Translations under genes and position numbers: made by a program | DNA from: Candidatus Omnitrophota bacterium | Lineage (GTDB): Bacteria > Omnitrophota > Omnitrophia > Omnitrophales > Aquincolibacteriaceae | DNA length: 64,000 nt | Assembly (NCBI GenBank): GCA_030698625.1 | Contig: JAUYMS010000017.1 | Coordinates: 12,962-76,961 of the forward strand | Direction of reading: 5' to 3' | Notes under the pieces: model-generated | What the model saw: only the letters and a program-made list of their open reading frames with translations | Told to the model about the DNA's origin: nothing | Databases searched by the model: none | Shown: in pieces, positions 1-64,000 of the stretch | How the letters are laid out: each line of letters begins with the position of its first letter | Position numbering within the stretch: the stretch's first letter is position 1

Positions 1-253
1 TACCGCCCTCTTCAAACACAGCATTGAATTTGCCCTCGCCCACCGTCAAGACGCTCTCGATTATGCTATCGACTTCGGCCGCGGCATTCAGCCCGAACTC
101 AATGATCGGTTTGTAGGGATGTACGTCAATCATTACACAGTTGATATGGGCGAAAGCGGCATTCAAGGGTTTCAAACTCTGCTCGACAAGGGTTTTGAAG
201 CCGGTGTGATCCCTCATAAAATCACGCTCGACGTTGTCGGCGAGCCAGCGTAA
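1..253 (+). CDS. 3' fragment (C-terminal 83 aa) of an MqnA/MqnD-family menaquinone-via-futalosine protein; the 5' end lies outside the window
   Basis: In-frame translation ...GMYVNHYTVDMGESGIQGFQTLLDKGFEAGVIPHKITLDVVGEPA* ends at TAA 251-253. The YVNxYT(L/V)D(L/M)GExG C-terminal block is typical of MqnA/MqnD (DUF178). Confidence 0.45.
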   Translation, partial: TALFKHSIEFALAHRQDALDYAIDFGRGIQPELNDRFVGMYVNHYTVDMGESGIQGFQTLLDKGFEAGVIPHKITLDVVGEPA

Positions 254-444
254 AAACCCCTCCTAGTATCCCTTAAGAGCAAGCTAACTTTAGGTTCTTA
301 TAAGCACTCTATTGATAATAATAGATATCTAATACTACATATCAAGCTATATCTTCCTTGAATTTACCCCATCCTGTGGTACGCTTTCCCTTATACGTAT
401 TCACACTTTAGAAAAGTCTTTATCTGACCTTTGAGGGAGGGCCA
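254..444 (+). promoter_or_regulatory. AT-rich 5' region of giant gene 1 with a strong Shine-Dalgarno GAGGGAGGG (433-441) ahead of the TTG start at 445
   Basis: GC drops sharply compared with the flanking coding DNA. SD is 3-4 nt upstream of TTG. A TTGATA...(-10-like) element lies near 312-345, but the exact promoter is not resolved. Confidence 0.4.
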
Positions 445-2202
445 TTGAAGACCGGACTTTCTATAACTGGGTTCTGGAAGTTTACTGCTTTCCACACGCT
501 CGTCTTTTTCAGCATGACGACCATTTTGTGGTCCGCGCCCTCGCTCACCGTCAACGACGTCCTCAGGCAGGGCCTCACCAGTGACAACATCGGACTGCCC
601 TCACTCGTTAATCGCATTGAAGTCCCCGAGACAAGCGGCTCCATCCTAAAGCGTTTCGAAGCGAATTCCTCAGGCCCGTCTATCGTTCACATTCAAGATG
701 CCCACACCCATTACGAAGCGCAACAGAATATCCGCCGCATATTGAATCACCTGTCCGAGGAGTATCAAGTTCAGCACATCTTTCTGGAAGGCGCTATGGA
801 TCGCGTTGATCCGGAACTCATGCGCTATTTCAAAGACACAGAAGCCAACCGTGACATCGCTGAGCTTTTGGCAAAAGAAGGCGTTCTTGGCGGTGCCGAG
901 CTTTTCTTGCTGCAGGCGACAGAGAATGCACAGCAATTAAAAACACAAGCACACGGCGTCGAAGACCCCGATCTTTACAGGAGAAATATCGCGCTGTATC
1001 AAACTGTTTATGCCGACAAGGAAATAGCCGACAACTATTTGACATCGGTGAAAGCCCAGATAGTGACGCGAGCATCCCACGTTTTCGGCAAAAAATTGCG
1101 AAACTTCTTTCGCGAATGGCTTTTTTATCAAGACATCCCCAACGAACTGTTAAGGCAGCTGAACACACTGCGCAAGTATGCTGCCGAAGAACTCGGAGTG
1201 GAGCTAGGCGATGCGCGAGAGCAGATAGACTGGCCCCAGCTCGTGAGATTCTTTAGGCTGCAGCAACTGGAAACAGAAATTGATTTCGAGAAAGCCGGTA
1301 CGGACAAAGGAAGACTTATTGCGTGGATTCGCGAGCAGGAAATAGGTGAGAACTTTGCGGAAGAGTTGAGCGCATGGGACATCAAAAAATCATTTCTCGG
1401 CCGCCAACATGCTGATCTCAGAACTTTCTTAGAGGCGTTACATCAATCTTCGAGGGAGCGGAATTTCAGTTTTGAAACCTACGGAGAGTTGAAGCTGGTG
1501 TTAGGAGCAGCCATCTTGAGGAGTGAGATTAGTGCTACGGAGCTTTTTGATGAAAGCGAGCGCCTCACAGCCCGCATGCTGGGGCGGTTGGCCGCCACCC
1601 CCGAAGAAGAGGCGCTTGTTTCTATATATAAGGATTACGTTCTCTCGGAAAAGCTCTTTTCGCTGGAGCTTGTTTCGGAAGACCATAATGAGCTTGAATC
1701 CAGATTCCGCACCCTGAAACCCTCGCAGCTTATCGCCCGAATCGACGGCGAATACGCAAAATCCTTCGAGAGCAGAGAATTAACGGAGCTGGACGGCTTA
1801 TTCGAGCAGGCACGGGATTTTTATCGTGTTGCCGTAGAGCGAGAAGAGGCCATTTTTGAAAATATGACCCGGCGAATGAAAGAACAGGGCATCGAAAGCG
1901 CCGTGCTGATTACCGGAGGGTTCCATGCGACGGGCTTGCACAGGCTTTTTGAAGAACGGGGTTTTTCCTATGCAAATGTTGTCCCGCATATGCTTGAAGT
2001 TGGCGACAGCAAAAGCTATACGGATCTTTTGATGTTACGGGGGGACTCCCTCACGCGGCGCGCTTACCTAAGCGCGCCGCGCCTCCCTGACATCTCCTTT
2101 CAGCACCAGCTGCCCGAGCACTTCGAAAGTTACCTGGTCTATCACGTGCTTCCGGCTCTTTCCCGGGAGCTTCTGAAGCGTCTCAGCTTAGGGCACGATC
2201 TG
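445..2202 (+). other. Shared N-terminal module of the giant-protein family (copy 1); function unknown
   Basis: Hydrophobic N-terminus MKTGLSITGFWKFTAFHTLVFFSMTTILWSAPS. Blocks conserved across all three copies: IVHIQDAHT (about 682-708), GGAELFLL, WPQLVRFFRL (about 1231-1260), ITGGFHATGL (about 1902-1937). Ends at the first RSELR (2203-2217). Confidence 0.6.
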
Positions 2203-5200
2203 CGCAGTGAGCTTCGAAGTCTAAATCAACAGGCAGCTCTCCTTGATCGTGGCGTCTTGGTTGACGAGGTCACCGGTGAAGTTTCTATTGCCGGTGAGTC
2301 ACTCGGGTTACTGTTCACGGATCGCGGATTGAAAAAGGCGCTGACCGCAACCGCCAATTCAGACGCGGTGAATATCGGGCTTTACGGTAAATGGTTAGCG
2401 GTTCACAGCGCGGCAGGAGAACGCTATACGCTGCAAAAATACAGCGCAGCTCGCGGCGAAGTGATAACCACCAACGCTGTCTATCTGAATAAAGGCGGAA
2501 ATGTCGACCGGGCCCTTTATTCGCCCAACCGAAGAGTTAAGCCGAGCGACGGTAATCGATATGTCGCACGCCAGGTCATCATCTCAGAGTTTGCTAAGGC
2601 GCGGGGGCTTTCCTTTGTGCCGCAGATCATAGATGTCAAGCCTGCCGACTCGACGGTCAGTGAAAACGGACTCATTCAGTTCGAGGATCGGAGTGCCGCC
2701 GAAGACTCACGCGATAAGGTCCTGTATGTGCGCAAGAACGCAGCCGGAATTCCCGCAGACGAGCAGATCGGAAAGTTGAATCCCGCCGAGCGGAGCCTGA
2801 TCTTGCTCGACGTGTTTCGTGCAGTCAAAAAGCTCTTTGACAGCGGTCTTGCGATCGAGGATCTAAAGTTCGACAATTTCCTGATTCGGAAGGATTATTT
2901 GGAAATTCTAAATCACAGAAAGGAGCAGCCGCTGGAGGAACCGGAAACTCTGAGTGTCATTCTTCATGACTTGGGAGGGGCGCTATTTGTTGACCCCGAT
3001 AGCCTGGTGCAATGGCTCGAAACGGAGCGTGCGGGCGGCGCTAAACATCCGCTGGCTGATTTGGTCGACGGGGGAAGGCGTTACAGTCTGGATGGGCGAG
3101 ACAACGGCACCATGCACGCAATTCATAAAAACCAGCAAACGAGTTTTCTGCAAGACGCCGGAAATCTAGTTCGCTTTGAAAGCAGGCTTGATAAAGCCTG
3201 GGCAGGAAACGCTTCGCGAAAGGCGCTTCTTGGTTATTTGGTCATTCATCAACTTGCGAAAACCGCGATCAGCTGGATGACCAAAAGCGTTGATCCGAAA
3301 GAATATTCGCGCCGTGCCTTCGCCGGGATGAGCCATCACGCATGGACTTTTAACAACATCATGCAGGACATCGAGGCTTTAACGCAGCCCGATGCATTCA
3401 GGGCGTTAGAATCCGACGATGTGCTTCAAGAGCGAATGAGCGAGACGGGTCCGCTGAGCAATGAATCTCGTCGGGAGCTCCAAGAGCGTCTTATTGAGCA
3501 GCAATTCGCGGCGCTCTACCAAAATTTAACCTGGATTCATTTGCTCATTCGTCAGGCGCGCCAGGAGACCACCGAGACGAAGACGGACTCGGGCGAAGTG
3601 GCAAGCAGTACGTTCGATACGCTCGATGCGTCCATCGAATCTACCGTGACTCCCGGCGGCGCAGGAATAACGGATGTCATGGAAGCCAAGGCCGAGCGCC
3701 CGACGTTGCCGCGCACAGAAGTGATGGATGCGCGCAGTCCCGTACGCTCTGAGCTGCGCATGGACCCGTTTGATAAGGAAAGCCTGACGGCAGAGGAAAT
3801 GGGCGCGCGCTTAAATGAAAAGGCCAGGGGTAATTCCATCGTCGCAAAGTTCAAGGATACGCTCTTAAGTGTCCAAAGAGATCTGCCATTGGGGCAGATG
3901 CTCAAAGAGATGGAGCAGCAAGTCATTCTGGAAATAGGATCGGGTGAGGATATGCAGCTGATCAACTTCTGGGTACGCGACTTGAAGTTCGATCCCGCGA
4001 AAATCTATGCCATTGAGCCTGCGCTAACCACAGGTTCGAATAACCCGCTTGGTCGAGAAAACTTTGCCGCAGGGCTTTTCCGAGAAGACTTGCCGGAATC
4101 ATGGAAATCGATCCGCTTTGATTGGATATTTGCGTACCACGTGGCCGAAGCATTGCATTCGGGTAAGCCCCTGGACGGTATTAATCATGAGGATTTGCAA
4201 ACGGCTTATGGCCTATTACGAACCGGGGGTCAGCTTACGGTACATCCGCTCGATTTTAATCTCGCTATGGACAAACTGATCCCCGAGTTTGGAATACCTT
4301 CCGGAATTCCACTACCCGCTGAAAGATCCGCTGTGGCAAAGTTTCTGGAAAGTGTGAATTTTGAATACCCATACCGTCCGCTGCTACATGGCGGCTTTAC
4401 TTTCGCCAAGGGTGTCCGTTCCGAGCTCCGCTACGAAGTTAGTGATTTGGTGGGAGGCGAGGCGAATCTCGAGTATCTGCGAAACATTGAAGCGGCGGTC
4501 AATCAGGATATGGAAGCGCCTGCTTACGCGCGACTTGCGATCTATCTTGCTTCGGGTGCGGACATTTCGACCGCGCTTCTTGCGACCGATGCGGACGAAT
4601 ACCTCTTTGTAGAGAGAAGACCCTTTATCAATCCCAACTGGACGTGGGATGAATCAACCGAAAAGCACCTGAATCGCTATGTGGAGGGTAAACAATTTTC
4701 CGATTACGGAATGACAGATGACATGGCAGCTGCGGGAGAGACGCGGAGTTATTTGCGCGGGGAATTAGAGGTTCTCGGGGCCGCAAATATTATCGTGCCT
4801 GGCGCAACCCGTGAGGACGGTATCTACGAGATCTTTTTCACCTGGCAGGGTAGAGAGAGGAAGATTACCTATGTCAGCGCGGAGTCAGAAGCGGAAAGAC
4901 GCGTACAAATCGCCCATGTGATGAAAGGGCGTAAAGGCGCAGATTATCTGATCGTGAAAGCCGGTGACTATGGAGCGAATGTGGGAGGCGTAACCACCAC
5001 GGAATTGAATGGCGTGATCAGCCGTTTCGTTGGGGGCGGGGGGCACCTGATTCTCGATTTTCCGCATCGCCGTAACGACACCGAACCTGTGTCCGTGAAA
5101 CAACCATTATCTGCGAAGTTCGGCTACGGTAAGGCAATGCTGATGCAGGACAGGGCTTTTGTTTACCGGATCGTTCTTTCACGGTCTCACCTACCGGATC

Positions 5201-8200
5201 TGAGCGGGGCGATGAGAACGGCAAGAGAGTGGTTGTGGCTGGCAGCACCATATGGCTTGGTCGGCAGCGGACACCGCATGGGCGGACCCGCGCGCTCCGA
5301 ACTGCGTGAAGGCGGGGAGCAGCTTGAAGATCTACAGATTGTACAAATGGTCAGGATGGATCGTGCGCTTACGAGACTGACCTCAGAGGACACAGAGTAC
5401 GGCAATGAATTGGGGATTACCCCTACCCAGGAAGGGGTAGGGTCTACTTACGTCGAAGGAGAAGTGCGTAGGTTCCTCGAATTTGCGGGCCAAAGTGATT
5501 TACGCGATCAATTGAGTTTCGATCCTTCGCTTGAGGGCGCCCGGGTTCATGTTTTTGGATTCGGAATGCAGGGCTATGAGATTCTGGCCTTTCTCCAGGA
5601 ACTGGGTGCCGGGCGTATCGATGCGGTCAGCGCGTTACCTTCAGACTTTCGCGGGCTTGACCGAACGTTGAAGGATAACGGTCTCCAAGACGCCCATGTC
5701 GACGGATATCTTTGGCAGGGGCAAAACTTGATTTCGGAACTCGCAGAACCTGAAAGTCAAGCCGATATTGTTTTTCTGGCGGATGTCGTGGATGAAAGAC
5801 ACTTCACCCCGGAAGAAATCAGAGCTATTGCCGAAAATCTCATCCGCTATGTTAAACCCGGAGGCCTGCTAATCTCGGCAGGGCAGGTTTACCGGCTTCA
5901 CGAGCTGGGTGCCATACATCCCGAAGACCCTATCGTCAGAATCGAGCACCCCGTTGAAACCCCTGAAGTCGCTTTCTTCTTAAAGGAAAAAACAGATCGC
6001 TCCGAGCTGCGTGCGGATAAAGCGGAGTTGGCGAAGTTAACGGCGGCGTTGGAGCGTGTGTATGCAGCCGTAGCGCTTGATGTTGACGGCACCTTGCTGG
6101 ACGGAACCGGCGACGGGTTCATGAAGAATATCCATCATATCATCGGCTTTCTCCGCGAAGGAGTCCCGGTGGCCATCGTTACCGGAAATAATGAAAGCAT
6201 GGTTAAGGCCATTTTGATTCGCACGATCAAGAATCTCCTCACCTCCGCGAAGGACTACAACATGACAGATGCCGATGCTGCCGCCGCTATGGAGAACCTT
6301 CATATCTATGTCTACAACGGGGCCAAGGGGTTCAATGCCGGAACAGGGGAAGTCTACTACAACAGGTTTTTTGACGAACTGACGGGGCACAGCACGCGCC
6401 ACTTCATCGAGGCAATCTCGAGGGACCCGGGTCTCAGAGATATTGCAGAAAACTCTATGGTTCAGGATGCGCGAGCCTATGGATTTCATTTCTTTCCTTA
6501 CGGCCAGACGCCAGACCTGGATGGATATGCCGACAGACTGAACAAATTTTTTGAGCGCGAGGGTTACCCGCTTGAGGCAAAGACGTCTTCGGTCGGTGTC
6601 GACGTTTTCCCGAAGGGTGTTGATAAGGGCTATGCGATCGCCGATCTTGCTTTGCGAATTGGTGCTGAGCCGAATCAGATCGCCAAGATCGCTGACCGCA
6701 TGCAAAAGGGCGGCAACGATGACGCGTTTAATGATGAAAGCAGTTTTGCGGTAAAGTCTTATGATGAAGATAATCCGAGGCAGATTTCTATGGTTAAGGC
6801 GGTCGAACTCACCGGGGCGGCAGCTACCGGCTATCTGCTGGAACGCTTGAAAATAAAGGGCCGCGCCGACCGATCGGAGCTGCGGACCGAAGACGTGCAG
6901 ATTCTGGATGTCGTCTTCGATCCTGAAACGGGGGCCTATGTTTCGCGGGCGGAACTCGATAGGCGGTCCCGGGAAGAAGCGGGGCGGTCGCGCGAAGCGG
7001 CGATCATTGCAAAGGCGGCAGAGCCGCGCACACCGCTCCAGACCGCCGGAAAATTGCTGGATGTCGCGGGATTTGCTTTTATGGTTCTCGGGGCTAACCT
7101 CTTTACGGCGGGCATTGTTGCGGCCCTCCTGTTTAATATTACGTCGGTCATCGGGATTGTTCTCGTAACGTTGGGAATCGCAACTCTTGCGGTGGTCGTG
7201 GGCGAAAGCACCTTTGTCGGCCTTCCGTATCTATTCGGACGTTACGATTTTGCGAAGCTGGTCGGAATCAGCAATGAAGAGGCGGTAGATCGCGCCGAAC
7301 AGGCGTTTGTCGATGTTAAAGAAACGGCCTTGACGAAGGAAGACTGGCATGTACTCGGCGGCTTGCGTCATGTCGGGGAACCGCGCGGCTTCTTCCGTAT
7401 TGCCTATGACATCATTGAAGTGGTGGTAGGCAAAGGCGATACGGTCCATCCGGCTATTGCCTTCGGGCCGGTACTGCGTTATCAGACCGTGCGCCGATTA
7501 GGGCTTGGAAACGACTTTGACAGACTAATGCCGCGTTACATCAAGAATCTGTCGGGAGATCAACCGTCATTATTGGCGCGCTCTTTTTGGTGGGTTTACG
7601 GGGATTATGAGCTCTTGAAACGCGCTTATTCGTACGGCTACCTTTCTATCGTTCCTTTCTACGCGCTGCCGCACTTTCTCCTAAGCAGCACGCTCTTTCT
7701 GGCTTTGACTGCGCTCAGAATTCTTTCACTCCCGCTCACACTCAGGGGCGGTATCAAGGCGTTCCTTGAAAGACTGAGCATGATGAAAGCTTATGCTGCA
7801 ATTACCCTGCTTTACCTCTCAACCGCGGCGGAATCTATGACGGATAAAACCGTGACAAACGAATTGCCCGATGCGATTACGGTCGGTAAGATGACGGTTG
7901 AGGGCCGAGCGCGGTCTGAATTAAGAGATGATGTCGAAGAGGCTATAGCGCAATGGGCGGCAGGCAAGGAGGTCGAACTCTTGCAAACAGTCTCTGTCGA
8001 CGGATCCGAATTCCGATTTGTGCACCGAGCACTTCCCGTCATGGATGCGTATCCGGGTATGCGTGAGACCATCGAGGTTTATGCGGGGCAGACCCGTATC
8101 GGCGGCATTGTCTTTCGCGTGAGGAGTTCGGGGGTTTGGCGCGACACGCTGATCGGCGGCCCGCTGACGGGCGTCGATGACGCCCTTGATGTGGAGGCTT

Positions 8201-11200
8201 TATACCGTGAACGTTATGAAGGCATTGGAAGAACACTGCTTGCGCTTGTGGTCCTTTTAACCCACGCGCGCGGGATTCCGAAAATCAAAGCGGCCAAGCA
8301 GTTGAATATGCAGCAGTATGAAGATCTGGGCTTCCACTATTCCCCTTCGGTGGATGAATATGTGGCCGACTTGACCCATTTACGCGACGACGTGCCGGGA
8401 CGGGCCGAAGGTGCGGTAGGTATCGTGAAGCGCTCCGAGCTGCGCGATGATGAAATGAGCGGCCTTGTTACCGTTCCAGAAGATAATCCTTACGAGACAA
8501 CTTATGCGGCTCGGCCCACTTTTAGCCAGGCCTTTCCGGACTCAAGTCAATTGATCAGAGAACTTGATACCGTTTCCGTCGGGTCCTTTATGTGGTCCGC
8601 TGGAGTTATTGAGAACACGGAGCAGAATGAATCCGTGACGATATTTGATAATGCCATCGCACTGGCGTTAAGCCTTGCGGCGATCGGGGTACTGTCCTTT
8701 TTCTGGTTGGGGATCTTGAGTTCGCCATCAGGCGTGGTTCACGAACTATTTAATGGACTGGTCGATGGCTACTTGTTCCGGATCTTGATGTCGCTTGCGA
8801 TCTCGACGATTCCCGTTGCCCTCTTGACGTTTATCACCGGGCTCTATTTTTCGGGAATACGGGTATCTCATAAGAAAGTCTTCGCTCAGATCCGGGACGA
8901 TCTCACAGAGAATCCGCCTGCAGGGAAGCTGAGATTGATCGGCCTGCTCTTGACCGCTTTAACCGACAGGAACCAAAATATTCGCAAAGCCGCTGAGAGC
9001 GAGCTGAACCGAATTACAAAGCAGGTTCCGAGCGTAAGACAGGCCTTAGACGCCGGCGTAGCAGGTATCGCTCGCTCCGAACTTCGCAGTGATGAAATGA
9101 GCACCGATGAGGTGCGCGAGCTTCTGAGCCGTGTCCCGCCACCGACACCGGTCTTTGAACAACGGGGAGGGGTCACAGAGGAAAATCCTTATGGGGTGCT
9201 TCTGGAGATATGGCCGACAGTGGGGCAGGCGTTTCCCGAGCTTTCGCAGTTACTTCGCGATCTGGATAATATTTCGGCGTTAGACCTTGAGTTCGCAATC
9301 GACGCTGTTGCTGAGACGACTAAGGGGAGATATGAAGGAAAAATCCATAATGTTTTTGTGGCGTGGCTCACGCTGCCAATGCTTTATCTGTTTTCTGTTG
9401 TGGGGGTGTTACTTTGGAGCGAAATGAGCACTTTGCCTCGGATAGCGAAAGATGCCGTGCGTGATTTCGTCGTTGACGGGCCTCTGTTGTGGCTTGCAGT
9501 CGCATCGTTTGCGACGGGTCTAATATTGGCGGTGAGAGTATTATTCTTTGCTGCGCCAAAGGGGTCTCATAAAGAAACCGTTTCGGGCATCAAAAAAAAC
9601 TTATATGAAAATCCCCTAGCGGGGAAACTCGAGGCGCTTCGCTTTCTTTGGAGTCACGCTAATCATAGGGATCAGAAGATTCGCGAAAGTGCGGGCAAAG
9701 CGCTCGAATTTGTAGCAAGTAAAGTCCCGAGTGTGAGACAGGCTTTAGATCGTGGCGTGCAGACCCCCACTCGGTCTGAATTAAGGACTGATGAGGAGCA
9801 AGTCTCGATATTCCTGGGGGCGCTCTTGAGATTAGCGGAGTCGGTGAATATTGAGAGACGCGACTCGCTTTCCGTGGCGCGCGTATTGGACGACGGAACG
9901 CGCCTCTATGAGTTACCTCTCGAAGTTTCTTACCTAAAATCGCGTAACATTCAGCCGGGGAATCCGGTTCCGCTCGAAGAGCTGACCCGTTTCTTTACGG
10001 CGCAGGGCATTGAGGATCTTTCAAATATCTCCTTAGGCTACGGTGCCTCGGAGCTGAAAGGTCCGGCACTCCTCGCAGTGGAAGACCGCGGCGGCGACTT
10101 GCAGTTAATCGGTCTGTCGTTTTACCGTTTCAGCAAAGACTCGGATGACTACGGTCTCGGACTCATCAGTTTTGGAAATGCTGACGATCTCATCCGTCAG
10201 TATCAAGGCTCGCTGGATTATCCCGGGAACCGCGCAGCCGGAATTATTACTCCTCAGGTGGAGTTCATTACGGACGGGATTTCCGTCGAAGCAACTTTTC
10301 AAGCTCAGGGAGCCCGACGGGAAGTCCTGATCAAGCGCCTCCGCTCCAAGGCAAAGATTCGTCAGGTAGATCTCCCGCGGCCGTCTCGCCACATGGCCCG
10401 CTCTGAGCTGCGGGCCGCAACGGTTAAAGGTAAAGATCAGGATTTCTTTGGCCGGGGTCTGGTCAAGGACCATTATGACACGGTAAGGCTTTTGGTGCCC
10501 GAACCGCTGATTCGCGATGTCGCCGGAGAAGGCTTCTTGATTCCGGAGCCGCTTCAGAACCCCGATTTGGTTATGGCGAGCACCGGTGCGCGCGAGTCAA
10601 ACCTCACATTTGCTGCTGATAAGGCCTTTTTCTCGGTAATTTTTAAATCAAAAGACGTCCACCGGCCTTTTCTTAAATCCGATTTCATCTATTACGGAAA
10701 AACGCTCGAGATCTTGCCGGGAACGATGCGGCCATTTCGCGAAGATCAGGAACGAACCGACATTGTCGCGGCGGACAGGACGTTTGCATGGTGGTTCCGG
10801 CATAACGTCGTCCCTTTTGCGCAGGCGCTCGGCTATGAAAAGATCGGGATCACGATCGTGAAAGGCCTCTCTAAGCGTATCAGTCAGTCCACGCTCAGGG
10901 AACTTGGCTTCCGTGAGCCCCGGATAGGAGGGCGCGCGATCTGGATTTACGATCTAAAGCCGGAGCAGCAAGCGTCGCGTTCCGAACTGGGCGTCACACC
11001 GGATCCGCTTAAAGCGCTTCGGCGCCCGGCCCTCCGCCAGTTTATCCGTGATCTTTTAGTGAACAACTACAGCAGGTTCCTTCCGGAATTTTTTCAAACG
11101 AAACCGCAGGGCCCGTATGTGGATATCGAAGCCTGGGTAGACGGTATTCTTCAAGCCGGCGCGGACTTCAGCGGGGATCCGGTTGCCGCGGCGAGGTTTT

Positions 11201-13536
11201 TGAATGACCATCGCGTTACCTTTGATCCCGGCAATATCTTTCGCTGGGGCGGCGCTGTGGAGCTGCGCGCGAGCTTGCGTGATTTTGAGCAGGCCGAGCT
11301 GGAATATGCGGACCGCTTTCATCCGGGTCCGCGGGTATTCGATGTGGGGGGCGGCTCGGGCCGCTGGCTCAGCGGAATCGCAGACCGGCACCCCGGGCGC
11401 TTCACGCACCTGCTTATGTCTGAGCGCTATGCCGAAGGCTATAATGTCACCGACGAGCGCATCGTGCAAATTGCGCAGAGCGGCGAGCGCATTCCGCTGG
11501 ATGAAATCATTGCGGCCGCGGGCGGTGACGGCGTGGAAAGCGCTCAACTGCGTTATGTGCTTCACCACACCTATGGCGAGCTCCAGGACCCCAACGACCC
11601 GGCAGCCGAAGAAAAGGTTGTTGAGTTTCTGAGCGATGTCCGCAGCGCGATCGGCCACGGCGGTCAACTCTTTGTTTATGAAGATACCTATCCTCTCGGT
11701 GACGCTCAGCGTTTTCCGCTTCCGGAAGCTCTCAGCGAAGCCCAGCAGAAGGAATTTACCGAGCGCTTCCTCACGCTGAGCGAAGAAGACAAATACCTCT
11801 ACATGGTTTTTACTGATTGGTACTGGAATGTCTTTCTCGGCCGTCATTATGGCATGTCCATGGCCTACCGTTATTACCCCATGGAGAAGTGGGTGGAGAT
11901 CTTCAACCGGGCGGGCTTTGAGGTCGAACGTGCTGAGTATCTGGGATTTCTCAAGCAGCGTGTTCACGGTGCTACCCAGGGCGTATTCGTCTTACGCAAT
12001 CCCGAACGCTCGGAATTGCGGGCGATGAGCCGGCGCGGCTTTCTCGAGCGGGTTATGAAAACAGCCGTTCTTGCGTCCTTGTCCTTGCCCTCTCTGCCAA
12101 GCGGCCCCGGTTTAGGTGAAACAGCGAGCCTATTATTGGGCTCTCCGCGGGGGTACATGGGGACCCCGGCAGGGTCATTGATCCATGTGATGCGTAGCGG
12201 AGGTGTCATCGTTTTCGACTCGAAGAACATGATGACTCCGGCCACCCTTTTACGTCTGGAGAGGACGTTCAGCGCCAAGTCAGGTCCGTCAGCCAGAGTG
12301 AAAAAGATACCAAGCGAGAGGGACTTAGTGAAGCAAAGACGGCAGGCAATCGAATCTCAAATCGCCGCCGCCAAAGAAGAAATCCAAAATATTGTCTGGG
12401 ACGGTCCTTTTGACGGGATTAGCGGTGACGCCATCGAACTGGTACTGCGCGAACAGGAGATCGAGCAAAGAATCACCCAATTAGAGAAAGAATGGACCCG
12501 TGTGGATACAACCGAGCCTGCGTCGGAAGCGTCGCGATCTGAGCTCCGTGCGATGGATGTTTCTCACCTTTCAGCGGCGGATCAGGCCCTTTTAGCGGAT
12601 CGATTTCCGGATACCGATGCCCTTGAGGCGGTCATTGCGGTTACTTTTGTCGCCGAGAAGACGGTATCTCTTAAATACTATCAAGAACCCGCCCTGGTGC
12701 GGGTCCTTATTGAGGCTGTGGCCCCCGAAATTGCGGTGGTCCAGGCGGATCAAGCCGAGGTCGCTCGAGAGATGGAAGCCTGGGCCAATGTCCTGGCACG
12801 GCTTGTGACCGAAAGAAAACTCCTTAGTGATGGGACCGGGACCGTCGTCTCCACCACGGAAGGTGATTTCGAGAAGAGAAAAGCGGTTACGCTGGCAAAA
12901 CTTCCGCTTATGGCGGCTGTGGCTAAGCGCGACCCCCGCGGCAACTTTCTCCAGAACTTCGTCATCGGGGGACCGCATGCCGAGGCTATCCATAGAACCG
13001 TGTTCAGCCGCAATAATGACCTAGACGCTACGGTGAAAGCCTTTGCCGGAAAATTGAGATGGGGTAAGCAGGAAGAGCCGCTCGGAGACCTGATTACTGA
13101 AGCGATCAAGGAAGAAGCCAGGAGTTCGACGCCCGGATCGGTGATTTCATCAGTCACAGCACAAGAGGCTGACGCCATCCCTGAGGTGATTACCCGGGTT
13201 TTGAGGATGATTCAAGACGAAAGCGAGCTCCGGAACCTTGATCTATGGAATCCCGAAGAAATTGCCGCATTCGCAGCCGCAGATTTAGCGCGTGACTTGA
13301 TGTTACAGGACTTTGCGTCGCGCGAACAAGTGGATCCTGAGCGATTAAAGCTTGATCGGGACTATGCGAATGGTATTGCAGAGCTTCTCAAACAATATAT
13401 TGCAGCCAATTACCCTGATATCGATCTTAACCAGGTTGCTATCCGGGGAGGACGCTTCCATATCTCGTTACAGGAAGTCTCTAAACAGCTACAGAGCTTG
13501 CGCCAGGCTCAGGAAGAGATTAGCAGCGCCGCGTAA
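445..13536 (+). CDS. Giant multidomain protein 1 (4363 aa): signal/TM anchor + conserved N-module, then at least 14 RSELR-delimited modules
   Basis: Uninterrupted 13.1 kb ORF with a TTG start and strong RBS. Its N-terminal 586 aa are paralogous to those of the ORFs at 21986 and 48511. Recognisable domain motifs are listed as separate features. Confidence 0.9.
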   Translation: MKTGLSITGFWKFTAFHTLVFFSMTTILWSAPSLTVNDVLRQGLTSDNIGLPSLVNRIEVPETSGSILKRFEANSSGPSIVHIQDAHTHYEAQQNIRRILNHLSEEYQVQHIFLEGAMDRVDPELMRYFKDTEANRDIAELLAKEGVLGGAELFLLQATENAQQLKTQAHGVEDPDLYRRNIALYQTVYADKEIADNYLTSVKAQIVTRASHVFGKKLRNFFREWLFYQDIPNELLRQLNTLRKYAAEELGVELGDAREQIDWPQLVRFFRLQQLETEIDFEKAGTDKGRLIAWIREQEIGENFAEELSAWDIKKSFLGRQHADLRTFLEALHQSSRERNFSFETYGELKLVLGAAILRSEISATELFDESERLTARMLGRLAATPEEEALVSIYKDYVLSEKLFSLELVSEDHNELESRFRTLKPSQLIARIDGEYAKSFESRELTELDGLFEQARDFYRVAVEREEAIFENMTRRMKEQGIESAVLITGGFHATGLHRLFEERGFSYANVVPHMLEVGDSKSYTDLLMLRGDSLTRRAYLSAPRLPDISFQHQLPEHFESYLVYHVLPALSRELLKRLSLGHDLRSELRSLNQQAALLDRGVLVDEVTGEVSIAGESLGLLFTDRGLKKALTATANSDAVNIGLYGKWLAVHSAAGERYTLQKYSAARGEVITTNAVYLNKGGNVDRALYSPNRRVKPSDGNRYVARQVIISEFAKARGLSFVPQIIDVKPADSTVSENGLIQFEDRSAAEDSRDKVLYVRKNAAGIPADEQIGKLNPAERSLILLDVFRAVKKLFDSGLAIEDLKFDNFLIRKDYLEILNHRKEQPLEEPETLSVILHDLGGALFVDPDSLVQWLETERAGGAKHPLADLVDGGRRYSLDGRDNGTMHAIHKNQQTSFLQDAGNLVRFESRLDKAWAGNASRKALLGYLVIHQLAKTAISWMTKSVDPKEYSRRAFAGMSHHAWTFNNIMQDIEALTQPDAFRALESDDVLQERMSETGPLSNESRRELQERLIEQQFAALYQNLTWIHLLIRQARQETTETKTDSGEVASSTFDTLDASIESTVTPGGAGITDVMEAKAERPTLPRTEVMDARSPVRSELRMDPFDKESLTAEEMGARLNEKARGNSIVAKFKDTLLSVQRDLPLGQMLKEMEQQVILEIGSGEDMQLINFWVRDLKFDPAKIYAIEPALTTGSNNPLGRENFAAGLFREDLPESWKSIRFDWIFAYHVAEALHSGKPLDGINHEDLQTAYGLLRTGGQLTVHPLDFNLAMDKLIPEFGIPSGIPLPAERSAVAKFLESVNFEYPYRPLLHGGFTFAKGVRSELRYEVSDLVGGEANLEYLRNIEAAVNQDMEAPAYARLAIYLASGADISTALLATDADEYLFVERRPFINPNWTWDESTEKHLNRYVEGKQFSDYGMTDDMAAAGETRSYLRGELEVLGAANIIVPGATREDGIYEIFFTWQGRERKITYVSAESEAERRVQIAHVMKGRKGADYLIVKAGDYGANVGGVTTTELNGVISRFVGGGGHLILDFPHRRNDTEPVSVKQPLSAKFGYGKAMLMQDRAFVYRIVLSRSHLPDLSGAMRTAREWLWLAAPYGLVGSGHRMGGPARSELREGGEQLEDLQIVQMVRMDRALTRLTSEDTEYGNELGITPTQEGVGSTYVEGEVRRFLEFAGQSDLRDQLSFDPSLEGARVHVFGFGMQGYEILAFLQELGAGRIDAVSALPSDFRGLDRTLKDNGLQDAHVDGYLWQGQNLISELAEPESQADIVFLADVVDERHFTPEEIRAIAENLIRYVKPGGLLISAGQVYRLHELGAIHPEDPIVRIEHPVETPEVAFFLKEKTDRSELRADKAELAKLTAALERVYAAVALDVDGTLLDGTGDGFMKNIHHIIGFLREGVPVAIVTGNNESMVKAILIRTIKNLLTSAKDYNMTDADAAAAMENLHIYVYNGAKGFNAGTGEVYYNRFFDELTGHSTRHFIEAISRDPGLRDIAENSMVQDARAYGFHFFPYGQTPDLDGYADRLNKFFEREGYPLEAKTSSVGVDVFPKGVDKGYAIADLALRIGAEPNQIAKIADRMQKGGNDDAFNDESSFAVKSYDEDNPRQISMVKAVELTGAAATGYLLERLKIKGRADRSELRTEDVQILDVVFDPETGAYVSRAELDRRSREEAGRSREAAIIAKAAEPRTPLQTAGKLLDVAGFAFMVLGANLFTAGIVAALLFNITSVIGIVLVTLGIATLAVVVGESTFVGLPYLFGRYDFAKLVGISNEEAVDRAEQAFVDVKETALTKEDWHVLGGLRHVGEPRGFFRIAYDIIEVVVGKGDTVHPAIAFGPVLRYQTVRRLGLGNDFDRLMPRYIKNLSGDQPSLLARSFWWVYGDYELLKRAYSYGYLSIVPFYALPHFLLSSTLFLALTALRILSLPLTLRGGIKAFLERLSMMKAYAAITLLYLSTAAESMTDKTVTNELPDAITVGKMTVEGRARSELRDDVEEAIAQWAAGKEVELLQTVSVDGSEFRFVHRALPVMDAYPGMRETIEVYAGQTRIGGIVFRVRSSGVWRDTLIGGPLTGVDDALDVEALYRERYEGIGRTLLALVVLLTHARGIPKIKAAKQLNMQQYEDLGFHYSPSVDEYVADLTHLRDDVPGRAEGAVGIVKRSELRDDEMSGLVTVPEDNPYETTYAARPTFSQAFPDSSQLIRELDTVSVGSFMWSAGVIENTEQNESVTIFDNAIALALSLAAIGVLSFFWLGILSSPSGVVHELFNGLVDGYLFRILMSLAISTIPVALLTFITGLYFSGIRVSHKKVFAQIRDDLTENPPAGKLRLIGLLLTALTDRNQNIRKAAESELNRITKQVPSVRQALDAGVAGIARSELRSDEMSTDEVRELLSRVPPPTPVFEQRGGVTEENPYGVLLEIWPTVGQAFPELSQLLRDLDNISALDLEFAIDAVAETTKGRYEGKIHNVFVAWLTLPMLYLFSVVGVLLWSEMSTLPRIAKDAVRDFVVDGPLLWLAVASFATGLILAVRVLFFAAPKGSHKETVSGIKKNLYENPLAGKLEALRFLWSHANHRDQKIRESAGKALEFVASKVPSVRQALDRGVQTPTRSELRTDEEQVSIFLGALLRLAESVNIERRDSLSVARVLDDGTRLYELPLEVSYLKSRNIQPGNPVPLEELTRFFTAQGIEDLSNISLGYGASELKGPALLAVEDRGGDLQLIGLSFYRFSKDSDDYGLGLISFGNADDLIRQYQGSLDYPGNRAAGIITPQVEFITDGISVEATFQAQGARREVLIKRLRSKAKIRQVDLPRPSRHMARSELRAATVKGKDQDFFGRGLVKDHYDTVRLLVPEPLIRDVAGEGFLIPEPLQNPDLVMASTGARESNLTFAADKAFFSVIFKSKDVHRPFLKSDFIYYGKTLEILPGTMRPFREDQERTDIVAADRTFAWWFRHNVVPFAQALGYEKIGITIVKGLSKRISQSTLRELGFREPRIGGRAIWIYDLKPEQQASRSELGVTPDPLKALRRPALRQFIRDLLVNNYSRFLPEFFQTKPQGPYVDIEAWVDGILQAGADFSGDPVAAARFLNDHRVTFDPGNIFRWGGAVELRASLRDFEQAELEYADRFHPGPRVFDVGGGSGRWLSGIADRHPGRFTHLLMSERYAEGYNVTDERIVQIAQSGERIPLDEIIAAAGGDGVESAQLRYVLHHTYGELQDPNDPAAEEKVVEFLSDVRSAIGHGGQLFVYEDTYPLGDAQRFPLPEALSEAQQKEFTERFLTLSEEDKYLYMVFTDWYWNVFLGRHYGMSMAYRYYPMEKWVEIFNRAGFEVERAEYLGFLKQRVHGATQGVFVLRNPERSELRAMSRRGFLERVMKTAVLASLSLPSLPSGPGLGETASLLLGSPRGYMGTPAGSLIHVMRSGGVIVFDSKNMMTPATLLRLERTFSAKSGPSARVKKIPSERDLVKQRRQAIESQIAAAKEEIQNIVWDGPFDGISGDAIELVLREQEIEQRITQLEKEWTRVDTTEPASEASRSELRAMDVSHLSAADQALLADRFPDTDALEAVIAVTFVAEKTVSLKYYQEPALVRVLIEAVAPEIAVVQADQAEVAREMEAWANVLARLVTERKLLSDGTGTVVSTTEGDFEKRKAVTLAKLPLMAAVAKRDPRGNFLQNFVIGGPHAEAIHRTVFSRNNDLDATVKAFAGKLRWGKQEEPLGDLITEAIKEEARSSTPGSVISSVTAQEADAIPEVITRVLRMIQDESELRNLDLWNPEEIAAFAAADLARDLMLQDFASREQVDPERLKLDRDYANGIAELLKQYIAANYPDIDLNQVAIRGGRFHISLQEVSKQLQSLRQAQEEISSAA
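2400..3150 (+). other. Protein-kinase-like / phosphotransferase-like domain
   Basis: Catalytic-loop-like DLKFDNFLI at 2860-2886 (aa 806-814) and a downstream DLGGALF (DFG-like). Resembles the HxDLxxxNxLI of the ePK/APH fold. Confidence 0.4.
3760..4416 (+). other. Rossmann/SAM-methyltransferase-like module
   Basis: Motif-I-like ILEIGSGED at about 3925-3951, followed by an acidic residue and an IYAIEP pattern. The module is bounded by RSELR at 3745 and 4417. Confidence 0.35.
5308..5997 (+). other. Class-I methyltransferase-like module
   Basis: VHVFGFGMQGYEILAFLQELGAGRIDAVS (G-x-G motif I-like), ADIVFLADVV, and YVKPGGLLISA (post-II PGG motif). Confidence 0.35.
6040..6800 (+). other. HAD-superfamily phosphatase domain (Cof/sucrose-phosphatase-like)
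   Basis: Motif I ALDVDGTLLDG at about 6073-6105, 20 aa after RSELR; the loop K in SVGVDVFPKGVDKG; motif IV-like GGNDDAFND at about 6706-6740. Confidence 0.6.
7065..7745 (+). other. Membrane-embedded module (multiple predicted TM helices)
   Basis: AGFAFMVLGANLFTAGIVAALLFNITSVIGIVLVTLGIATLAVVVGESTFVGLPYLF (7065-7240) and YGYLSIVPFYALPHFLLSSTLFLALTALRILSLPLTL (7630-7745). Confidence 0.5.
8446..9072 (+). repeat. Module 8: two TM helices + HEAT/PBS-lyase-like repeat; paralogous to module 9
   Basis: TM stretch 8655-8865; NPPAGKLRLIGLLLTALTDRNQNIRKAAESELNRITKQVPSVRQALDAGV (8905-9060), then RSELR. Confidence 0.5.
9088..9771 (+). repeat. Module 9: duplicate of module 8 (TM pair + HEAT-like repeat)
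   Basis: TM stretch 9352-9557; NPLAGKLEALRFLWSHANHRDQKIRESAGKALEFVASKVPSVRQALDRGV (9610-9760), then RSELR. About 75% nt identity with module 8 over the VPSVRQALD block. Confidence 0.5.
11250..11750 (+). other. SAM-dependent methyltransferase domain
   Basis: Motif I RVFDVGGGSGRWLSGIADRHPG at about 11331-11396, with a downstream acidic residue and a QLFVYED block. Confidence 0.5.
12022..12120 (+). other. Internal twin-arginine (Tat)-like signal-peptide sequence immediately after RSELRA
   Basis: …RSELRA-MSRRGFLERVMKTAVLASLSLPSLPSGPG: the S-R-R-x-F-L-(K/E) motif plus a hydrophobic h-region, at aa 3861 of 4363. Confidence 0.45.
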
Positions 13537-13554
13537 TAGGCCGCCAATAAAAAA

Positions 13555-13581
13555 GGCCGCTCTTTCCGAGCGGCCTTTTTT
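13555..13581. terminator. Rho-independent, probably bidirectional, terminator downstream of giant gene 1
   Basis: GGCCGCTC-tttcc-GAGCGGCC is a perfect 8-bp GC stem with a 5-nt loop, followed by TTTTTT and preceded by AAAAAA. It is 19 nt after the TAA stop at 13534-13536, and the flanking genes are convergent. Confidence 0.7.
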
Positions 13582-13596
13582 ATGCATTTAAAGGGC

Positions 13597-13626
13597 AGTA
13601 GGGGCACCGCGCGCTGTGCCCCTACT
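13597..13626. terminator. GC-rich 11-bp inverted repeat (AGTAGGGGCAC-N8-GTGCCCCTACT); possible terminator for the minus-strand M24 peptidase gene
   Basis: Perfect 11-bp arms with an 8-nt loop in the convergent intergenic region. Only a weak U-tract on the minus strand. Confidence 0.3.
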
Positions 13627-13759
13627 TTCAGGTCCACGTGGAACTGGGCACGTGAACCTCTGGGATACTTTTATTTCCGCGACCTAATTTTAGTATAGCA
13701 CACACTTTTTTTTGTGCAAAAAATTTCACGAAAAAAATGAAAATAATTTCGACTATTAT

Positions 13760-14896
13760 TTAGATTTCTAAAAATTTCGGCGCGCGTGTTAAATTGATGC
13801 ATCCTTTTTTAGTAATGACCACTACATCTTCTAAACGAACGCCGCCGATGCCCTTATAATAGAGTCCGGGTTCAACCGTAACGACATTACCTGCTTTCAT
13901 AATGTCGCCGCCCGGGCTAACGCGCGGCTCTTCATGAATATCCAGTCCCAAACCGTGGCCGGTCCCGTGGAAGAAGCCCTGCATGCGGCCGTTCATGACT
14001 CCCGTGGTGAATCCCAGTGCTTCAAAGCGCTTGTGAATGGCGTTGTGCACGTCTCCGGAGTTAATCCCTTCACGCAACATAGAAAATCCTATGTCTTGTC
14101 CTTCCCGAACGGCCGCATAGATTTTCTTTAGTTTGGGCGAGGCCTTACCACGCACGACCGTACGGGTAAAGTCGGCAAAATAGCGGCTCGCAGAGTCTCG
14201 CGGAAAGATATCCATGATCAGTGATTGATTGGCGTAGATGGGGCCCGACCCTTCATTGTGAGGATCAACGGCATGTTTGCCGCAGGCAACGATCGAATGG
14301 CTGGCGATAAAGCCCGATTCCATCAGTGAGACATTAATGACCTGTTTGAGGCGTTCAGAGGTAAGGATTTTGCCCTGATAGTAGAGTTTTCCGCGCCTAA
14401 TGAGCGACTTACGCAGGACGGCAATAGCTTTAGCGACGGCCTTTTCGGTGTGCCGAATGGCATTACGGATATACCTGATTTCGGCAGGGGTTTTGACCAG
14501 ACGGCGCGTGAAAAAAGGGTCGGGCCTGACCTGGATTCGCAGCCGGCGCTTCCTAAGGAGATCTGCGTATTCTAAGGGGAAATTGCCGGGAACCGTCAGC
14601 GATTTGACCCGGCGGGATTTCACGAATTCTTCGATGATATCCAGATACCCCGGTTTGCGCTGATACTTACGCACAAAGTCTTTCCTAAGCGCAGAAATGG
14701 AGAAAACGCGGTCAACTTTGGCTTGGGAACGGGCGCGATCGACTTCCAGATCGCTCATGAGGAGATATTTCTTACCGCGTATGACTAAATAAGCAAACGC
14801 GTCGGGCGCAATGAAGCGGGTGGCATAATACATGTTAGCATCCTGCTCGCTTGACGCAATAATTAGAATATTTTCAGATTTTGAAGTCTTCTTCAT
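13760..14896 (-). CDS. M24-family metallopeptidase (Xaa-Pro aminopeptidase/prolidase-like)
   Basis: 378 aa with the pita-bread fold signature FHGTGHGLGLDIHEEP, plus VEPGLYY and GVRLED metal-ligand blocks. Confidence 0.85.
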   Translation of the reverse strand: MKKTSKSENILIIASSEQDANMYYATRFIAPDAFAYLVIRGKKYLLMSDLEVDRARSQAKVDRVFSISALRKDFVRKYQRKPGYLDIIEEFVKSRRVKSLTVPGNFPLEYADLLRKRRLRIQVRPDPFFTRRLVKTPAEIRYIRNAIRHTEKAVAKAIAVLRKSLIRRGKLYYQGKILTSERLKQVINVSLMESGFIASHSIVACGKHAVDPHNEGSGPIYANQSLIMDIFPRDSASRYFADFTRTVVRGKASPKLKKIYAAVREGQDIGFSMLREGINSGDVHNAIHKRFEALGFTTGVMNGRMQGFFHGTGHGLGLDIHEEPRVSPGGDIMKAGNVVTVEPGLYYKGIGGVRLEDVVVITKKGCINLTRAPKFLEI

Positions 14897-14923
14897 TGTG
14901 CAATTGGGGCTCTTGACTATAAT
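14896..14923 (+). promoter_or_regulatory. Candidate sigma70-type promoter for the Rieske-tkt operon (TTGTGC-16-TATAAT)
   Basis: -35 TTGTGC at 14896-14901 and a perfect -10 TATAAT at 14918-14923, about 40 nt upstream of the GTG start at 14965. SD AAGGAG at about 14949-14954. Confidence 0.3.
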
Positions 14924-14964
14924 TGTAAAGCCTTAGCATCACGAAGACAAGGAGTTCATCGAAC

Positions 14965-15279
14965 GTGGCGGAATTTGTAAAGGTCGCGAAGACGGCGGAT
15001 ATTCCCAAAGATACCGGATTCCATGTGGAGTCCGGCGGAAGGGATATCGCTCTTTTTAAAGTGGATGGGAAGGTCTACGCAATTGATGCTGTCTGCGCCC
15101 ATTCCGGAGGACCACTCGCCGAAGGCGGCTTGCACGGTAAAGAAGTCATGTGTCCGTGGCACGGATGGCAATTTGACGTGACGACGGGCGAATGCAGCTT
15201 TAATCCTTCGGTAAAACAGGCAACATTCAAGGTCAAGGATGACGGTGAAGACATTTACATATCGATTGACGCTCCCTAG
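14965..15279 (+). CDS. Small Rieske [2Fe-2S] ferredoxin (NirD/dioxygenase-ferredoxin-like)
   Basis: CAHSGGPL...CPWHGWQF is the canonical CxH-X(15-17)-CxxH Rieske ligand pair. 104 aa with a GTG start. Confidence 0.85.
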   Translation: MAEFVKVAKTADIPKDTGFHVESGGRDIALFKVDGKVYAIDAVCAHSGGPLAEGGLHGKEVMCPWHGWQFDVTTGECSFNPSVKQATFKVKDDGEDIYISIDAP

Positions 15280-15302
15280 GAAAGCAGATAAACTCCAAAA
15301 CT

Positions 15303-16121
15303 ATGAAAAAGCCGTCCATTGATGAGCTAAAATCGGTCGCCAAGCAGGTTCGCCGCGATATTGTGGATATGACGGCCGAGGCCGGTTCTGGGCATCCCGG
15401 AGGGTCGTTATCCGGCACCGAAATCCTTACGGCGCTTTACTTTGAGATCATGAATCACGACCCTAAGAACCCGCAGTCGCCGGATCGAGATCGATTTATC
15501 CTCAGTAAGGGGCATGCTTCACCGCTCCTTTACTCGGTTTTGGCCCGGTCAGGTTATTTTGACCCCAAACTTCTACCGACCTTTCGCAAGCTGGGCAGTC
15601 CGCTACAGGGTCATCCCGACAGACGCCGGCTGCCGGGGGTTGAGGCTTCAACCGGGTCTTTAGGTCAGGGGCTCTCCTTTGGAATCGGCCATGCTTTGGC
15701 GCGCCGTCTGAACAAGCAGTCTTACAACACCTATGTACTTATCAGTGACGGGGAATGCAATGAAGGGCAAACCTGGGAAGCCGCGGCGATGGCCGCCCAT
15801 CATAAACTGGACCATCTTACTGTCTTTCTTGACTACAACAAATTTCAGCTCGACGATGCTACTGCGGTTATTTGCAACATGGAGCCGATGGTTGACAAGT
15901 GGGTGTCTTTCGGCTGGGATGTCCAGGAAATCAACGGCCACGACTTCGAGCAGATTCTTGCCGCAGTCAAAAAGGCCCAGGCGGTCAAAAATCAGCCCAC
16001 CATGATCGTTTGCCATACTATTAAGGGTAAAGGTATTTCCTTCATGGAGAACAACAATCACTACCATGGGGTTGCCCCCACCCAGGCAGAAAGGGAAAAA
16101 GCATTAAAGGAACTTGTTTGA
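15303..16121 (+). CDS. tkt: Transketolase, N-terminal (TPP-binding) subunit of a split transketolase
   Basis: GHPGGSLS and SKGHASP blocks, plus the TPP-binding GDGECNEGQTWEA motif. 272 aa. Confidence 0.9.
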   Translation: MKKPSIDELKSVAKQVRRDIVDMTAEAGSGHPGGSLSGTEILTALYFEIMNHDPKNPQSPDRDRFILSKGHASPLLYSVLARSGYFDPKLLPTFRKLGSPLQGHPDRRRLPGVEASTGSLGQGLSFGIGHALARRLNKQSYNTYVLISDGECNEGQTWEAAAMAAHHKLDHLTVFLDYNKFQLDDATAVICNMEPMVDKWVSFGWDVQEINGHDFEQILAAVKKAQAVKNQPTMIVCHTIKGKGISFMENNNHYHGVAPTQAEREKALKELV

Positions 16122-17080
16122 TGGAAAAAAAACTCGGTAAAGCCACTCGAGACGCCTATGGGCAGGCCCTGGTTGAAATTGGGGAGACTCATCCGGACGT
16201 TATCGTATTGGATGCGGATCTTTCGAAATCAACGAAAACCGTCACGTTTAGCGAAATGTTCCCTGAGCGCTTCTTCAATGTGGGCATTCAGGAAGCCAAT
16301 CTCGTGGGTGTCGCAAGCGGACTTGCGGCGTGCGGGAAAATTCCCTTCGTCTCCAGTTTCGCGTCCTTTCTTGTTTGCAAGGGCTTCGATCAGATGCGTA
16401 TCGGGGCCGCCTATTCGGAGCTGCCCATTAAAATGGTTGCCTCTCACGGAGGAATCTCAGTCGGTGAAGACGGGCCGTCGCAGATGAGCATCGAGGACGT
16501 GGCGCTCGCCTGCACCCTACCCAAGTTTGCCGTCATGGTGCCCTCTGATGAGATTTGCGCGCGCGCTTTAGTGCATGCCGCTGTCGAGTATAAAGGCCCC
16601 ATCTATATGAGAACGGGACGCCCCAAGGCCCCGATCGTCCATACCGAGAAATCAAGCTTTGAGATCGGCAAGGGCATTCGCCTGCGCGAAGGAAATGATG
16701 TGACTCTTGTCGCCAACGGACTGCTTGTATTTGAAGCCTTGCAGGCAGCCGAGACTCTCGCTGAAGAAGGTATCAGCGCGAGCGTCATCGAGTTACATAC
16801 CGTTAAGCCGCTCGATCGCCAACTGCTGATCGAAGAGGCGAGTAAAACGGGACACTTTGTTGTTGCCGAAGAGCATCAAATTTGGGGCGGCCTCGGAAGT
16901 GCCGTTGCTACGTGCCTGGCCCAGGAGGTGCCTTCCAAGATTGAGTTTGTTGCCATTCAGGATACGTATGCCGAATCAGGCACGCCTGATGAATTGCTGA
17001 TCAAGTACGGTCTCTCGGCAGCCAACGTCGTAAAAGCTGCCAAAAAAGTCCTTGGGAAAAGTGTGAAGAGCGAAACCTGA
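16118..17080 (+). CDS. tkt: Transketolase, C-terminal (pyrimidine-binding + C-terminal domain) subunit
   Basis: Blocks FNVGIQEANLVGVASGLA and SHGGISVGEDGPSQM. The start overlaps the upstream stop as ATGA, indicating translational coupling. Confidence 0.9.
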   Translation: MMEKKLGKATRDAYGQALVEIGETHPDVIVLDADLSKSTKTVTFSEMFPERFFNVGIQEANLVGVASGLAACGKIPFVSSFASFLVCKGFDQMRIGAAYSELPIKMVASHGGISVGEDGPSQMSIEDVALACTLPKFAVMVPSDEICARALVHAAVEYKGPIYMRTGRPKAPIVHTEKSSFEIGKGIRLREGNDVTLVANGLLVFEALQAAETLAEEGISASVIELHTVKPLDRQLLIEEASKTGHFVVAEEHQIWGGLGSAVATCLAQEVPSKIEFVAIQDTYAESGTPDELLIKYGLSAANVVKAAKKVLGKSVKSET

Positions 17081-17154
17081 AGACTGTCCTCTTAATTTTT
17101 CTCGCGTTTCTCATCACCTCGAATCAAGCCTTCGCTGCCACCGGTGAGAAGGCG

Positions 17155-18687
17155 ATGGTTGCTACAGCCCATCCTTATGCTACCGACGCCGCTCTGGAAA
17201 TTCTCCGCTCAGGCGGTAATGCCGTTGACGCAGCGATCGCTGCCCAGTGGGTTCTCAATGTCGTGGAACCTTTTTCTTCAGGAATCGGCGGCGGCGGATT
17301 TTTTCTCTTTTATGGTGCGGACAACGGGCGGGTCTATACTTTTGACGGTCGTGAGAAAGCCCCGGCTGCCGCAGATCCTGAAATGTTTCTGGATGCGACG
17401 GGTAATCCCCACCCCTTTTTTCCTGATCGAATCACCGGAGGCTTACCGGTCGGGGTTCCCGGGACATTGAAATTACTCGAGACGGTTCACGCACGATTCG
17501 GAAGCAGAAAAATGACTTTCTCGGAACTCTTTGAGCCGGCAATTCGCCATGCGCGAGAAGGTTTCATGGTCTCGGCACGCATGAACCGGTTTACCGAAGA
17601 GCAACGGGAGCGTCTTTATCTTTTTGACGCGTCGCGACGGATTTTTCTGACGACCGGAGGTAAACCATTGCCCTCAGGAACCGTTTTAAAGCAGCCGGAT
17701 CTGGCGCGCACGTTTGAGGCAATTCGCGACGGGGGAATCGATGTGTTCTATAAGGGTGAGATCGCGGAAGCGATCGTTCAAGCCGTACGAGATGCCCCCT
17801 TTCATCCCGGACGCATGACGAAAGCCGATCTTGCGAACTATGAGGTCCTTGAGCGTGACGCGCTTCGCGGCACATACCGGGGGTATGAAATCGTCGGCAT
17901 GGGCCCGCCTTCATCAGGCGGTACCACATTGCTCGAGATGTTGAATCTCTTAGAGCTTACGAATTTGTCCGGATTAGATACCCTGGAAGAAGCCGCCGTC
18001 ATGGTTGAAGCCCAAAAGCTGGCTTTTGAAGACCGCAATCGTTTTATCGGGGATCCGGATCAAGTGGATGTGCCGGTTGAGCGATTGATATCTAAGGAAT
18101 TTGCCCGCGGACGGGCCGAACCCATTCACACTTCTCATATCTCCATCGTAGACGATTACGGCAATATGGTGGCTTTTACTACGACGATCGAACACACCTA
18201 TGGTTCGGGGCTCGTGGTGCCGGGATGGGGATTTTTACTGAACAATGAACTCACCGATTTTGACGTTGAACCTCTCGCAGACGGCACCCCGCATCCGAAC
18301 GCCCCTGCTGCACAGAAACGGCCGCGCAGCAGCATGACACCAACCTTCGTATTCAAAGAGAGTCGGCCGTATCTGGTCATCGGGTCACCGGGCGGCTCGA
18401 CCATCATCGGAACGGTACTCAATATTATCGTCAATATGATCGATCATGAAATGACGCTCGATGGGGCGCTTACGGCTGCCAAGAAGATTCACCGGGGCCG
18501 CGGCGTGGAACTTGAGACACCTCTCTACGAGTCGGGGGCGATGCGGCAGTTTTTAACAGACCGAGGTTATGCCGTAGGGCATAACGACTCCTTTGGGAAT
18601 GCCCAGGGTATTTGGTTTAACGAAGCCGAACGGGTTTTGGTGGGAGCCAGTGATCCTCGCGGAGAAGGCAAAGCGGAAGGCTATTAA
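17155..18687 (+). CDS. ggt: Gamma-glutamyltranspeptidase (Ntn-hydrolase); the true start is probably upstream at CTG 17077 (see findings)
   Basis: GGT signature HTSHISIVDDYGNMVAFTTTIEHTYGSGLVVPGWGFLLNNELTDF, with the nucleophile Thr in the TTTIE block. An in-frame signal-peptide-like sequence (LLIFLAFLITSNQAFA) lies 5' of the ATG at 17155. Confidence 0.85.
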   Translation: MVATAHPYATDAALEILRSGGNAVDAAIAAQWVLNVVEPFSSGIGGGGFFLFYGADNGRVYTFDGREKAPAAADPEMFLDATGNPHPFFPDRITGGLPVGVPGTLKLLETVHARFGSRKMTFSELFEPAIRHAREGFMVSARMNRFTEEQRERLYLFDASRRIFLTTGGKPLPSGTVLKQPDLARTFEAIRDGGIDVFYKGEIAEAIVQAVRDAPFHPGRMTKADLANYEVLERDALRGTYRGYEIVGMGPPSSGGTTLLEMLNLLELTNLSGLDTLEEAAVMVEAQKLAFEDRNRFIGDPDQVDVPVERLISKEFARGRAEPIHTSHISIVDDYGNMVAFTTTIEHTYGSGLVVPGWGFLLNNELTDFDVEPLADGTPHPNAPAAQKRPRSSMTPTFVFKESRPYLVIGSPGGSTIIGTVLNIIVNMIDHEMTLDGALTAAKKIHRGRGVELETPLYESGAMRQFLTDRGYAVGHNDSFGNAQGIWFNEAERVLVGASDPRGEGKAEGY

Positions 18688-18693
18688 CGTTAT

Positions 18694-19224
18694 ATGGAAC
18701 CGGAGCTTTTATACAAGGGAGATTACTTACAACTCCTACGCAAGGATGACTGGGAGTATGCCGAAAGATTAAACTGTAGCGGAGTTGTCTTTATTATCGC
18801 GATAACCGATGATGAGAAGATTGTTTTGATTGAGCAGTTCCGGGTCCCTGTCGGCAAAAGGTTGATTGAAATCCCTGCGGGCATTGCCGGTGATGATCAT
18901 CACGCCGGTGAAACCAACGAAACCGCGGCGAAAAGGGAACTTGTGGAAGAGACCGGCTATGAAGCAAAAGTCCTGGTCCCGCTTGTCACAGGGCCGGTGG
19001 CTCCGGGATCGTCTTCGATGGTGATGACTTTTTATCTGGCCCAGGGGCTCAAGAAAATCGGCCAAGGCGGCGGAGATCACACCGAAGATATCAAGGTCCA
19101 TGAAGTTCCCTTGAGTGAAGTTGATGAGTGGTTGAAAAACAAGCACGGTGATGACCTGTGGGTGGATCCCCGAGTCTTCATCGCGCTCTATCTATTGAGA
19201 CACCGTATGCCTAAGGACAGGTAA
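18694..19224 (+). CDS. NUDIX hydrolase (ADP-ribose pyrophosphatase-like)
   Basis: Nudix box GETNETAAKRELVEETGYEA (GX5EX7REUXEEXGU). Confidence 0.85.
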   Translation: MEPELLYKGDYLQLLRKDDWEYAERLNCSGVVFIIAITDDEKIVLIEQFRVPVGKRLIEIPAGIAGDDHHAGETNETAAKRELVEETGYEAKVLVPLVTGPVAPGSSSMVMTFYLAQGLKKIGQGGGDHTEDIKVHEVPLSEVDEWLKNKHGDDLWVDPRVFIALYLLRHRMPKDR

Positions 19225-19225
19225 C

Positions 19226-19471
19226 ATGACAAGACGTTGGTATTTGATACCCTTATGTCTGATACTGTTCGCCTCATGTGCAAGCAATCCCGATATCGGC
19301 ATGACGGCTTATGATATCTACGAGCTGCGGGTCGCGGAACTACAGGCGGCGGTCGAAAGCCAAAAGATGACTACAGCGCAAGCCGAGATCGAGCGGAGAG
19401 CGGCGTATAATGAGTACTTACAAGGAGTTAAGGATTATACGATTCAACGTGAAGGGACGCGAAATTGGTAA
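19226..19471 (+). CDS. Small lipoprotein of unknown function
   Basis: Signal peptide + lipobox MTRRWYLIPLCLILFASC|ASN. The start is 1 nt after the NUDIX stop. Confidence 0.55.
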   Translation: MTRRWYLIPLCLILFASCASNPDIGMTAYDIYELRVAELQAAVESQKMTTAQAEIERRAAYNEYLQGVKDYTIQREGTRNW

Positions 19472-19478
19472 GATACGG

Positions 19479-19487
19479 TGGTATAAT
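19479..19487 (+). promoter_or_regulatory. Extended -10 element (TGGTATAAT) upstream of the BI-1 gene
   Basis: TGnTATAAT at 19479-19487, about 30 nt upstream of the ATG at 19517, which carries a perfect SD AGGAGGTGA. Confidence 0.3.
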
Positions 19488-19516
19488 GTCACTGATATCA
19501 TTCTCACAGGAGGTGA

Positions 19517-20212
19517 GTGAACATGGATCAGAATAGAGATAAGTCATTTTCAGGAGCGAGTTCGGAAGCCTTGACCCAGACCTTCATGCAGCGGGTCTAT
19601 CAGTGGATGTCTGCGGGGCTGGCACTTACGGGGTTTATCGCCTATTGGGCTTCAGGTAATGTGAGCCTCATGCGCTCCCTGCACGGCGGTGCCTTTATCG
19701 TTTTGGTTTTAGTGGAGCTGGGCATCGTTTTTTGGCTTTCCTCACAGGCCATGCGTATTTCAGCGACGGCCGCAACAGCCGGATTTTTGATCTATTCGGC
19801 GTTGAACGGGTTAACTCTCTCCTATATTTTTATCATTTACACATCGGCCTCGATTGCCTCGACCTTTTTTATCACGGCCGGCACCTTCGCCGCTGTCAGT
19901 CTCTATGGCTGGACCACTAAGCAGGATCTCACCTCGCTCGGCGGTTTCTTTATCATGGGCCTGATCGGCATTATCATCGCAAGCGTAGTCAACATGTTTA
20001 TGCGCTCACCCCTATTGTATTGGGCCATCAGCTACATCGGCGTGGGGTTATTCATCGGCCTTACTGCCTATGACACGCAAAAGCTGAAGAACATTCATCA
20101 GAGCAACCCCGGGGCTCCGGATCAATTGGCCATTTTGGGCGCGTTATCGCTGTATCTCGATTTTATTAACATGTTCATCTTTCTGCTGAGAATATTCGGG
20201 AGACGCCGTTAA
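19517..20212 (+). CDS. Bax-inhibitor-1/YccA (TMBIM) family membrane protein
   Basis: 231 aa with 7 predicted TM helices and the family C-terminal block GALSLYLDFINMFIFLLRIFG. Confidence 0.85.
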   Translation: MNMDQNRDKSFSGASSEALTQTFMQRVYQWMSAGLALTGFIAYWASGNVSLMRSLHGGAFIVLVLVELGIVFWLSSQAMRISATAATAGFLIYSALNGLTLSYIFIIYTSASIASTFFITAGTFAAVSLYGWTTKQDLTSLGGFFIMGLIGIIIASVVNMFMRSPLLYWAISYIGVGLFIGLTAYDTQKLKNIHQSNPGAPDQLAILGALSLYLDFINMFIFLLRIFGRRR

Positions 20213-20775
20213 TTCGTCTTAGAAAGTCGTCGCCGAACCCGCATGGCTGCCAAGCCACCCAGCATGAGAGCCAGAGTGCCGGCCTCAGGGGTTTGAGGGA
20301 TCTTATCGTAATCGATATCCAGACGCGATCGAATAAGCTCAATTTTTTCTGAGTTGAAAGCCGTCTGCTCTGAGAGCCCAACCAGAAAACTCTCGCTGCC
20401 CGACTCTAGCAAAGTTTTAAGTAAACCCACATCCAAAGACCAGGTATCGGTGCGGCCGGCAGCGTCGCTTTCCAGAAGTGTCCCCAGAAGAGTGCCGCTT
20501 GGGGTCGTCGCGATCCAGATTTCCCGCGTTGGGCCCTCGTTAAGATTTCCCTTGTGGGTGAGACTGAGCTCGACCGAATGGATTTTTGCCGCCTGCGGAA
20601 AGGCCGTCAGATCATGGGCGTAGGTGTAATTGATCTGATTTCCGGACAACGTATCAGTCACGACAAGCGGTCCCGAAAAATCTAAGGCATCGAAGAAAGT
20701 TACGGCGTAAGCCGGTGTAGAGGTAGCTAAAGCCACGGCGGCAAGCAGGGCCGCAAGTGTAAGTGTTCGGTTCAT
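20209..20775 (-). CDS. Secreted PEP-CTERM-anchored protein (exosortase substrate)
   Basis: Signal peptide MNRTLTLAALLAAVALATSTPAYA. C-terminal PEP-CTERM-like sorting signal IPQTPEAGTLALMLGGLAAMRVRRRLSKTN. The ATG at 20773-20775 has an AGGAGG SD; the ORF-track start at 20868 is probably too long. Confidence 0.75.
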   Translation of the reverse strand: MNRTLTLAALLAAVALATSTPAYAVTFFDALDFSGPLVVTDTLSGNQINYTYAHDLTAFPQAAKIHSVELSLTHKGNLNEGPTREIWIATTPSGTLLGTLLESDAAGRTDTWSLDVGLLKTLLESGSESFLVGLSEQTAFNSEKIELIRSRLDIDYDKIPQTPEAGTLALMLGGLAAMRVRRRLSKTN

Positions 20776-20959
20776 GGGGATCCTCCTCATGAGGGGTTGT
20801 GAGGAAGAATCACGATCCGACAGGAATACCCTCAGATGCAAGAAACACGCCATGGTGTATAAAGACAAAATTTTAATTCATTAATTATCATAAGCAACTT
20901 CATCAAACCTACTTAGGGAAAAGCTCAAAATGCCGACAATCGCATAAGGATATGTTTGT

Positions 20960-21706
20960 ATGTCTATGTCGCTAAACACTTTGACGAAAAAAATATACTT
21001 CGGATTCCTGTTGCTCACGGGTCTACTTGCGCTTAATGCTTTACGGGTTCAGGCAGAAACCGCGAAGTCTCCCGAGACGATTGTCATCGCCGGCGTCGAG
21101 CGAGTGCTTGAAAAATTCGAAGACGAGCATCCCAAAGACAAATCAAAAGTCATGTATACCTACTACACGGATGGAGGGAGGCCCGTTTTGCAGGGAACCT
21201 TTATGCGTTGGTCGAGTGGGGGGGAGAAGATATTTGAAGCCCGGTACGAACAAGGGAAACTCAATGGCAGAGTCACTGAGTGGTATGGATTGGGCGAGAC
21301 AAAGTCCGAGGTCGATTACGTCGATGGAGAGAAGCACGGAAAACGGCAGGACTGGTTTCAGGGAGGCGAGAAATCGACGGAAATTGACTATATCCACGAC
21401 GAAGTGCAAGGGAAAGTTGTCCGCTGGTACCGGTCGGGCCAGATGGAGTCCGAGGCCCCCTATGAGCTGGGGCTGTTGAATGGGACATGGACGGGCTGGT
21501 ATGAAAACGGAAACAAGAAATTCGAAAGAAACTTCAAAAACGGCCTCAGGCAGGGAAAATCCATCCGCTGGTACGAGAACGACGATAAGATGTATGAGAC
21601 GGATTATGATAACGACCAGCGTCACGGTAACCACCTCTGGTGGGACGAGAACGGGAACCTCGTCAAGAAGGTTCAGTACAGGGACGGCAAGCTCATATCC
21701 TCCTAA
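20960..21706 (+). CDS. Secreted MORN-repeat protein (YwqK-like)
   Basis: Signal peptide followed by multiple YxxGxxxGxxxxWYxNG MORN-type repeats (WYGLGETKSEVDYVDGEKHG, WYRSGQMESEAPYELGLLNG, WYENGNKKFERNFKNGLRQG...). Confidence 0.8.
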   Translation: MSMSLNTLTKKIYFGFLLLTGLLALNALRVQAETAKSPETIVIAGVERVLEKFEDEHPKDKSKVMYTYYTDGGRPVLQGTFMRWSSGGEKIFEARYEQGKLNGRVTEWYGLGETKSEVDYVDGEKHGKRQDWFQGGEKSTEIDYIHDEVQGKVVRWYRSGQMESEAPYELGLLNGTWTGWYENGNKKFERNFKNGLRQGKSIRWYENDDKMYETDYDNDQRHGNHLWWDENGNLVKKVQYRDGKLISS

Positions 21707-21985
21707 ACACCCCTAGTCATCCCAAAGGTCAGAAGGACCCCAGGACACCCCGAAAAATCCCCACTTTTTTTCAGATGAGTCAAAATGGCAACATTTTAAG
21801 TCGTTTAATTAAAAAGACTTAGAATGTCCTGATTTTCGCCCTCAAATAGTTGTTCCCTCCGATTTGATAAACCTCAAAACGCATGGCACACTTTTATAAC
21901 TCTTGTTTTCGTGGGATTTCCTAGCAATTTATAGCGCTCGGGGATCCTGCAACTACTTTAAATACGACAAGTTAAGGAACTGGGA
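21707..21985 (+). promoter_or_regulatory. AT-rich promoter island upstream of giant gene 2
   Basis: About 280 bp of low-GC sequence with several TTGATA/TATAAC-like hexamers. SD AAGGA at 21974-21978 is 7 nt before the ATG at 21986. Confidence 0.35.
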
Positions 21986-23980
21986 ATGTCTAAAAATACG
22001 TCCATTCTTTATCCCTGGATAAAGTTAATTGCCACAGTGACCGTGTGTCTGTTTACGCTCAACACAGTTGCTTGGTCCGCACCCACAGTCCCACAGGCCA
22101 ATATCACGCTTAGCGCACCGTTCAAGTCTCCCGAAATCAAGGACCTGTCGTTACTCGAACGGTTTACGATTCCGCCTCATCTCGGCAGTATCGAAGCGAT
22201 CCATATTCCGCAAGACATCAGCGAGCGCATGGCTTCGCCGACAATCATTCACATTCAAGACGCCCACACCAGCCTCGAAGCCCAGATCAAGATGAAGGAA
22301 TTGATTCACTACCTCCACGAAAAGCACAATTTTGATCTTATCCTGGTGGAAGGAGGCCAGGGTGCGCTAGACGCAGAACGACTCGATTTCTTTGACAACC
22401 CGGCATTAAACCAAAAGGTCGCAACCGATCTCGCCCAGAAAGGGGAAATCGGCGGCGCGGAACTCTATCTTCTAGAGAACCGTGAACAGGGAGCTGAGGT
22501 CGTCGGTGTTGAAGATGACCGGCTGTACTGGGAAAACCTGGCCGCGTTTCGGCGCGTGCTAGCGGGACGCGATAAGTCAGATGATTTTCTCGACAATCTC
22601 AAAACGAGTTTAGGCTCTTTGAGCTCTCTGTACTTCAGCCCCGAGCTGCGCGATTTTACAAGGGATTGGCTGCTCATCCAAGATTCAACCGAAAAGACGA
22701 TTCAACGTTTAGGCGTTTTGAAGAAAGCCGCCCTCGGCCACCTACAGGTCGATCTCGACAATGCCGCCGAACAGAAATCATGGCCGTATTTGGTGCGCTT
22801 TTTTAAAGTGAGAGAGCTTGAGCGCGCGCTGGATTTTAAGCAGGCCGGTATGGAAAAAGGGCATATCGTAGAATGGCTAGCAACGCAGAAACTCGATAGC
22901 TATTGGGCCGAGGGCCTTCAATTGCTCTTTGATGAGGGCAATCAAAACCCGACAGACCCCAACGATGTCCGCAAGAATCCGCGGCCTTTCTTGGAGCGCT
23001 TTTACCAGGCGGTAAAACCGCTCGGTTTTAACTTTGACAAGTACGAAAACTTTGGGCGATACCTCGCTCTTGTAACCCTTGAGCGTGAGATTGATGCCTC
23101 TGCATTCTTTCGGGAAATCCAAAACCTGACAAAGAAAATTACCGTGAGTCTCGCGCACAGCGACGAAGCCGGTCGCCTGGTTGAGTTGCTAGAAGACTAT
23201 CAGCTATGTAAGAAACTGTTTGGCCTGGAACTTACGCGCTCAGAGTTTTCGGCGATCCAGAAATCCCGGGATAAATACCTCCCCCGCGCCATGGCGGACC
23301 GCGCCCTCGCATTTGATAATGGCAGGACAAAGCTGACGTTTAATTCCCTCTCAGACCTCGACGCGCTTTTCCGGTTGGTACTCCGGTTTTACGAAGGGAC
23401 GATGCAGCGCGATATGGCGATGATCGAAAACGCCATGAGCGTCATGAAAAGCAAGAAGTCGAACAAGGCCATACTCGTGACCGGCGGATTTCACAGCGAA
23501 GGGCTTCGCGGACTCTTTGAAGAAAAGGGATTCGCTTACGCGCAAGTGGCTCCGAGAATCTCAGAACTCAATTCGACCGTGAACTATCACGACGTGATGC
23601 AGGGGAAAATCGATGACGTCCTCCTGCAGAACTCACAATTAAAGAGCGCGTTGTATCTAATAGCGCGTAGTAACGTGCGCCCGGAGCGGGCGATTCGAAT
23701 TCTTCGCGCGGCCGGCTTTCGGCCACAGGACCTACTTAACATCCCCGCTGAAAACATCCTCTCCGATCCGAGAACAAGAGCCCTGCCGAATGGAGCGCAA
23801 CGCGACTTAGCGCTTCATTTTCTTAGACTTCAAGTCGCGCTTTATCAGGAACTCAAACAGGCCGAATCCGTAGCCGCGGTGCTCAGTGGACGCACTCAGC
23901 GCACCGCGGACGGATTCGGTTCCGCAGAACCCAGATTTGCCCGTTCCGTAACAGGTGTGGTCACACAGTGGGTGCGCTCA
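21986..23980 (+). other. Shared N-terminal module (copy 2)
   Basis: Hydrophobic leader MSKNTSILYPWIKLIATVTVCLFTLNTVAWSAPT. Conserved blocks IIHIQDAHT (about 22243-22270), GGAELYLL, WPYLVRFFKV, and VTGGFHSEGL (about 23470-23510). Confidence 0.6.
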
Positions 23981-26900
23981 CGCTCGGAACTACGAGCGTC
24001 GTTGGTTGCGACAGAGATGATGCTCTCCGATATTCTGCCTGCGGGTGAGGTCATCGACCGCGTCATTATCGTTGCGGACAATAGCGGCACTCTTACCGAA
24101 CACCGCAAAAAACCCCTGGAGGGAGAGATGCTCAATGCGCTGCGTGCATTTCTGGGCGAGGCAGGCAATGCGCTGCTAGTTAATTCCGGCGATCCGTTCG
24201 CGATGATCACGACCGTGTCTCAGGAGCCTCTTCTTACCTCACTCGACGCGGAATCGGCCTCCCGCATGCGCCTAATTACCGATGGGGGGAAGACAAAACT
24301 CTCAGTAGGCGCGGGCGGTACCATCGAAAACAAAGTAACGGACCCCGATTGGAGCCGCGACGTACAGATCGCGTACACTCGTGCGCTGATTGAAAGTTTT
24401 TATGATGCGGTTAAGAAAAGACACGGACCGCTCAAAGACATGATCGGTGACATAGCGGACAGTACACTGGAGGATTTCAGGGCAGAGTTGCTTGGAAAAC
24501 TTCGGGATGAGGACGAGCTGGGCCGTTGGGGTATACCGTCCAGCGGGGAGCAGGTTTACGAATTCTCCATTGTTACCGATGCCTTACGTGAAAAGATCGG
24601 CGACGTATTTGTTTATGAAGCCGGCTCCAAGGTAACACTCGAGATGGAAAGCGCCCGAGACGCTTATTCTCTGGCGCTCATCCAGGATATTGAAGCGGGT
24701 TTTAGGGCTAGGCACGTCACCGGTGATGGGAGCTTGTACGTTGCGTCGGGAGATTGGTTCGTTGACATTACAGCGACGACGAAGGCTCTAGCCGTTAAGA
24801 AGACATTGGAAGACATCTTCTCAGAAATAGGGCCGGAAGAAAATGTGGTGATATTTATCATAGGCGACGGCGGCAACGATCTCGATACGCTGAATCTGGA
24901 CCTCTCAGGCCGAGCGCACACGGCAGTCATCCCTGTTTTTCTACAGCATGATGAAATTTACGGCGAAGCCTTGCCGGCGCATGCATGGGTCTCGCGGGAG
25001 ACGAAAATGGATGGCGGTCTTGAGGTGGTCCGTTATGCCTTAGGCCTTGTCGGTAAGAAGGTATCCGAGACAGCCGCATTGCCGCTGCTGAAATGGCAGC
25101 GCTCGGAACCGCGCGCTGATGAAGCCACAGAGGCGATTGATCTAAAAGATAAAACCGTATTGCTGCTTCCGGGAGGCGGCTCCCTTGTTGAGAAGATGGG
25201 CAAAGTCCTCTACGAGGAAGACGAGACTTACCGCAAGGTCATGGACGATGCCGCCAAGATCCTGGGGTATAACCTGGCCGAAAAGATTTTTACGCTTTCC
25301 GAAAAAGAGCTCGAGAACCCGATCTATGATGAACCCGCCATTGTATTGACGCTGTATGCGCTTTATGCGTCGGTTGAAGCAGCACTCGGTTATCCGCCAG
25401 AGGAAGGCGCCATTTACGGTCTCTCACGCGGTGCGATTACGGCCGCGATGATTGCCGGCTCACTTTCATTTGAAGATGGGGTGCGTCTTGCACAGCGGTA
25501 CGGCGAGGCTTTGAGCAAGACGCCTGCGGGTGCCATGATTCAGGTCATGGGGTTGCCCGGTGAAACCGTCGAAGGCATTGCCGCGGATCTCGACCTTGAT
25601 ATCGGTGTAGATCTTGGGGAAACACCGGCCATGGGGCACGTCCTGACGATCTCCGGACCGGCTGAGGTCATTAAGGAGGCGGCCCGCCGCGTTGAAGCAG
25701 CGAAAACGGTTGAACACCCGCATGTTCAGGTTGTCCAACTCGCCAATGGGGGTGTGGCCAGTCACAGCCGTGTCATTCAAGAGGCTGTGGATGATATCGA
25801 AAACTTCATTAAGACGCTCGAGGTGCGGAAGCCCTATGTGCCGCTCGTCAGCAATATTGACGGCAGTTTCCTTACGACTGCCGCGCAAGTTGAAAACGAG
25901 CTCTCCCAACACCTGGCTAACCGTATCCGCTTTCCGGCAGTACAAGAAACACTCAAAGCCGCCGGTGCCAACCGGTTTATGGAACTCGGGACCCGCCGCA
26001 AGGGTGTGCTGTCACGATTCCTCTATAAGACTGACCCGCGGCCGGAATACGTGGACGCACCGGCCGCAGGCGATGCCACCAACTGGGAACGCTTCGTCGC
26101 GAAATTCAAGACACCGGCGATGCCCGAAAGGCTTGTCACAAAGCTGCGCAGCGTCAACCAAGAAGGTGCGGACAATCTCAAAGTATCAGATGAAAACGAG
26201 GAATACCGCCGGCACTGGATCCGTACGAACCAGCTGATACGTCAGGGGCTTGAGGAAGCAGGCGACGGCGGCACGGTCTTATTGTTCGGGCTTGGGAATG
26301 GTAATGAATTCGCAGAACGTTACAAGCGAGAAGATCCGGACTTTTTAACATTGGCGGATCTTGCGCGCCGCGTCGACCGTATTGTTGTCTTTGAGGCCGA
26401 TCCCGAATCCGCACAGCGAACCATTGCCTCGATTGGGGATCCCGCCCTCGAAGCCAAATTCACACTTGAACTCGGAGACGTTACGCGCTTAGGGGCCGCG
26501 TTTGCGCGAAAGGCCGGAAAAGTCATTCAGACATCCTCGCGCGATGATGTGATTGAAGACCTGACCGAGATGATTTCTCAGATTAGGATTCCGGTTATGG
26601 ACTACAGCGAGTACGAAGCCTCGCTGGTGCTTGCACCGACTGTCCTCTCACAGATATTTCTCCATACGCGCAGGGCTCTCTATGAGATGCTCGACGAACA
26701 ATTCGGTGATTTTGGAGGCGTTAACCTTTCGGGTCCCGAAGACGAAAAGCTGCCGCTCGCTGTTGCCATGTCCATGCTGGAGGGAGACATTCACCTCGCC
26801 TTTCTCCGTTCCCTGCGGAGGGGTGTCACCGACGACGGGCGAGCCGTCATTTCGTGGACGAAAGACCGGGTTCAGGGTGTTACGTCAGAAGACGGAGTGT

Positions 26901-29900
26901 TTACGGTGAAACATACGGAATATTTGCTATTCAGTAATTACATTAGAGATGTCATGGAGCTCTTCGAAGGGGAATTCGCTGCTTGGCACTGGATGCTCAT
27001 TTCGGATTTTCAGTCGCCCACCGGCATGAGTGTTGGGTTTAATGTGCAGGGGGCTTTGCTTTCCCCGAAAGCCGTTGATATGAACTCGCTGTCGAAACCC
27101 GGCGCGTTTTTGCCTTTGGTGAGCACTAAGAAAACAAAACAGGCGATGGCGGCGGGAAAGAAACGCGATCCGAACGAACCGCTTCCGCACGGTGCCGAAT
27201 GGCGCTTTGAGCGGGTGCGTGAGCCGGCTGACAGCCGAAAATATCTGCGGTTGGCCGAAAAGGCGCAGCGCTTGAGCCGTGTTTATTCGGCCGATGCGTC
27301 TTCGACCGTCGCTTTCTACTTCATTTCGCGAAGCCTCCGGGAGTTTGAAGAAAGAGGCGAACAGGCCTGGGAGATTTTCGACCACACCGGCCGCACCGTC
27401 GGCTTGAGTGTTCTTTCAAAGCCGAGATCCGATACATTGTCTGCCGAGCTTCGGAGTCTCATCGCCGCAGGCGGGGAGCTTGCCGAGCGGGAAACCGCGA
27501 TTATTCCCGAGTATCAGCGCCGCGGCATCGGGGCAGGTATCGGTATTGAGACCTTGCGCTACCTGCAGGACCATGCCGATGAAGGCATACGTTTTCTTCA
27601 TTCCAGGATTGATTACGGCCATGAGTCGTCTTTTCGCTTTCTGCACCGGGCGGCCCAGGAACTGGGACTGCCGATCCGCCTTGTGCCGGGCCCCGCAGGG
27701 GAAACCGGGGCACATCATCTGCTGGTTGATTTGTATCCGACAGAAGACCGCAGCGATGAAATTAAGACGATCATTAAGGAGTTTGCGGGACTGTCAGCGA
27801 ACATCGACAAGGCGTGGGAACAGTTGCAGAAACTGGAACAGACCGAACGGTCCGAATTAAGAGCCACGCCTATACATGACGAGCGCCTCGGGGAGCGCGC
27901 CTACATCAAAGAGTCCCAGACGGCCCGCTTGCAGGGCAGTGACCGGTTTCCGGCCGGCTATCGATCCCTTTTTATCGGCAACGGTTCCGATCCCTATCCT
28001 GTCGAAGAGGCCCGCTTGGGTGCGGTGAGTGACGCTATCGATACCCGCTATGGCGACGAAATAATGGCAGGCACCGAGAAAGTTTTCCGCGAGGCAGCCG
28101 ATCGCTTTAGTATTCCGATGGTAGGGGAGCAACCTGTTCTCAGATTCCTCCGCGGCGACATCAACGACCGGACAGAGAGTGAGACTCAGGCGCAAACGAT
28201 CGCCAGGCTTCTCGGCCTTCCGTCGGCAGAAGATGCCCTTGACCATATTTCGGTTCTGGATTTCTTTATCGATCCGGGCGATGCCGGTCCCACCGGGTCC
28301 TTTGATTTTCTGCTTCGCAACGCGATGCAGGCACAATTGCTACAGCGCGGAGTTCAGGGAATTGTGGAAGACAGTGTGCGCGCGGAGCCTGCTATCAACC
28401 TTTTCAAGGCACTCCTGGAACTCGTAAAGCCCGGAGGGACGATCGAGTTCAGCGAGGAGCCCCTCGTCCCGGAAGGCCGGTTGCCGGTCACGGCCTTCAG
28501 CGTCTTCGAGACCCTGCTGAAAGACTCTGGTTATCAGGAAGGCCGCGATTACCGGCGCGAGATCGTCGGCACAACCAACATCGAACACAATGGCATCGCC
28601 CTATATACCATTCTCAATAAACCCGAGCTCGGTCCGGCACAGATTGACGTGCAATTCGCCGGGCGAATCGAGAGATGGGGAGCTGAGAGAGGGTCCGATG
28701 AAGATATGGCATCGGCTATCCACGACTTTTTCCTTGGCGGCAGCGAAGACACCCTGGCAGTGGCCGAGCAATTGTTTGGCGAGGCGATACGAATGCGCGA
28801 TATCGAAAAAATCGAAGCCCGTCACTTTGCCCATGACCCCGTTCTCCATATGTTCGATGCGAAGATGACTCTCAAAGACGGAAACAGCCGGGATTTCTCT
28901 CTGATCCTGCCGGTCGAAGTGGGGGATGAGGAGTCCGATTTTGTTCGCGGTTTCAGGAATGTAGAAGAAATGCAGCGGCGCGGTTTTACAAACACAATCA
29001 AGCTGCTGCGGCTAGGCCGCGGGCAGATCGCTGCGCGGCACCCGCAGATGAATGGTAAGCCGCTGGCGATTGCTGCCGTGGAAGATCTCGGGGGCTTTGC
29101 AATCCTCCAGCCCCGCTACTATGCGCGGGCAGATTTTAGCGTACGGGGCCTGGACAATAGTAACCGGGTTCTCAGAGAAGTGAAAGTATTCGAAGAACCC
29201 CTTCCGGTGCAACACGCCATTCTGAGTGAAGTGGGAAAGTATATGACCCTCCTGACCGGGCATGAACCCGATTCGGATGAGATCAGCTATGTGTCGGTCA
29301 ATTTCGGGCTCCGTGATGTGCTCACCCGAATTTATCGCGGCCACGACTTTGATATCAAGACGCTCTTAGTACGCGGCATCGCGGATAATCGTAAGCCTGA
29401 GAATTTCCTGGATTATTTGATGGGCGGTAGGTTCGTCTTGCTCGATGGCCGCGCGCTCTTTCCTGTGGAGCCCCTGCTAAGGGGTATCGCCATGGGGCTT
29501 ATCGAGAAATTCGGCAAACAGGATGGCAGCCGCTACTTCAAAGACTGGATGCAGCGCTACAGAGAAGTTCTTAGCAACCGCGCCGAAGCATTGCGTGCCT
29601 GGCAGTCCAAGCTATACGATGGGGGAGCGAACCCCAGAGATTTTCTGGACGCGGATCTGGTGAGCTGGCTCGAAATGCAAATAGAGGATGCCAAAAAGGA
29701 CGAAGACCTAGCGGTTTTCTATCCGTGGGGCACGGAAAAATTCGAAACCTATCTTGAAACCGGCAAACGTGATTCCGACGGAACGATCGTTAAATTTCCG
29801 GCTGCGATCCTCAAGGTCACAGAGCGCGTCCTCGCGGCCGTGGAGGCCCTGCCGAAAACGCAAAGTGAAATACAAGCATTTGCCGCGGAAAGACCCGAGA

Positions 29901-32900
29901 TTCGCTTTGCCGGACCGGTCGATCAGTTGCCCGAACGATCCGAGCTTAGAGCCGACGATCCGTGGCATGAGACGCAGCTTGCTTATCTTATGCAGCAATC
30001 CGATGAAGCCTACCGCGACGCAAAAATTGGGGAGCTTGTTGAGGCCGGCCAGTTCACTCGGAGTACTCGTGATGCGACCGTTCCCGCAGCCTCCCGTGTG
30101 TTGGAGCAGCAAAAAAGCGAGACAGCGCCTATTGGTTACTTCAGTAGCCTGCTTCGCCTTGCCGGCGGCGACGAGGTCGGTGCATCATTTGAAGCGCGCT
30201 TCGGAACCGAAGGTTCTGTGACCGTCGATGAGGTCTTTCATTACTTCTTGGAACAGATCGATACAATCACCCATGAAGACGGCACCTCAATCGTTAACGA
30301 CTCTCTGCTCGACACCAACGAGAGCAAGAAGAGATTGTTGAACGAAATCTATCCGGTAATCCTGTTCAGTTTTGCCGGAATTACGCGGAAGCATGTCACA
30401 ATTCCGTATATTTTTCACCTGCTCGGTGTTGCCCTGCTGACGGTTCAGACCCTTGCGGAGAGCAACATTACCCACACCCAGCCCCGGAACGAAAGAGAAG
30501 CGTGGGTCATGGATATGCTCATCGCCTCGCTTTACCATGACCTCATTGAAGATACTGCCTTCTCCCCGTTCAACCTCGAGAAGTTCACATCGCGGAAGGC
30601 GCGGTTGCGCATTGAAGCGCTGACGAAACTGGATGTCCTCGAGAATATAGAGGGTATTCCGGCAGAACCCCTGGCGAAGCTCAAGAAACGAATTGAGAAG
30701 ATCAATTATACGGAGCTTAAAAAAGGCCCTAAAACGCTGGTGATCAAATTCGCCGACCGCATGTACAACCTGGCCGACGCGTTTGTGACCGCAAACTTTC
30801 TTCGCGGTACTGACGAGGCTGTGTTCGCGACGGCGGAGGCATTTCGAATCAAGTACGTGACCCAAACTACGGGAGAAGACGGTTTCCTTGCAAATCTTGT
30901 TTATGGGGAGAATCTCCCGACCGGCGAACCGTGGTTCATCGATGTGGCCAATTTTTTTGTCGCGCGTATTAATGAAATTACCGGAGAGAGTAACCCGCAA
31001 TTGGCGCGGGAATCGGAGGCGGCACAGGCGGGGGAATGGATCGATCTGCTGGATCGTGATTATGAGCGTGCCCGTCAGACGCTCATGAGTATGGAAGCCG
31101 ATGAGCGGGACAGAGTTCGTCTCGACGCGATCGAAGCGCTCAGGAATGAAATTGCCAGGATGCATCGAGGCACGATACACCTGGAGCCCGTTACGGCATT
31201 GACTCAGGACCTGAAGGGCGACTATACGGTTCGGCGCCTTACTTCATTGAGGGAAGACCTCGTTGTGAAGGACTTTGACCATGCGGAAACCCCGGGCTAT
31301 GAAGGAGATTATCTTCGGGAATCCCGGCATATCAGTCAACTCGTAGCGCGCCGCGGTACGGAAGAATATCTGATGCGGCTCAAGCTCTTCTGGCTTCAAA
31401 CGCTCCCCGAAGATTTTTCGATCGTGCATGTGGCCAGCGGCGTCAATTATATACCCTCTTACCTCTTTCCCTACACCGCAGTGACTTTGATGACGGTCAA
31501 TGCCAGTGCAGCGAACTTTATCATGTCTTCTGTTACGGGCATTGATGACAGTGCCTGGAACCTCAATCTGATAAAGAATCTCGATTACAGCGACGGCATA
31601 GACGCTCTTGATATTCCGAAGTTGAGGGGTGCGATCGACTCAAGCCCGCAGGCGAAACCGTCGCAGCGCGTTTTCTTTTTTAGCAACTTCGAACCCTGGG
31701 CCCGAAACTCCTGGACCTTTTTCGAAAATCAACGCACCCGTTACCGGACGAAGGAACCGCCGGCCGACCTTGCGGAAACCTGGGCGCGTGAAGCCGACGA
31801 AGGCCTCATTCGAGAGGGCGATACCCTGATTTTTTCAGGCGACGGTGACAGCGCTATCATGGAGGCACTTATCGCGCGAGGGTTTGTGGAGTTGCGCTAC
31901 CCTGCGGGCGTCCAAGAGAGCCTATTGGCAGCCGACGCCGGAGATTACAGCGTCAACTATATTGACGACCAGTATATCGAATGGGCCCGGACATTTCGCG
32001 TTTTGCAGAAACCTTACAGCGATGCGGCTGCAACTGAGACCGATCCTATCTCGAGTGCGCAATGGGTGAAATCCGATCGCTCCGAGCTGCGGGAAGATAC
32101 AGCGGTAGATACGGCAGTCAAAGTGGGGGCGGTGGTCGTTGGAACCGCCGCGGCGGGCACTGCGGGTTACTACCTATTAAGGAAGAAAGGCGACGGCTCA
32201 GGTAAGCCGGAGCCGATTCGGGTTGAGGCGCGCCAGGTCGGCCGGCGCGAATTCATGCAGACAAGTACTGCGGTCATGGCCTCGATGTCGCCGGCGGCGA
32301 AATTGTTTCTCGGCCAAGCGGCGGCTGAAACCGCGGTCGAAACAGTCGCCGGCACATTTAACGCGCAGACGGAAATGATGTTTGCCATTGCGCGGGCGAT
32401 CAACGGGATCGCGCGGGTCGAAGACGGAAGCTCCTCCGGCGCTCCGCTCGTAACTGATATCCTGCCTTGGCATCTGGAAAATAATCCCGACCTTATGCCC
32501 GACCAGGTCGAGGCCTTGAGAGAGAAAATTCTCGTCGCGCAAGATCACGTCAGCAAAAGTGTTTCGAAGCAGATATTCGCGCGGGCGTCCCGAATCCAAT
32601 TACCCGAGGGTATTTCGAATAGTACCGAATTGGATGAGTTCGTCAGGAAGTTTTTGTTGCCGCTCACCCGCACGTTGGGTAATGAGGTCGGCACGATCGT
32701 CAAAGGCCTCAAGACACGCGCCTTTGCGCAGATGGCGCTCCGGAAAGCAGCAGAGACGGCAAAACCGGCAGGGCTCAAAGATTATAATGCTGAGAAAGCA
32801 GCGAAAGCCGAACAGGGACAGCAGTACGCTGACTACGCCAAAGACGAGGCTGCGCGGATTTTCCGTATCGAGACGGCGCTCGAAGATAAGCGCCGGCGAT

Positions 32901-35900
32901 TTTCGGCCGAGTATGACCGCCTGCAGGCAGAACTCAAAATCGTACGTGACGAAGCAGCAGAGCCGCTAATCGGTAGTGACCTCGGCGGTGATCAGGATAA
33001 GCACTATGCCCGCTCTCTTTTGCCGATCCTGGCGGCCGAGGCCAAGGCACTGGCCGCAAAACTCGGGGAATTGAGAACTCTTATCGGGATCAGCCGCAAG
33101 CGCCAGAAGGCAGAAATGTGGTACGACACGGAGTTGGGCAATCTTGCGAATTCGTTCGGCCGGAAGATCGATACTTACCTACAAGGCTTCCGCAGAAGCG
33201 GCGAGGCCGATCCCAAACCGGCACTTCAAATCATTACCGATTTCCTGCGTGAGATCGGACGCGAGGACTTGTTATCCACCCTCGAACTTTACCAATACGA
33301 CAATCCGCAAATCAAGGACAATAAAATGTGGGCCGTGATTGTCGACGGCCATCAGACGTTGGCGTTTCTTCAACTCAGCGGTACCTACCACGTATCCCTA
33401 TTGAATGACCCCGTTTACTACGGCAAGACGACCGAAAAGGGTTTTGAGGCGCGCGGTAACGGAGCCCAGCGGGGTGCGCGGCTCTTCCTGCGGTATTTTG
33501 CACCGCGCTCTCTGTATCCTGAAGAGACGCAAGGCGACGTTTCCGTTGTGAAATTGCCAGACGGCCGTACGATCGAGATCCTCCGCGATCCCCAGCTGCT
33601 GGGCCGCTACCTCAGTCTGACCGTCAAAGACGCAGACGGCAACGAAATCAGCCATAGCGTGGAAACGCTCCATACGGTTGTTGAGCTCGGAGCGCCGGAG
33701 CCAAGGACAAAGTATGAATTTACACGTCGGGACGGCAAGTATGTCCTTCTTCCCGCACGTTCCGAGTTGCGCAGCCAGGGCGCGTTTACGTTTTATGAAA
33801 AAGACGAGCCGATCCTGCATGTGCAGATTAACGTGAGCCCGGGTGGCGACTCAGCCGATTTTAATCTGGCGGCGATCGAATCCGCGCTCTTAGGTCTCAT
33901 GAAGACCAAGAGGGCACTGATCAAGTCGGCGGACCCTAAACCGGAACTTCTGTGGCAGATCAGCAAGGCGGGCCCGAACCTCGCGATCGGTGACGAGAAT
34001 AGAACGATTTACCCCATTGCGGTTGAAGGCGCCCGGCCTTCCCTGCTGCTTAAGATTAAAGATCCCGGAAACGCGAGTAACATTATTGCCACGGCTTATA
34101 TCCATGAAGTCTCGGGCGAAATCGTGAGCGATTCCTTTGCGAAAGAACGCGAAATTGCCCGGGAGGCGGTTGCCAGACTAGACCGCAGGACTAAAAAAAT
34201 AGAACGGGTCCTAATTGTCGATGACGAAAGCAACCGGCGCGCCGTGGTTCGCCGCGTGCTTCGCGATGCCAATAAATCAAGCGAAGAGACCGAATACGGT
34301 GAAGCCGAAAACGGCCGCGATGCCGTGAACGTATTTCGTCATAGCACTTATGACCTGGTGATTACGGATATGGATATGCCGAATGGTAACGGCGACGAGT
34401 TCATCCGGGAGATCCGCCGCACGGCCGGCCCCAAGGTGCCGGTCATTCTCTTGAGCGGCTCACAGTGGGCGCATGAGCAGGTCCGCAAAAAACTCGGCCC
34501 CAACGCGATCAGCCTGGCCAAAAAAGGCTCGGGCTACAACGCCAACCTTGTCCTGCAGTTCGTGATCGAAGAACTTCAAAATCAGGTGCGGCGCTCCGAG
34601 CTGCGCCTCAGTATCGGGGAGATCGAGCAATTTCTCAAAACGAAGCAAGAGGGGCTGATCGCCGGTTATGCGCAACATTTTGTCGACGATATCGCGAGCC
34701 TTTCAGACGAGGATATTCAACAGGGGATCCGGGACTTCTCTTTGGATGAGGAAGTCTATGGCCGGCCGGCGCTTGATGCGGAGCAGTTAGAAGACCGCAC
34801 TCCCGAAGGCCGGTACGCCATTGTGACGGAAGCCCTTTTCCGTTATCTCAGGGCACATCAGGGGCGCGTGGCAAACTATGCGATTGAGTTGGCGCGAATG
34901 GTTTCTGACAAATTCCCCGATGAATTTAATTACAACGATGAAGAAGCCCGGAAGTTATTCAGGGTCTCTGTCCTGGCGCACGATATCGGCAAGGTCAAAG
35001 TCAAACCCTCAATCCTTCTCTTTAGTAAGGGGCTATTGAAAGGCGACGATTTGGAAACGATGCGCTCTCATGCCGCGCTCGGGGCGGATATCGCCCGTGA
35101 TTACCTGAATGAGATAGGCGTGGATCCGGAGGTTCGTGATTCGGTTGTGAATGTCGTCAATTTCCATCACGAGGATTGGAACGGAGAGGGTTATCCGCAG
35201 CGCCTCAAGGGAAAGGACATTCCCTTTTTGGCACGGCTCGTCCGTATTGTCGACACCATGGAAGCGATGCGCCCTCTCATTCCGCGCTTCCACTCCTATA
35301 AGAGTTCCACGGTTGCTCAAGTGATGGGGCTGCTTGAAACAGGCAAAGAAAAGTATTTTGACCCAAGCTTGGTCGACATTCTCTTAGACGGCATCCGCGA
35401 GGATAAGGCCACGGCGCGGCGATTCGCGGGGTTGCTTCTCACGGATTTAGAGACGCTCGATGACGCGCTGGGCATCGAACGCTCCGAACTGCGGAGTTCA
35501 ACAGAAACCGCGGATGATGATTTTGAACAGCAGCTGGCGGACGTTGCCGAAATCGTTCAAAACTTAGTCCGAGGCACGGGAGAAGCCTCAAAGTCAGCCG
35601 TGTCTATCGTCATGAGCCTTGCCGAGAGCGGCTATTTCCATCCGCACCAATCGTGGCTCCAACGTAGACGTCCGTTACAGGGTAGTCAATTGGAAGCGCA
35701 GCGCCGCCGTATAAAGCTCTCCTTTACCGATGCGCCTTACCCGGGCCATACCCCGGAAAATGCTTTTTTTAGCCTGACGATCACGGGAATCCCGAACAAT
35801 GAAAGGCTGCGCAACCTCGCCGCGGCCCTTAAGGAAGCTCATATTGTTTCTGCGACCTCCTCGTTGGATCTGCTGGTCATTTTAGAGGCCCTTGTAAAAC

Positions 35901-38900
35901 AATTGCCCTCAAGTAATTTTGACGCAGAAAAGCTGCAGCAATTGGCGGCTCGCGTACAGGCGGTGAACGAGGAGTCGGGTACGTTGGGATTGTCTCAGGT
36001 ATTGCTTGCATTACGCGAGCTCACGAAGAACCACTTTTTCCATCGCAGGGGATTTAACGATGTCATGCGGGCGATAGACGTTTTGGAGAGTATTGCTGCG
36101 GACGAGCGGCGGGAGCAATTATTCAGTCTATTCTATTATCTCAACAAGGAAGAATTCTTTCTTGAAAGGGGATGGTCGCTCGCCCGAATTTCCCGAGGAC
36201 TCGTGCTGATTGTGTCAAAAATCCCTGTTGTGAATTTTATCCTTGGCCTTTTCCTGCAGTGGTTGTGGATGAGAGCAGAGTGGCTCGTCAGTTTCTTTCT
36301 TGCAGAGAAGCAAAGTGTGTCGAGACTCGAGTGGGCCGGTCTTGCGGCATCGTCGGAAGACCTGCAAGAAATTACTTCTGCGTGGGCGAAACTCTCGCTT
36401 TCTGTAGAAAACAGGGGAATATCGCGCAGATTCTATCTGAATGCCCATTTGTTAAGGCAATTGGGCCCGAAAGGGGCTCGCGCGGCTCTCCCGTCGTGGA
36501 TGAGCAGGTTGGAGGTTTGGGAGAAAGATCACGCAAGGGAATTTTTATCTGAGGCGTTTCTGAGCGGCCCTGTAGATCAACCGGATGCCGCATCCCCGCA
36601 GCCTTCAAGTAGTCGTGCCTTGAGCACAATGATTAACACCAGGCTGTCCGATAGTTTTCTGAACCTGGGTCCCGGGATGCCTGGCGATAGAAAAATCGGT
36701 GTCTATTACGGCTATCTGCTTAACCATATTCTCGCCCAATCGATCGTAGATACGGATAAGGACCCTGCGCACTTAAAGCAGATGGCTTTTGAACTTGCCG
36801 CGCTTCTCATCGCGGATAAGAAGGTCATGCCATGGGTTGTCATTGCGGTGCTGGATGAATTGGAGCTGTTTGAGGCTAAGCAGGAGATTGTAACGGTTGT
36901 CGGCACCGCGGCGGCGATTGCGGCCCATCATGGTGCCGATTTCAAAGAGGAGCTGTATTCAAAATTTCTGACGCACAGCATTCCGAGAATTGCGTTGGAA
37001 TCGCCCGAATTACCCATGGAGTTCAGCGCGCTTCAGCGGGCGGTGGCGGGAATCCTGGGTTTTTATCAGGATGAGCGTTACGCGTTGGATCTGATCAAAG
37101 TGACGGGCCGCTATCTCAGTGATGAAGGCCGTCCCGATGTGATCGCAGATCGCATAGCGGAATTGGACGCAGTGGAGTCGATCCATTTCGAGACGCCGCG
37201 GATTCGAAAACAGGTCATTGACAAACTTGCACGTGTGCACACCCGGGCCCAGGGCAGTCGCTTTTTTGTCAGCGATGAAGTGCAGCAGCGGCGGCAAGAA
37301 GTCCTCGAAAACCTGAGGGCTGAGAAACAGCCCGCGCGTATTGTGACTGCCGGGCTGCTGGCAGAGTTTGAAGAATATATAAGCACGGTTGCCTCTGAGG
37401 ATGAGATCGGTCTTGTGAAGTCGCTAAATCGATACGGGCACTTGCTGCATAGGAACAGGAGAGGGGCCGTACCATTTGGGGCCTTGGGTGTGCTAGGGAC
37501 GCCGGGGTCGCGTTGGCACGACGAGTTCCCGGCCGTGAAGCTGACAAATACGAGTCTCGACGAAGTCGATATCTATGAAGGTTACGATGGCCCGAACTGG
37601 CTTATGGGCGAGGGTTTCAGCAGTCGAGCGGCGTACCGCGCGGTGCAGGAAAAAATCCGTGATGCGGTCAACGCCGGCCGTATTGACTATGCGAATGCTG
37701 CTGCCGTCATGAACGCTCAAGCAAAGCGAATCGAACGCTCCGAACTGCGGCTTCCCGGTGAAAAAGTAGCGGTCATCGGCGGGGCCGGATTTGTGGGTGC
37801 CACCGAGGCGTCCATGCTTTCGGCTCGCTTTGGCCATGATGTCACGGGCGTCGACATCAAAGACGAAAGCGTGAAGTCGCTCAATGGCGGCACATTGGTC
37901 AATTATGCCCCCGGCCTCGAAGAAATTCTCCAGGAGGGATTGAACACGAATCGCCTGCGGTTCACAACACATTTGGAACAGGCGATCAAGGATCGCGAGT
38001 TTATTTTTCTTGCCTTGCCCACACCCTATAAGGAAGACACCGGGGAGGCGGATATAAGTTTTCTCGAGAACGCCGTGCGGGACATTGTCCGCCTTGCGGA
38101 ACCCGGAAAGAGGAAAATCATCATCGGTAAAAGTACGGCCCCTCCTGCCACGGCGAAACGTCTGAAGGAAATTATTGCCGAAGAACTCCCCGAGGGAGCA
38201 GAAGTGCACCTGGCATGGATCCCCGAATTCCTGCGCGAGGGCATGGAAGTCGAAGACGCGTTGGGCGGATCGGGCCGTATGGTGATCGGTGCCGACAGCC
38301 CGGAGATCGCGGAGCGCGTCGCGTCTCTTTATGCGCCGGAGAGAATCAATCCTAAGTACCCGACTCGAAACCCGAATCGACCGGGCGAGCCCATCCCCAT
38401 TGTCAAAATGGGGATTGAAAGCGCCATGCTGGTCAAATACGCCGCGAACGGTTTCCGCGCCACCAAGATTTCCTTTATTAATCTTATCAGTTGGTTTACC
38501 GAAGAGCTCGGTTTCAAAATTGGCGACATCTCGGCAGCGATTGGCGAAGATCCGCGAATTTTGAAACCCTTTTTACAGGCCGGGTGCGGTTGGGGCGGAT
38601 CGTGCTTCCCGAAGGATTCTTTATCCTTTCTGCGCCAAGTCGTAGATGCCGGAATCCCTTACGGATTGATGCTCGATACCTTTGCCGTGAACGAAATCCA
38701 GTGGAGGACCTTTGTCCACCGGATCGATGAGCAGTTAAGCGGCGTAAAAGACAAGACCGTTGTCATCTTGGGAGGTTCCTTCAAACCGGGAACGAGTGAC
38801 GTAAGGGAAGCCCGCTCGATCCTGATTATCAAAGAGTTGTTGAGTCGGGGTGCCCGCGTGCGGGTCTTTGATCCCGTTGCCATTCCCTTTTTGAAGAAGG

Positions 38901-41900
38901 AGTTTCCGGGCGAGGCGGGCATCGAATATTTTGAGGTTTCCGAGGACGGCCTCGAAGCAGCTGATTACGAAAGCATGAAGGGTGCGGATGCCGTCGCGCT
39001 GGTGACCGCATGGGAGACTTTTAAATCCTTGGATTTTGAACACCTCAGAGATGTGACTTTTTCCGGCAGAGCCCTTCCGACGATCTTTGACGGCTTCAAC
39101 GGTTGGAATCCCGAAACCCTGGGGGGTCTCGGTTTTAGTTATACGGGGATCAGCCATAATAAATTTGATAGTGACCTGGTCGGAGAAGCAACCGTCGATA
39201 ACCAGGAGGAGTTTGTGGAGCTTACCAAACAACTCTTTCTCGCCCTTCGAGTCTCGTACACCAATATGCTTGCAGAGATGGCCGAAGCCGCGGGTGCCGA
39301 TATTCGCGAGGTCCTGACGGGAATCGGCTTTGATCCGGTTATCGGTCCCGAGCATCTGAAGCCCGGTCTCGGCTTTGGCGGTTTACACCTTTCCCGTGCC
39401 TTGGAGCGTTTTGAGAGCATGGCGGTGGCACTCAATTTCCGCGCATTCTATTCCGCAGAATACGTCACACGCAGACATCAGATTCAGGACCATTTTGGTT
39501 TTGGAAAGAACGGAATGGGGGATAGCCCGGACCGCATTCCTTTTGTATCCGCGATTCGTGAGGAAAATGAAAGGTCCATCAGGCTACATGTGGATATGAT
39601 ACGAGAGGCAGCGGGGGGTGACTTGACGGGAAAAAAAATCGCGGTTTTGGGGTTGGCATATAAGCCCGGTACCAACGTCATTGACAACGCGCCTTCTGTG
39701 AAATTGATAAATACGCTGCTTGAAGCAGGCGCAATTATTCAGGCGACCGATGAGGATGAGCAGGTCATAGCGAAGATCAAACAGGAGTTCCGTCAGGTTG
39801 AGTCCGGGCGACTTCAGTTTTTCGCGGATGCCCGCGATGCAGTACAAAAGAGTCAGGTTCAGGTTTTGGTGACCGAATGGCCAAGATATCGGGATTGGAA
39901 TGATTTTGTCTTCGAAGCAGCTCAAGTTAATTTTGTCGACGGCCGTCATTTTTACGATCCCGCGGAGTTCAAGAACAGCGGTATTAATTACTATGCCATA
40001 GGTGTTCCCCGCGGCGACCGTGATCGCTCCGAGTTACGTTCAGAAGAAGGTCTGGCGTCCACGGTGTTTAAGATGCTCGAGTCATTCGACAAACCTTTTA
40101 AAGACAACCGGAAGGCCATTACGGATTATATCCGGCCGCTCGGTCGGGAACAGAAGATCGAAGCTTTCAATCTGCTTGTCGATGTTCTCGTGGATGCGAC
40201 GGCCAAGGGGCGGGCGCGCGAACTGGCGGGCCGTGTCCTTCCTAAAGTGATCGAAGATCTCGGCCGGGACGACAAGGTCGACAATGTGGCCGTCATTCTC
40301 CCCGCGCTGCGCAAGGTGATTGCAACGATTGATCAAATCGTGAAAGGCATGCGGCCGAAGACGCGCGAAGAAGGGATTTTCGTTTGGTATGCGATGGACT
40401 TTGTCGAAACCGTTGAAGACTATGCGAGCGGCAAGAATATTCAGCATGTCGTAGACAAGGCGCTGGGGAACAAGCTCAAGAACATCGAAGGCGAACTCGG
40501 CACCATTTTCTGGATCCGTGAAGTAGACAGCCCCTGGTGGAGATTCGAGGGCCAGACCGAAGACCTTGGTTATCTGCATATTTCCGCGCGTCATCATGCC
40601 AAAGAGCTCAAGCGTGTCGCAAAGCGGATCAAACGGCCGGCTGAAGATACAGAAGAACGTGAGACGCCGGAGGAGTTGTGGGCGCGTGCGGTTCGGGCCT
40701 ATGAAGGCATGGGTCTTCTGCGGCAGCAGGCCCTGATCCTGTGGCAGCTGGAAAGCCGCGACATGACCGCAGAGAATCCGCATCAATACGAGATCGAAGA
40801 CAAGATTCATGAGATCGCACGGCTTGCCGCGGAATCTCGGCCCGTCTTTGAAGGCATCACTGCAGATCTAAGAAAAACTTACACAAAGCCCTGGCCGAAG
40901 CGCGACCCAAAGAAAAAGACTCTGTTCCCCGGACTCTCAGCTCTTCCTTCTGAGCAGGTAGCACTCGAAGCGGATGAGCGCATGATCGAGAAGCCGAATG
41001 GCATGAAGCAGGAGCTTGCGAATCAGATCTTTGGGCTCTTCGCCAAAATGAAACGGCATTCGAAAGAGATTGCGCGTTGGGGCGCGATTACTACGGGCAT
41101 CATCAATAAGATTCAGGAAGGCTCCAGCGAAGATCAGGGCGTTGCGATCAAGGAGCTCAGAGAAATCATTCGCGAGCGGGCCTATCCGGAACTCGAAGAA
41201 CTTTCACGGCTTTCGGCGGAGATCATGATGACAATCGGATGGCTCGGGACGACCACTGAAGAAGATCACGCCGCCGAGATTAATGCAGCGCAGGACCTGG
41301 GCCGACAGATTCGAGAAGCCCTGCGATCGGATCCGGATGACGATGGAAAGGACACCGAAGTAAGAGAATATCTCAACTCCGAAGAGTTCCGGGAGATGGA
41401 GCCCAATGACCGCCTGGGAGCCGTTATCGATCAACTCAGGAACAATGGCCTCAATCTCGACGGTGAAAACATGAACGACATCTACAATAAACTGCCCCTG
41501 CAGCTTGGCGACTATGTCAGCCGGGACGACATTACGACCTATGACATGGAAGCTTCCATATATAGAAAGATCCGCGAAGCTGTTGCCGACCCGCAGATTC
41601 AGCGGTTCCTTCTCGCGGAAGATTTCATGAAGCTGGATCCGCTGGAAAGGCTTCCCGCGCTCATTGCCGAAATTCGCCAGGCTCGGCTGCCGCTTGACGC
41701 CGAAAACGTCATGCAGATCCGGCAGGCCCTGCCGCGCGTGCTGGCAGACCATACCGAGGTCACAAGACCTATTAGTGACGACGGCGAACTGGGTGAAGAA
41801 TACGAAAAACGGACTCAGATCTTCAAGCAGGATATTCCGGCCCTCGACCTGCCTTTCAATGTCTTTGTGCAGATGCGGGATCTGGTCGAGATGAGTGAAG

Positions 41901-44900
41901 TTCAATCGTATCTGGATTCTCCGGAATTCCGTGCTGTTCCCGCCGAACGGAAGCTCGCCACATTTGTCGCAAAACTTCAGGACGGAGAGACGGGCATGAA
42001 TTTCATTCTGGAAACCGATGACTTGGAACTTATCCACCGTGCTCTTCCCGAAGATCTCAGTAACAAGACGAAAAAGACGGAGATGCCGTTACCGGTCGCC
42101 GAAGACGCCGAGGCGGAAACCGCCGGCTATCTCGGCTGGGTGCGGCCGTTTCTCGATTTCTTACGCAAATTGTTCCGGGCGGCGGTCGAGTACTTTCCGA
42201 ACCGGATTCAGTTGGGCCGCGACCGCAAGGCCGTGGAACAGGCAACGCGTGTTGCTTTTGAAACACGGGCCATTCACGAAGAGTCCCGCAAATACTATCT
42301 GGATATATTCGAAGAAATCGAGAAGCTTCGCAAAGCGACCGGTCGCAACACCTTTCCGATCGCCGCAGAAGACACTTATGGGCTTAGCCCCGAACCCGCA
42401 TCACCGCCTGCAGTTGACCCTTCCGGTACAGGCCGCTCCGAGCTGCGCAGTGATTTTGAGGTTGCGAGGGCGGCTACGCAAGATCAATTGAAGGAATTGT
42501 TGGGGCAGCACTTTGCGATCGAGGTCCTTGACGATGCGCTGACCGATCGCTTGTCGCCCGACATCTTTACTTTCTGGTATGCCCTTATTAAAGCGGCGCA
42601 CCTCGACAAATCCGCGCTCAGGAGAGTGATTTTTACCCTGTGGGACCGGGCCCATGAAAAGACCCTGGTGTATGAGGGGAAGGAGATTGAGTTAACGGAA
42701 ACCGACAAGCTTCTTTACCATAGCCAAGGCGGTTATCATAAGGATACGAGTTCCGTCATCGTAAATACCTCGGGTACGATGCCCCTTGCGATGATTGTCG
42801 CGCACGAGATCGGCGAAGCGATTGTTAAGGTTTACGGATTCCGCTATTACCTACCCGAATCGCAGCATGAATACCTGGTTCATTATGTCCTCAAAAGTCT
42901 TCTCAAAGAGGTGGATCCGAAATATATCCAGGAATATGACGATGCAACGTCGGGCTCTTTAGGTAAGGTCGGATACGACGTGAGCAGGAGTAGAGTCAGC
43001 ATGATCGAATCCGTAGGGAATGCGATTCTGAAAAACGCGAAATTTGCGAAGGCGAAAAAGAGAGCAGGCTTTTTGCCCGAGCTCGAACGATTCGAAGAGG
43101 ATGTCCCGTGGAGTGCGTTACGCGATAAGGATCCCGCCGCGAGATCCAAAACATATTTCAAGGAGGGCGACCGGGTCGTCATTGACGTAAGGGGACGGGA
43201 GGGGCCGTATATCGGGAGTGGTGTTCTTGCCGTGAAAGGAGTAATAAGCAGTGTGAACCGTGACGGACAGAGTGTCTACGTCAACCTCGTCACCGACAGC
43301 GGTGAAATTCAAAACTCGGTATTCGGAACAAATATTGGCGACGCCAAATTGTGGAAATGGGATGAGGGAAAGGAACCGTTTGTGCCCGAGGGCGGAGAAT
43401 TACGGAAGGAGGAGTATACTTCCGTCTTAGAGCTTCCCGCCGCCATCGCGAAGGCACTCTGGGATGATGCCAGTTTTCTCACCGTCGGTGAGCTGAGAAA
43501 TGCCCTTGGGATGGGCTTGCTGCATCTTATCCCGGGCATTGATTATGAAGCGATTCGCACAATCAGAGAGAAACTTGCGAGTGTCCGCTCCGAGCTGAGG
43601 GCTGAATACGACGCCTACATTGTTTCCGGTGCGGAGAGGGCCTTAAGGCCGGCCGGTGAAGTCAGTCGCAAGGGCGCGAACCTGTTGACGATGGCGTCAC
43701 TCGGTCTTCCGGTTCCTGATTTTGTTATTGTGACGACGGACCTCGCCAAAGACCGGGGCGGCAATATCGACTTTGATGAATTGGCTGCGGCATTGACCGC
43801 CCAATTCGAAGGAAAGCTTGGCGAGGATTACCGCCTGCGTGTCAGACCCGCGGCGATTGAGACTATGCCAGGGGTTCTGGATACTTATGCCGGTATTGCA
43901 TCGGGCACAGATCTCGCGGAAGCGCTTCGTCGGGCCTACGCACAGTGGGAGGACCCTTTTACCTCGGCTTATCGAGACGAATTTGGCATTCCGCATGATT
44001 CGGGAATCGCGATTACTGTGCAGGTCGAAATCAATGTGAGCGGAACTCCGAAAAGTGCTGCAGGTGCTTTTCATACGCGTGACCCGAAAAGCGGAGAAGA
44101 CCGGCTGACGGGAACTTATTATATCGGAGCGCCCGGGGAAAAGACGATGTCGGGGTCTGAAGACCCGGCCTTCCGGACCGTCGAAGACCATTTGCAGACT
44201 GACTTTCCGGATCTTCATACGAAACTTGTCGAAATCAAAGGCATTCTCGAAAAGCATTACGGGTACCCGCAGATCGTGGAGTTCATTATTGAAGACGGCA
44301 AGATTCATCTTCTGCAGACCGATCATATGGACCTGGATGAGGCCGGCATCGGCGAACGCGTCATGGACGACATGTTCCGCCAGAAGCTTACGAGCATCAA
44401 GCGTATCACGGCTGCCCGCAAGGCCCGTGAAGCGCTCAAGGTAGCGATTAGGGCGGTCCGCGAAGACGCCAAAAAGGAAACAGTGCCGGGCTTCGCGCTT
44501 TCGCGCGGAGCTGCTGTGGGAGTCCTGGCTTTCTCACTTGAGGCGGCCGAGCGTTACCGGGCGGACGGCAAGCAGGTAATCTTGCTTGTGCCGGAGCGTA
44601 ACCGCGCAGTGTGGACGGCGATGATACAAAAGAAACTTGACGGTCTTCTGCTCCTTTTCGGTAATTACAATATGCATGAAGCCCGCATTGCACGGCGCAT
44701 CGCCCTGCCCGCGGTTTCCAGTCTGGAAGACCGGGAATTCGACGGCGCATCCTTTCGGGTTGGCAATATCTCGTTAAAGGAAGGCGACCGCATTGCCATT
44801 GACGGAAACACGGGCAAAATCGTGCTGCCCCAGGGCCGGCATGTGCTCGAGACCGTTGCGGAGACTGCGGTTGAGACGGCCTCGGAAGTGGATCCCGAAG

Positions 44901-47900
44901 AAGTCGCTCAGAAGACGCGCGAGGCGTTTGGCGCCCTCTCGTATCAGCAGCTTGTGGTTCTGCATTCGGTACTCGCGGCCAATGTCTCCTATGAAGACCT
45001 GACACACAGCGGGGCTGCCGACGATGCCATTGCCCTCGAGACTGCCCTCGATGAGATTCATATCCTGGTGACGAAGGCCGGCACCGTGCTTGGGCGTACG
45101 GAACTGGAAATTGGGCGCGAACTTCAGACGGTTCGGAACACCTACTGGCAGCATGTGGAGGCGCGTGAGATTCCTGAAGCGATTCGTTTCACTACCCAAG
45201 ATGAACTCATCGCTAACGGGATCGCCAAAACGGGGTTAATTCTTGCCCCTGTGCGCGGACTCAGGATCGAAAGCATCGACAAGCTCAAAGGGTTTGGCAA
45301 AGACCTCGTATTGCGGAGTGCCGATCTGAATCTGCCGATCGAATTTACAGCTACGCTTGCCGGCGACCTGACGGCATTGGAAGCAACGCCGGACCTCTTG
45401 GCCATCGGCATGGCAATTGAGATAGAAGCCGAATACATCAACCTCATCGGTGAAGAGGCTATCGCCTCGTTCTTTTTTGAAAAGGAAAAAGTGAAAAAGA
45501 CGCAACTCGTCAACGTGACGGTAACTGTCGAGGATGCAGCATCGGGAAGGGTCAAGATTCGTGGTGAGTTCCCCTTCGAACAATACATGCCGGTGTTTAC
45601 TGCTCAGATCCGGATTCTAACGGCAGCAGGTGATAAATGGTACTCAGAGTGGCGGGATGACGACCGCGGCGATCTGGTCGGAATTCACTGGGAGAAGCCT
45701 TCGACGGTACGCAGGGAGCGCATCGAACAATTGATTCGCGCAAAAGAATTTAAGGCAGCCTCGGCGGACAGCGATCGGCTGAAGCAGGAGCGCGCCTACG
45801 AACTTGTGCGCGAAGCCCTGAATAACACCACGTTCAGCTATGGCATGGGCAGCGGCTACAGCAACCGGTTGGACGGAATCCTTGAGGAACTCGGCGAGGA
45901 GGGGCATCGCTGGCGCCTCAATTATCAGTTTCTCGGAAACTATGCCAGTGAAGTGACGATCGCTTCGGAGGTGCAGAAGCCTTCGAGAATGCACTTCGAC
46001 GATAGCGAAGCCTATGCGCAGATGCTCAATGAGATGTTCGGCGCCGAACTGAAAACCAGAGCGGGGTCCTGGTCGGAAAACTCGAAACGGGCCGGGGACC
46101 CCATCCACGCCTGGTCATACCATTACATGAACGTTCTGCCGGTCGATGATGCGATTGCGAAACGCCTGGCCGAGGGGCTCGTGGAACTGCAGGATACGAT
46201 CGATGTTCTAGGCCTCACCCGGTATCAAGATAAAGACGCACTGAATTACCTTGATGCCGAGGCCCTTGTCATTGCCCTTTATCTCAAACATCAGGGCCGC
46301 CTGCAACCTCACCGCTCCGAACTTCGAAGCGAACAAGAAGATTTAACGGAACAGGATCTCTCCGCTCTCCTAAGGCCATGGATTGTCCATTTTGATCCCG
46401 ATGCCGGCTATACGGCTTTTACGCGAAACAAAGACGGAAAAATCTATGAAATCGTTCTGTGGGTCAGCACTCCCAAAGACGAGGCAGGCAAGCGTCATCG
46501 CTACCTAAGAACACCGATACATATTATCCAGGGCTTGTACCCTCAGTACAAACTCGACGGCGATATACAAACAGATAAGGTTTCGGTCGGAGGCGGGAAG
46601 CGCAGATTTTATGTGTCGCTGAAGTTTGAAGAGGAGGAGAAAGCCGCGGAGGCGGATGAGTGGGCCCTTGATCTGCAAATCAATGACCGTCCCTTTCGCA
46701 GAAAAAAACCGGCCGCCGTCTGGAAGCTGGAGTTTTGGACCCAACCGTTAGTTGTGGTCCTCGCCGTCGCAGGGTTCCTCATTATGCCGGTACTCATTGT
46801 TCTGTCCTTCTTCGGCACACGACCTTCAGAGGAAGGGGAAAACGCGAAAAGCCGGCGCGATACATCAGGCGGCACAATTACAGTCCCGGGTTCAGCGGTA
46901 CCCGCTGAACCTGAGGCCAAGCTGAAGCCGCCCGCCGCGCCCGCCCGTCAACTCGTGAATCTTTATCCGTCGAAGGAGAACGAGATTGCCAATCTCAGGT
47001 TGCCGGTAAAATATGAAAATAACAGCGTGGTGCTTACGCAGGGAACCGGGTTTGTGGAATGGCGGACGCCTTTGTCGGGTGCGGATATTCATCCCGACAG
47101 CGGGTACAAATACATGACTATTTTCATCGATGCCGACGTTCCCTACGGACTTTTTCTGGAGTTAAAAAATAGTACGGCCGAGCGTCTGGCCGGCCATGAC
47201 CCATTGGATCCTTCAGGGCTCGTAAAGCTTTATATCGGGGGTGACGAAACAGCTCGCGCGCAAGGTTATGTCACGATCCGGCTTCAAGGCAAGCATGTCG
47301 CCAATTTAACGGACTATTTTGTCTCGGCAATTGCCGTATCTGACGTCATGGTGGGTGAAGGCAAGTCAGTTACGATACGCGGCTACCGCTTTCACGATAC
47401 TCCTTCGCCTAACACTGCCGCCGACAGCCGTGGCCGCTCGGAACTTAGGACGGTTTCGGCGAGGCCGGCCTTGAGCACGGAACGCGTCGATCAGGTTGCG
47501 CAGGTGGCTCTTGCGCGTGATCTCCTGTTTGGTATTTTGGCCGTTCGCGTCGCTGCGGAACTGGCAGCGAACATCTATAAGAAGCTGCTCATCGAAATGA
47601 ATGTCTTGGAGCCGGAAGTTGTGTCTGTGCTCAGCGACGATCTGCGGAAGGCGCTCAGCATTCCGGTCGATCCGCGCGAACGTAATGGATTTGGTGTTTC
47701 TGTCGTGCAGGCCGATCAATTCGATGCGGTCGGTTACTATGCCGCCGATATTCTGCTGCGTGAATATCCGAACAAACTTCAGATTGTGATCACCTCAATG
47801 ACGGAGGCCGAAATCGACAGGTTGGAAGGCAGTCTTAAAGAACCGCTTACGGGCCGCCTCTTTCTGGTGCCGGCAAGCGAGGATTATTCTACGACCCTGC

Positions 47901-48319
47901 TGAACCTGTTACGGGGTATTCGCAAAAAAGTCGCGGCTTTGCCCCGTATCATGAGTACCGCATCGCGCCTGGCCGAGAATGCCGGCGATGTCGGTAATGT
48001 GACCTTAGGAAATTTGCATCAGTTCATTAGCGTGGTGGGAACACCTGCGAATGGGATTGATCTCAGCCAAATGCGTTTGAGCCTCTTAAGCTGGCGCTTG
48101 GTGCACGAGCTTCAATTGATTACGGCCGCGCTAACGCTATCGCTTGCGACAGCAGGGATTCTTAGCGCGGATCAACTGGATTTGAACACCGTCCATAGCC
48201 TGGACAATTTGCATCGCGAAGGCTCAAGTCATGTCGCGACCATCTCTCCTCAGCAGGCATTACTTGAGGCCCTGCAACAACTTACGCAAATTGCCCAGAC
48301 CCTTGCCGCCGCTGCATAA
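21986..48319 (+). CDS. Giant multidomain protein 2 (8777 aa; 26.3 kb ORF)
   Basis: Uninterrupted ORF. The N-terminal 665 aa are paralogous to those of giant gene 1. There are 14 RSELR-type junctions, and many enzyme-domain signatures are listed separately. Confidence 0.9.
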   Translation: MSKNTSILYPWIKLIATVTVCLFTLNTVAWSAPTVPQANITLSAPFKSPEIKDLSLLERFTIPPHLGSIEAIHIPQDISERMASPTIIHIQDAHTSLEAQIKMKELIHYLHEKHNFDLILVEGGQGALDAERLDFFDNPALNQKVATDLAQKGEIGGAELYLLENREQGAEVVGVEDDRLYWENLAAFRRVLAGRDKSDDFLDNLKTSLGSLSSLYFSPELRDFTRDWLLIQDSTEKTIQRLGVLKKAALGHLQVDLDNAAEQKSWPYLVRFFKVRELERALDFKQAGMEKGHIVEWLATQKLDSYWAEGLQLLFDEGNQNPTDPNDVRKNPRPFLERFYQAVKPLGFNFDKYENFGRYLALVTLEREIDASAFFREIQNLTKKITVSLAHSDEAGRLVELLEDYQLCKKLFGLELTRSEFSAIQKSRDKYLPRAMADRALAFDNGRTKLTFNSLSDLDALFRLVLRFYEGTMQRDMAMIENAMSVMKSKKSNKAILVTGGFHSEGLRGLFEEKGFAYAQVAPRISELNSTVNYHDVMQGKIDDVLLQNSQLKSALYLIARSNVRPERAIRILRAAGFRPQDLLNIPAENILSDPRTRALPNGAQRDLALHFLRLQVALYQELKQAESVAAVLSGRTQRTADGFGSAEPRFARSVTGVVTQWVRSRSELRASLVATEMMLSDILPAGEVIDRVIIVADNSGTLTEHRKKPLEGEMLNALRAFLGEAGNALLVNSGDPFAMITTVSQEPLLTSLDAESASRMRLITDGGKTKLSVGAGGTIENKVTDPDWSRDVQIAYTRALIESFYDAVKKRHGPLKDMIGDIADSTLEDFRAELLGKLRDEDELGRWGIPSSGEQVYEFSIVTDALREKIGDVFVYEAGSKVTLEMESARDAYSLALIQDIEAGFRARHVTGDGSLYVASGDWFVDITATTKALAVKKTLEDIFSEIGPEENVVIFIIGDGGNDLDTLNLDLSGRAHTAVIPVFLQHDEIYGEALPAHAWVSRETKMDGGLEVVRYALGLVGKKVSETAALPLLKWQRSEPRADEATEAIDLKDKTVLLLPGGGSLVEKMGKVLYEEDETYRKVMDDAAKILGYNLAEKIFTLSEKELENPIYDEPAIVLTLYALYASVEAALGYPPEEGAIYGLSRGAITAAMIAGSLSFEDGVRLAQRYGEALSKTPAGAMIQVMGLPGETVEGIAADLDLDIGVDLGETPAMGHVLTISGPAEVIKEAARRVEAAKTVEHPHVQVVQLANGGVASHSRVIQEAVDDIENFIKTLEVRKPYVPLVSNIDGSFLTTAAQVENELSQHLANRIRFPAVQETLKAAGANRFMELGTRRKGVLSRFLYKTDPRPEYVDAPAAGDATNWERFVAKFKTPAMPERLVTKLRSVNQEGADNLKVSDENEEYRRHWIRTNQLIRQGLEEAGDGGTVLLFGLGNGNEFAERYKREDPDFLTLADLARRVDRIVVFEADPESAQRTIASIGDPALEAKFTLELGDVTRLGAAFARKAGKVIQTSSRDDVIEDLTEMISQIRIPVMDYSEYEASLVLAPTVLSQIFLHTRRALYEMLDEQFGDFGGVNLSGPEDEKLPLAVAMSMLEGDIHLAFLRSLRRGVTDDGRAVISWTKDRVQGVTSEDGVFTVKHTEYLLFSNYIRDVMELFEGEFAAWHWMLISDFQSPTGMSVGFNVQGALLSPKAVDMNSLSKPGAFLPLVSTKKTKQAMAAGKKRDPNEPLPHGAEWRFERVREPADSRKYLRLAEKAQRLSRVYSADASSTVAFYFISRSLREFEERGEQAWEIFDHTGRTVGLSVLSKPRSDTLSAELRSLIAAGGELAERETAIIPEYQRRGIGAGIGIETLRYLQDHADEGIRFLHSRIDYGHESSFRFLHRAAQELGLPIRLVPGPAGETGAHHLLVDLYPTEDRSDEIKTIIKEFAGLSANIDKAWEQLQKLEQTERSELRATPIHDERLGERAYIKESQTARLQGSDRFPAGYRSLFIGNGSDPYPVEEARLGAVSDAIDTRYGDEIMAGTEKVFREAADRFSIPMVGEQPVLRFLRGDINDRTESETQAQTIARLLGLPSAEDALDHISVLDFFIDPGDAGPTGSFDFLLRNAMQAQLLQRGVQGIVEDSVRAEPAINLFKALLELVKPGGTIEFSEEPLVPEGRLPVTAFSVFETLLKDSGYQEGRDYRREIVGTTNIEHNGIALYTILNKPELGPAQIDVQFAGRIERWGAERGSDEDMASAIHDFFLGGSEDTLAVAEQLFGEAIRMRDIEKIEARHFAHDPVLHMFDAKMTLKDGNSRDFSLILPVEVGDEESDFVRGFRNVEEMQRRGFTNTIKLLRLGRGQIAARHPQMNGKPLAIAAVEDLGGFAILQPRYYARADFSVRGLDNSNRVLREVKVFEEPLPVQHAILSEVGKYMTLLTGHEPDSDEISYVSVNFGLRDVLTRIYRGHDFDIKTLLVRGIADNRKPENFLDYLMGGRFVLLDGRALFPVEPLLRGIAMGLIEKFGKQDGSRYFKDWMQRYREVLSNRAEALRAWQSKLYDGGANPRDFLDADLVSWLEMQIEDAKKDEDLAVFYPWGTEKFETYLETGKRDSDGTIVKFPAAILKVTERVLAAVEALPKTQSEIQAFAAERPEIRFAGPVDQLPERSELRADDPWHETQLAYLMQQSDEAYRDAKIGELVEAGQFTRSTRDATVPAASRVLEQQKSETAPIGYFSSLLRLAGGDEVGASFEARFGTEGSVTVDEVFHYFLEQIDTITHEDGTSIVNDSLLDTNESKKRLLNEIYPVILFSFAGITRKHVTIPYIFHLLGVALLTVQTLAESNITHTQPRNEREAWVMDMLIASLYHDLIEDTAFSPFNLEKFTSRKARLRIEALTKLDVLENIEGIPAEPLAKLKKRIEKINYTELKKGPKTLVIKFADRMYNLADAFVTANFLRGTDEAVFATAEAFRIKYVTQTTGEDGFLANLVYGENLPTGEPWFIDVANFFVARINEITGESNPQLARESEAAQAGEWIDLLDRDYERARQTLMSMEADERDRVRLDAIEALRNEIARMHRGTIHLEPVTALTQDLKGDYTVRRLTSLREDLVVKDFDHAETPGYEGDYLRESRHISQLVARRGTEEYLMRLKLFWLQTLPEDFSIVHVASGVNYIPSYLFPYTAVTLMTVNASAANFIMSSVTGIDDSAWNLNLIKNLDYSDGIDALDIPKLRGAIDSSPQAKPSQRVFFFSNFEPWARNSWTFFENQRTRYRTKEPPADLAETWAREADEGLIREGDTLIFSGDGDSAIMEALIARGFVELRYPAGVQESLLAADAGDYSVNYIDDQYIEWARTFRVLQKPYSDAAATETDPISSAQWVKSDRSELREDTAVDTAVKVGAVVVGTAAAGTAGYYLLRKKGDGSGKPEPIRVEARQVGRREFMQTSTAVMASMSPAAKLFLGQAAAETAVETVAGTFNAQTEMMFAIARAINGIARVEDGSSSGAPLVTDILPWHLENNPDLMPDQVEALREKILVAQDHVSKSVSKQIFARASRIQLPEGISNSTELDEFVRKFLLPLTRTLGNEVGTIVKGLKTRAFAQMALRKAAETAKPAGLKDYNAEKAAKAEQGQQYADYAKDEAARIFRIETALEDKRRRFSAEYDRLQAELKIVRDEAAEPLIGSDLGGDQDKHYARSLLPILAAEAKALAAKLGELRTLIGISRKRQKAEMWYDTELGNLANSFGRKIDTYLQGFRRSGEADPKPALQIITDFLREIGREDLLSTLELYQYDNPQIKDNKMWAVIVDGHQTLAFLQLSGTYHVSLLNDPVYYGKTTEKGFEARGNGAQRGARLFLRYFAPRSLYPEETQGDVSVVKLPDGRTIEILRDPQLLGRYLSLTVKDADGNEISHSVETLHTVVELGAPEPRTKYEFTRRDGKYVLLPARSELRSQGAFTFYEKDEPILHVQINVSPGGDSADFNLAAIESALLGLMKTKRALIKSADPKPELLWQISKAGPNLAIGDENRTIYPIAVEGARPSLLLKIKDPGNASNIIATAYIHEVSGEIVSDSFAKEREIAREAVARLDRRTKKIERVLIVDDESNRRAVVRRVLRDANKSSEETEYGEAENGRDAVNVFRHSTYDLVITDMDMPNGNGDEFIREIRRTAGPKVPVILLSGSQWAHEQVRKKLGPNAISLAKKGSGYNANLVLQFVIEELQNQVRRSELRLSIGEIEQFLKTKQEGLIAGYAQHFVDDIASLSDEDIQQGIRDFSLDEEVYGRPALDAEQLEDRTPEGRYAIVTEALFRYLRAHQGRVANYAIELARMVSDKFPDEFNYNDEEARKLFRVSVLAHDIGKVKVKPSILLFSKGLLKGDDLETMRSHAALGADIARDYLNEIGVDPEVRDSVVNVVNFHHEDWNGEGYPQRLKGKDIPFLARLVRIVDTMEAMRPLIPRFHSYKSSTVAQVMGLLETGKEKYFDPSLVDILLDGIREDKATARRFAGLLLTDLETLDDALGIERSELRSSTETADDDFEQQLADVAEIVQNLVRGTGEASKSAVSIVMSLAESGYFHPHQSWLQRRRPLQGSQLEAQRRRIKLSFTDAPYPGHTPENAFFSLTITGIPNNERLRNLAAALKEAHIVSATSSLDLLVILEALVKQLPSSNFDAEKLQQLAARVQAVNEESGTLGLSQVLLALRELTKNHFFHRRGFNDVMRAIDVLESIAADERREQLFSLFYYLNKEEFFLERGWSLARISRGLVLIVSKIPVVNFILGLFLQWLWMRAEWLVSFFLAEKQSVSRLEWAGLAASSEDLQEITSAWAKLSLSVENRGISRRFYLNAHLLRQLGPKGARAALPSWMSRLEVWEKDHAREFLSEAFLSGPVDQPDAASPQPSSSRALSTMINTRLSDSFLNLGPGMPGDRKIGVYYGYLLNHILAQSIVDTDKDPAHLKQMAFELAALLIADKKVMPWVVIAVLDELELFEAKQEIVTVVGTAAAIAAHHGADFKEELYSKFLTHSIPRIALESPELPMEFSALQRAVAGILGFYQDERYALDLIKVTGRYLSDEGRPDVIADRIAELDAVESIHFETPRIRKQVIDKLARVHTRAQGSRFFVSDEVQQRRQEVLENLRAEKQPARIVTAGLLAEFEEYISTVASEDEIGLVKSLNRYGHLLHRNRRGAVPFGALGVLGTPGSRWHDEFPAVKLTNTSLDEVDIYEGYDGPNWLMGEGFSSRAAYRAVQEKIRDAVNAGRIDYANAAAVMNAQAKRIERSELRLPGEKVAVIGGAGFVGATEASMLSARFGHDVTGVDIKDESVKSLNGGTLVNYAPGLEEILQEGLNTNRLRFTTHLEQAIKDREFIFLALPTPYKEDTGEADISFLENAVRDIVRLAEPGKRKIIIGKSTAPPATAKRLKEIIAEELPEGAEVHLAWIPEFLREGMEVEDALGGSGRMVIGADSPEIAERVASLYAPERINPKYPTRNPNRPGEPIPIVKMGIESAMLVKYAANGFRATKISFINLISWFTEELGFKIGDISAAIGEDPRILKPFLQAGCGWGGSCFPKDSLSFLRQVVDAGIPYGLMLDTFAVNEIQWRTFVHRIDEQLSGVKDKTVVILGGSFKPGTSDVREARSILIIKELLSRGARVRVFDPVAIPFLKKEFPGEAGIEYFEVSEDGLEAADYESMKGADAVALVTAWETFKSLDFEHLRDVTFSGRALPTIFDGFNGWNPETLGGLGFSYTGISHNKFDSDLVGEATVDNQEEFVELTKQLFLALRVSYTNMLAEMAEAAGADIREVLTGIGFDPVIGPEHLKPGLGFGGLHLSRALERFESMAVALNFRAFYSAEYVTRRHQIQDHFGFGKNGMGDSPDRIPFVSAIREENERSIRLHVDMIREAAGGDLTGKKIAVLGLAYKPGTNVIDNAPSVKLINTLLEAGAIIQATDEDEQVIAKIKQEFRQVESGRLQFFADARDAVQKSQVQVLVTEWPRYRDWNDFVFEAAQVNFVDGRHFYDPAEFKNSGINYYAIGVPRGDRDRSELRSEEGLASTVFKMLESFDKPFKDNRKAITDYIRPLGREQKIEAFNLLVDVLVDATAKGRARELAGRVLPKVIEDLGRDDKVDNVAVILPALRKVIATIDQIVKGMRPKTREEGIFVWYAMDFVETVEDYASGKNIQHVVDKALGNKLKNIEGELGTIFWIREVDSPWWRFEGQTEDLGYLHISARHHAKELKRVAKRIKRPAEDTEERETPEELWARAVRAYEGMGLLRQQALILWQLESRDMTAENPHQYEIEDKIHEIARLAAESRPVFEGITADLRKTYTKPWPKRDPKKKTLFPGLSALPSEQVALEADERMIEKPNGMKQELANQIFGLFAKMKRHSKEIARWGAITTGIINKIQEGSSEDQGVAIKELREIIRERAYPELEELSRLSAEIMMTIGWLGTTTEEDHAAEINAAQDLGRQIREALRSDPDDDGKDTEVREYLNSEEFREMEPNDRLGAVIDQLRNNGLNLDGENMNDIYNKLPLQLGDYVSRDDITTYDMEASIYRKIREAVADPQIQRFLLAEDFMKLDPLERLPALIAEIRQARLPLDAENVMQIRQALPRVLADHTEVTRPISDDGELGEEYEKRTQIFKQDIPALDLPFNVFVQMRDLVEMSEVQSYLDSPEFRAVPAERKLATFVAKLQDGETGMNFILETDDLELIHRALPEDLSNKTKKTEMPLPVAEDAEAETAGYLGWVRPFLDFLRKLFRAAVEYFPNRIQLGRDRKAVEQATRVAFETRAIHEESRKYYLDIFEEIEKLRKATGRNTFPIAAEDTYGLSPEPASPPAVDPSGTGRSELRSDFEVARAATQDQLKELLGQHFAIEVLDDALTDRLSPDIFTFWYALIKAAHLDKSALRRVIFTLWDRAHEKTLVYEGKEIELTETDKLLYHSQGGYHKDTSSVIVNTSGTMPLAMIVAHEIGEAIVKVYGFRYYLPESQHEYLVHYVLKSLLKEVDPKYIQEYDDATSGSLGKVGYDVSRSRVSMIESVGNAILKNAKFAKAKKRAGFLPELERFEEDVPWSALRDKDPAARSKTYFKEGDRVVIDVRGREGPYIGSGVLAVKGVISSVNRDGQSVYVNLVTDSGEIQNSVFGTNIGDAKLWKWDEGKEPFVPEGGELRKEEYTSVLELPAAIAKALWDDASFLTVGELRNALGMGLLHLIPGIDYEAIRTIREKLASVRSELRAEYDAYIVSGAERALRPAGEVSRKGANLLTMASLGLPVPDFVIVTTDLAKDRGGNIDFDELAAALTAQFEGKLGEDYRLRVRPAAIETMPGVLDTYAGIASGTDLAEALRRAYAQWEDPFTSAYRDEFGIPHDSGIAITVQVEINVSGTPKSAAGAFHTRDPKSGEDRLTGTYYIGAPGEKTMSGSEDPAFRTVEDHLQTDFPDLHTKLVEIKGILEKHYGYPQIVEFIIEDGKIHLLQTDHMDLDEAGIGERVMDDMFRQKLTSIKRITAARKAREALKVAIRAVREDAKKETVPGFALSRGAAVGVLAFSLEAAERYRADGKQVILLVPERNRAVWTAMIQKKLDGLLLLFGNYNMHEARIARRIALPAVSSLEDREFDGASFRVGNISLKEGDRIAIDGNTGKIVLPQGRHVLETVAETAVETASEVDPEEVAQKTREAFGALSYQQLVVLHSVLAANVSYEDLTHSGAADDAIALETALDEIHILVTKAGTVLGRTELEIGRELQTVRNTYWQHVEAREIPEAIRFTTQDELIANGIAKTGLILAPVRGLRIESIDKLKGFGKDLVLRSADLNLPIEFTATLAGDLTALEATPDLLAIGMAIEIEAEYINLIGEEAIASFFFEKEKVKKTQLVNVTVTVEDAASGRVKIRGEFPFEQYMPVFTAQIRILTAAGDKWYSEWRDDDRGDLVGIHWEKPSTVRRERIEQLIRAKEFKAASADSDRLKQERAYELVREALNNTTFSYGMGSGYSNRLDGILEELGEEGHRWRLNYQFLGNYASEVTIASEVQKPSRMHFDDSEAYAQMLNEMFGAELKTRAGSWSENSKRAGDPIHAWSYHYMNVLPVDDAIAKRLAEGLVELQDTIDVLGLTRYQDKDALNYLDAEALVIALYLKHQGRLQPHRSELRSEQEDLTEQDLSALLRPWIVHFDPDAGYTAFTRNKDGKIYEIVLWVSTPKDEAGKRHRYLRTPIHIIQGLYPQYKLDGDIQTDKVSVGGGKRRFYVSLKFEEEEKAAEADEWALDLQINDRPFRRKKPAAVWKLEFWTQPLVVVLAVAGFLIMPVLIVLSFFGTRPSEEGENAKSRRDTSGGTITVPGSAVPAEPEAKLKPPAAPARQLVNLYPSKENEIANLRLPVKYENNSVVLTQGTGFVEWRTPLSGADIHPDSGYKYMTIFIDADVPYGLFLELKNSTAERLAGHDPLDPSGLVKLYIGGDETARAQGYVTIRLQGKHVANLTDYFVSAIAVSDVMVGEGKSVTIRGYRFHDTPSPNTAADSRGRSELRTVSARPALSTERVDQVAQVALARDLLFGILAVRVAAELAANIYKKLLIEMNVLEPEVVSVLSDDLRKALSIPVDPRERNGFGVSVVQADQFDAVGYYAADILLREYPNKLQIVITSMTEAEIDRLEGSLKEPLTGRLFLVPASEDYSTTLLNLLRGIRKKVAALPRIMSTASRLAENAGDVGNVTLGNLHQFISVVGTPANGIDLSQMRLSLLSWRLVHELQLITAALTLSLATAGILSADQLDLNTVHSLDNLHREGSSHVATISPQQALLEALQQLTQIAQTLAAAA
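24050..24960 (+). other. HAD-like hydrolase domain
   Basis: RVIIVADNSGTLTE (motif-I-like, about 24062-24100) and IFIIGDGGNDLDTLNL (the GDGxND motif, about 24845-24900). Confidence 0.45.
25150..26000 (+). other. FabD-like acyltransferase (malonyl-CoA:ACP transacylase fold)
   Basis: LLLPGGGS (resembling LFPGQGSQ), the active-site GLSRGAITAAMIAGSLSFEDGVRLAQRYGEAL (a GxSxG nucleophile elbow), and a downstream VQLANGGVASHS (His of the dyad). Confidence 0.55.
27300..27690 (+). other. GNAT N-acetyltransferase domain
   Basis: Motif A IIPEYQRRGIGAGIGIETLRYL at 27501-27566, with flanking beta-strand pattern. Confidence 0.55.
30380..30830 (+). other. RelA/SpoT-type HD hydrolase domain ((p)ppGpp-hydrolase-like)
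   Basis: HLLGVALLT at about 30410, LYHDLIEDT at about 30521-30550, and IKFADRMYNL at about 30741-30775 (like ADRLHNM). Confidence 0.5.
34200..34560 (+). other. Response-regulator receiver (CheY-like) domain
   Basis: VLIVDDESNRRAVVRRVL... with the phospho-acceptor context DLVITDMDMPNGNGDEFIREIRR, then PVILLSGS. Confidence 0.7.
34880..35400 (+). other. HD-GYP phosphodiesterase domain
   Basis: VLAHDIGKV (HD), FHHEDWNGEGYPQRLKG (HHExxDGxGYP), and ARLVRIVDTMEAM. Confidence 0.7.
37751..39760 (+). other. UDP-glucose/GDP-mannose 6-dehydrogenase family domain with an extra duplicated C-terminal UDP-binding subdomain
   Basis: Rossmann KVAVIGGAGFVGATEAS starts 5 aa after RSELR. Catalytic GCGWGGSCFPKD at about 38582-38618. 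C-terminal domains VILGGSFKPGTSDVREARS (about 38760) and IAVLGLAYKPGTNVIDNAPS (about 39640). Confidence 0.75.
43601..44830 (+). other. Pyruvate-phosphate-dikinase/PEP-synthase-like nucleotide-binding + phosphohistidine domains
   Basis: SRKGANLLTMASLGLPVPDFVIV (like GGKGANLAEMASIGLPVP), VEFIIEDGKIHLLQTDH (like VEFTIE-GKL-LQTR), GNYNMHEARIARRIALPAV (like GGxTSHAAVVAR), and LKEGDRIAIDGNTGKI. Confidence 0.6.
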
Positions 48320-48510
48320 GCGATAGCAATTTATAACAGGGCCCAGTTTATTATCACTTGCTGTCATCCCCCCTATTCTATTAGGCCAGGGCATAATTCC
48401 ACTAAGTCGTTGGGTTGAAAACGGTTAGTTCATGTGCGAACCTTTCTCGATCTTCACATCAAACCAAAATTCCGTCTTACAACGTCAAAGGACTGGGGGG
48501 TTTTTCGACG
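48320..48510 (+). promoter_or_regulatory. Intergenic region between giant genes 2 and 3 (no terminator hairpin seen; SD-like AAAGGACTGGGGGG at 48487-48500)
   Basis: Moderately AT-rich 190 bp. It shares an AAGGA(A)CTGGG element with the region upstream of gene 2. Confidence 0.3.
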
Positions 48511-50253
48511 GTGCAGAAGGACTATAGTTATTTCCAGAGAGTGGTTGCGCTCGTCACGGCGCTTGTCTTCTTTACGACAAGCGTGGTCGAGTGGAGCTAT
48601 GCCTCTGCGGCCCCTACTCCCGAGACCCATCTTCAATTCATTTCCGAGCTCGGCATCCCTGCCGATATTGCGACTGTCCGCGATAGCTTCGGTGACTTCT
48701 CCGAAAAGGGGGATCATGTCTTCGTCATCGAAGACGCGCATACCAACTATGATGCCCAGACCAATACCAAAGCCCTTTTAGAATACCTGCAGACGAAACT
48801 CAATATTCACCACGCCTATGTTGAGGGCGCAGCAGCACCGCTTGCACCTGAGCGCATCCGCTTTTACGAAGACGAGGCCACCAATGTGCGGCTCGCCGGG
48901 GAATTGGCAAAAAAAGGCGAAGTCACGGGCATTGAACTTTTTCTGCTTGAGCATGGAAATCATTTCCAGGCTAACGGTGTTGAAGACCTCGGCATGTACG
49001 CCGAAAACCTGGCACTTTACCGCCGTGTCCTTGGGGCAAAGGCCGAATCCGTAGAGCTTTTGAAAATCCTGCGATCGCAAACGGAGCGCATCATCAGCCG
49101 TCTTTTTGGCGCCCGGCTGCGCGAGATCGTCAGGCAGTGGATGGCCTTTCGTGAGCAGCGCATGGATCTCGACCAGTGGATACCCGAGCTCGAACGCGCG
49201 GCGCGGGATTTAGTGCATGTTGATTTTGAAGATCCTATGGCACAGCTCAAGTGGCCGCAGCTGGTCCGGCTCTATCGGCTGAAGCAATTGGAGCAGGATA
49301 TTGACACGGAGAAAATGGAGCAGGAACTCATCCGCGTCGAGGTCTTGATGAAAGCCGCCGGTCAGGAAGGGCTTGCGCAGGAATTTAGACAGCTGCTGAC
49401 CGTCGAGGGCGAACCGGAGTTACGCTTACGGCGTGCCATGGAAGATCTTTACCGGCGCATGCAACCCCTGGGATTTTCTTTCAACGCCTACCCCGCGCTC
49501 CGGAATTTTACCGCGGTCACTATTTTCCGCCGAGAGATGAACGCCCTCGAGATGATGACGGAACTGGAACGGCTCGTCGATACTCTCATGGAAACACTTG
49601 CCGTAACGGATGCTGAAAAGGAATTCCTGCCGTTCATCAAACGTCTTTACCTTCTCGAGAACGCCCTCACACTGACGCTTACGCGTGAGCAGTGGGATCA
49701 GCTGGGTGACGAAGTCCGTCCCGAGGCCCTGCTCGACGAATTGTCTCGGCACAGCAGAAACCTGGCCATCGAGGGACTTGATGAAGAATCCTTGAACAAA
49801 CGGTATGCACGCGTCTTTAATCTGACGGAGTCGGTCAAACGTTTCTATGAGACGGCGCGCGCGCGTGAAAGAGTTCTGGTTAAAAACACCCTTGCCGGGA
49901 TGAAAAGCGAGGGGATTAACAACGCAGTCATGATTGCCGGGGGGTTTCACACCGACGGCATTGCCGCGCTTCTTCGCGAGGCCGGAGTGTCGCACCTCGT
50001 CCTCAGCCCGAATATTCGCAATATCAAGGATGATGAGCAGGACTACTACTGCATGATGACGGGGCGCTGTGATACGGCGGTGCCCGTGCTGCATACCGGA
50101 TTAAATAGTGCGGCGATTCATCGCGAATCGGCCGGCCTGCGGGCTTACCGCTATCGACTTAGGCGCATCGTGGAGACCATAGTGGGATTAGGAATCGGCT
50201 CGCTTGAAGACGACCGGGAACGCGTTTTGCGCTCTTTCGGACTCCTGGCCGAC
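48511..50253 (+). other. Shared N-terminal module (copy 3)
   Basis: VFVIEDAHT (48714-48743), GIELFLLEH, WPQLVRLYRL (about 49250), IAGGFHTDGI (about 49927-49965). Ends at RSELR 50254-50268. Confidence 0.6.
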
Positions 50254-53200
50254 CGTTCGGAACTGCGGGATCAACCCGTACCTACCGATGCCGTTGAAGA
50301 CCACCTTATTAAACCTGTCCTGAATCGCCTGCAGGCCTCGCATCCGGATGTGGCCGCGAACCTAAAATTGAATATTACTTTTGAAGGAGAAGCGAATATT
50401 TTTTGGGCAAAAAACATGACGAAGCCGGTTGCGATTTACAGTGAGGTCCTCGATATTGGCCCGAGGACCGCCTCGCTCGCCATTGATAGCCGCCTGAGGA
50501 GTGCTTTTATCGAGGCGAGCAACAGCGGAAATCCTCTCTTTGCAGCTGCAGCTGAGGATGCCCTGCTACTGCTCGTGTTGAGAGAAGCGATCGCCTTAAA
50601 CAGTCCCCACGTATCGGATACCCTCAACTTGCCTGTGGCGATCGCTTTCACTTCCTTTCTCGAACAAAGTATGAGCTTTAAAGAATTGAGCAGCCGGCTG
50701 GCTTTAGAACATGTGTCTGATTGGGAAGATTATTTCAAGCAAGTGATAGGAATTCTGGATGCGGCGGCCCCGGAGTTTCGTCTTGCGACTTTACATCGAT
50801 TGTGGATGGAGCAGGCAGCCGGACATCAGACACTGGGAGACATAGACGAGATCATTAACTTCGTCAGTAAAGAAGGCGGTGTCGACATGGGAAGCGATGT
50901 CGTCACGATGACGGTCTCAGAAGGCCTGGCAAGCGCTTCTGCGAACAGAAGGGCCGTGCTCGAATCGCGTAAAAGAATTCTGCTCAGAGAACTCGCGGCC
51001 ATGCAACAGGGGCCTGCGCGGTTCCGAGGAGTCGGTTCTCTGGTTCCGTGGGACCTTCCGGCCGAGGATGGGTATAACCTGGCCGGGGAACCCCAGGGCC
51101 TGTTTTCTCAGGACGGAAAGTATGTCGCCCTCGGTCTGCGCTATGAGCAAGGAGACTCGGGGCTTTCCGGCGTTAGCGATGGTGATCTGGTCACCGAAGG
51201 GGCGAGCAACGGCATCATGAACCAAGTGGTGCTTTACGGCGTTTTGCATGATGCACAAAGCCATATCGTAGACGATGTGCGGGAGTATCGAACGATTCCG
51301 GCGGAAGCACTAACGCGCTTTGCGGAGATCACCGGTCTTGTTATGTCATCTGACAATCAACTCTTGGTCGTCTCCGGTCCTGCGCGCGACGGGGGTAAGA
51401 CTCTCGTTTCCGTTTTTAATATCAGCGGAAAATTGCAACTCAAAGACGGTCAGGCGGTTGATGGTGAGGTCTACGATGAACTCAGAACTTTGGAATTCGA
51501 TGAGACGCCTGATTTTGTCGAGATCGCCGCCGATAACTATGCTCTCTTTGTCGGCCTCGGTAAAGAGCTCAGACGTTATGAATTTATCATGGACGAAGCC
51601 GAGATCAGCGGTTTGAAGGCACCGGTTATCGGTAAGACGGCAACCTATGAGGTTAAGGCGGCGGCGGAGATCCCCGAGGCCGTTCCGCTTCTCGCGCGGC
51701 TAAAATTCGTCGAGGGGAAGAGCCCGGAGCTTTCACTGCGGCACGACGGGAATGTGGCCGAAGCCATGATTCAAATGCTGAGTAGCATTCCGATTGCTGC
51801 GCTTTCGGACGGCAGTGCCGTGCTTGCTGTTTCTGCGAGCAAGGCGCTCATGATGGGACTTCAAGCAGAAACGGTCGGCTCCTTGGCTGTCGCGGAGGCG
51901 ATTCAGGCCCGGGTCCGGGTCATCGAAACCGAGATCGCGGCAATTGATGCGCCTCAGCGCTCGGAGCTCAGGACGGCGGATTTTGATCCCGAAAAGCACC
52001 CTGCGACGATCGAAATCACCTCCTATTACACCTCCCGCGATCATTTGCGTATGGCCTTGGCCATCGGAAATGCCGAGCTCTACACCCAAGCGCTCGGCGA
52101 GTCTATTCACTTTGCCAAAAAGGCTATGGATTTAATCGATCACCGCGGAGAAGTGCAAACCATTGTCAGTTACCTCAGGACCAAACAGGATGTGCCCTTT
52201 CAGCGCGACACAATCGGCGATACCTTTGAGATCACACGAGTGCAGGAAGACAAATTTTCCCGTGAGGAGCAGGAGATGATCGAAGTCGAAACCCAGAAAT
52301 TTCTCAAGGCCCTTGGGTTCCAAGGCAGTGTCGCCGAGGATCTGGCGCGCGAAATCATGCTTGTGAGTTATCCTTTGAGCCTCGCGAACATGATGCCCCC
52401 TACCATTGAGGGTGCGGAGTTTCAGCCGGAAATGACGCGTGAAATCGGCAAGAGTTTGCATCAATTTGTGTTTGCGGAATCCCTAACTTTGGGCGGCGCC
52501 GTCGTCGTTAACCCCTCCCTTGCCAAAGATATCACCATTCAGATTCTGCAAAAGAACGATCCGATTGCTTTCAAAGGGTCCTTTCTTCATGAGGTCGTCC
52601 ACTTTCTGGCGCTTAAGAATGCGCTTCCCTTCGATGTGAGCCGCGAGCTTGTGACGCAGGCAATCACGACCGCCGTTTTTCTTACGGAGGCGGGCAGCCT
52701 GGAGCCCATTCTTTCGCAGATCCCCGAAGACATGCAGGAGTGGCGAATTCTCTATGAAACCGTCGTGAGTTGGGGCGAGACCGCTGCCGAACAGGGGCAT
52801 CGCATCAAGCGGCCGGAAGAACTCGATTCGATGGTGCGTGATTTTATTGAAACCCGCGTCCCGGAGATCATGAATATGCCTTATGCGAAATACAATGACT
52901 TTGTCGATCGTTTGAGCGGTGTCTATCTGGGCGCTTTTGCCGCCAAGACGAAGGCCCTGGATCCTAAAACGAATCTTTATAAATTCATCGTCGACTACGG
53001 CATTCGCCACCTGCCGCGCGTGAGGAACAATGCGTTTACCCGCAGCCTGACGCAGCGCGACCACGCCTTTATTCAAGAAGTCATGAAAACGCTTTCGGCG
53101 GTTGCACAGGTTACGATTCCCGACGGCCGCATTACTTTCAAAGAGCAGTCGATGAAGGAAACGCAGGAAAGAGGGCTCGGCCGTATGGTCTATGATGCTG

Positions 53201-56200
53201 ATAAGCATGTCATCTACTACTTGCCGTGGGATATCGTGGAGTTCGGCAAAGACGCCTCCGTCGGACATCTGCTCCAGGAAATCTTTCGCTATCAGCATAC
53301 CTACGACGGGGAAATAGAAGAGGCCTATGACCATACCGCATTTCGTCTGCTCTTTAGCGTTGCCGAAAGCGCCCGTGTGGTGGCGCTCGGTTTGGCCGAG
53401 TTTCCGGAGCGCCTGATCGACATCGAGGCCTTTTATGAGCGGAAGCTCAGGATTTTGGACTTGGAAATAGAAAAGGACCGTATGGCCGAACAGCCGAAAT
53501 TTGTGCAATACGTCGAGGGGCTCTTTTATGCCCTGGCAAAATCCGGCGATCCGGAGAACCCCGAATGGGATCCGAGAATTGTGACGGACATTGTAAAGGA
53601 AGCTCTGAATGATACTTTTGCGGTGGTCGCCGAAGCCATGGCCGCCGAAGGGCCGACGGCGGGCCGTTATTTTTACGAAGTCATACGCGACCAGGTGTGG
53701 CCCGTCGTTGAAAGACTTCTCGAGCTGGACAAAAAGGAAGCGCTCGAGCAGGAACTCGAAAATCAGACCATGAGTCAGATGATCGAGAACGGAGATTTTG
53801 AAATCGTCGAAGCCCCGCCTTCGGAAGGGGAGCCGAGCCCGATGCCGTTACCCCCGGGCGCAAAACTGAAGATCAACATATCCCCGGGGTCCACAGCCGG
53901 TGCGATCGATATGAAAGATCTCAGTCCCGAGGCTCGAGCCGCACTTGAAGAGGCGATGAAGAAGTTTATGGAAAATATGGATGACGAGCAGAAGAAAAAA
54001 TTCGAGGAAGCGGCCCGCCAAGCCTTGGAAAATTCTCTGGAAGATGCCGTCGACGGCATGGCGCCCATTACTTCCGGCATGGACGGAGAATTGCCGGGGC
54101 AGGGCAAATTCAAGCCCGGCCGGGGATCTCCTCAAGTGCCCGGGCGCGGCGATGTGTCGACGGACGCCCTCGGCGAGCTCTATCAGGATCTCGAAGAGGC
54201 GGAGGATCAAGCCAATAGAATCAGTCAGCAAGCGGATGCGATCGAAGCCGAGGCGGCCAGAGTTATCCAAGAGGCGCTTGATGCGGCACGGCAGGCTGCG
54301 GAGATCGATCGAGAAGGGGAAGGCGATAAAGCAAAAGCCCTCGAGATGGAAAAGGCCCTCGCCGGCTTGGCGCAACAGCTTAAGAACCTGCGTGCTGAAG
54401 CGAACCGGTTTCACGATATGGCCGACGATGTGGAAGCAAAAATCGATGACGTTCGCGACGACCCGGATCTCGATCAGGATCAAGTCCAAGAAATACGTGA
54501 CCGCGTGGATGACCTCCAAGGAAAGGCCCTTGAGATTGACGATGATGCGGCCGGTGCCGACAAGGACGGTCAGCAGGCCGTCAAGAGCGGCGACGAGATG
54601 AAGGACATGATGGAACGCGATCCCGACCGAACCAACTTTATTAAAGGACGCGCCAAGAGAGTTCAAGAGACACTGGAGGACGCGAAAGGGCGCCTCGATG
54701 AGGTGCAGAAAGATGCTCAGGAAGCCGCAGCGCAATCCGGCGATCTGAAAGGCGAAACCCGCGCGATGCGCCAGGGAGTTGTTCAGAATGCCCCCATGGA
54801 AGTGGAGGAAAGTCCGGTGCCGGATATATCGGTGGATGACGGCCTAGAAGATGCCCCGGGTGAAGGGGGTGTCGGCGCAGGCGGCGGAGATCCGGGGGGA
54901 CACATCAAAATCAAGATGCCGAACAGGAGCCGGCCTGGTAAGAAAAGGAGACGTAAGCAAGCGCAAAAGAAGGGCCTACAACCCGAAAAGGTCAGAAAAC
55001 ACACGGTCGATCCGCGCGTCGCGGAATCACTCCGGGAACTTTTGCAGGACGAGGCCTTTCAGGCGCCTGAAAAGCCTTTTGACATTGACGACTTTTATAC
55101 CGCGACAGAGCCCGGAGATGTGAGCCCGGACCAACGCCACATCTATGACATGATTCGCAATCTCTCACGCTCACATGAAGCCACCATTAGGGACGCTATT
55201 CTCAGTGTCCTCGACGAGCTTGAGAGCACCGAAGATATCCCCCGTCAGAAAAAGGGGCGCCTCGACGGGCGCCGTCTTGCGGTGGTCGACAGCGGTATCA
55301 AGGACATCAATAAACGTAAAGTGACACCGGATGCTCCCGTAGTCCGCGTTTCAATTCTGATCGACGTGTCGGGGAGTATGTTTTCGGATGTCAATAACCT
55401 GCAGGTCATCCCGCCCGTTAGTGACGAGTATCTCGAGCAGGCCCTAAAGACAAAAAACAGAATCACGAATGCCGTTCGCACCGCACTCCTTTTCATGGAG
55501 GCATTTCGCAACGAAGAGCGCGTCGAGCTCGAGATCGGGCTCTTTGCGGCCAGGCAAAAAATCATCCTTCGTTTCGGCGAGGAGATCACGGATGCGAAGG
55601 CTTATGAAGTGATACGCACTATTTTAAATCACGGTTTGGGCGGTGATAATACCGATTTGGCAGGTCTTCAGATGATGGTTAACAGCCAGCGTGAACGGGA
55701 GGCCGAAATGGGGCCGGCCTCTAAGATCGTGGTCATTATCGCCGACGGCGGAATTAATTATACGGACGCCCTAGGCTTGCAGACCACGATGCAAAACAAT
55801 ACGGATATGGCATTTCTACCGCGCGGCATCGGCCCGGCATCGGCAAATGTTAAAGGGGCATACGCCCCTTTCGGTAAAGAAGTTGATGATGTGACAAAAC
55901 TGGCCAAAGGGCTTGGCGACGATGTGCTGAACGAGATTGAAAGGCTTCGGCCGACGGGCGGTGACGACCGGTCGGAATTAAGGGTGATGCATCCGGTGAT
56001 TGTGCGGCCCGAGAGGTTCGAGACAGACAATTTTAAAGTTGTGCGGGAAGGTAAAGACGAATTTCTGGTCGTCAAGGGAGGGCGATACCCGACTTTTAAG
56101 GCAAAAGTGGACAAGGGCGGCAGAAATGTGCCGGATGAGGATTTGTATGAGACTGAGACCAACGTCGCCGACGTCGTACAGATTATCAAGCATGTACGAA

Positions 56201-59200
56201 ACCAGGACCTGGATCGCAGTCCGCTTTATATCGAAGGTGAAGCAGGAACGGCGAAGAACAAGAAGGTCTACTATGCCGCAAAACTATTACGCAAAGCCAC
56301 GCGATACATGGCGATGCACGATGACATTCACGATGACGACCTGACGGAAAGACGCGGCGTGAATGAAAAGGAAGAAGGTAAGACCGACTGGATCCCTTCG
56401 CCGTTAGTCGAGGCGATGATGAACGGAGATTGGATTATTCTCGATGAGGTCAACAAGGCGAAGACAACGGTTCTTCAGAAACTGAACCAGATCATTCAAT
56501 CCCGCCGCGTGGTACTCCACGACGGAACAGTGGTGACGGCCAAGCCGGGATTTGCGGTCATCATGATGGCCAATCCGCCGCCGAGTTCCGGGGATGCAAA
56601 GGTTTACAGCGTACAAAAGATCTCAGCCGAGATCATGGACCGCCTCCGTTACATGAAGATCGACTACCTGCCGCGCCACGAAGAACTGCAGTTATTGTTC
56701 CATATCCTCATGAAGAAGCGCGGCTTAAAGACCGCAAGTTCGATCCCCAACGTAGACAAAGAAATGGTGCGGAAATTAGTGGACGCGGCGCGTATCATTC
56801 GCGAGAGATATGAGGATGTCGATCCGGCAACCAACTTGAGCCGCGGTCGGGGAAAAAAAGTGGCCCGTCCGTTTTCGACACGCGCATTGGTCAATATCGT
56901 CGAGCATATTGCGGCATATCCCGAAGAAAGAGACCGGATTCGTTCGGTCATCAAACGCTTTTATTCGTATGAGTGGGAAAAGGACGATCAGGTCAGAAAG
57001 GTCGAAGAGGCCTTGAACAACAAGCTGCCGCGTTTTGACGAGCCGTATGTGTTTTCCGACGGCGATTTGATGGGGCCGAAGTATTCGACAAACGCCGAGG
57101 GAAAGCGCGTGTTGGAATTTGCAGGCGTCCAGGTGGAACTCGGGGAACATGCGCCGCTCGGCATGGACGATGTCCCCCTTGAGATGCGCCTGACATGGAC
57201 TTCGAAAAACCTGGAGTATCTGCGCCACATGATGATGGACCTAAGGGCGGGCAATCACATGCTGTTTATCGGTGAGGCCGGCACGGGAAAAGACACGATC
57301 GCAGAATACGTGACTTACTTGACGCATGGCCCGGTGGTGGAAACCTTCGGGGTGACGAAGAATGCAATGGCCGAGGACTTTATCGCCTATGTCGGTTTGG
57401 GCGAGGGTGAGAAGGTCGCCAAAGACGGGTTGGTCCTTGCCGTGGGTAAAAATGAAACAGGTCTCGTGCCGTCGTATGTGGTGCGCGCCATGTTGGCCGG
57501 ACGGCCGGTGATCTTGAGTGAAATCAACAAAGGGAAACCGGAGGTATTCGCGGCACTCAATAATATTTTGGAATACGGGTGGATCGATCTGGCCAACGGC
57601 CGTCGTGTCCATGCCGAGCCCGGTTTTGTGATTATCGGTACGATGAATCCTCCGAAACGGCAGTACATGGGGAACTACGGGCTCTCGGGAGAATTTATCG
57701 ACCGGTTCTCGACCTATAAATTTGATTATCTGGAGAGGGATCAGGAAGTCGATATCCTGGAAGATTTTAATCAGTATATCAGGACGCTTCCGGACCGGAA
57801 TTTCTACCGGTTAAAACGGGAGTTCATCGAGAAAATTACCGATATGGTGCGGATCCTGCGCAGGAGATACGACGACAACGAACTGCCGCACCCGGTGTCG
57901 ATGCGTGCCCTCAAACGGCTGATCGTGACGTTTGCCGAGTATCCTGAAATCTATAAGGCCGAGAAGAAAGATACCGAAAAACAGACGCCGCTCGAGAAGG
58001 CGATCCTCAGCTCCATTTTCTTCCACGACCCGGTTCATCAGGAAGAGGTGTTGAAGGCGATGAGGGCTGCCAATGTGAAGGGGCTGCGCGACATTGTGGA
58101 GTTTGATGTCTCGACCGGTTCGCAGGTCCTGGATGCCGCTTTTCAGCAATTGCGCTCGAATCTCGGAAGCATCGACTCCATGATCCGCGCCCTGGCCGAG
58201 TTTGACCGGTTGATTGAAGACAATAAGGATAAAATCCCTCCGGCGATTTTCAAGAAGGCACAGCCGGCGTACCGCCATTTGGTGGCTAATGAATTTCCGC
58301 CGAAGTGGGGCGAAAGCCAGCTAGCCGACGCGGTGGTGGTGCATGTGCTCCAGCGCCTTGGCGGTGAATTAGCACTACCGGTACTGCCGCCAATTAACCG
58401 CGAAGTGCTGCGTACGGGGCCACTTGATCTCGCGGCGCATCCGGAATTCGGGGTGAGGTTTATCGGCGACATGGTGCAGGGTATTGCCGAAGTTACAGGT
58501 CAGAAGCAGGACGCCAGGTTCCTGAAGATCGCAGGTAAGGTGTTTTTGGGGTTGAGGAAGGGTTTTTCGGCCAAACAGATCGTGCGGGCCTTCGAACGTG
58601 ACGGCCTGAAACTTTACGGGACCGAGCGTACCGGGGATAGCAAGGGTGGGGAATACTTCGCGGCATTCTTCGGTTTGGCCAAGGATGTGCAGGATGCGGT
58701 GCGCAGCAATACGGCGATTACCGAGGTGGCCAATTACGAGGCACGCATTAAAGTGCTCGGGTTATCTCAGGACTGGGTGGATGTATTCGCCAAGCTGAGC
58801 CGTCCGGCGGTGAACCCGGTTTTGGCGAAGACCTGGCGCGATCAATTGATTACGGCCGTTGATCTCTCCAAACGCGACCGAATAGTCCGTCTTGCGATTC
58901 TCCTGACGCTTCAGATTCTCTTTAAGAATAGCGACCGCGTCTTTATGGATCAAGTGGTCCGTGAACGTATCAAGATTCTCTCGCGGTCCGAATTGCGGTC
59001 TGACGAAGACTCACAGCCCCAACAGCATCTTTCGATTTGGCCCGTTCAAGGGAAGCCGGCTCCGTCATCGGGCTTCGTTCCGGTAGACGAAATTGACGTC
59101 AAGCTGGTCCTATCGGCTGCCCTGAAGGAACTTCGCACTCAACATTTTGCTCTTTATCAAAACCTCTGGACGGAGATCAATGCCGAATGGGGTCCGAATT

Positions 59201-62200
59201 TTCTGTGGGTCGAAGGGCTGCCGGCGCCGGCCATGGTGTACGCACATGAACTGGACGGTGGCGATCGCGCGACGGTTTTTGCGCTTGATGTCGGCCTCAG
59301 AGGCTATCTTGAGAAGGCTTACTCGGAGAAAAACGAAAAGCGCAAAGAAGCGGCGACGGAATTCCTGCTTATGCTCTTAATCGGGGAAGCGGCTTCGCTT
59401 GAGGGACGTCCTATGAAGGAAACCCGCACGCCGGATTTAAAAAATGATTTACTCGCCGCGCTTACTGTTGCTAAGCACTTCTACAGTGTTCCGTCTCAGG
59501 CGCCAGTGCAGCAATCCGCTCTTTTTGCCGTGGTCAAAGAAGGAAACCGGTTTGTCTTTAAGCGAAGCGACGGACCCGCCATTGATTTGTCGCGGGGGCT
59601 CGAGGCGGTAAACGGGGTCCAGTTTACGGTCAACGAAGGCGGAGAGCCGCGGGTCCATTTTCACGGATCAGGCCAGGGCGTTTGGGGTCTCTATGACCAG
59701 TTTGGGAGAAAAGTCGGCCCCTTTGAACAGATCGTGCCGTGGCCTGTTGAATATCCGGTTTCTATGCGTGATGGGAAGGGCGGTATCCAAACCTATTTCT
59801 GGGTATTGCAGGATGGGCAATGGATTTTGTACAACCAGGACGGCGTCATCGGCGACGGCCTAAACGACTTAAAAAATACCTTTGCTCACGTTGAAAGGCC
59901 GAGACTCTATGAGAACGAGAACGGCGATCCGTATATCCTTTTTATAGGGCAACCGGCGGGGAGTAACTGGGGCCTCTATTCGGTAACGCAATCCGAAGGT
60001 CAGGGACCTGTGGTGACTCTTTTTCAAGGTGGTTTTGACAGCCGGCGCCATAGGGACTTTGATGAGAAGGAATCCGGTGTCGGTTATCCACAGCCACTTC
60101 GCCTGCCGGACGGCAGACGCAGTCTCGTCGTGCAGAACAATCTCCAACTGATCTATCGAGGGGCCGCTCTCGGTGAAGAGGCGATCTTTCACAATCGAAA
60201 AACCGTTAAAGCCGGCTTTGAAGAAACCGGGGAACCCCACCCTGCTGCGGATTCAAAAGGCAGGATTTACACCTTCTTCCGGGCTAAAGAAAAGAACCCC
60301 GCGGAACCCAATGAGAAAGGGTTATGGCGTATTTACAATAATGCGGTCCCTGTGTCGGCGCCGCTGGCTGAGATCGGCGAGCCGGAGCCCTTTTTTGACA
60401 AACAGGAAGGAGCGCATGCACTCTATAAAGGAAGGGCTGCCGGAGACGATGCGCCCTGGCACCTTTATCAAGACGGCATGCCCCTAACCAAAGCTTATGA
60501 AGAAATCGGCGATGTACGGGTCGTTGTGACTCCGGATAAAGAGGTGGCGATTATTTTTGCCGCGAGGACTTCGGAATCGTGGGGTGTCTATCAGCAGAGT
60601 CCCGGCGCGGAGCCCGGTACGGAGGTCCTTCATGAAGACGGTTTTAGCAATATCCGCCACTTGACCGTTGCCGTTGATGAGCGGGGCACCCGGCGTATCT
60701 ACTTCACCTCATTGAATGATACGACCTGGGCCGCTCATGTTGACTTTCGCGCTGTGTGGCATGGTCCCGAGGAACCCTCCGCGGCGCGGGTGATGCACAC
60801 CGATGACGGAAATGTGGATTTCTATTTTGAAGCGGCATATTCGGGGCACAGGGCCCTATTTAACGGAGACGGAGAGATCGCAAAATCATTCGGCACGCTG
60901 CTGGATGCCGTCGTGGCCTTTGAAGCCGTGAACTTTGGACGCGAGGAAGGTGCCGTCCAAAAACTGAAACCCGAAGAGCGGGGCAAAAGAAGGCGGGATT
61001 TGCTGGCGGCTCTTCTTAAAGAATTAGGCGAACGGCCCGCGGCAGCGCATATGACCCAGTTACTCCAGGTGTTACGCCGCTTCAGCGGCGAGTCTGTAAG
61101 CGGTGAGGCCGGCATCACGGCGCTCACCGACCATCTTTTCACTCAGCCGGCATATCAGAAAGCATACCAGCGTACCGGGCAGGATGTCATGGCGACTATT
61201 CAAGAGGTTGTCGCTGAGAACCGGAAACGCTCTGAACTCCGATCAGACGGCCCGAAGGAGCCGAAGATTGCGCCTGTCGACGAAATTAATATCGAAATGC
61301 TGCGAGGGGCGCTGGATGTATTGAAGGCCAAGAACCCTGATGTCTATGCCGATATCGACCGTGCCGTCTCTTCGCAGTACGGTAAAAGTTACTTATGGGT
61401 GCAGAACATTCCGGGCATTGCGGCCCTCTATACGGACACCCTGGATGACGGCGAAGTGTATTCTTCGCTCGGGATCAACGTCGCGTGGAGGGGACTCATC
61501 GAAGCGGTGTACGCGTCGTTGAAAGTAGACGCAATGAAGGACTTGGATTATTTCCTCTATCTCGTGCTGCTGCGCGAAGGCCGCAAGCTACGCGGCGGGG
61601 ATTTCAACGAGACGATTACACCGAATCCCGCTCTGGAATTGAGGGCGTTCCTCAGCGCCGCAGACGGGTACTTCACATTGGGTTCCGGAGCGACGGAAAG
61701 GCATATCGTCATGGCTCAGGTCCATGCGGAAAACGGAAAACACTTTATTCGTACGAGCGACGGTCAAACCCTTCAAGTTGAATACAACCTGCAATTGGAC
61801 GACATCAAAAATCTTATGATGGCGATCGATGATGTCGGGAATCCGCATCTTTTTTACACGGGCCAGCGTCCCGACGGAAAAATGAGCCTTTATGACAGCA
61901 ATGAGGCATTAGCCGAGGCATATGATGAGATCAAATTTGCGGCCGGCCCCATCGACCGAACGGGATTCGTACAGGCCTTTTATTTCGGCAAGAGGGACGG
62001 GAAGTGGGCCCTGTTCCGGAACAAAGAACATTTGATCTCGGGGCTTGAGGGTGTCGGGGCTGCACGCATTGCCCTCGATAAACGAGGGGATACGCATCTC
62101 TTTTTTACCGCATTGAAGGGCGGCGTTTGGCGGCTCTATCGTGATGGAGAGCTCTACTTCAAGGATGCCGAAGAGGAGCTCGCCGATACCGATGAGCCGG

Positions 62201-64000
62201 ACATGTCAACGCCGGAGGCGCGGGGGCGCGCGCTGCGGGCCGCCGTTGAAGAAACCGCCGCAGGACGGGTGATAAGAGATGCCCTGGAGAATATGGGCAT
62301 CACCTCACCTAACCCGGGAGAATCCATGCTCGATGAATTTTCGGGCGGCCCTATCGATGATGACCTCGCCTTCCAACTCTTAGAGGACTTAGAGGGCGGC
62401 GCCGCTGATGAGCATATCCTTATCCCATTCGAAGAATTAGACGCGGAGCCCGATTTCGAAGAGGTGCCCGCAGTTACAGGGCCCGAATTGGCCCTTGCGC
62501 AGAGAATGGAAAAACAGATCCTTGCGATTCTGAACATCCCCAGCCCGACTCGGGCGGCCGTTCTACAGGACCTAGTTGAAAAAATCGCAACGCTGCTGAA
62601 CCCGCGCATTATTGCGCGAGTTCCGGAATCGATTCTCATTAACATCTCGGGGCGCTTACAGCGGGCACAGGAAACACCCGGTTTTAAGAAATATAGCCGC
62701 GCGCTTCAGGGCATGGTGGACAAAGTGAAAGCGAGGCTGGAAGAAGTCAAAGCGGCAAAACGGACGGCTGGCGAAAGGAGACCCTCCGCCGGGGCGGTCC
62801 TTGCCGGCGCAAGCGCGGCCCTAACCCGGGGAATCGGTTTGAAGCCGAATCGGCGACACATTTTTGCGGTCGAGACGATGCAGGACGGAGACGACCGCAC
62901 CCAGGTTTTTATTGCTGCCAGGGTGCAGAATGGGAAGGTCAGCCTCTTTCGGGAAACGACGCGCCTCGTTGCGGAAGTCGATAAGGTGCAAGATATGATA
63001 ACCGTCGCCGACGGTGAAGGAAATCCGCACCTCATTTCCGTCGTAAAGCGCGGAGTGAACTCGGTGCTTTATCTGGATTCTGATGAGGTCAAGGGAGACT
63101 TTGAAGAGGTGGGGCATGTCGCACCTCTGGTGGATAAACGAGGCCGAGTGCAGGTTTACTTTACGGCGAAGAAAAACGGGACGTGGGAGCTTTACCGAAA
63201 TGCAGTCAAACTGATGGCGAGCGCCGATGATATTCAAAAACCGGTGGTCCTGCTTGACGGAAACGGCAATGAACATGTCGTTGTGCCGCGCGCCTCCAGG
63301 ACGACTTCCGTCGAGATGATCGATTTTCTCATCCAAACACGGCCGAAAACTGACGAGCCGGCCGAAGAAGAACTCTATAACGAAAAACAGGTCCTCGCGA
63401 GCGGCTTTAAGAGATTCGGAAAACCGGCCGTGGGGCTGGATACGAACGGCAGGATCCGCATTGTCTTTACCGGGACCAAAGAAAAGGGGAGCGGGTCCGA
63501 TCGCACCGAAGTCTGGAGCCTCTTTGACGGTGAAAACGAGATCCTCAAAGGGAGTGCGTTCATCGGTGACCCGGTCGCTGCGAATGATAAAACCGGGAAA
63601 TTTATTTATTATTATGTCGCCAAAGAGACGGGTTTTATAATGAGAAGCGAAACGTATGCCCTCTATAAGGACGAGGGGTACGGCCCCGTGAAGACGGCGG
63701 CGGGATTTTCAGACATGCAACCGCCCGTGCTCATTCCGGCGGCGAGGGGAGGAGTCGAAGGTTATTTTACCGGCCGCAAGAAGAGCGCCTTCGGTATCTA
63801 TGATGAAAGTGGGGCCCTCGCCAGGGGTTTCGGAGAAGGGCTCGTCGAGGTTGCCGGTATGGGTGCGGATGTCGTGACGCGGGATGACACGGATACCCAG
63901 AAAACGGCCGCAGACACGCTCCTGCTGCGGCAGCGCGTGCAATCGTTGATCGGACGTCTAAGACCCAAAGAGATGCACGCAGGCTGGAAGACATTTTTTG
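48511..64000 (+). CDS. Giant multidomain protein 3, 5' partial (more than 5163 aa; continues beyond the window end)
   Basis: Open in one frame from the GTG at 48511 to position 64000; the frame was verified at six widely spaced points. The N-terminus VQKDYSYFQRVVALVTALVFFTTSVVEWSYASAAP...HVFVIEDAHT aligns with genes 1 and 2. The alternative TTG at 48415 is less likely. Confidence 0.85.
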   Translation, partial: MQKDYSYFQRVVALVTALVFFTTSVVEWSYASAAPTPETHLQFISELGIPADIATVRDSFGDFSEKGDHVFVIEDAHTNYDAQTNTKALLEYLQTKLNIHHAYVEGAAAPLAPERIRFYEDEATNVRLAGELAKKGEVTGIELFLLEHGNHFQANGVEDLGMYAENLALYRRVLGAKAESVELLKILRSQTERIISRLFGARLREIVRQWMAFREQRMDLDQWIPELERAARDLVHVDFEDPMAQLKWPQLVRLYRLKQLEQDIDTEKMEQELIRVEVLMKAAGQEGLAQEFRQLLTVEGEPELRLRRAMEDLYRRMQPLGFSFNAYPALRNFTAVTIFRREMNALEMMTELERLVDTLMETLAVTDAEKEFLPFIKRLYLLENALTLTLTREQWDQLGDEVRPEALLDELSRHSRNLAIEGLDEESLNKRYARVFNLTESVKRFYETARARERVLVKNTLAGMKSEGINNAVMIAGGFHTDGIAALLREAGVSHLVLSPNIRNIKDDEQDYYCMMTGRCDTAVPVLHTGLNSAAIHRESAGLRAYRYRLRRIVETIVGLGIGSLEDDRERVLRSFGLLADRSELRDQPVPTDAVEDHLIKPVLNRLQASHPDVAANLKLNITFEGEANIFWAKNMTKPVAIYSEVLDIGPRTASLAIDSRLRSAFIEASNSGNPLFAAAAEDALLLLVLREAIALNSPHVSDTLNLPVAIAFTSFLEQSMSFKELSSRLALEHVSDWEDYFKQVIGILDAAAPEFRLATLHRLWMEQAAGHQTLGDIDEIINFVSKEGGVDMGSDVVTMTVSEGLASASANRRAVLESRKRILLRELAAMQQGPARFRGVGSLVPWDLPAEDGYNLAGEPQGLFSQDGKYVALGLRYEQGDSGLSGVSDGDLVTEGASNGIMNQVVLYGVLHDAQSHIVDDVREYRTIPAEALTRFAEITGLVMSSDNQLLVVSGPARDGGKTLVSVFNISGKLQLKDGQAVDGEVYDELRTLEFDETPDFVEIAADNYALFVGLGKELRRYEFIMDEAEISGLKAPVIGKTATYEVKAAAEIPEAVPLLARLKFVEGKSPELSLRHDGNVAEAMIQMLSSIPIAALSDGSAVLAVSASKALMMGLQAETVGSLAVAEAIQARVRVIETEIAAIDAPQRSELRTADFDPEKHPATIEITSYYTSRDHLRMALAIGNAELYTQALGESIHFAKKAMDLIDHRGEVQTIVSYLRTKQDVPFQRDTIGDTFEITRVQEDKFSREEQEMIEVETQKFLKALGFQGSVAEDLAREIMLVSYPLSLANMMPPTIEGAEFQPEMTREIGKSLHQFVFAESLTLGGAVVVNPSLAKDITIQILQKNDPIAFKGSFLHEVVHFLALKNALPFDVSRELVTQAITTAVFLTEAGSLEPILSQIPEDMQEWRILYETVVSWGETAAEQGHRIKRPEELDSMVRDFIETRVPEIMNMPYAKYNDFVDRLSGVYLGAFAAKTKALDPKTNLYKFIVDYGIRHLPRVRNNAFTRSLTQRDHAFIQEVMKTLSAVAQVTIPDGRITFKEQSMKETQERGLGRMVYDADKHVIYYLPWDIVEFGKDASVGHLLQEIFRYQHTYDGEIEEAYDHTAFRLLFSVAESARVVALGLAEFPERLIDIEAFYERKLRILDLEIEKDRMAEQPKFVQYVEGLFYALAKSGDPENPEWDPRIVTDIVKEALNDTFAVVAEAMAAEGPTAGRYFYEVIRDQVWPVVERLLELDKKEALEQELENQTMSQMIENGDFEIVEAPPSEGEPSPMPLPPGAKLKINISPGSTAGAIDMKDLSPEARAALEEAMKKFMENMDDEQKKKFEEAARQALENSLEDAVDGMAPITSGMDGELPGQGKFKPGRGSPQVPGRGDVSTDALGELYQDLEEAEDQANRISQQADAIEAEAARVIQEALDAARQAAEIDREGEGDKAKALEMEKALAGLAQQLKNLRAEANRFHDMADDVEAKIDDVRDDPDLDQDQVQEIRDRVDDLQGKALEIDDDAAGADKDGQQAVKSGDEMKDMMERDPDRTNFIKGRAKRVQETLEDAKGRLDEVQKDAQEAAAQSGDLKGETRAMRQGVVQNAPMEVEESPVPDISVDDGLEDAPGEGGVGAGGGDPGGHIKIKMPNRSRPGKKRRRKQAQKKGLQPEKVRKHTVDPRVAESLRELLQDEAFQAPEKPFDIDDFYTATEPGDVSPDQRHIYDMIRNLSRSHEATIRDAILSVLDELESTEDIPRQKKGRLDGRRLAVVDSGIKDINKRKVTPDAPVVRVSILIDVSGSMFSDVNNLQVIPPVSDEYLEQALKTKNRITNAVRTALLFMEAFRNEERVELEIGLFAARQKIILRFGEEITDAKAYEVIRTILNHGLGGDNTDLAGLQMMVNSQREREAEMGPASKIVVIIADGGINYTDALGLQTTMQNNTDMAFLPRGIGPASANVKGAYAPFGKEVDDVTKLAKGLGDDVLNEIERLRPTGGDDRSELRVMHPVIVRPERFETDNFKVVREGKDEFLVVKGGRYPTFKAKVDKGGRNVPDEDLYETETNVADVVQIIKHVRNQDLDRSPLYIEGEAGTAKNKKVYYAAKLLRKATRYMAMHDDIHDDDLTERRGVNEKEEGKTDWIPSPLVEAMMNGDWIILDEVNKAKTTVLQKLNQIIQSRRVVLHDGTVVTAKPGFAVIMMANPPPSSGDAKVYSVQKISAEIMDRLRYMKIDYLPRHEELQLLFHILMKKRGLKTASSIPNVDKEMVRKLVDAARIIRERYEDVDPATNLSRGRGKKVARPFSTRALVNIVEHIAAYPEERDRIRSVIKRFYSYEWEKDDQVRKVEEALNNKLPRFDEPYVFSDGDLMGPKYSTNAEGKRVLEFAGVQVELGEHAPLGMDDVPLEMRLTWTSKNLEYLRHMMMDLRAGNHMLFIGEAGTGKDTIAEYVTYLTHGPVVETFGVTKNAMAEDFIAYVGLGEGEKVAKDGLVLAVGKNETGLVPSYVVRAMLAGRPVILSEINKGKPEVFAALNNILEYGWIDLANGRRVHAEPGFVIIGTMNPPKRQYMGNYGLSGEFIDRFSTYKFDYLERDQEVDILEDFNQYIRTLPDRNFYRLKREFIEKITDMVRILRRRYDDNELPHPVSMRALKRLIVTFAEYPEIYKAEKKDTEKQTPLEKAILSSIFFHDPVHQEEVLKAMRAANVKGLRDIVEFDVSTGSQVLDAAFQQLRSNLGSIDSMIRALAEFDRLIEDNKDKIPPAIFKKAQPAYRHLVANEFPPKWGESQLADAVVVHVLQRLGGELALPVLPPINREVLRTGPLDLAAHPEFGVRFIGDMVQGIAEVTGQKQDARFLKIAGKVFLGLRKGFSAKQIVRAFERDGLKLYGTERTGDSKGGEYFAAFFGLAKDVQDAVRSNTAITEVANYEARIKVLGLSQDWVDVFAKLSRPAVNPVLAKTWRDQLITAVDLSKRDRIVRLAILLTLQILFKNSDRVFMDQVVRERIKILSRSELRSDEDSQPQQHLSIWPVQGKPAPSSGFVPVDEIDVKLVLSAALKELRTQHFALYQNLWTEINAEWGPNFLWVEGLPAPAMVYAHELDGGDRATVFALDVGLRGYLEKAYSEKNEKRKEAATEFLLMLLIGEAASLEGRPMKETRTPDLKNDLLAALTVAKHFYSVPSQAPVQQSALFAVVKEGNRFVFKRSDGPAIDLSRGLEAVNGVQFTVNEGGEPRVHFHGSGQGVWGLYDQFGRKVGPFEQIVPWPVEYPVSMRDGKGGIQTYFWVLQDGQWILYNQDGVIGDGLNDLKNTFAHVERPRLYENENGDPYILFIGQPAGSNWGLYSVTQSEGQGPVVTLFQGGFDSRRHRDFDEKESGVGYPQPLRLPDGRRSLVVQNNLQLIYRGAALGEEAIFHNRKTVKAGFEETGEPHPAADSKGRIYTFFRAKEKNPAEPNEKGLWRIYNNAVPVSAPLAEIGEPEPFFDKQEGAHALYKGRAAGDDAPWHLYQDGMPLTKAYEEIGDVRVVVTPDKEVAIIFAARTSESWGVYQQSPGAEPGTEVLHEDGFSNIRHLTVAVDERGTRRIYFTSLNDTTWAAHVDFRAVWHGPEEPSAARVMHTDDGNVDFYFEAAYSGHRALFNGDGEIAKSFGTLLDAVVAFEAVNFGREEGAVQKLKPEERGKRRRDLLAALLKELGERPAAAHMTQLLQVLRRFSGESVSGEAGITALTDHLFTQPAYQKAYQRTGQDVMATIQEVVAENRKRSELRSDGPKEPKIAPVDEINIEMLRGALDVLKAKNPDVYADIDRAVSSQYGKSYLWVQNIPGIAALYTDTLDDGEVYSSLGINVAWRGLIEAVYASLKVDAMKDLDYFLYLVLLREGRKLRGGDFNETITPNPALELRAFLSAADGYFTLGSGATERHIVMAQVHAENGKHFIRTSDGQTLQVEYNLQLDDIKNLMMAIDDVGNPHLFYTGQRPDGKMSLYDSNEALAEAYDEIKFAAGPIDRTGFVQAFYFGKRDGKWALFRNKEHLISGLEGVGAARIALDKRGDTHLFFTALKGGVWRLYRDGELYFKDAEEELADTDEPDMSTPEARGRALRAAVEETAAGRVIRDALENMGITSPNPGESMLDEFSGGPIDDDLAFQLLEDLEGGAADEHILIPFEELDAEPDFEEVPAVTGPELALAQRMEKQILAILNIPSPTRAAVLQDLVEKIATLLNPRIIARVPESILINISGRLQRAQETPGFKKYSRALQGMVDKVKARLEEVKAAKRTAGERRPSAGAVLAGASAALTRGIGLKPNRRHIFAVETMQDGDDRTQVFIAARVQNGKVSLFRETTRLVAEVDKVQDMITVADGEGNPHLISVVKRGVNSVLYLDSDEVKGDFEEVGHVAPLVDKRGRVQVYFTAKKNGTWELYRNAVKLMASADDIQKPVVLLDGNGNEHVVVPRASRTTSVEMIDFLIQTRPKTDEPAEEELYNEKQVLASGFKRFGKPAVGLDTNGRIRIVFTGTKEKGSGSDRTEVWSLFDGENEILKGSAFIGDPVAANDKTGKFIYYYVAKETGFIMRSETYALYKDEGYGPVKTAAGFSDMQPPVLIPAARGGVEGYFTGRKKSAFGIYDESGALARGFGEGLVEVAGMGADVVTRDDTDTQKTAADTLLLRQRVQSLIGRLRPKEMHAGWKTFF
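53690..54800 (+). other. Long acidic coiled-coil region followed by a Gly-rich and highly basic stretch (KKRRRKQAQKKG, about 54930-54965)
   Basis: Heptad-like, E/D/A/K-rich sequence with low complexity (…DAIEAEAARVIQEALDAARQAAEIDREGEGDKAKALEMEKALAGLAQQLKNLRAEANRFHDMADDVEAKIDD…). Confidence 0.5.
55320..55900 (+). other. von Willebrand factor A (vWA) domain with a MIDAS motif
   Basis: VRVSILIDVSGSMFSD (the DxSGS MIDAS at 55363-55377) and a later IVVIIADGG strand. Confidence 0.6.
56180..56640 (+). other. AAA_5 / MoxR-like ATPase domain 1
   Basis: Walker A IEGEAGTAKN (about 56236-56262); Walker B-like WIILDEVNKA (about 56436-56460); VVLHDGTVVTAKPGFAVIMMANPP. Confidence 0.6.
57200..57700 (+). 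other. AAA_5 / MoxR-like ATPase domain 2
   Basis: Walker A FIGEAGTGKDT (about 57271-57300); Walker B VILSEINKG (about 57508-57534); HAEPGFVIIGTMNPP. Confidence 0.65.
59600..64000 (+). repeat. Array of at least 15 degenerate repeats of about 45-50 aa, each ending in a G-x-W-x-L-Y(R/N/Q) motif (putative beta-propeller blades); interrupted by RSELR at 61228 and an acidic linker at about 62180-62480
   Basis: Examples: DKRGDTHLFFTALKGGVWRLYRDGELYF; DKRGRVQVYFTAKKNGTWELYRNAVKL; DTNGRIRIVFTGTKEKGSGSDRTEVWSLFDGENE; QGVWGLYDQFGRK; SNWGLYSVTQSEG; ESWGVYQQSPGAE. Confidence 0.55.

Follow-up and report, generated by a model that had tools for sequence, protein, structure and literature searches.

Omnitrophota have been proposed to live as predators or parasites (PMC10066038; 10.1101/2023.11.21.568195), and in the source data of PMC10066038, two Omnitrophota genomes have entries for the tatA and tatC KOs. 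Neither gene was found in the window analysed here, meaning the whole stretch of 64,000 nucleotides, and related loci totalling 1.28 Mb contained neither. The giant proteins have been handled in published work as single membrane-anchored polypeptides, and the pentapeptide R-S-E-x-R treated below is not described in any paper of the searched literature. This pentapeptide joins complete, unrelated proteins into the giant ORF, and one of them, module 13 of ORF g1, opens with a segment resembling a Tat signal peptide. The layout of g1 is as follows.

445-13536, + strand: giant ORF g1, 4363 aa, head domain and 14 modules with RSELR junctions between them
445-2202, + strand: head module with signal-anchor helix (aa 7-30), Tiki/TraB/Ere-fold domain and disordered tail to the first RSELR
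2203-2217, + strand: RSELR junction
3745-3759, + strand: RSELR junction
4417-4431, + strand: RSELR junction
5293-5307, + strand: RSELR junction
5998-6012, + strand: RSELR junction preceding a HAD hydrolase module
6871-6885, + strand: RSELR junction
7912-7926, + strand: RSELR junction
8431-8445, + strand: RSELR junction
9073-9087, + strand: RSELR junction
9772-9786, + strand: RSELR junction
10399-10413, + strand: RSELR junction
10978-10992, + strand: degenerate junction RSELG
10993-12006, + strand: module 12, with methyltransferase-like GGGSG motif, ending ...GVFVLRNPE
12007-12021, + strand: RSELR junction before the Tat-type signal
12022-12027, + strand: Ala-Met spacer with in-frame ATG at 12025
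12028-12048, + strand: twin-arginine motif S-R-R-G-F-L-E
12049-12120, + strand: R-V-M-K and 19-residue uncharged h/c-region TAVLASLSLPSLPSGPGLG, ending in Glu
12121-12534, + strand: passenger part of module 13, ORFan, ~138 aa, small beta region and long helices
12535-12549, + strand: next RSELR junction, with A-M again directly after it

The g1 ORF starts at a TTG (445) with a GAGGGAGGG Shine-Dalgarno sequence upstream and is continuous; the independent Logan assembly SRR13727534 agrees with the window over positions 7155-25689 (18,535 nt), apart from 1 mismatch. Its head, the model of which is disordered from aa 543 up to the first RSELR, is homologous to the membrane-anchored heads that begin g2 and g3 (30-33% identity among the three). 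Encoded in at least 564 Omnitrophota loci and present once per polyprotein, the head displays a Tiki/TraB/erythromycin-esterase/RRSP hydrolase fold with an invariant His-Glu-His (H87, E115 and GGFH494 in g1), and this combination makes it a candidate processing protease. Module 12, directly upstream of the junction under study, gave no family match and no PDB sequence match.

The window contains 31 copies of RSELR (13 each in g1 and g2, 5 in g3), and its other four frames contain none. The junctions differ in the synonymous codons that encode the motif, and thus selection acts on its protein sequence. While position x is always Leu in the junctions of this genome, Ala, Thr and Ser together make up ~30% of sites across the family; the R, S, E and R positions never vary, and linker-like sequence rich in A, S, P and G flanks the motif. 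Downstream of heads, RSE[MVALIT]R was found at 148 sites in 106,505 aa against ~0.5 expected (~300-fold enrichment), whereas other ORFs (219,003 aa) have only 8 RSExR sites, most of which lie in polyprotein fragments. Some head-bearing giants are without RSExR. The sister giants in the window contain the following features.

21986-48319, + strand: giant ORF g2, 8777 aa, homologous head and 13 RSELR junctions
32078-32092, + strand: RSELR junction (g2) heading the module with a second Tat-like motif
32240-32326, + strand: second Tat-like motif (g2), G-R-R-E-F-M-Q followed by TSTAVMASMSPAAKLFLGQAAA
37736-37750, + strand: RSELR junction (g2), 4-5 residues short of the natural N-terminus of a full-length UDP-glucose dehydrogenase (Ugd)
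48406-64000, + strand: giant ORF g3, open at the window end, homologous head, VWA and MoxR-type AAA_5 modules
50254, 51958, 55969, 58984 and 61228, + strand: the 5 RSELR junctions of g3

The g2 modules include a complete Ugd, REC+HD, a PPDK-like enzyme and an acyltransferase, and the RSELR ahead of Ugd ends 4-5 residues before residue 1-3 in solved full-length Ugd structures. The Tat-like motif of g2 lies ~50 aa past its junction, behind a TM-like segment and then RKK. Judged from sequence, RSExR is a phylum-wide junction motif at natural protein boundaries. The preliminary description had ranked the g1 signal as the most concrete of all hints at processing, a place now taken by the junction at the exact Ugd N-terminus together with the family-wide statistics.

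The sequence and position given there, RSELR-A-M-SRRGFLE at residue 3861, are borne out by translation of nt 12007-12120. RSELR (codons CGC TCG GAA TTG CGG) stands directly 5' of the signal and is followed by Ala (12022-12024), Met (ATG, 12025-12027; residue 3861 counted from the TTG start), S-R-R-G-F-L-E (12028-12048) and R-V-M-K (12049-12060), the last placing two basic residues between the twin-arginine motif and the h-region. Nineteen uncharged residues span 12061-12117, and a Glu (12118-12120) closes the segment. The (S/T)-R-R-x-F-L-K consensus is matched at six of seven positions, with K replaced by E. Confidence in the AF2 model of this region is low (pLDDT 53). In abbreviated form, the signal segment reads AMSRRGFLERVMK...GLGE. 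A search of 1.84 billion representatives returned only the self-match of module 13, making it an ORFan.

Export-type signals recur after junctions in other polyproteins. In a sample of 151,416 aa of head-bearing polyproteins, the pattern RRxF[LMIV] matched 19 times, and five of the matches fall within the 30 aa downstream of RSExR, a zone that accounts for 3.6% of all residues (binomial p = 4.5e-4). The g1 signal and three others of these five start exactly 3 residues past the motif; the four matches besides g1 are listed here by locus.

L046: Tat-type signal after junction, RSEMR-AIARRSFLAEL...
L046: second Tat-type signal after junction, RSEMR-GINRRGFLAG...
L052: Tat-type signal after junction, RSEVR-ETNRRGFLKAG...
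L006: Tat-type signal after junction, RSETR-(20 aa)-NRRIFMGAG...

The modules bearing these post-junction signals are non-homologous to one another, and each of the eight Tat-like signals in the 151 k aa is located at a module start or close to one. Likewise, signal-peptide-like (Sec-type) N-termini follow 10 of 190 junction sites, compared with 226 of 17,329 control windows (OR 4.2, p = 2.6e-4).

It had been proposed that an N-terminal-type Tat signal at this position would need a new N-terminus at RSELR. The motif's place at protein boundaries, the recurrence of Tat and Sec signals after junctions and a subtilase discussed below speak for this, while cleavage and Tat dependence are what we infer from the sequences. 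On balance, we lean slightly towards the segment being a real Tat-type export or membrane-insertion signal of module 13 in an RSELR-processed Omnitrophota polyprotein. The whole chain is translated as one polypeptide, the ORF being continuous and containing no internal Shine-Dalgarno sequence or promoter. An endopeptidase, for which the head domain is the best candidate, would cut at or beside each RSELR, giving module 13 the N-terminus A-M-S-R-R-G-F-L-E..., a putative Tat signal with a 3-residue n-region, and the ~17-kDa module could then pass to the Tat translocase for export or anchoring. The Ugd, PPDK-like, REC-HD and methyltransferase-like modules would remain cytoplasmic, and further modules may be sorted by Sec-type, lipobox or TM signals that they themselves carry. 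A Tat-type signal directly after a junction motif that recurs across the phylum thus suggests that cleavage of these giants yields many proteins, each sorted separately. However, the positively charged N-flank predicts the head on the periplasmic side, out of reach of cytoplasmic junctions, which counts against the head-protease scheme, and a chain threaded out via Sec would not reach Tat from within the cytoplasm, a topology problem for the explanation that we favour.

Alternatively, a stand-alone Tat preprotein may have been fused in frame, leaving the twin arginines as a relic, a membrane anchor or part of an amphipathic helix in an uncleaved or otherwise cleaved giant, with no Tat transport. 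The A-M past RSELR resembles a retained start codon, the signal deviates from the consensus (Glu for Lys, R-V-M-K ahead of the h-region, no clear A-x-A signal-peptidase site), its h-region hydrophobicity is modest (KD 1.35-1.59), and both the ORFan status of module 13 and the published treatment of giants as single polypeptides would fit. Yet we consider this fusion relic unlikely, as the fixed 3-residue spacing recurs in non-homologous modules and other genomes, export-signal-like N-termini are enriched specifically past junctions, a decaying relic would hardly retain a full RRxFL and 19 uncharged residues, and the S8 subtilase is an export-type enzyme keeping its signal within a polyprotein.

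It could also be speculated that the chain is exported by its N-terminal signal into another bacterium or archaeon and cut there by the head protease, the Tat and Sec modules using the target's translocases to reach its envelope. The charge distribution at the head N-terminus predicts an exported head, the nucleotide-dependent, cytoplasm-type modules would serve no purpose in the periplasm of the cell that makes them, and the head shares its fold with the toxin and effector domains RRSP, HopBA1 and PMT, in line with the lifestyle proposed for Omnitrophota. This scenario appears improbable, however, since the giant genes have housekeeping neighbours and no linked delivery apparatus, no RTX, CPD or T1SS features were found, and many modules (Ugd, transacylase, response regulator) resemble ordinary metabolic or regulatory proteins. 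To our knowledge, toxins exploiting a target cell's Tat system have no precedent, which also counts against it.

Independent translation, to which the preliminary description had left room, would make proteolysis unnecessary: initiation at ATG 12025, or at TTG 12016, the Leu codon within RSELR, would yield a separate preprotein MSRRGFLE.... The in-frame ATG lies two codons past RSELR, and 35% of all junctions have ATG, GTG or TTG at position x. Genuine start codons of the window, in contrast, have GGAG, AGGA or AAGGA 6-12 nt upstream, whereas no SD-like sequence precedes ATG 12025 or 12553 and no promoter-like site lies between 11400 and 12700. Moreover, at six junctions of other loci that are followed by a signal, x is encoded by a codon unfit for initiation (GTA, ACG, GCG, CTG, ACA and TTA) and no Met comes ahead of the signal, and the share of Ala, Thr and Ser at x points the same way, leaving internal initiation very improbable. 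Finally, a random SRRGFL string beside a random hydrophobic stretch, conceivable for a single instance in the window that profile HMMs did not report, is extremely improbable given the spacing shared with three of the four sister signals near junctions and the confinement of Tat-like signals to module starts.

At locus L023, an internal Tat/lipobox signal, MNRRQFLAGAMMFPLAGILGGC, heads a Peptidase_S8 (subtilase) module. Its 54 relatives are subtilases that stand alone, most of them with a signal peptide at the N-terminus. Searches with the PF10518 and TIGR01409 profiles did not report the g1 module 13 signal, and the proven Tat signal of TorA is likewise missed by them. Three of the sister signals score 12-15 bits on the Pfam TAT_signal model, comparable to the 16 bits of SufI, another proven Tat signal.

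The three giant plus-strand open reading frames (ORFs) of the window, g1, g2 and g3, are divided into modules by the pentapeptide RSELR:

g1, 445-13536, plus strand, with 13 copies of RSELR
g2, 21986-48319, plus strand, 8777 aa, with 13 copies of RSELR
g3, 48406 to the window end, where it is still open, plus strand, with 5 copies of RSELR

The three ORFs thus hold 31 copies, and the other four frames hold none. The RSELR codons differ synonymously among sites, which excludes a DNA-level repeat or RNA signal and therefore points to selection on the peptide. Modules between junctions are about 170-1300 aa long and include complete enzymes, i.e., a HAD hydrolase, an acyltransferase, a REC+HD module, a PPDK-like enzyme, and a UDP-glucose dehydrogenase (Ugd), as well as VWA and MoxR-type AAA_5 modules in g3. 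In the Ugd module of g2, RSELR ends 4-5 residues ahead of residue 1-3 of solved full-length structures, and the junction therefore lies at a natural protein N-terminus. The linker ahead of the first RSELR of g1 is disordered in the AF2 model of the N-terminal domain. Two adjacent modules of g1, 8 and 9 (8446-9771), are paralogous and represent a tandem duplication that includes the junction; both begin with (D/S)DEMS, share ENPY...QAFP..SQL(I/L)R(E/D)LD and two TM segments each, and end in ...KVPSVRQALD.GV....RSELR. Degenerate junctions are also seen at apparent module boundaries, namely RSELG (10978-10992) and, before the acyltransferase module of g2, RSEPR in WQRSEPRADEATEAI, and these may be inactivated or variant sites.

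The three ORFs all open with a hydrophobic N-terminal helix followed by a module of ~550 aa, referred to here as the head, which is homologous among g1, g2, and g3 at 30-33% identity. In the protein database, the head is related to proteins from Candidatus Omnitrophica MAGs that are annotated as hypothetical and carry the junction variants RSEIR, RSEAR, RSEVR, HSELR, and KSEVR. Scanning GTDB genomes with the head alignment revealed at least 564 loci with a head, and every named locus belongs to Omnitrophota. In 50 of the 80 retained loci, RSE[MVALIT]R occurs 148 times in the 106,505 aa downstream of the head, compared to ~0.5 expected, and other ORFs of the same loci (219,003 aa) carry 8 sites, chiefly within fragments of polyproteins. 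In this phylum-wide form, RSExR, the residues R, S, E, and R show essentially no variation and x can be L, M, V, A, T, I, or S, within linker-like flanks rich in A/S/P/G upstream and A/E/S/T/D downstream. The codons of RSExR are biased, the first Arg being CGN in 183/193, Ser TCN in 178/193, and the last Arg AGR in 48/193, which may reflect spread of the junction by duplication or a constraint at the nucleotide level. Some head-bearing giants without RSExR carry other recurrent motifs, such as RPE[SA][RK], found 16 times in locus L031 (ORF from nt 92), and [AG][AS]SLG, found 4-9 times each in L025, L065, L038, and L064. These alternatives suggest that each lineage has its own junction motif, co-evolving with the head.

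Behind one of the g1 junctions, nt 12007-12120 on the plus strand encode RSELR-A-M-S-R-R-G-F-L-E-R-V-M-K-TAVLASLSLPSLPSGPGLG-E, the start of module 13. Re-reading thus reproduced the RSELR, twin-arginine motif, and hydrophobic stretch of the preliminary description, and recomputing likewise placed the Met at residue 3861 of a continuous ORF of 4363 aa (445..13536). The segment S-R-R-G-F-L-E (nt 12028-12048) agrees with (S/T)-R-R-x-F-L-K at 6/7 positions, and the h-region comprises 19 uncharged residues (maximal KD over 12-13 residues 1.35-1.59) followed by a Pro/Gly-rich stretch. E. coli SufI (MSLSRRQFIQASG...) and TorA carry canonical N-terminal Tat signal peptides, with which module 13 shares the S-R-R-x-F-L core and an uncharged, moderately hydrophobic h-region. 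Unlike these, the signal of module 13 lies 3861 residues inside the ORF, has E in place of K and R-V-M-K between the twin-arginine motif and the h-region, and shows no A-x-A on inspection of the c-region, where the small residues S-L-S, G-P-G, and T-A-S are present. Tat signals are expected within ~35 residues of the N-terminus, and as encoded, at residue 3861 of 4363, this one is far outside that range; it would be N-terminal in this sense only after the cleavage at RSELR that we infer.

Neither PF10518 nor TIGR01409 matched it at E<=10, which is uninformative because calibration of PF10518 showed the test to be insensitive, SufI scoring 16.2 bits, below the 22.7-bit cut-off, and the proven TorA signal scoring nothing. 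Signals from three other head-encoding loci, L023, L052, and L081, reach SufI-like scores of 12-15 bits with PF10518 (TAT_signal). No homologues of module 13 were found in a word-indexed search of 5.8 billion proteins, a HMMER scan of 1.84 billion representatives matched only its own protein, and the exact 51-mer was not found in GTDB genomes. The passenger shows no known family or cofactor motif, and the methyltransferase-like module upstream found no match in a PDB sequence search. Run on a single sequence, AF2 models the junction region with low confidence (pLDDT 53) as a helix over RRGFLERVMKTAVLAS followed by disorder, which is too weak to tell a buried helix from a free one. TatA and TatC were not detected by tblastn in the window or the 81 loci (1.28 Mb), and the source data of Seymour et al. 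2023 (PMC10066038) list K03116 and K03118 (the tatA and tatC KOs) for two genomes of Omnitrophota. Overall, we lean slightly towards the view that the module 13 segment works as a Tat-type signal once a cut at RSELR exposes it.

Further signal-like sequences occur elsewhere in the window. A second Tat-like motif, GRREFMQ followed by TSTAVMASMSPAAKLFLGQAAA, is located in g2 (aa 3365-3448, window 32078-32326) ~50 aa past an RSELR and directly after the TM-like segment AVKVGAVVVGTAAAGTAGYYLL and RKK, and may act either as a hairpin anchor or as a Tat signal whose n-region is long. The same genome also encodes an ordinary N-terminal lipoprotein signal with twin arginine, MTRRWYLIPLCLILFASCAS, at the start of an 81-aa ORF (19226-19471, plus strand). 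In addition, a 219-aa ORF with a signal peptide and no Pfam match (20209-20868, minus strand) ends in ...PEAGTLALMLGGLAAMRVRRRLSKTN, a tail that, judged by its sequence, looks like a PEP-CTERM-type sorting signal.

Export signals behind junctions are also found in other head-encoding loci:

L046, RSEMR-AIARRSFLAELAAGTLGLLGI, Tat-type, directly after the junction
L046, RSEMR-GINRRGFLAGVGAFLSFSG, Tat-type, directly after the junction
L052, RSEVR-ETNRRGFLKAGFKGGLFTLGAVAV, Tat-type, directly after the junction
L006, RSETR-(20 aa)-LNRRIFMGAGAAMAGMTGL, Tat-type, after the junction
L062, RSELR-SFRLLMLAGMVAIASFWTAVSAKAQT, an example among Sec- or anchor-type N-termini

The motif RRxF[LMIV] occurs 19 times in 151,416 aa, and five of these lie within 30 residues past a junction, a zone making up 3.6% of the sequence (p = 4.5e-4). 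Four of the five, that of module 13 among them, begin exactly three residues past the pentapeptide. Sec- or anchor-type N-termini are likewise enriched past junctions, with 10 among the 190 RSE[LIVMATS]R sites scored, which derive from 55 head-bearing ORFs, compared to 226/17,329 control windows (OR 4.2, p = 2.6e-4). Nearly every Tat-like motif in the 1.28 Mb of loci falls within a polyprotein, and two further ones, in L023 and L081, come after a GSL-type motif and Met. The L023 signal, MNRRQFLAGAMMFPLAGILGGC, combines Tat features with a lipobox and heads a Peptidase_S8 module (L023 nt 8370-9773). This module has 54 relatives in the database, stand-alone subtilases with lengths of 185-475 aa, of which nearly all fall within 290-475 aa and most bear N-terminal signal peptides. 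By this resemblance, polyprotein modules look like complete preproteins, signal included. The other signal-bearing modules are mostly orphan in Pfam, with one weak beta-helix match. In L081, nt 15611-18310 behind the internal signal MDRRQFLKQLVGIPAFLTVLG encode ES...GATQL...AAAYNSG motifs that are lytic transglycosylase-like, which Pfam did not confirm. The preliminary description had read the internal signal as a pointer to post-translational processing, a reading that this comparative evidence largely backs and does not prove.

That the g1 ORF is an assembly artefact is ruled out, as an independent Logan assembly of run SRR13727534 spans window 7155-25689 and differs from it at a single position in 18,535 nt. 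Translation of module 13 on its own, which the preliminary description had offered as the alternative to cleavage, would call for an internal start, and neither an internal SD nor a promoter was found. At real starts in the window, GGAG, AGGA, or AAGGA lies 6-12 nt upstream, and the TTG start of g1 itself is preceded by GAGGGAGGG; ATG 12025 and ATG 12553 have no SD-like sequence upstream. Between nt 11400 and 12700 there is neither a sigma-70-like promoter nor an excess of terminators, and the only antisense ORF near the site on the minus strand (11056..11967) ends before the junction. Codons able to serve as starts occupy position x in 35% of all junctions and in 7 of the 13 that bear a signal, and at six signal-bearing junctions x is GTA, ACG, GCG, CTG, ACA, or TTA, with no Met before the signal. 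Given the missing SD and promoter and the non-start codons at signal-bearing junctions, internal initiation is rejected as a general mechanism, and independent translation of module 13 is unlikely.

Cleavage at RSELR would need a protease, and the head itself is a candidate. The AF2 model of the g1 head (pLDDT 78, pTM 0.70) shows a TM helix at aa 7-30 and an alpha/beta core with a large helical insertion, followed by a disordered tail into the first RSELR. In this model, the head adopts the alpha/beta fold common to the Tiki/TraB/EreA/ChaN superfamily, with the following comparison scores:

TraB family protein, 9.4
Ere-like 2rad, 9.3
EreC, 9.1
HopBA1, 9.0
Ere-like 2qgm, 8.4
ChaN, 8.2
RRSP (MARTX Ras/Rap1 endopeptidase), 7.9

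The Tiki/TraB/Ere/RRSP superfamily includes site-specific endopeptidases (Tiki and RRSP). A-H87, E115-G116, R466, and G491-G-F-H494 are invariant in the alignment of nine head sequences, and H87, E115, and H494 may represent the His-Glu-His catalytic constellation of the superfamily, with its GxxH motifs. No match to Pfam (TraB, Erythro_esteras), NCBIfam, or PDB sequences was found at E<=10, the PDB being searched with the head profile, and the model thus suggests a relationship to the Tiki/TraB/Ere superfamily at the fold level only. On this modelled fold, the head is a candidate junction protease. No conserved protease gene is found beside the heads, whose neighbours are varied housekeeping genes. 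Head-only proteins without downstream modules exist, namely P0007 (508 aa), P0008 (545 aa), and those of L079 and L070; the head can therefore be stand-alone, which fits an enzyme also acting in trans. The N-flank of the head helix is positively charged in g1 and its homologues, which predicts an exported head domain, an arrangement that fits poorly with a cut in the cytoplasm and subsequent Tat export. Another candidate junction protease, acting after Arg, is the S8 module that some polyproteins contain. Immediately downstream of g1, and convergent with it, lies an M24 metallopeptidase gene (13760-14896, minus strand); M24 exopeptidases of the Met or Xaa-Pro aminopeptidase type could trim new N-termini.

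In the proposed mechanism, a cut of g1 after RSELR would leave the module 13 signal with an n-region of 3-4 residues. It could further be speculated that the giant genes are operons in one ORF, encoding dozens of complete proteins that are cut apart at motifs, after which a Tat, Sec, lipobox, or TM signal carried by each product would direct its sorting. The cutter would then be a Tiki/TraB-like head protease co-evolving with the junction motifs, which would be RSExR here and RPE[SA][RK] or [AG][AS]SLG in other clades. Taken to its extreme, the idea would have the chain delivered into prey, where its internal Tat and Sec signals would hijack the translocases of the prey cell. Taken as a whole, with the prey version included, this speculation is improbable.

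Giant proteins of Omnitrophota have been described in three studies (10.1101/2023.11.21.568195; PMC10066038; 10.64898/2026.06.07.730766), which concern the same phylum and the same mosaic content as here: methyltransferases, NUDIX, HAD, PPDK_N, AAA_5, and response regulators, with N-terminal signal or TM segments. This work proposed C39 and S8 peptidases, and RSExR, polyprotein junctions, and a TraB/Tiki-like head go unmentioned in all three studies. Cleavage of the giants was suspected by West-Roberts et al. 2023 (10.1101/2023.11.21.568195), who described the cleavage points as unknown. The 2026 complete-genome preprint (10.64898/2026.06.07.730766) mentions neither cleavage, motifs, nor polyproteins, and its pipeline suppressed internal signal-peptide calls as artefacts. 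Our literature searches for RSELR or RSExR variants in this sense, or for Omnitrophota together with Tat, returned nothing relevant. Whether the giants act as single molecules or as pieces is an explicit open question, and a pentapeptide at module boundaries with Tat and Sec signals behind it offers concrete predicted cleavage sites that make the question testable. If this is confirmed, viral polyprotein expression would have a counterpart in bacterial cells. Genome annotation would change too, as the giants could be cut computationally at their junction motifs before structures and functions are predicted, and calls of internal signal peptides should be kept rather than dismissed as artefacts. 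Confirmation would also provide, to our knowledge, the first case of Tat signals exposed by endoproteolysis.

The nearest known parallels are viral polyproteins with internal signals, MARTX toxins, and gingipain polyproteins. Polyproteins of the Flaviviridae type likewise derive many mature proteins from one ORF, using a cis-encoded protease that cuts at a short consensus, and their internal signals are of the Sec/ER type, acting co-translationally in eukaryotic hosts. In these viruses, as in the scheme proposed for Omnitrophota, internal signals at module starts direct membrane translocation. However, the Omnitrophota genes lie on a cellular bacterial chromosome, the motif and the candidate protease fold are different, and Tat-type signals act on folded proteins after translation, unlike the viral Sec/ER signals. 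MARTX multi-effector toxins of Vibrio are autoprocessed by a CPD at X-Leu junctions and include the RRSP effector. No Peptidase_C80 (CPD), RTX repeats, or T1SS features appear among the Pfam matches of g1, g2, and g3, whose junctions are RSExR rather than X-Leu and whose modules include ordinary metabolic enzymes and bear their own export signals. In the gingipain/HagA polyproteins of Porphyromonas gingivalis, domain junctions are cut after Arg by a polyprotein-encoded protease; yet these form a single complex of protease and adhesin domains, the protease has a C25 cysteine protease fold, and neither a strict pentapeptide nor an internal export signal is known there. The Omnitrophota case differs from the viral, MARTX, and gingipain systems in its motif, its candidate protease fold, its cellular chromosomal setting, and the Tat-type signals at module starts.

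Follow-up and report, generated by a model that had tools for sequence, protein, structure and literature searches.

How can a single gene join a phosphatase, an acyltransferase, second-messenger enzymes and a sugar dehydrogenase, and what kind of product does it provide? This question is raised by a region (24050-44830) of the 64,000-nucleotide stretch of Omnitrophota DNA that we analysed, called the window in the following. The region corresponds to residues 689-7615 of one unbroken open reading frame, G2 (21986..48319; all features given here lie on the + strand), which encodes 8,777 aa, with 13 cargo modules between a head and a tail. The first-pass annotation had described a concatenation of unrelated metabolic and second-messenger enzymes in one chain, which this single reading frame bears out. 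A short boundary motif (RSELR, once RSEPR) splits G2 into 15 modules, and the RSELR-bounded module, as had been proposed, was the correct unit of analysis. Overall, G2 resembles some 15 independent proteins joined into a single gene more than it does one multi-tool enzyme.

Domain searches verified seven of the eight domains claimed for the chain, the HAD domain being recognized by its fold, while a GNAT candidate stayed below threshold. The first cargo module, M1a (23996..25099, between RSELR and RSEPR), has an HAD-superfamily fold with a C2B cap and was predicted to form a compact unit (pLDDT 87.6). Its motif I reads DNSGT, with Ser in place of Asp+2. It is followed by a FabD-like acyltransferase (25151..25993, aa 1056-1336), which contains the motifs GLSRG and ASHS and was recognized by TIGR00128 (E 2.8e-35) as well as by Pfam Acyl_transf_1 (E 2e-9). 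The possible GNAT acetyltransferase (27227..27649, aa ~1748-1888, motif YQRRGIGAG) was not established: its best match, Acetyltransf_3, covered profile positions 10-134 of 138 at an E-value of 0.06, below the cutoff, and PDB and homolog searches returned no match. For the proposed RelA/SpoT-type HD hydrolase the support is confined to the HD core (30512..30775, aa 2843-2930). Here the signatures PYIFH..VA and LYHDLIEDT (HDLIED at aa 2851-2856) were found together with matches to TIGR00691 (E 1e-6) and to RelA/SpoT hydrolase chains in the PDB (E 0.002-0.03).

The CheY-like receiver (34208..34465, aa 4075-4160; E 3e-16) and the HD-GYP domain (34856..35371, aa 4291-4462; HD_5 E 2e-12), which carries HHEDWNGEGYP, were both confirmed. 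Between them sits the RSELR at aa 4203. Since receiver and HD-GYP usually form one protein (RpfG/NosR type), a module is not strictly equal to a whole protein. Three residues past another RSELR begins the claimed UDP-sugar 6-dehydrogenase, a nucleotide-sugar 6-dehydrogenase with N-terminal, central and C-terminal domains (37760..39109, aa 5259-5708) that scored over the curated cutoff of TIGR03026 (E 4e-120) and retains the catalytic Cys. The reported duplication of its C-terminal part was found as a second, degenerate copy of the central and C-terminal domains (39188..39985, aa ~5735-6000; BLASTP E 4e-12) without the catalytic Cys. The PPDK-like phosphotransfer module proved to be a partial PPDK: an ATP-grasp and a phospho-histidine swivel domain (43664..44824, aa ~7227-7613) align with PPDK residues 204-506 and keep the phospho-His, and the PEP/pyruvate barrel is not present.

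The large segments noted earlier as unassignable remained so: a family was detectable for only about half of the G2 chain, and modules M2, M4, M7, M9, M10, M12 and M13 gave zero matches in Pfam, NCBIfam and PHROGs. M13 (47450..48316, 289 aa, ending ...QTLAAAA) fits a family-wide class of tails with a median of 273 aa, a terminal amphipathic helix and a final [AS]A-COOH. In agreement with the earlier view that the chain follows neither a known pathway nor NRPS/PKS logic, its domain set forms no recognisable pathway, and KS, A, C and T domains were absent from G2 in the domain searches. Membrane features of G2 are limited to an N-terminal hydrophobic helix and a single strong internal transmembrane segment (46748..46810, aa ~8255-8275).

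The motif that bounds these modules occurs in G2 first at 23981..23995 (aa 666) and then, likewise with 15 nt per copy, starting at 27848, 29936, 32078, 33758, 34592, 35480, 37736, 40025, 42434, 43586, 46313 and 47435. The RSEPR at 25100..25114 (aa 1039), between the HAD and FabD modules, is the sole non-canonical boundary of the window; the homolog P0095 has RSELR there. In total, 31 RSELR copies were observed in the window compared to 0.05 expected, all of them in the coding frame of three giant open reading frames and none within a domain. Synonymous codons vary freely and the flanking sequence is unconserved, such that the constraint acts on the peptide. Among 150 representatives of the family defined by the head, R[SA]ExR was found 574 times at 22 expected, and the motif density per 1000 aa was 1.34 in frames of at least 1200 aa, compared with 0.08 in frames of ordinary size at the same loci. 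The motif delimits protein equivalents: no site fell inside an annotated domain (0 of 57, about 13 expected, P<1e-4), canonical enzyme N-termini begin 0-32 residues past a site, and many modules enclose exactly one enzyme. When 67 sites were aligned, 36 remained valid motifs at 20-90% identity, 30 of which differ at positions 2 or 4 only.

G2 has two paralogous neighbours, and the three head-family members occupy 86% of the window. G1 (445..13536, 4,363 aa) has the head and 13 RSELR sites and ends with ...SSAA; its cargo includes an HAD-IIB module and multi-TM membrane modules. G3 (48511..64000) runs past the window edge and ends with ...AIAA; in full it corresponds to P0003 (5,493 aa), with head, RSELR sites, and VWA and MoxR-type AAA+ modules. 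Cargo thus differs between the giants, and other family members carry a histidine phosphatase, an APH kinase, methyltransferases or a flavin oxidoreductase. The HAD module moves between chains singly, with entirely different neighbours in its relatives. M1a is bounded by RSELR and RSEPR in G2, by two RSELR at a different chain position in P0095, and by GSSLG and AASLG in P0112. A free-standing homolog of 402 aa terminates with ...KQWWSA-stop, an end that coincides with KWQ-RSEPR, KWS-RSELR and KWQQ-AASLG of the giants. These data suggest that no other chain repeats this set of modules in this order.

Common to the three giants are an N-terminal head of ~540 aa and an -[AS]A end. In G2 the conserved head (22163..23575, aa ~60-530) is preceded by a hydrophobic helix (aa 7-30). 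Its fold is erythromycin-esterase/ChaN/TraB/TIKI-like; H94, E122 and H503 are shared by all 86 heads compared, position 92 holds D or N, and the H94-E122 spacing of 28 residues equals that of H85-E113 in Bcr135 and H3902-E3930 in RRSP. The head family comprises 9,006 clusters at E<1e-3, the vast majority from Omnitrophota, with the head N-terminal in every case. Among the 44 genomic loci identified, nearly all bear Omnitrophota/Omnitrophica titles, and no relatives were found on viral contigs. Two punctuation dialects exist. Most lineages use R-[SA]-E-x-R, which is strictly RSELR in this genome, and a minority use [AG]-x-S-L-G. The two dialects are mutually exclusive (69 versus 17 proteins, 0 with both) and follow the relatedness of the heads in 85 of 86 nearest-neighbour comparisons. 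As the best explanation of the whole, held with moderate confidence, G2 belongs to a very large family of motif-punctuated polyproteins that is essentially Omnitrophota-specific.

The sequences behind the motif bear on how such chains may be used. At 13 of 574 sites a textbook Tat signal peptide lies no more than 35 residues behind the motif, versus 0.45% at random positions (P about 3e-6, reproduced on repeat); one of them is in G1 of the window (RSELR followed by AMSRRGFLERVM...). Hydrophobic anchors after the motif are twofold enriched. The enrichment was not replicated in the small set of G-dialect sites, where 1 of 113 had a Tat signal. Canonical Tat signals directly behind the motif make sense only for modules that are set free in the cytoplasm. 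They could be fossils of gene fusions; their textbook quality and conservation between homologs argue for a current function.

We therefore favour, somewhat above even chances, that G2 is a cellular polyprotein processed in the cytoplasm. Each family member consists of the head with its leader helix, a variable cargo string and a tail of ~270 aa with amphipathic helix and [AS]-A-COOH. Every cargo module corresponds to a protein that would normally stand by itself, be it an enzyme, a regulator, a membrane protein or an exported one. The chain would be made as one precursor, which a sequence-specific endopeptidase would cut at or beside the motif in the cytoplasm of the producer. Released modules would then act singly as cytoplasmic enzymes (UDP-sugar dehydrogenase, HD-GYP, (p)ppGpp-hydrolase-like, FabD-like, HAD) or travel onward via their own Tat or membrane signals. 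If so, the odd enzyme mix of G2 reflects the way in which genes are packaged and does not represent a pathway. Sequence-specific endopeptidases are known from the TIKI superfamily (PMC6254334), and it is a speculative, rather doubtful idea that the TIKI-like head itself is the cutter. Several observations argue against the head as motif reader. No head position was found that discriminates the dialects, and the heads of the three giants, all paired with the same strict RSELR, are only ~30% identical. At the first acidic position of the 2His/2Glu set the heads carry D or N in place of E, and neither Foldseek nor sequence profiles independently recovered the TIKI link. The leader helix resembles a Sec signal or signal anchor, such that the head might lie outside the cytoplasm. 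Alternatively, a genome-encoded trans-acting protease may read the motif; in the window no proteases besides a housekeeping M24 aminopeptidase and a GGT are encoded.

Other readings of G2 have to be weighed against these data. The first-pass annotation had suggested a surface-glycan or small-molecule tailoring toolkit, delivered as a single secreted or membrane-anchored product. Nucleotide sugars could in principle be substrates of UGDH, the HAD sugar-phosphatase-like module, the acyltransferase and the possible GNAT. Yet the module set is unconserved, with paralogs and relatives carrying quite different enzymes, REC, HD-GYP, RSH-HD and the PPDK fragment are ill-suited to a glycan pathway, and no glycosyltransferase, carrier protein or condensation domain was detected in G2 by domain searches. 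A coherent pathway of sugar oxidation, acyl/acetyl transfer and phosphatase in one multifunctional enzyme is thus highly improbable. Delivery as one product is likewise unsupported given the few membrane features of G2, the cytoplasmic NAD+, ATP, acyl-CoA and phospho-relay that the cargo needs, and the Tat signals of the family. Somewhat less improbable, but still unlikely, is an unprocessed "beads-on-a-string" mega-protein anchored by the N-terminal helix, in which the enzymes sit side by side on one scaffold and the motif is a linker for a docking, chaperone or modifying factor or aids co-translational folding. In a preprint, giants with several enzymes are seen as membrane-anchored chains whose content is cytoplasmic (10.64898/2026.06.07.730766). 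Moreover, RSELR separates REC from HD-GYP, two domains that usually work in cis, the conserved head and [AS]A tail suggest a precursor handled whole, and direct evidence of cleavage was found neither in this analysis nor in the searchable literature. However, a strict pentapeptide with free flanks far exceeds the needs of a linker, Tat signals and membrane anchors right after the motif cannot function internally, and the free-standing M1a homolog stops exactly at the motif position. The cargo sets of the paralogs are unrelated, so that co-localisation would bring no obvious benefit.

A precursor exported from a predatory or episymbiotic Omnitrophota cell into host or prey and cut there at the motifs, with the TIKI-like head as a possible protease, would release enzymes that rewire host metabolism and second messengers. 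Predators are known among Omnitrophota, conserved ends with a variable effector array parallel MARTX toxins, and TIKI-fold proteins include MARTX and T3SS effectors (RRSP, HopBA1). The signal-like N-terminal helix and the conserved C-terminal peptide could be export signals, and (p)ppGpp hydrolase-like, HD-GYP and receiver cargo would suit the manipulation of a bacterial host. We nevertheless regard this as improbable: RTX repeats, CPD (C80), T1SS and other secretion components were undetected in G2 and the window, post-motif Tat signals imply that modules set out from a Tat-competent cytoplasm, in the simplest case that of the producer, the multi-TM modules of G1 are typical of a cell's own membrane proteins, and the family is extremely abundant per genome. 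Non-proteolytic separation during translation, by 2A-type peptide-bond skipping at the nascent motif or by internal starts, would agree with a constraint on the peptide and with the modules that retain a Met within 4 residues past the motif. This Met enrichment is marginal (8.7% versus 6.8%, P 0.046), the RSELR sites are not accompanied by a ribosome-binding site or another conserved nucleotide signal, known skipping or stalling peptides are much longer than five residues with unconserved upstream sequence, and we know of no bacterial 2A-like mechanism. The chances of this reading are accordingly very small.

Among known systems, G2 resembles the "multi-enzyme metabolic cluster" class of Omnitrophota giants (bioRxiv 10.64898/2026.06.07.730766; West-Roberts et al. 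2023, bioRxiv 10.1101/2023.11.21.568195) in its very long reading frame, tiling of many unrelated Pfam families and large dark regions, though with 8.8 kaa it is below the 10-kaa threshold of these catalogues. The families in that class include methyltransferase, GNAT, HAD, HD, receiver and sugar-metabolism enzymes, and cleavage after translation has been proposed for these giants in a general way; neither study reports the boundary motif, the conserved head and tail or a polyprotein logic. According to West-Roberts et al., missing cleavage-point information prevented an analysis per module, and the 2026 preprint dismissed internal signal-peptide calls as artefacts. The motif-punctuated layout, common to thousands of Omnitrophota proteins, points to release by cutting at the motif.

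MARTX toxins, like the G2 family, are single bacterial chains with conserved termini and variable, shuffled modules, and their effector RRSP has a TIKI fold (PMC6254334), as does the G2 head. Their effectors are freed by site-specific autoprocessing, while cleavage in the G2 family is presumed. In contrast to MARTX, G2 lacks RTX-type repeats, a C80 cysteine protease domain and a T1SS context, its TIKI-like domain forms the conserved head and is not a cargo, its junctions consist of a strict pentapeptide in place of a Leu-X site, and the family cargo includes Tat- and membrane-targeted proteins. From the TIKI/TraB/PrgY/erythromycin-esterase/ChaN superfamily the head differs by a ~300-residue helical insertion between the core halves, the lack of a sequence-profile link and the Asp/Asn as first acidic residue.

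With viral polyproteins (picornavirus, potyvirus, nidovirus replicase) G2 shares unrelated protein equivalents in one reading frame, short-peptide junctions and lineage-specific site dialects. In viruses a dedicated protease, which is often part of the polyprotein itself, recognises the junctions, whereas for the G2 family we infer both protease and cleavage. Unlike these viral systems, the G2 family is cellular, chromosomal and massively paralogous, and its cargo consists of ordinary metabolic, regulatory, membrane and exported proteins. Cellular precursors are also found in the Euglena LHCPII and RuBisCO-SSU polyproteins, which are cut at repeated decapeptide linkers, and in the nematode polyprotein allergens, which are cut at RxKR sites. 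Both are tandem copies of the same protein, while in G2 every module differs.

The stretch 24050-44830, for which the first-pass annotation had proposed a chain of metabolic and second-messenger enzymes, corresponds to aa 689-7615 of G2, a single uninterrupted ORF of 8,777 aa on the forward strand (21986..48319). The same strand carries two paralogous giants: G1 (445..13536, 4,363 aa) and G3, which starts at ~48511 and leaves the window at its end. The full length of G3, 5,493 aa, was taken from its protein-library entry P0003. Together the three giants occupy ~86% of the window. Between G1 and G2 (13760-21706) lie ordinary-sized genes for an M24 aminopeptidase (minus strand), a transketolase present as N and C genes, a gamma-glutamyltranspeptidase, a NUDIX protein, a Bax1-I family protein, an unassigned 219-aa ORF (minus strand) and a MORN-repeat protein.

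The giants are punctuated by a short peptide. RSELR occurs 31 times in the window versus 0.05 expected occurrences. G1 and G2 have 13 copies each, G2 with an additional RSEPR, and the portion of G3 that lies inside the window has 5. RSELR was found in no frame of the window outside the giants and in none of the ordinary-sized genes of 13760-21706. All synonymous codons are in use at the RSELR sites and the flanking DNA is unconserved. The constraint therefore acts on the peptide, and a DNA-level repeat was ruled out on the same grounds. The position after the motif usually holds a small residue, followed by an acidic one. Across the family of proteins that share the N-terminal part of the giants (the head family), the general form R-[SA]-E-x-R was observed 574 times versus 22 expected. 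The first site is located directly downstream of the head, and the modules have a median length of 262 aa. The three giants of this genome are unusually strict, with RSELR at 32 of 33 sites; other genomes allow V, M, A, T or I at motif position 4. The sole deviation, RSEPR at 25100-25114 (G2 aa 1039), reads RSELR in the homolog P0095. Its proline may block processing, leaving the adjacent HAD and FabD-like modules joined. In 17 of the 86 classifiable family members (among them P0103, P0116, P0112 and P0085, as well as the genomic locus L042) the R dialect is replaced by a G dialect, [AG]-x-S-L-G. The two dialects never co-occur (69 R versus 17 G proteins), and the dialect tracks head relatedness. 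At aligned motif sites, compared at 20-90% identity, 36 of 67 were kept as valid motifs, with changes mostly at positions 2 or 4 only.

G2 is tiled by ten distinct families or domains, none of which is dominant (Pfam, NCBIfam). Seven of the eight domains that had been read from motifs in the first-pass annotation were borne out by Pfam/NCBIfam, PDB matches or the predicted HAD fold. For the FabD-like acyltransferase (aa 1056-1336), which carries GLSRG and ASHS motifs, the Pfam model Acyl_transf_1 matched above threshold (E 2e-9; 37.6-40.7 bits, cutoff 32.7). The match to TIGR00128 (E 2.8e-35) reached 122 bits versus an equivalog cutoff of 260.9, such that the module has a FabD-like acyltransferase fold but is no ACP S-malonyltransferase equivalog. 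The CheY-like receiver was recovered at aa 4075-4160 (E 3e-16; Pfam, NCBIfam). It is followed by an HD-GYP domain at aa 4291-4462 (HD_5 E 2e-12, 47.5 bits versus a cutoff of 27.2), in which LAHDIGK and HHEDWNGEGYP are readable, in agreement with the predicted c-di-GMP phosphodiesterase. The UDP-sugar 6-dehydrogenase was likewise recovered, as a nucleotide-sugar dehydrogenase (UDPG/GDP-Man DH) at aa 5259-5708 (TIGR03026, E 4e-120, 401 bits versus a cutoff of 189.8) with N, central and C domains and the catalytic-Cys motif GGSCFPKD. The duplication already noted for its C-terminal part comprises the central and C domains, the second copy being devoid of the catalytic Cys (BLASTP E 4e-12). Matches of the PPDK-like module are confined to PPDK residues ~20-506; its alignment to PPDK covers residues ~204-506, with the phospho-His retained, and a PEP/pyruvate barrel domain was not found in this module with Pfam, NCBIfam or alignment to PPDK. 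It is therefore a partial PPDK-like phosphotransfer module.

Two assignments have weaker support. The putative RelA/SpoT-type HD hydrolase is a local match of only ~88 aa (TIGR00691, E 1e-6). Seven of nine PDB matches over the same 88 residues were RelA/SpoT hydrolase domains (E 0.002-0.03), and the signatures HDLIED (aa 2851-2856) and PYIFH..VA are present, while Pfam HD_4 gave no match there. The GNAT acetyltransferase (aa 1740-1954) is a mere candidate: a motif-A-like QRRGIGAG is seen and Acetyltransf_3 matches below threshold (14.4 bits versus a cutoff of 25.4, E 0.06); PDB sequences, PHROG and homolog searches provided no support for this region. About half of the chain (modules M2, M4, M7, M9, M10, M12, M13 and parts of others) is without detectable family. 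The named modules had no match in Pfam, NCBIfam or PHROGs, and PDB sequence searches with M1a and M2 were empty.

M1a is the module claimed to be a HAD-like phosphatase. Structure prediction per RSELR-bounded module, which we tried on M1a alone, returned a confident HAD fold: a Rossmannoid HAD core with cap in which motifs I-IV are present. Motif I reads DN(S/T)GT, the module has no Pfam model, and a free-standing version occurs in a different candidate phylum (P0151, Margulisiibacteriota, 402 aa). The module probably represents an undescribed HAD subfamily in which, as is the case for P-type ATPases, the residue at Asp+2 is replaced. A paralogous relation to the HAD-IIB module of G1 was dropped, as the two have no similarity.

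The motif sites coincide with the limits of protein-like units. None of 57 sites fell inside an annotated domain, versus about 13 expected, and canonical enzyme N-termini start 0-32 residues from a motif site. The HAD module keeps its edges while changing its place: it is bounded by RSELR...RSEPR in G2, by RSELR...RSELR elsewhere in the chain of P0095 and by GSSLG...AASLG in the G-dialect protein P0112. Its free-standing homolog P0151 ends, at the C-terminus, exactly where the motif begins in the giants. G2 thus combines two features of a polyprotein, several protein-equivalent units per ORF and a short conserved peptide at every junction. One RSELR (34592-34606, aa 4203) sits between the receiver and the HD-GYP domain, which jointly match one RpfG/NosR-type response-regulator phosphodiesterase model. 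Cleavage at this site, if it occurs, would part the regulator from its output domain. This split of what is normally one protein speaks against a simple rule by which each module equals a whole protein.

The cargo of the other giants includes further kinds of units. G3 holds, at 55354-56643, a weak VWA match together with MoxR/dynein-type AAA_5 ATPase matches. MoxR AAA+ and VWA proteins are usually encoded by separate partner genes within one operon, and their presence in G3 fits a fusion of operon-like gene sets into one ORF. In G1 seven strongly hydrophobic helices, mostly paired, are found in successive RSELR-bounded modules (7054-9552, aa 2204-3036); these modules appear to represent small membrane proteins with two TM helices each.

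In contrast to this variable cargo, both ends of the giants are conserved. G1, G2 and G3 share their first ~540 residues only, at 29-33% identity. A profile of this head matched 9,006 representative clusters, 4,795 of them at E<1e-30, and the head was always N-terminal in long proteins. Nearly all of 44 genomic loci with head relatives have Omnitrophota/Omnitrophica titles, the closest relative is annotated Omnitrophica, and the viral contigs searched held no head relatives. At locus L002 (JACPXL010000034.1, ~nt 9967-13210 and downstream) a motif-free head ORF of 1,081 aa directly precedes an ORF of >2,800 aa in another frame with four R[SA]ExR sites; a frameshift, either real or a sequencing error, has probably divided a single giant gene here. 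Among the fetched loci, in which N-complete headless ORFs were few, this was the sole apparent case of a headless giant with the motif.

With respect to structure, we found in the head a core parallel beta-sheet flanked by helices, the arrangement that characterizes the TIKI/Ere/ChaN/TraB superfamily. The 2His/2Glu catalytic set of the TIKI superfamily consists of E-x-H, a second E 28 residues later and a distal H (PMC6254334). All 86 heads compared have H94, E122 (+28) and H503, and the 28-residue His-Glu spacing is the same as in Bcr135 and RRSP. The first acid, E in the superfamily set, is mostly Asp in the head (position 92: D in 79%, otherwise N, E or T). Pfam, NCBIfam and PHROGs gave no match to the head, its profile retrieved a spurious short match but no superfamily member from PDB sequences, and Foldseek with the head model returned nothing significant. 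Since Foldseek and sequence profiles fail to recover the link independently, we assign the head to this superfamily with moderate confidence.

At the opposite end, 110 of 151 head-family proteins terminate in -AA or -SA versus 1.4% expected, including G1 (13450-13533), G2 (48230-48316) and G3 (C-terminus of P0003). An amphipathic helix precedes these endings, and the length of the last module varies little (median 273 aa). In five proteins the motif lies merely 3-5 residues upstream of the end, e.g. ...RSEIRKAA. The tails do not form one sequence family: iteration from the G2 tail reached two others only, and this possibility was rejected. Possible roles of the signature are an ssrA/ClpX-like, a PDZ-protease or a secretion signal.

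The modular, motif-punctuated architecture can be considered well established. Regarding the fate of the chain, signal peptides located behind the motifs are informative. Textbook Tat signal peptides lie within 35 residues after 13 of the 574 R[SA]ExR sites of the head family, a fivefold enrichment over random positions (P about 3e-6), and hydrophobic anchors after the motif are enriched twofold; for lipoprotein boxes after motifs the enrichment was not significant in a test of low power. In the G dialect a Tat signal was seen at 1 of 113 sites, a set too small to reveal an enrichment. In G1 a canonical Tat signal (12007-12129, forward strand, aa 3855-3895) begins one residue past an RSELR (AMSRRGFLERVMKTAVLASLSL...), the junction reading RSELR followed by AMSRRGFLERVM.... 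A hydrophobic stretch opens module M4 of G2 (from 32093) and leads into GRREFMQTSTAVMAS...AAKLFLGQAAA. A Tat signal works only at a free N-terminus and from the cytoplasm, which speaks for processing at the motif inside the cytoplasm rather than for export of the whole chain. Such export is what a MARTX-like effector array, a less likely rival reading, would involve; MARTX toxins possess RTX repeats and a C80 domain, whereas neither RTX-type A/B/C repeats nor a C80 cysteine protease domain were matched in G1, G2 or G3 (Pfam, NCBIfam). An unprocessed scaffold is another, less likely rival. The post-motif Tat signals may have been left over from fused genes, but their quality, and the fact that homologs share them, point to actual use. 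The first-pass annotation had suggested a tailoring toolkit as a possible reading of the domains, and its remark that NRPS/PKS logic is absent is correct; the junction code accounts for enzyme combinations without pathway sense. The mixture in G2 is best explained as packaging: the ORF would encode, in the form of one polyprotein, ~15 independent units each equivalent to a protein.

Release of the units by proteolysis at the motifs appears fairly probable to us, with separation of the modules during translation as a rival route. The only candidate for a cognate protease is the TIKI-like head, and the window contains no gene for another endopeptidase. That the head itself cuts the motif nevertheless seems doubtful: no dialect-specific residues were found in it, which would argue against a motif reader, as would the three heads of the window, which are ~30% identical yet accompany one strict motif, and a leader helix may place the head outside the cytoplasm. 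In the scheme we propose, a head-family gene would consist of a TIKI-like head, freely shuffled ordinary proteins and an [AS]A-ended tail. The junction code R[SA]ExR or [AG]xSLG would be read by an endopeptidase dedicated to it, perhaps the head, and cutting at the junctions would free Tat substrates and membrane proteins as well as cytoplasmic enzymes. Whether a substantial share of the Omnitrophota proteome consists of such cellular polyproteins, with thousands of head/cargo/tail genes whose code is read by a dedicated endopeptidase, we judge to be evenly balanced.

Giant bacterial genes pose an acknowledged puzzle. Their cleavage points are not known, and the missing information blocks their analysis (West-Roberts et al., bioRxiv 10.1101/2023.11.21.568195). 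With a strict junction code, giants can be divided by rule into units of protein size for annotation and structure prediction, as in our single trial, in which a family-less module gave a confident HAD fold. 'Giant proteins' would then be packaged sets of ordinary proteins. Taken together, the junction code, the conserved ends, the shuffling and the post-motif signals make giant-gene cleavage directly testable. If the polyprotein reading is true, giant bacterial genes would gain the cleavage map that they lack, and a cellular organism would for the first time be seen to express genes through a general system of heterologous polyproteins. Confirmed processing would mean a new mode of bacterial gene organisation and expression; the pairing of protease and site, like the C-terminal signal, would be new as well. 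Inferences on Omnitrophota proteome size, topology and metabolism would also need revision, as current practice is to discard signal peptides inside the chain: signal-peptide calls off the extreme N-terminus are downgraded as a chunking artefact in the Methods of a 2026 preprint (bioRxiv 10.64898/2026.06.07.730766), and internal Tat and Sec signals after motifs would be hidden by this pipeline.

Our searches of the literature, including that on Omnitrophota polyproteins and Velamenicoccus proteomics, turned up neither a junction motif nor evidence of processing. Compared with West-Roberts et al., the 2026 preprint and the searched literature, the junction code with its two dialects and the conserved head and tail are new; module shuffling with fixed edges and signal peptides directly after the motif are also absent there. 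Concatenated multi-enzyme giants of Omnitrophota as such have already been described. With 8,777 aa, G2 lies below the threshold of at least 10,000 aa of the class 1 catalogue in the 2026 preprint, and like the multi-enzyme giants of that class it is tiled by many distinct Pfam families.

Follow-up and report, generated by a model that had tools for sequence, protein, structure and literature searches.

The window, as we call the whole 64-kb stretch of DNA that was analysed, comes from a Candidatus Omnitrophota MAG and encodes three giant open reading frames (ORFs), G1, G2, and G3, that are divided into modules by copies of the pentapeptide RSELR (Table 1). Each giant ORF opens with a paralogous leader of about 550 aa (mutual identity 30–33%). 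Separate modules carry independent units recognised by Pfam, namely acyltransferase, REC, HD-GYP, UDP-glucose dehydrogenase, PPDK-like, HAD, and AAA_5 domains. For G2, the Pfam content consists of an acyltransferase in M2, REC in M6, HD/HD_5 in M7, UDP-glucose dehydrogenase in M9, and PPDK_N with PEP-utilizers domains in M12.

To judge from their sequences, the modules look like whole proteins. None of the Pfam domains in the modules of G1, G2, and G3 is cut through by an RSELR site. The UDP-glucose dehydrogenase of M9 begins at residue 5 past RSELR, and the Pfam N-domain model begins there at its position 2. A HAD hydrolase begins about 20 residues past another site. In G1, a Tat-type signal (MSRRGFLERV) begins two residues past the RSELR at 12007, which is the one clear case of a Tat-like motif shortly after a site. 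At the other end of a module, homologous HD-GYP proteins stop about 20 aa ahead of the RSELR that closes M7. Some modules are longer than one recognisable enzyme accounts for; M9, for example, has about 310 aa of extra sequence after the dehydrogenase.

Table 1. Giant ORFs of the window and features of modules M6 and M7 (nucleotide positions in the window).
Feature	Position	Strand	Remarks
Giant ORF G1	445–13536	+	4,363 aa from TTG start; leader 445–2079
RSELR sites of G1 (n = 13)	2203, 3745, 4417, 5293, 5998, 6871, 7912, 8431, 9073, 9772, 10399, 12007, 12535	+	
Giant ORF G2	21986–48319	+	8,777 aa, 14 modules, 13 RSELR dividers; contains M6 and M7
Leader module of G2	21986–23665	+	N-terminal hydrophobic helix, then ~500-aa domain
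RSELR closing M5, before M6	33758–33772	+	
Module M6	33773–34606	+	278 aa; ends in canonical REC
N-terminal ~144 aa of M6	33773–34204	+	No recognisable family; model confidence low
REC domain	34205–34591	+	DD, phospho-acceptor D, K; alpha5 abuts RSELR
RSELR between REC and HD-GYP	34592–34606	+	Next residue Leu; modelled inside long helix
Module M7	34607–35494	+	296 aa; canonical HD-GYP
N-terminal helical extension of M7	34607–34855	+	Includes ~50-aa insertion relative to canonical REC-HD-GYP linkers (alignment columns ~150–215)
HD-GYP phosphodiesterase domain	34856–35416	+	HDIGK ... HHEDWNGEGYP
RSELR closing M7	35480–35494	+	
Giant ORF G3	48406–63999	+	At least 5,198 aa, continues past window edge; leader ~48529–50163
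RSELR sites of G3 (n = 5)	50254, 51958, 55969, 58984, 61228	+	

Modules M6 and M7 of G2

A sequence-only reading of this DNA had placed a REC domain in the module ending at the RSELR at 34592 and an HD-GYP domain in the next module. Both placements were confirmed by Pfam and by residue alignment. M6 matched Response_reg (E 1.5e-17; aa 146–232, nt 34208–34468), and M7 matched HD (E 3.5e-16, aa 84–221) and HD_5 (E 5.4e-14, aa 111–255), the two together spanning nt 34856–35371. In an alignment with ten REC-HD-GYP proteins, the REC functional residues are kept (the DD pair D15/D16, the phospho-acceptor D64 in VITDMDMP, and K116, in alignment numbering). The HD and GYP signatures of M7 are also kept, with Asn replacing the usual Asp before G-x-GYP in HHEDWNGEGYP. 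The REC domain was modelled by AF2 with pLDDT >90 and has CheY as its best solved relative (TM ~0.8), while the top solved relative of M7 is the HD-GYP domain of PA4781 (4r8z; sequence E 2.2e-16, Foldseek E 1e-10, TM 0.77).

The REC and HD-GYP domains are collinear with single-chain regulators of about 350–400 aa, often within one HMMER stretch and with 24–30% identity, and M6 and M7 both match NCBIfam NF053512 (model positions 1–78 and 171–361, respectively). In the collinear alignment, the RSELR at 34592 takes the place of the REC-to-HD-GYP linker of RpfG-type proteins, immediately where REC alpha5 stops, in keeping with the earlier reading. The M6/M7 pair appears to descend from or to mimic a single-chain RpfG-type regulator whose linker now holds a delimiter and an insertion. 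Structural modelling of the segment from REC through the linker to HD-GYP had been put forward as a check by the same reading. In the AF2 model of M6+M7, REC alpha5 extends without a break across RSELR and on into M7 (continuous helix aa 265–308, pLDDT 71–80), so that the motif does not lie in an exposed loop. An exhaustive HMMER search with M5–M7 returned ordinary REC/HD-GYP proteins only, with M5 and the N-terminal part of M6 unmatched, and no orthologues of M6+M7 were found in GTDB species genomes or JGI metagenomes.

RSELR and related motifs in Omnitrophota

Across the 18,357 residues of the three giant ORFs, RSELR was observed 31 times, compared with 0.047 copies expected. The motif is confined to the coding frame, with zero copies in the other four frames. 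More than half of the RSELR codons (81 of 155) depart from the consensus codon, including by AGT/TCN, TTR/CTN, and AGR/CGN switches, and all 81 differences are synonymous. The constraint therefore acts on the peptide, and RSELR is a peptide-level delimiter. Codon bias is mild: CGC encodes the first Arg in 20 of the 31 copies (AGR in none), and 30 of the 31 Ser codons are TCN, compared with 60% in the background. The flanks are not conserved, except for small or acidic residues downstream; the residue right after the motif is mostly S, A, or T and is Leu at two of the 31 sites.

A scan with the leader profile identified 44 loci, all but a few of them titled Candidatus Omnitrophota or Omnitrophica. 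The leader-bearing ORFs of these loci contain R[SA]ExR 124 times versus 5 expected. The first copy usually lies at aa ~590–770, right behind the leader, and the motif is seldom seen except in leader ORFs and upstream giant ORFs. Among relatives, position 4 and the choice of S or A differ at the peptide level, with R..E.R kept. An R-[S/A]-E-x-R delimiter between modules is characteristic of Omnitrophota giant ORFs with the leader, and in this genome it takes the invariant form RSELR. The more distant leader ORFs (L029, L032, L033, L037–L039, L043, and L045) have no R[SA]ExR, and a search of them for another junction motif gave none; in three further loci the leader ORF stands alone (L027, L030, and L034). 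A BLAST comparison of the window's modules with the loci, for which 10 kb of sequence was used, found few homologous modules.

The sequence-only reading had taken the separation of REC from HD-GYP as an argument against cleavage at every site, while allowing that orphan REC and orphan HD-GYP proteins acting in trans would remove the conflict. That argument is not supported by the related loci. One of them (L040) has four tandem modules of 141–151 aa, each with one REC and each bounded by RSEVR or RSEMR, as well as a 600-aa module with a REC at its end, directly ahead of RSEIR; another (L020) has a REC-only module of about 140 aa. The motif thus brackets single RECs in relatives, which makes modules that end in REC a normal feature here. 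HD-GYP proteins without REC are common as well, with 14 of 39 database matches carrying PF13487 without PF00072. By the earlier reading's own standard, then, the conflict is largely removed. Its suggestion of selective or conditional processing is possible but is unneeded to explain the junction. An unusual helical or Pro/Gly-poor context at the M6/M7 site was considered and rejected, because several of the other 30 sites resemble it in P/G content and helix propensity.

The leader domain

In an alignment of 40 sequences, the invariant residues of the leader are H94, E122, E159, E176, R475, and the His of GG-x-H503. H94 and E122 are spaced by 28, just as H85/E113 in Bcr135 and H3902/E3930 in RRSP are. 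These two pairs belong to the TIKI 2His/2Glu motif, and TIKI and RRSP are sequence-specific endopeptidases (PMC6254334). The family matched by most leaders was Pfam ChaN ('Tiki superfamily'), with 6 of 40 leaders matching at a best E of 2.8e-4, under the 27.7-bit cut-off. The leader was modelled as six beta-strands flanked by helices, and Foldseek ranks 2, 3, 5, 6, and 7 were taken by Bcr135, EreC, and HopBA1 (E 0.15–0.9, TM 0.15–0.32). Comparison with PrgY using hhalign gave two collinear matches (E 0.025 and 0.074, probability <2%) with H, E, R, and H aligned, so that the leader motifs 'DAH ... 28 aa ... E' and 'RD ... GGFH' align with PrgY H21/E45 and R191/H214. Searches with the leader gave no match among PDB sequence profiles or in NCBIfam, and a word-indexed homologue search returned one protein (P0047). 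These signatures are weak, mutually consistent, and all below significance thresholds; they point to the leader as a candidate TIKI/TraB-like hydrolase and so as a candidate processing protease.

The N-terminus of the leader resembles a Sec signal or an N-in anchor, and an N-terminus of this type would put the leader outside the cytoplasm. The REC, HD-GYP, UDP-glucose dehydrogenase, and Tat-signal modules imply cytoplasmic processing, which conflicts with an extracytoplasmic leader. Two neighbouring gene products were set aside as processing enzymes, an M24 Xaa-Pro peptidase (an exopeptidase family) and a gamma-glutamyltransferase (a transferase family).

Processing of the giant ORFs and known systems

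On balance, we think it somewhat more likely than not that each giant ORF encodes a precursor from which the leader or another dedicated protease, cutting at or near every R-[S/A]-E-x-R, releases proteins of ordinary size. M6 and M7 would then be two consecutive modules of a polyprotein-like ORF, and their delimiter would belong to the class of giant ORFs that open with a conserved, putatively membrane-anchored, TIKI/TraB-hydrolase-like leader. With the leader domain or another dedicated protease cutting at or beside each delimiter, M6 would yield a protein made up of an unknown domain and REC, and M7 a predicted stand-alone HD-GYP c-di-GMP phosphodiesterase. The processed REC might act on HD-GYP in trans or in a non-covalent complex, might act on another target, or might act solely in an uncleaved intermediate. 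RSELR itself is the local variant of a divider found widely, R-[S/A]-E-x-R, which probably marks the points where the giant proteins are cut. In favour of cleavage are the peptide-level motif statistics, the whole-protein look of the modules, the link between leader and motif across the loci, the REC-only modules of relatives, and the candidate protease in the leader. Against it stand the helix modelled over the RSELR at 34592, the sub-threshold TIKI matches of the leader and its apparent export signal or anchor, the surplus sequence in modules such as M9, and the distant leader ORFs that lack R[SA]ExR.

A bolder extension of the cleavage model, which we regard as quite improbable, is that much of the enzyme and signalling-protein complement of Omnitrophota is made as giant precursors cut at R-[S/A]-E-x-R by a TIKI-like leader protease, and that at REC-ended modules such as M6, REC phosphorylation controls exposure of the site. 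A two-component signal would thereby decide when the enzyme that follows, here the HD-GYP phosphodiesterase, is irreversibly released. Phosphorylation would exert such control because alpha5 runs straight into RSELR.

An intact mega-protein seems rather unlikely. RSELR would be an uncleaved structural or recognition linker, such as a hinge or docking site, and REC and HD-GYP would stay covalently joined as in RpfG. The modelled continuity of alpha5 into M7 resembles the signalling helices of fused regulators, the two domains are collinear with single-chain regulators, and the window yielded no significant match to a protease domain, all of which favour a linker. However, an invariant five-residue motif with unconserved flanks and exact protein-sized boundaries is atypical for a passive linker, and a Tat signal directly past a site requires a free N-terminus. 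The four tandem single-REC modules of L040 are also hard to explain as one fused chain, and across the 44 loci the motif goes together with a conserved leader that looks like an enzyme. Processing could instead be selective or conditional, with most sites cut and the M6/M7 site cut slowly or under certain conditions, so that a fused intermediate would coexist with separated products in the way of viral polyprotein intermediates. The Leu that follows this site, where S, A, or T prevail elsewhere, its position inside a predicted helix, and the pair's ancestry from a fused regulator, or at least its architecture, are consistent with such an exception. We nevertheless consider it unlikely, as the context of the site is no outlier by P/G content or helix propensity, and REC-ended modules directly before the motif recur in relatives, so nothing singles out this junction.

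The possibility that the motif works as a nucleic-acid signal (a recombination scar or RNA processing site), as a translational recoding signal, or as a peptide-bond-skipping element would fit the mild codon bias at the first Arg and Ser. It is very improbable given that every codon difference is synonymous and that relatives vary position 4 and S/A as peptide while R..E.R stays. The conserved upstream nascent-chain context needed by 2A-type elements is absent, and Met, whose enrichment would hint at start codons of once separate genes or at internal initiation, is not enriched past the motif. Although the exact 8,777-aa product is missing from the protein collection searched, the view that the giant ORFs are assembly or annotation artefacts (chimeric contigs or pseudogenes) is scarcely credible. 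A separate Logan assembly (SRR13727534) contains the stretch from the end of G1 through the intervening genes to the start of G2, with identical RSELR sites; 26 kb of G2 run without any stop codon; 44 related loci occur in other MAGs; and giant ORFs are already documented in Omnitrophota.

Cleavage of the precursor bears on the question of whether Omnitrophota giant genes encode single megaproteins or proteins that are cut into pieces. Because no cleavage points were known, structure prediction for each product was blocked (West-Roberts et al.). The junction peptide, the phylum-wide R[SA]ExR, and the enzyme-like leader together predict cut positions, which domain may cut, and how giant ORFs could be divided when they are annotated or modelled. 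Should cleavage be confirmed, a cellular bacterial polyprotein strategy would cover metabolic enzymes and two-component parts, beyond toxins. The junction of REC and HD-GYP offers a natural test case for the signalling modules of a split covalent regulator.

Among known systems, M6 and M7 are closest in layout to RpfG-type regulators (Xanthomonas RpfG, Pseudomonas PA4781), with which they share the order of REC then HD-GYP, the phospho-acceptor, and the HD/HHE..GYP residues. Unlike these regulators, they are embedded in an 8,777-aa ORF and are divided by an invariant RSELR and the insertion of about 50 aa. The REC of M6 is moreover preceded by an extra domain of about 144 aa that has no recognisable family, and a cognate kinase is not recognisable within the window, where HisKA and HATPase_c matched no module or neighbouring gene.

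As in MARTX toxins, effector or enzyme units that are unrelated to each other are joined in a single, very large bacterial ORF; in MARTX they are released by site-specific proteolysis, as they would be here. MARTX cleavage follows a Leu-(A/S/G) rule, whereas the giant-ORF delimiter is R[SA]ExR and the candidate protease is the N-terminal TIKI-like leader. The cargo also differs in including housekeeping-type enzymes and two-component parts, and G1, G2, and G3 have no Pfam or NCBIfam match to RTX repeats or to a C80 (inositol-phosphate-activated) cysteine protease domain. The MARTX effector RRSP is itself a TIKI-family endopeptidase (PMC6254334). In its H/E and R/H motifs, which align with those of PrgY, the leader resembles the TIKI, TraB-PrgY, ChaN, and erythromycin-esterase superfamily, to which the ChaN and Foldseek matches are weak. 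It differs from that superfamily in a helical insertion of about 290 aa that parts its two halves, and no match is significant. Viral polyproteins with 3C/3CL-type proteases offer a further parallel in their short conserved junction motif, cis-encoded protease (a candidate here), heterogeneous modules, and possible functional intermediates. The present case differs in that the ORFs belong to a cellular bacterium and are of much greater size, the fold of the candidate protease is another one, and the motif does not vary at all within one genome.

For Omnitrophota giant genes, post-translational cleavage has been suspected and the cleavage points have been called unknown (West-Roberts et al.). 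The same authors point to C39 and subtilisin domains, neither of which is present here. The junction motif and the shared leader are reported neither for the 'multi-enzyme metabolic cluster' giant genes (bioRxiv 10.64898/2026.06.07.730766) nor for the Archaeovorins (bioRxiv 10.1101/2023.11.21.568195), and we found no mention of RSELR in the literature on Omnitrophota giant genes. The giant ORFs described here resemble those of both reports in coming from the same phylum and in having many distinct Pfam families, REC and HD regulators among them, tile one polypeptide.

The receiver and HD-GYP modules

M6 and M7 are neighboring modules of the giant open reading frame (ORF) G2, where a module is a segment between RSELR peptides, and they are separated by the RSELR at 34592-34606. 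The coordinates and domain calls of the sequence-only reading were correct, as judged by Pfam, NCBIfam, alignment, and structure matches. The NCBIfam model NF053512 for REC-type c-di-GMP phosphodiesterases is matched at positions 1-78 by M6 and 171-361 by M7. Aligned with ten REC-HD-GYP proteins, the M6 receiver (REC) domain retains its acidic pair, phospho-acceptor Asp, and Lys, and M7 retains the HD, HHE, and GYP phosphodiesterase motifs. The M6 REC matches CheY structures (TM ~0.8), and the closest solved relative of M7 is the HD-GYP domain of PA4781 (sequence E 2.2e-16; Foldseek E 1e-10, TM 0.77). No match was found for the ~144 aa before REC in Pfam, NCBIfam, or an exhaustive HMMER search. 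Two modules upstream of the pair, G2 module 4 (29951-32092) has a weak RelA/SpoT-family match (TIGR00691, E 1.1e-6, aa 188-275), so modules for nucleotide second messengers, REC and HD-GYP included, may be clustered here.

Coordinates of the giant ORFs, their leader modules, and the REC and HD-GYP modules
Feature	Coordinates	Strand	Description
Giant ORF G1	445-13536	+	13 RSELR copies
Giant ORF G2	21986-48319	+	8,777 aa, stop-free, 13 RSELR copies; encloses the REC/HD-GYP pair
Giant ORF G3	48406 to beyond 63999	+	5 RSELR copies
Leader of G1	445-2079	+	Paralogous leaders, 30-33% identity over ~550 aa
Leader of G2	21986-23665	+	As for G1
Leader of G3	48529-50163	+	As for G1
M6	33773-34606	+	Pfam receiver domain aa 146-232, E 1.5e-17
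M7	34607-35494	+	Pfam HD E 3.5e-16, HD_5 E 5.4e-14

Database relatives of M6+M7 are ordinary REC-HD-GYP regulators of ~350-400 aa (24-30% identity) whose alignments start at REC and extend through HD-GYP, covering 69-71% of M6+M7. Several of them (P0101, P0111, P0119, P0164, and P0177) aligned in a single stretch across RSELR in the exhaustive HMMER search. The sequence-only reading was right that the motif divides what is normally a single-chain regulator. In the alignment, RSELR comes straight after REC helix alpha5 and is followed by a ~50-aa insertion not present in the canonical proteins, which end ~20 residues ahead of the next RSELR at 35480.

RSELR as a delimiter of modules

RSELR is a peptide-level delimiter throughout the three giant ORFs, with 31 copies in total vs 0.047 expected from composition. 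The other four reading frames of the window hold zero copies, and near-miss variants are almost absent. Codons depart from the consensus at 81 of the 155 motif positions, including AGT/TCN switches for Ser, TTR/CTN for Leu, and AGR/CGN for Arg; because every change is synonymous, selection acts on the peptide and not on DNA or RNA. Codon use was nevertheless uneven inside the motif: at the first Arg, CGC makes up 20 of 31 codons and AGR never appears (background 20%), Ser is TCN in 30 of 31 (background 60%), and all six codons are in use for the last Arg. This bias may reflect how the motif spread. The flanks lack conservation, save that the motif is followed by small residues (S, A, T) and, beyond these, by acidic ones. 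A cut directly after RSELR would place Leu first in the HD-GYP module (34607) and the UDP-glucose dehydrogenase module (37751), Tyr first in one G1 module (4432), and S, A, or T first in most others. Under the bacterial N-degron rule, Leu and Tyr are destabilizing when they stand at the N-terminus.

The 13 sites in G2 define 14 modules, each 278-1,289 aa long, and by their domain layout the modules appear to behave like separate proteins. No recognized domain is broken by an RSELR site in the window's giant ORFs. The UDP-glucose dehydrogenase of M9 starts at residue 5 after RSELR with all three domains within one module, M12 holds the PPDK_N and PEP-utilizer domains together, and a HAD hydrolase in G1 starts ~20 residues past a site. 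G1 module 13 (12007-12110) opens with 'A-MSRRGFLERVMKTAVLASL', and a twin-arginine (Tat) type signal, 'MSRRGFLERVMKTAVLASLSLPSLP', runs from two residues after RSELR, which implies that the N-terminus of this module has to be free in the cytoplasm.

The adjacent G1 modules 9 and 10 (8446-9786; ~214-233 aa) are paralogues (33% identity) with two hydrophobic segments each and a similar C-terminal 'RQALD.GV....RSELR', which suggests that a module was duplicated in tandem along with its delimiter. The RSELR at 55969 is flanked by a weak VWA match in G3 module 3 (55354-55794, E 0.0025, below the cut-off) and by a dynein-related AAA_5 (MoxR-like) domain in G3 module 4 (56227-56643, E 5e-39); VWA proteins and MoxR ATPases are usually encoded by separate neighboring genes.

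Between G1 and G2 lie ordinary cellular genes (M24 peptidase, split transketolase, gamma-glutamyltransferase, NUDIX, and a Bax-inhibitor homologue), whose products are identical to the NCBI proteins MDP3919628-35 from a Candidatus Omnitrophota bacterium MAG. The region, including its RSELR sites, was recovered again in an independent Logan assembly of SRR13727534.

Motif-bounded modules in related loci

A search of GTDB species genomes with a profile of the leader, the paralogous first module of G1, G2, and G3, turned up 44 loci. Nearly all bear the title Candidatus Omnitrophota/Omnitrophica; the few exceptions are 'uncultured bacterium' entries, one Planctomycetales, and one Endomicrobiales. 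Their leader-bearing ORFs contain 124 copies of the general form R[SA]ExR (including RSELR, RSEVR, RSEMR, RSEAR, RAEVR, RAETR, and RAERR) vs 5 expected, the first usually at aa ~590-770, directly past the leader. In the rest of these loci, the motif is essentially restricted to upstream giant ORFs with starts beyond the locus. The one relative in the protein database (P0047) has KSEVR at the equivalent position. In distant leader ORFs (<~25% identity), R[SA]ExR was absent and no substitute recurrent short motif was detected; such motif-less ORFs reach 1,700-3,900 aa (L029, L032, L033, L037-L039, L043, and L045, including Ca. Omnitrophus magneticus). Three loci (L027, L030, and L034) have leader-only ORFs of 546-601 aa that end in a stop codon with no in-frame downstream modules, and the leader is therefore able to exist as a free-standing protein. 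The leader ORF of L003 (JACPXL010000034.1, 9968-13210) ends after 1,081 aa, and its end is overlapped from 13075 onward by a 2,833-aa stop-free stretch in another frame with four R[SA]ExR-type sites; the change of frame is either an assembly-error frameshift or a programmed one.

Pfam finds five REC stretches (E 1.5e-83) in the 2,472-aa leader ORF of L040 (JAZDJU010000049.1). Four modules in a row (141-151 aa long; aa 729-1311) hold exactly one REC apiece, which starts ~12 residues after RSEVR and stops ~12 before the next RSEVR or RSEMR, and share the frame 'RSEVR-ENR.PLAK.I..IL(I/V)VDDE ... KPF ... (Y/F)WPE.RSEVR'. From its sequence, this array looks like CheY-like proteins encoded as a polyprotein. 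The fifth REC module (600 aa) is arranged like M6, with REC at its end and RSEIR directly after it. In L020, one ~140-aa module consists of REC alone and a further REC begins 15 residues past a site, and the HD-GYP domain (PF13487) occurs without REC in 14 of the 39 matches to M6+M7. Orphan REC and REC-less HD-GYP units are therefore nothing unusual, whether in this system or elsewhere. The sequence-only reading had taken the REC/HD-GYP split as an argument against simple cleavage at every site, one that would fall away if orphan REC and HD-GYP proteins commonly worked in trans in related organisms; orphan units were found, and with single-REC modules bounded by the motif in L040 and L020 the comparative data do not support that argument.

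The most likely explanation, which we hold with moderate confidence, is a polyprotein: a giant precursor would be cut at R[SA]ExR sites, and at the M6/M7 junction the predicted cleavage would release X-REC as one protein and the HD-GYP phosphodiesterase as another, standing alone. That RSELR is instead an uncleaved linker is unlikely, if still a live rival, and would fit the AlphaFold2 model of M6+M7 (53 sequences; pLDDT >90 for REC and 85-98 for the HD-GYP core), in which one long helix (aa 265-308, pLDDT 71-80) runs from alpha5 through the RSELR at 34592 (aa 274-278). Selective processing, also live, seems rather improbable: the sole peculiarity of the M6/M7 site, a Leu as the next residue as at 2 of 31 sites, speaks for it, whereas by Pro/Gly content and helix propensity the site context is ordinary among the 31. 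No orthologous M6/M7 junction at which to test site conservation was found in GTDB species genomes or JGI metagenomes.

Giant ORFs are already documented in Omnitrophota (Seymour et al., 2023, PMC10066038). Cleavage of these giants was suspected by West-Roberts et al. (2023), who stated that the cleavage points were unknown, and a 2026 preprint on 'multi-enzyme metabolic cluster' giants with REC and HD regulators mentions neither cleavage nor a junction motif. We found no description of the motif, its phylum-wide consensus, or its link to an enzyme-like leader in the literature on Omnitrophota giant genes; together, these make the maturation of giant Omnitrophota proteins directly testable.

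Candidate identity of the leader

The leaders of G1-G3 share invariant DAH, E, RD, and GGFH motifs and had no above-threshold match in Pfam or NCBIfam, and none in a PDB sequence search. Among forty leaders, H94, Q100, E122, G157, E159, G174, E176, E377, F468, R475, G500, G501, H503, and P523 are invariant. When all 40 were scanned at a permissive threshold, the Pfam family matched by most leaders was PF04187 (ChaN, 'Tiki superfamily'; 6/40, best E 2.8e-4, all below the gathering score), and in L031 the aligned segment, close to the C-terminus of the leader, corresponds to the C-terminal portion of the ChaN profile (positions 164-203 of 213). Foldseek gave no significant match for the AlphaFold2 model of the G2 leader (mean pLDDT 67.6, core 75-89); non-significant ranks 2, 3, 5, 6, and 7 were Bcr135 (3b55, 2rad), the erythromycin esterase EreC (6xcq, 6xcs), and HopBA1 (5t09). 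Bcr135 (3B55) and HopBA1 (5T09) are TIKI-superfamily structures, and the Ere family is placed there too (PMC6254334). The leader profile also gave two collinear local hhalign matches (E 0.074 and 0.025) to PrgY of pCF10, an annotated TraB/GumN family protein, pairing H94-H21, E122-E45, R475-R191, and H503-H214. Our best guess, from individually weak lines taken together, is that the leader is a TIKI/TraB-like hydrolase, which we consider fairly likely.

Each of the three leaders has an N-terminal hydrophobic helix, and the N-terminus looks like a Sec signal or an N-in anchor, by which the leader domain would lie outside the cytoplasm. An extracytoplasmic leader would conflict with the cytoplasmic-type cargo and the Tat-signal module. 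The 2His/2Glu catalytic motif of the superfamily includes H85/E113 in Bcr135 and E3900/H3902/E3930/H4030 in RRSP (PMC6254334), and the H94-E122 spacing of the leader, 28, is the same as the His-to-Glu spacing in both. TIKI and RRSP are sequence-specific endopeptidases (PMC6254334), so by analogy the leader could plausibly be the enzyme that does the processing.
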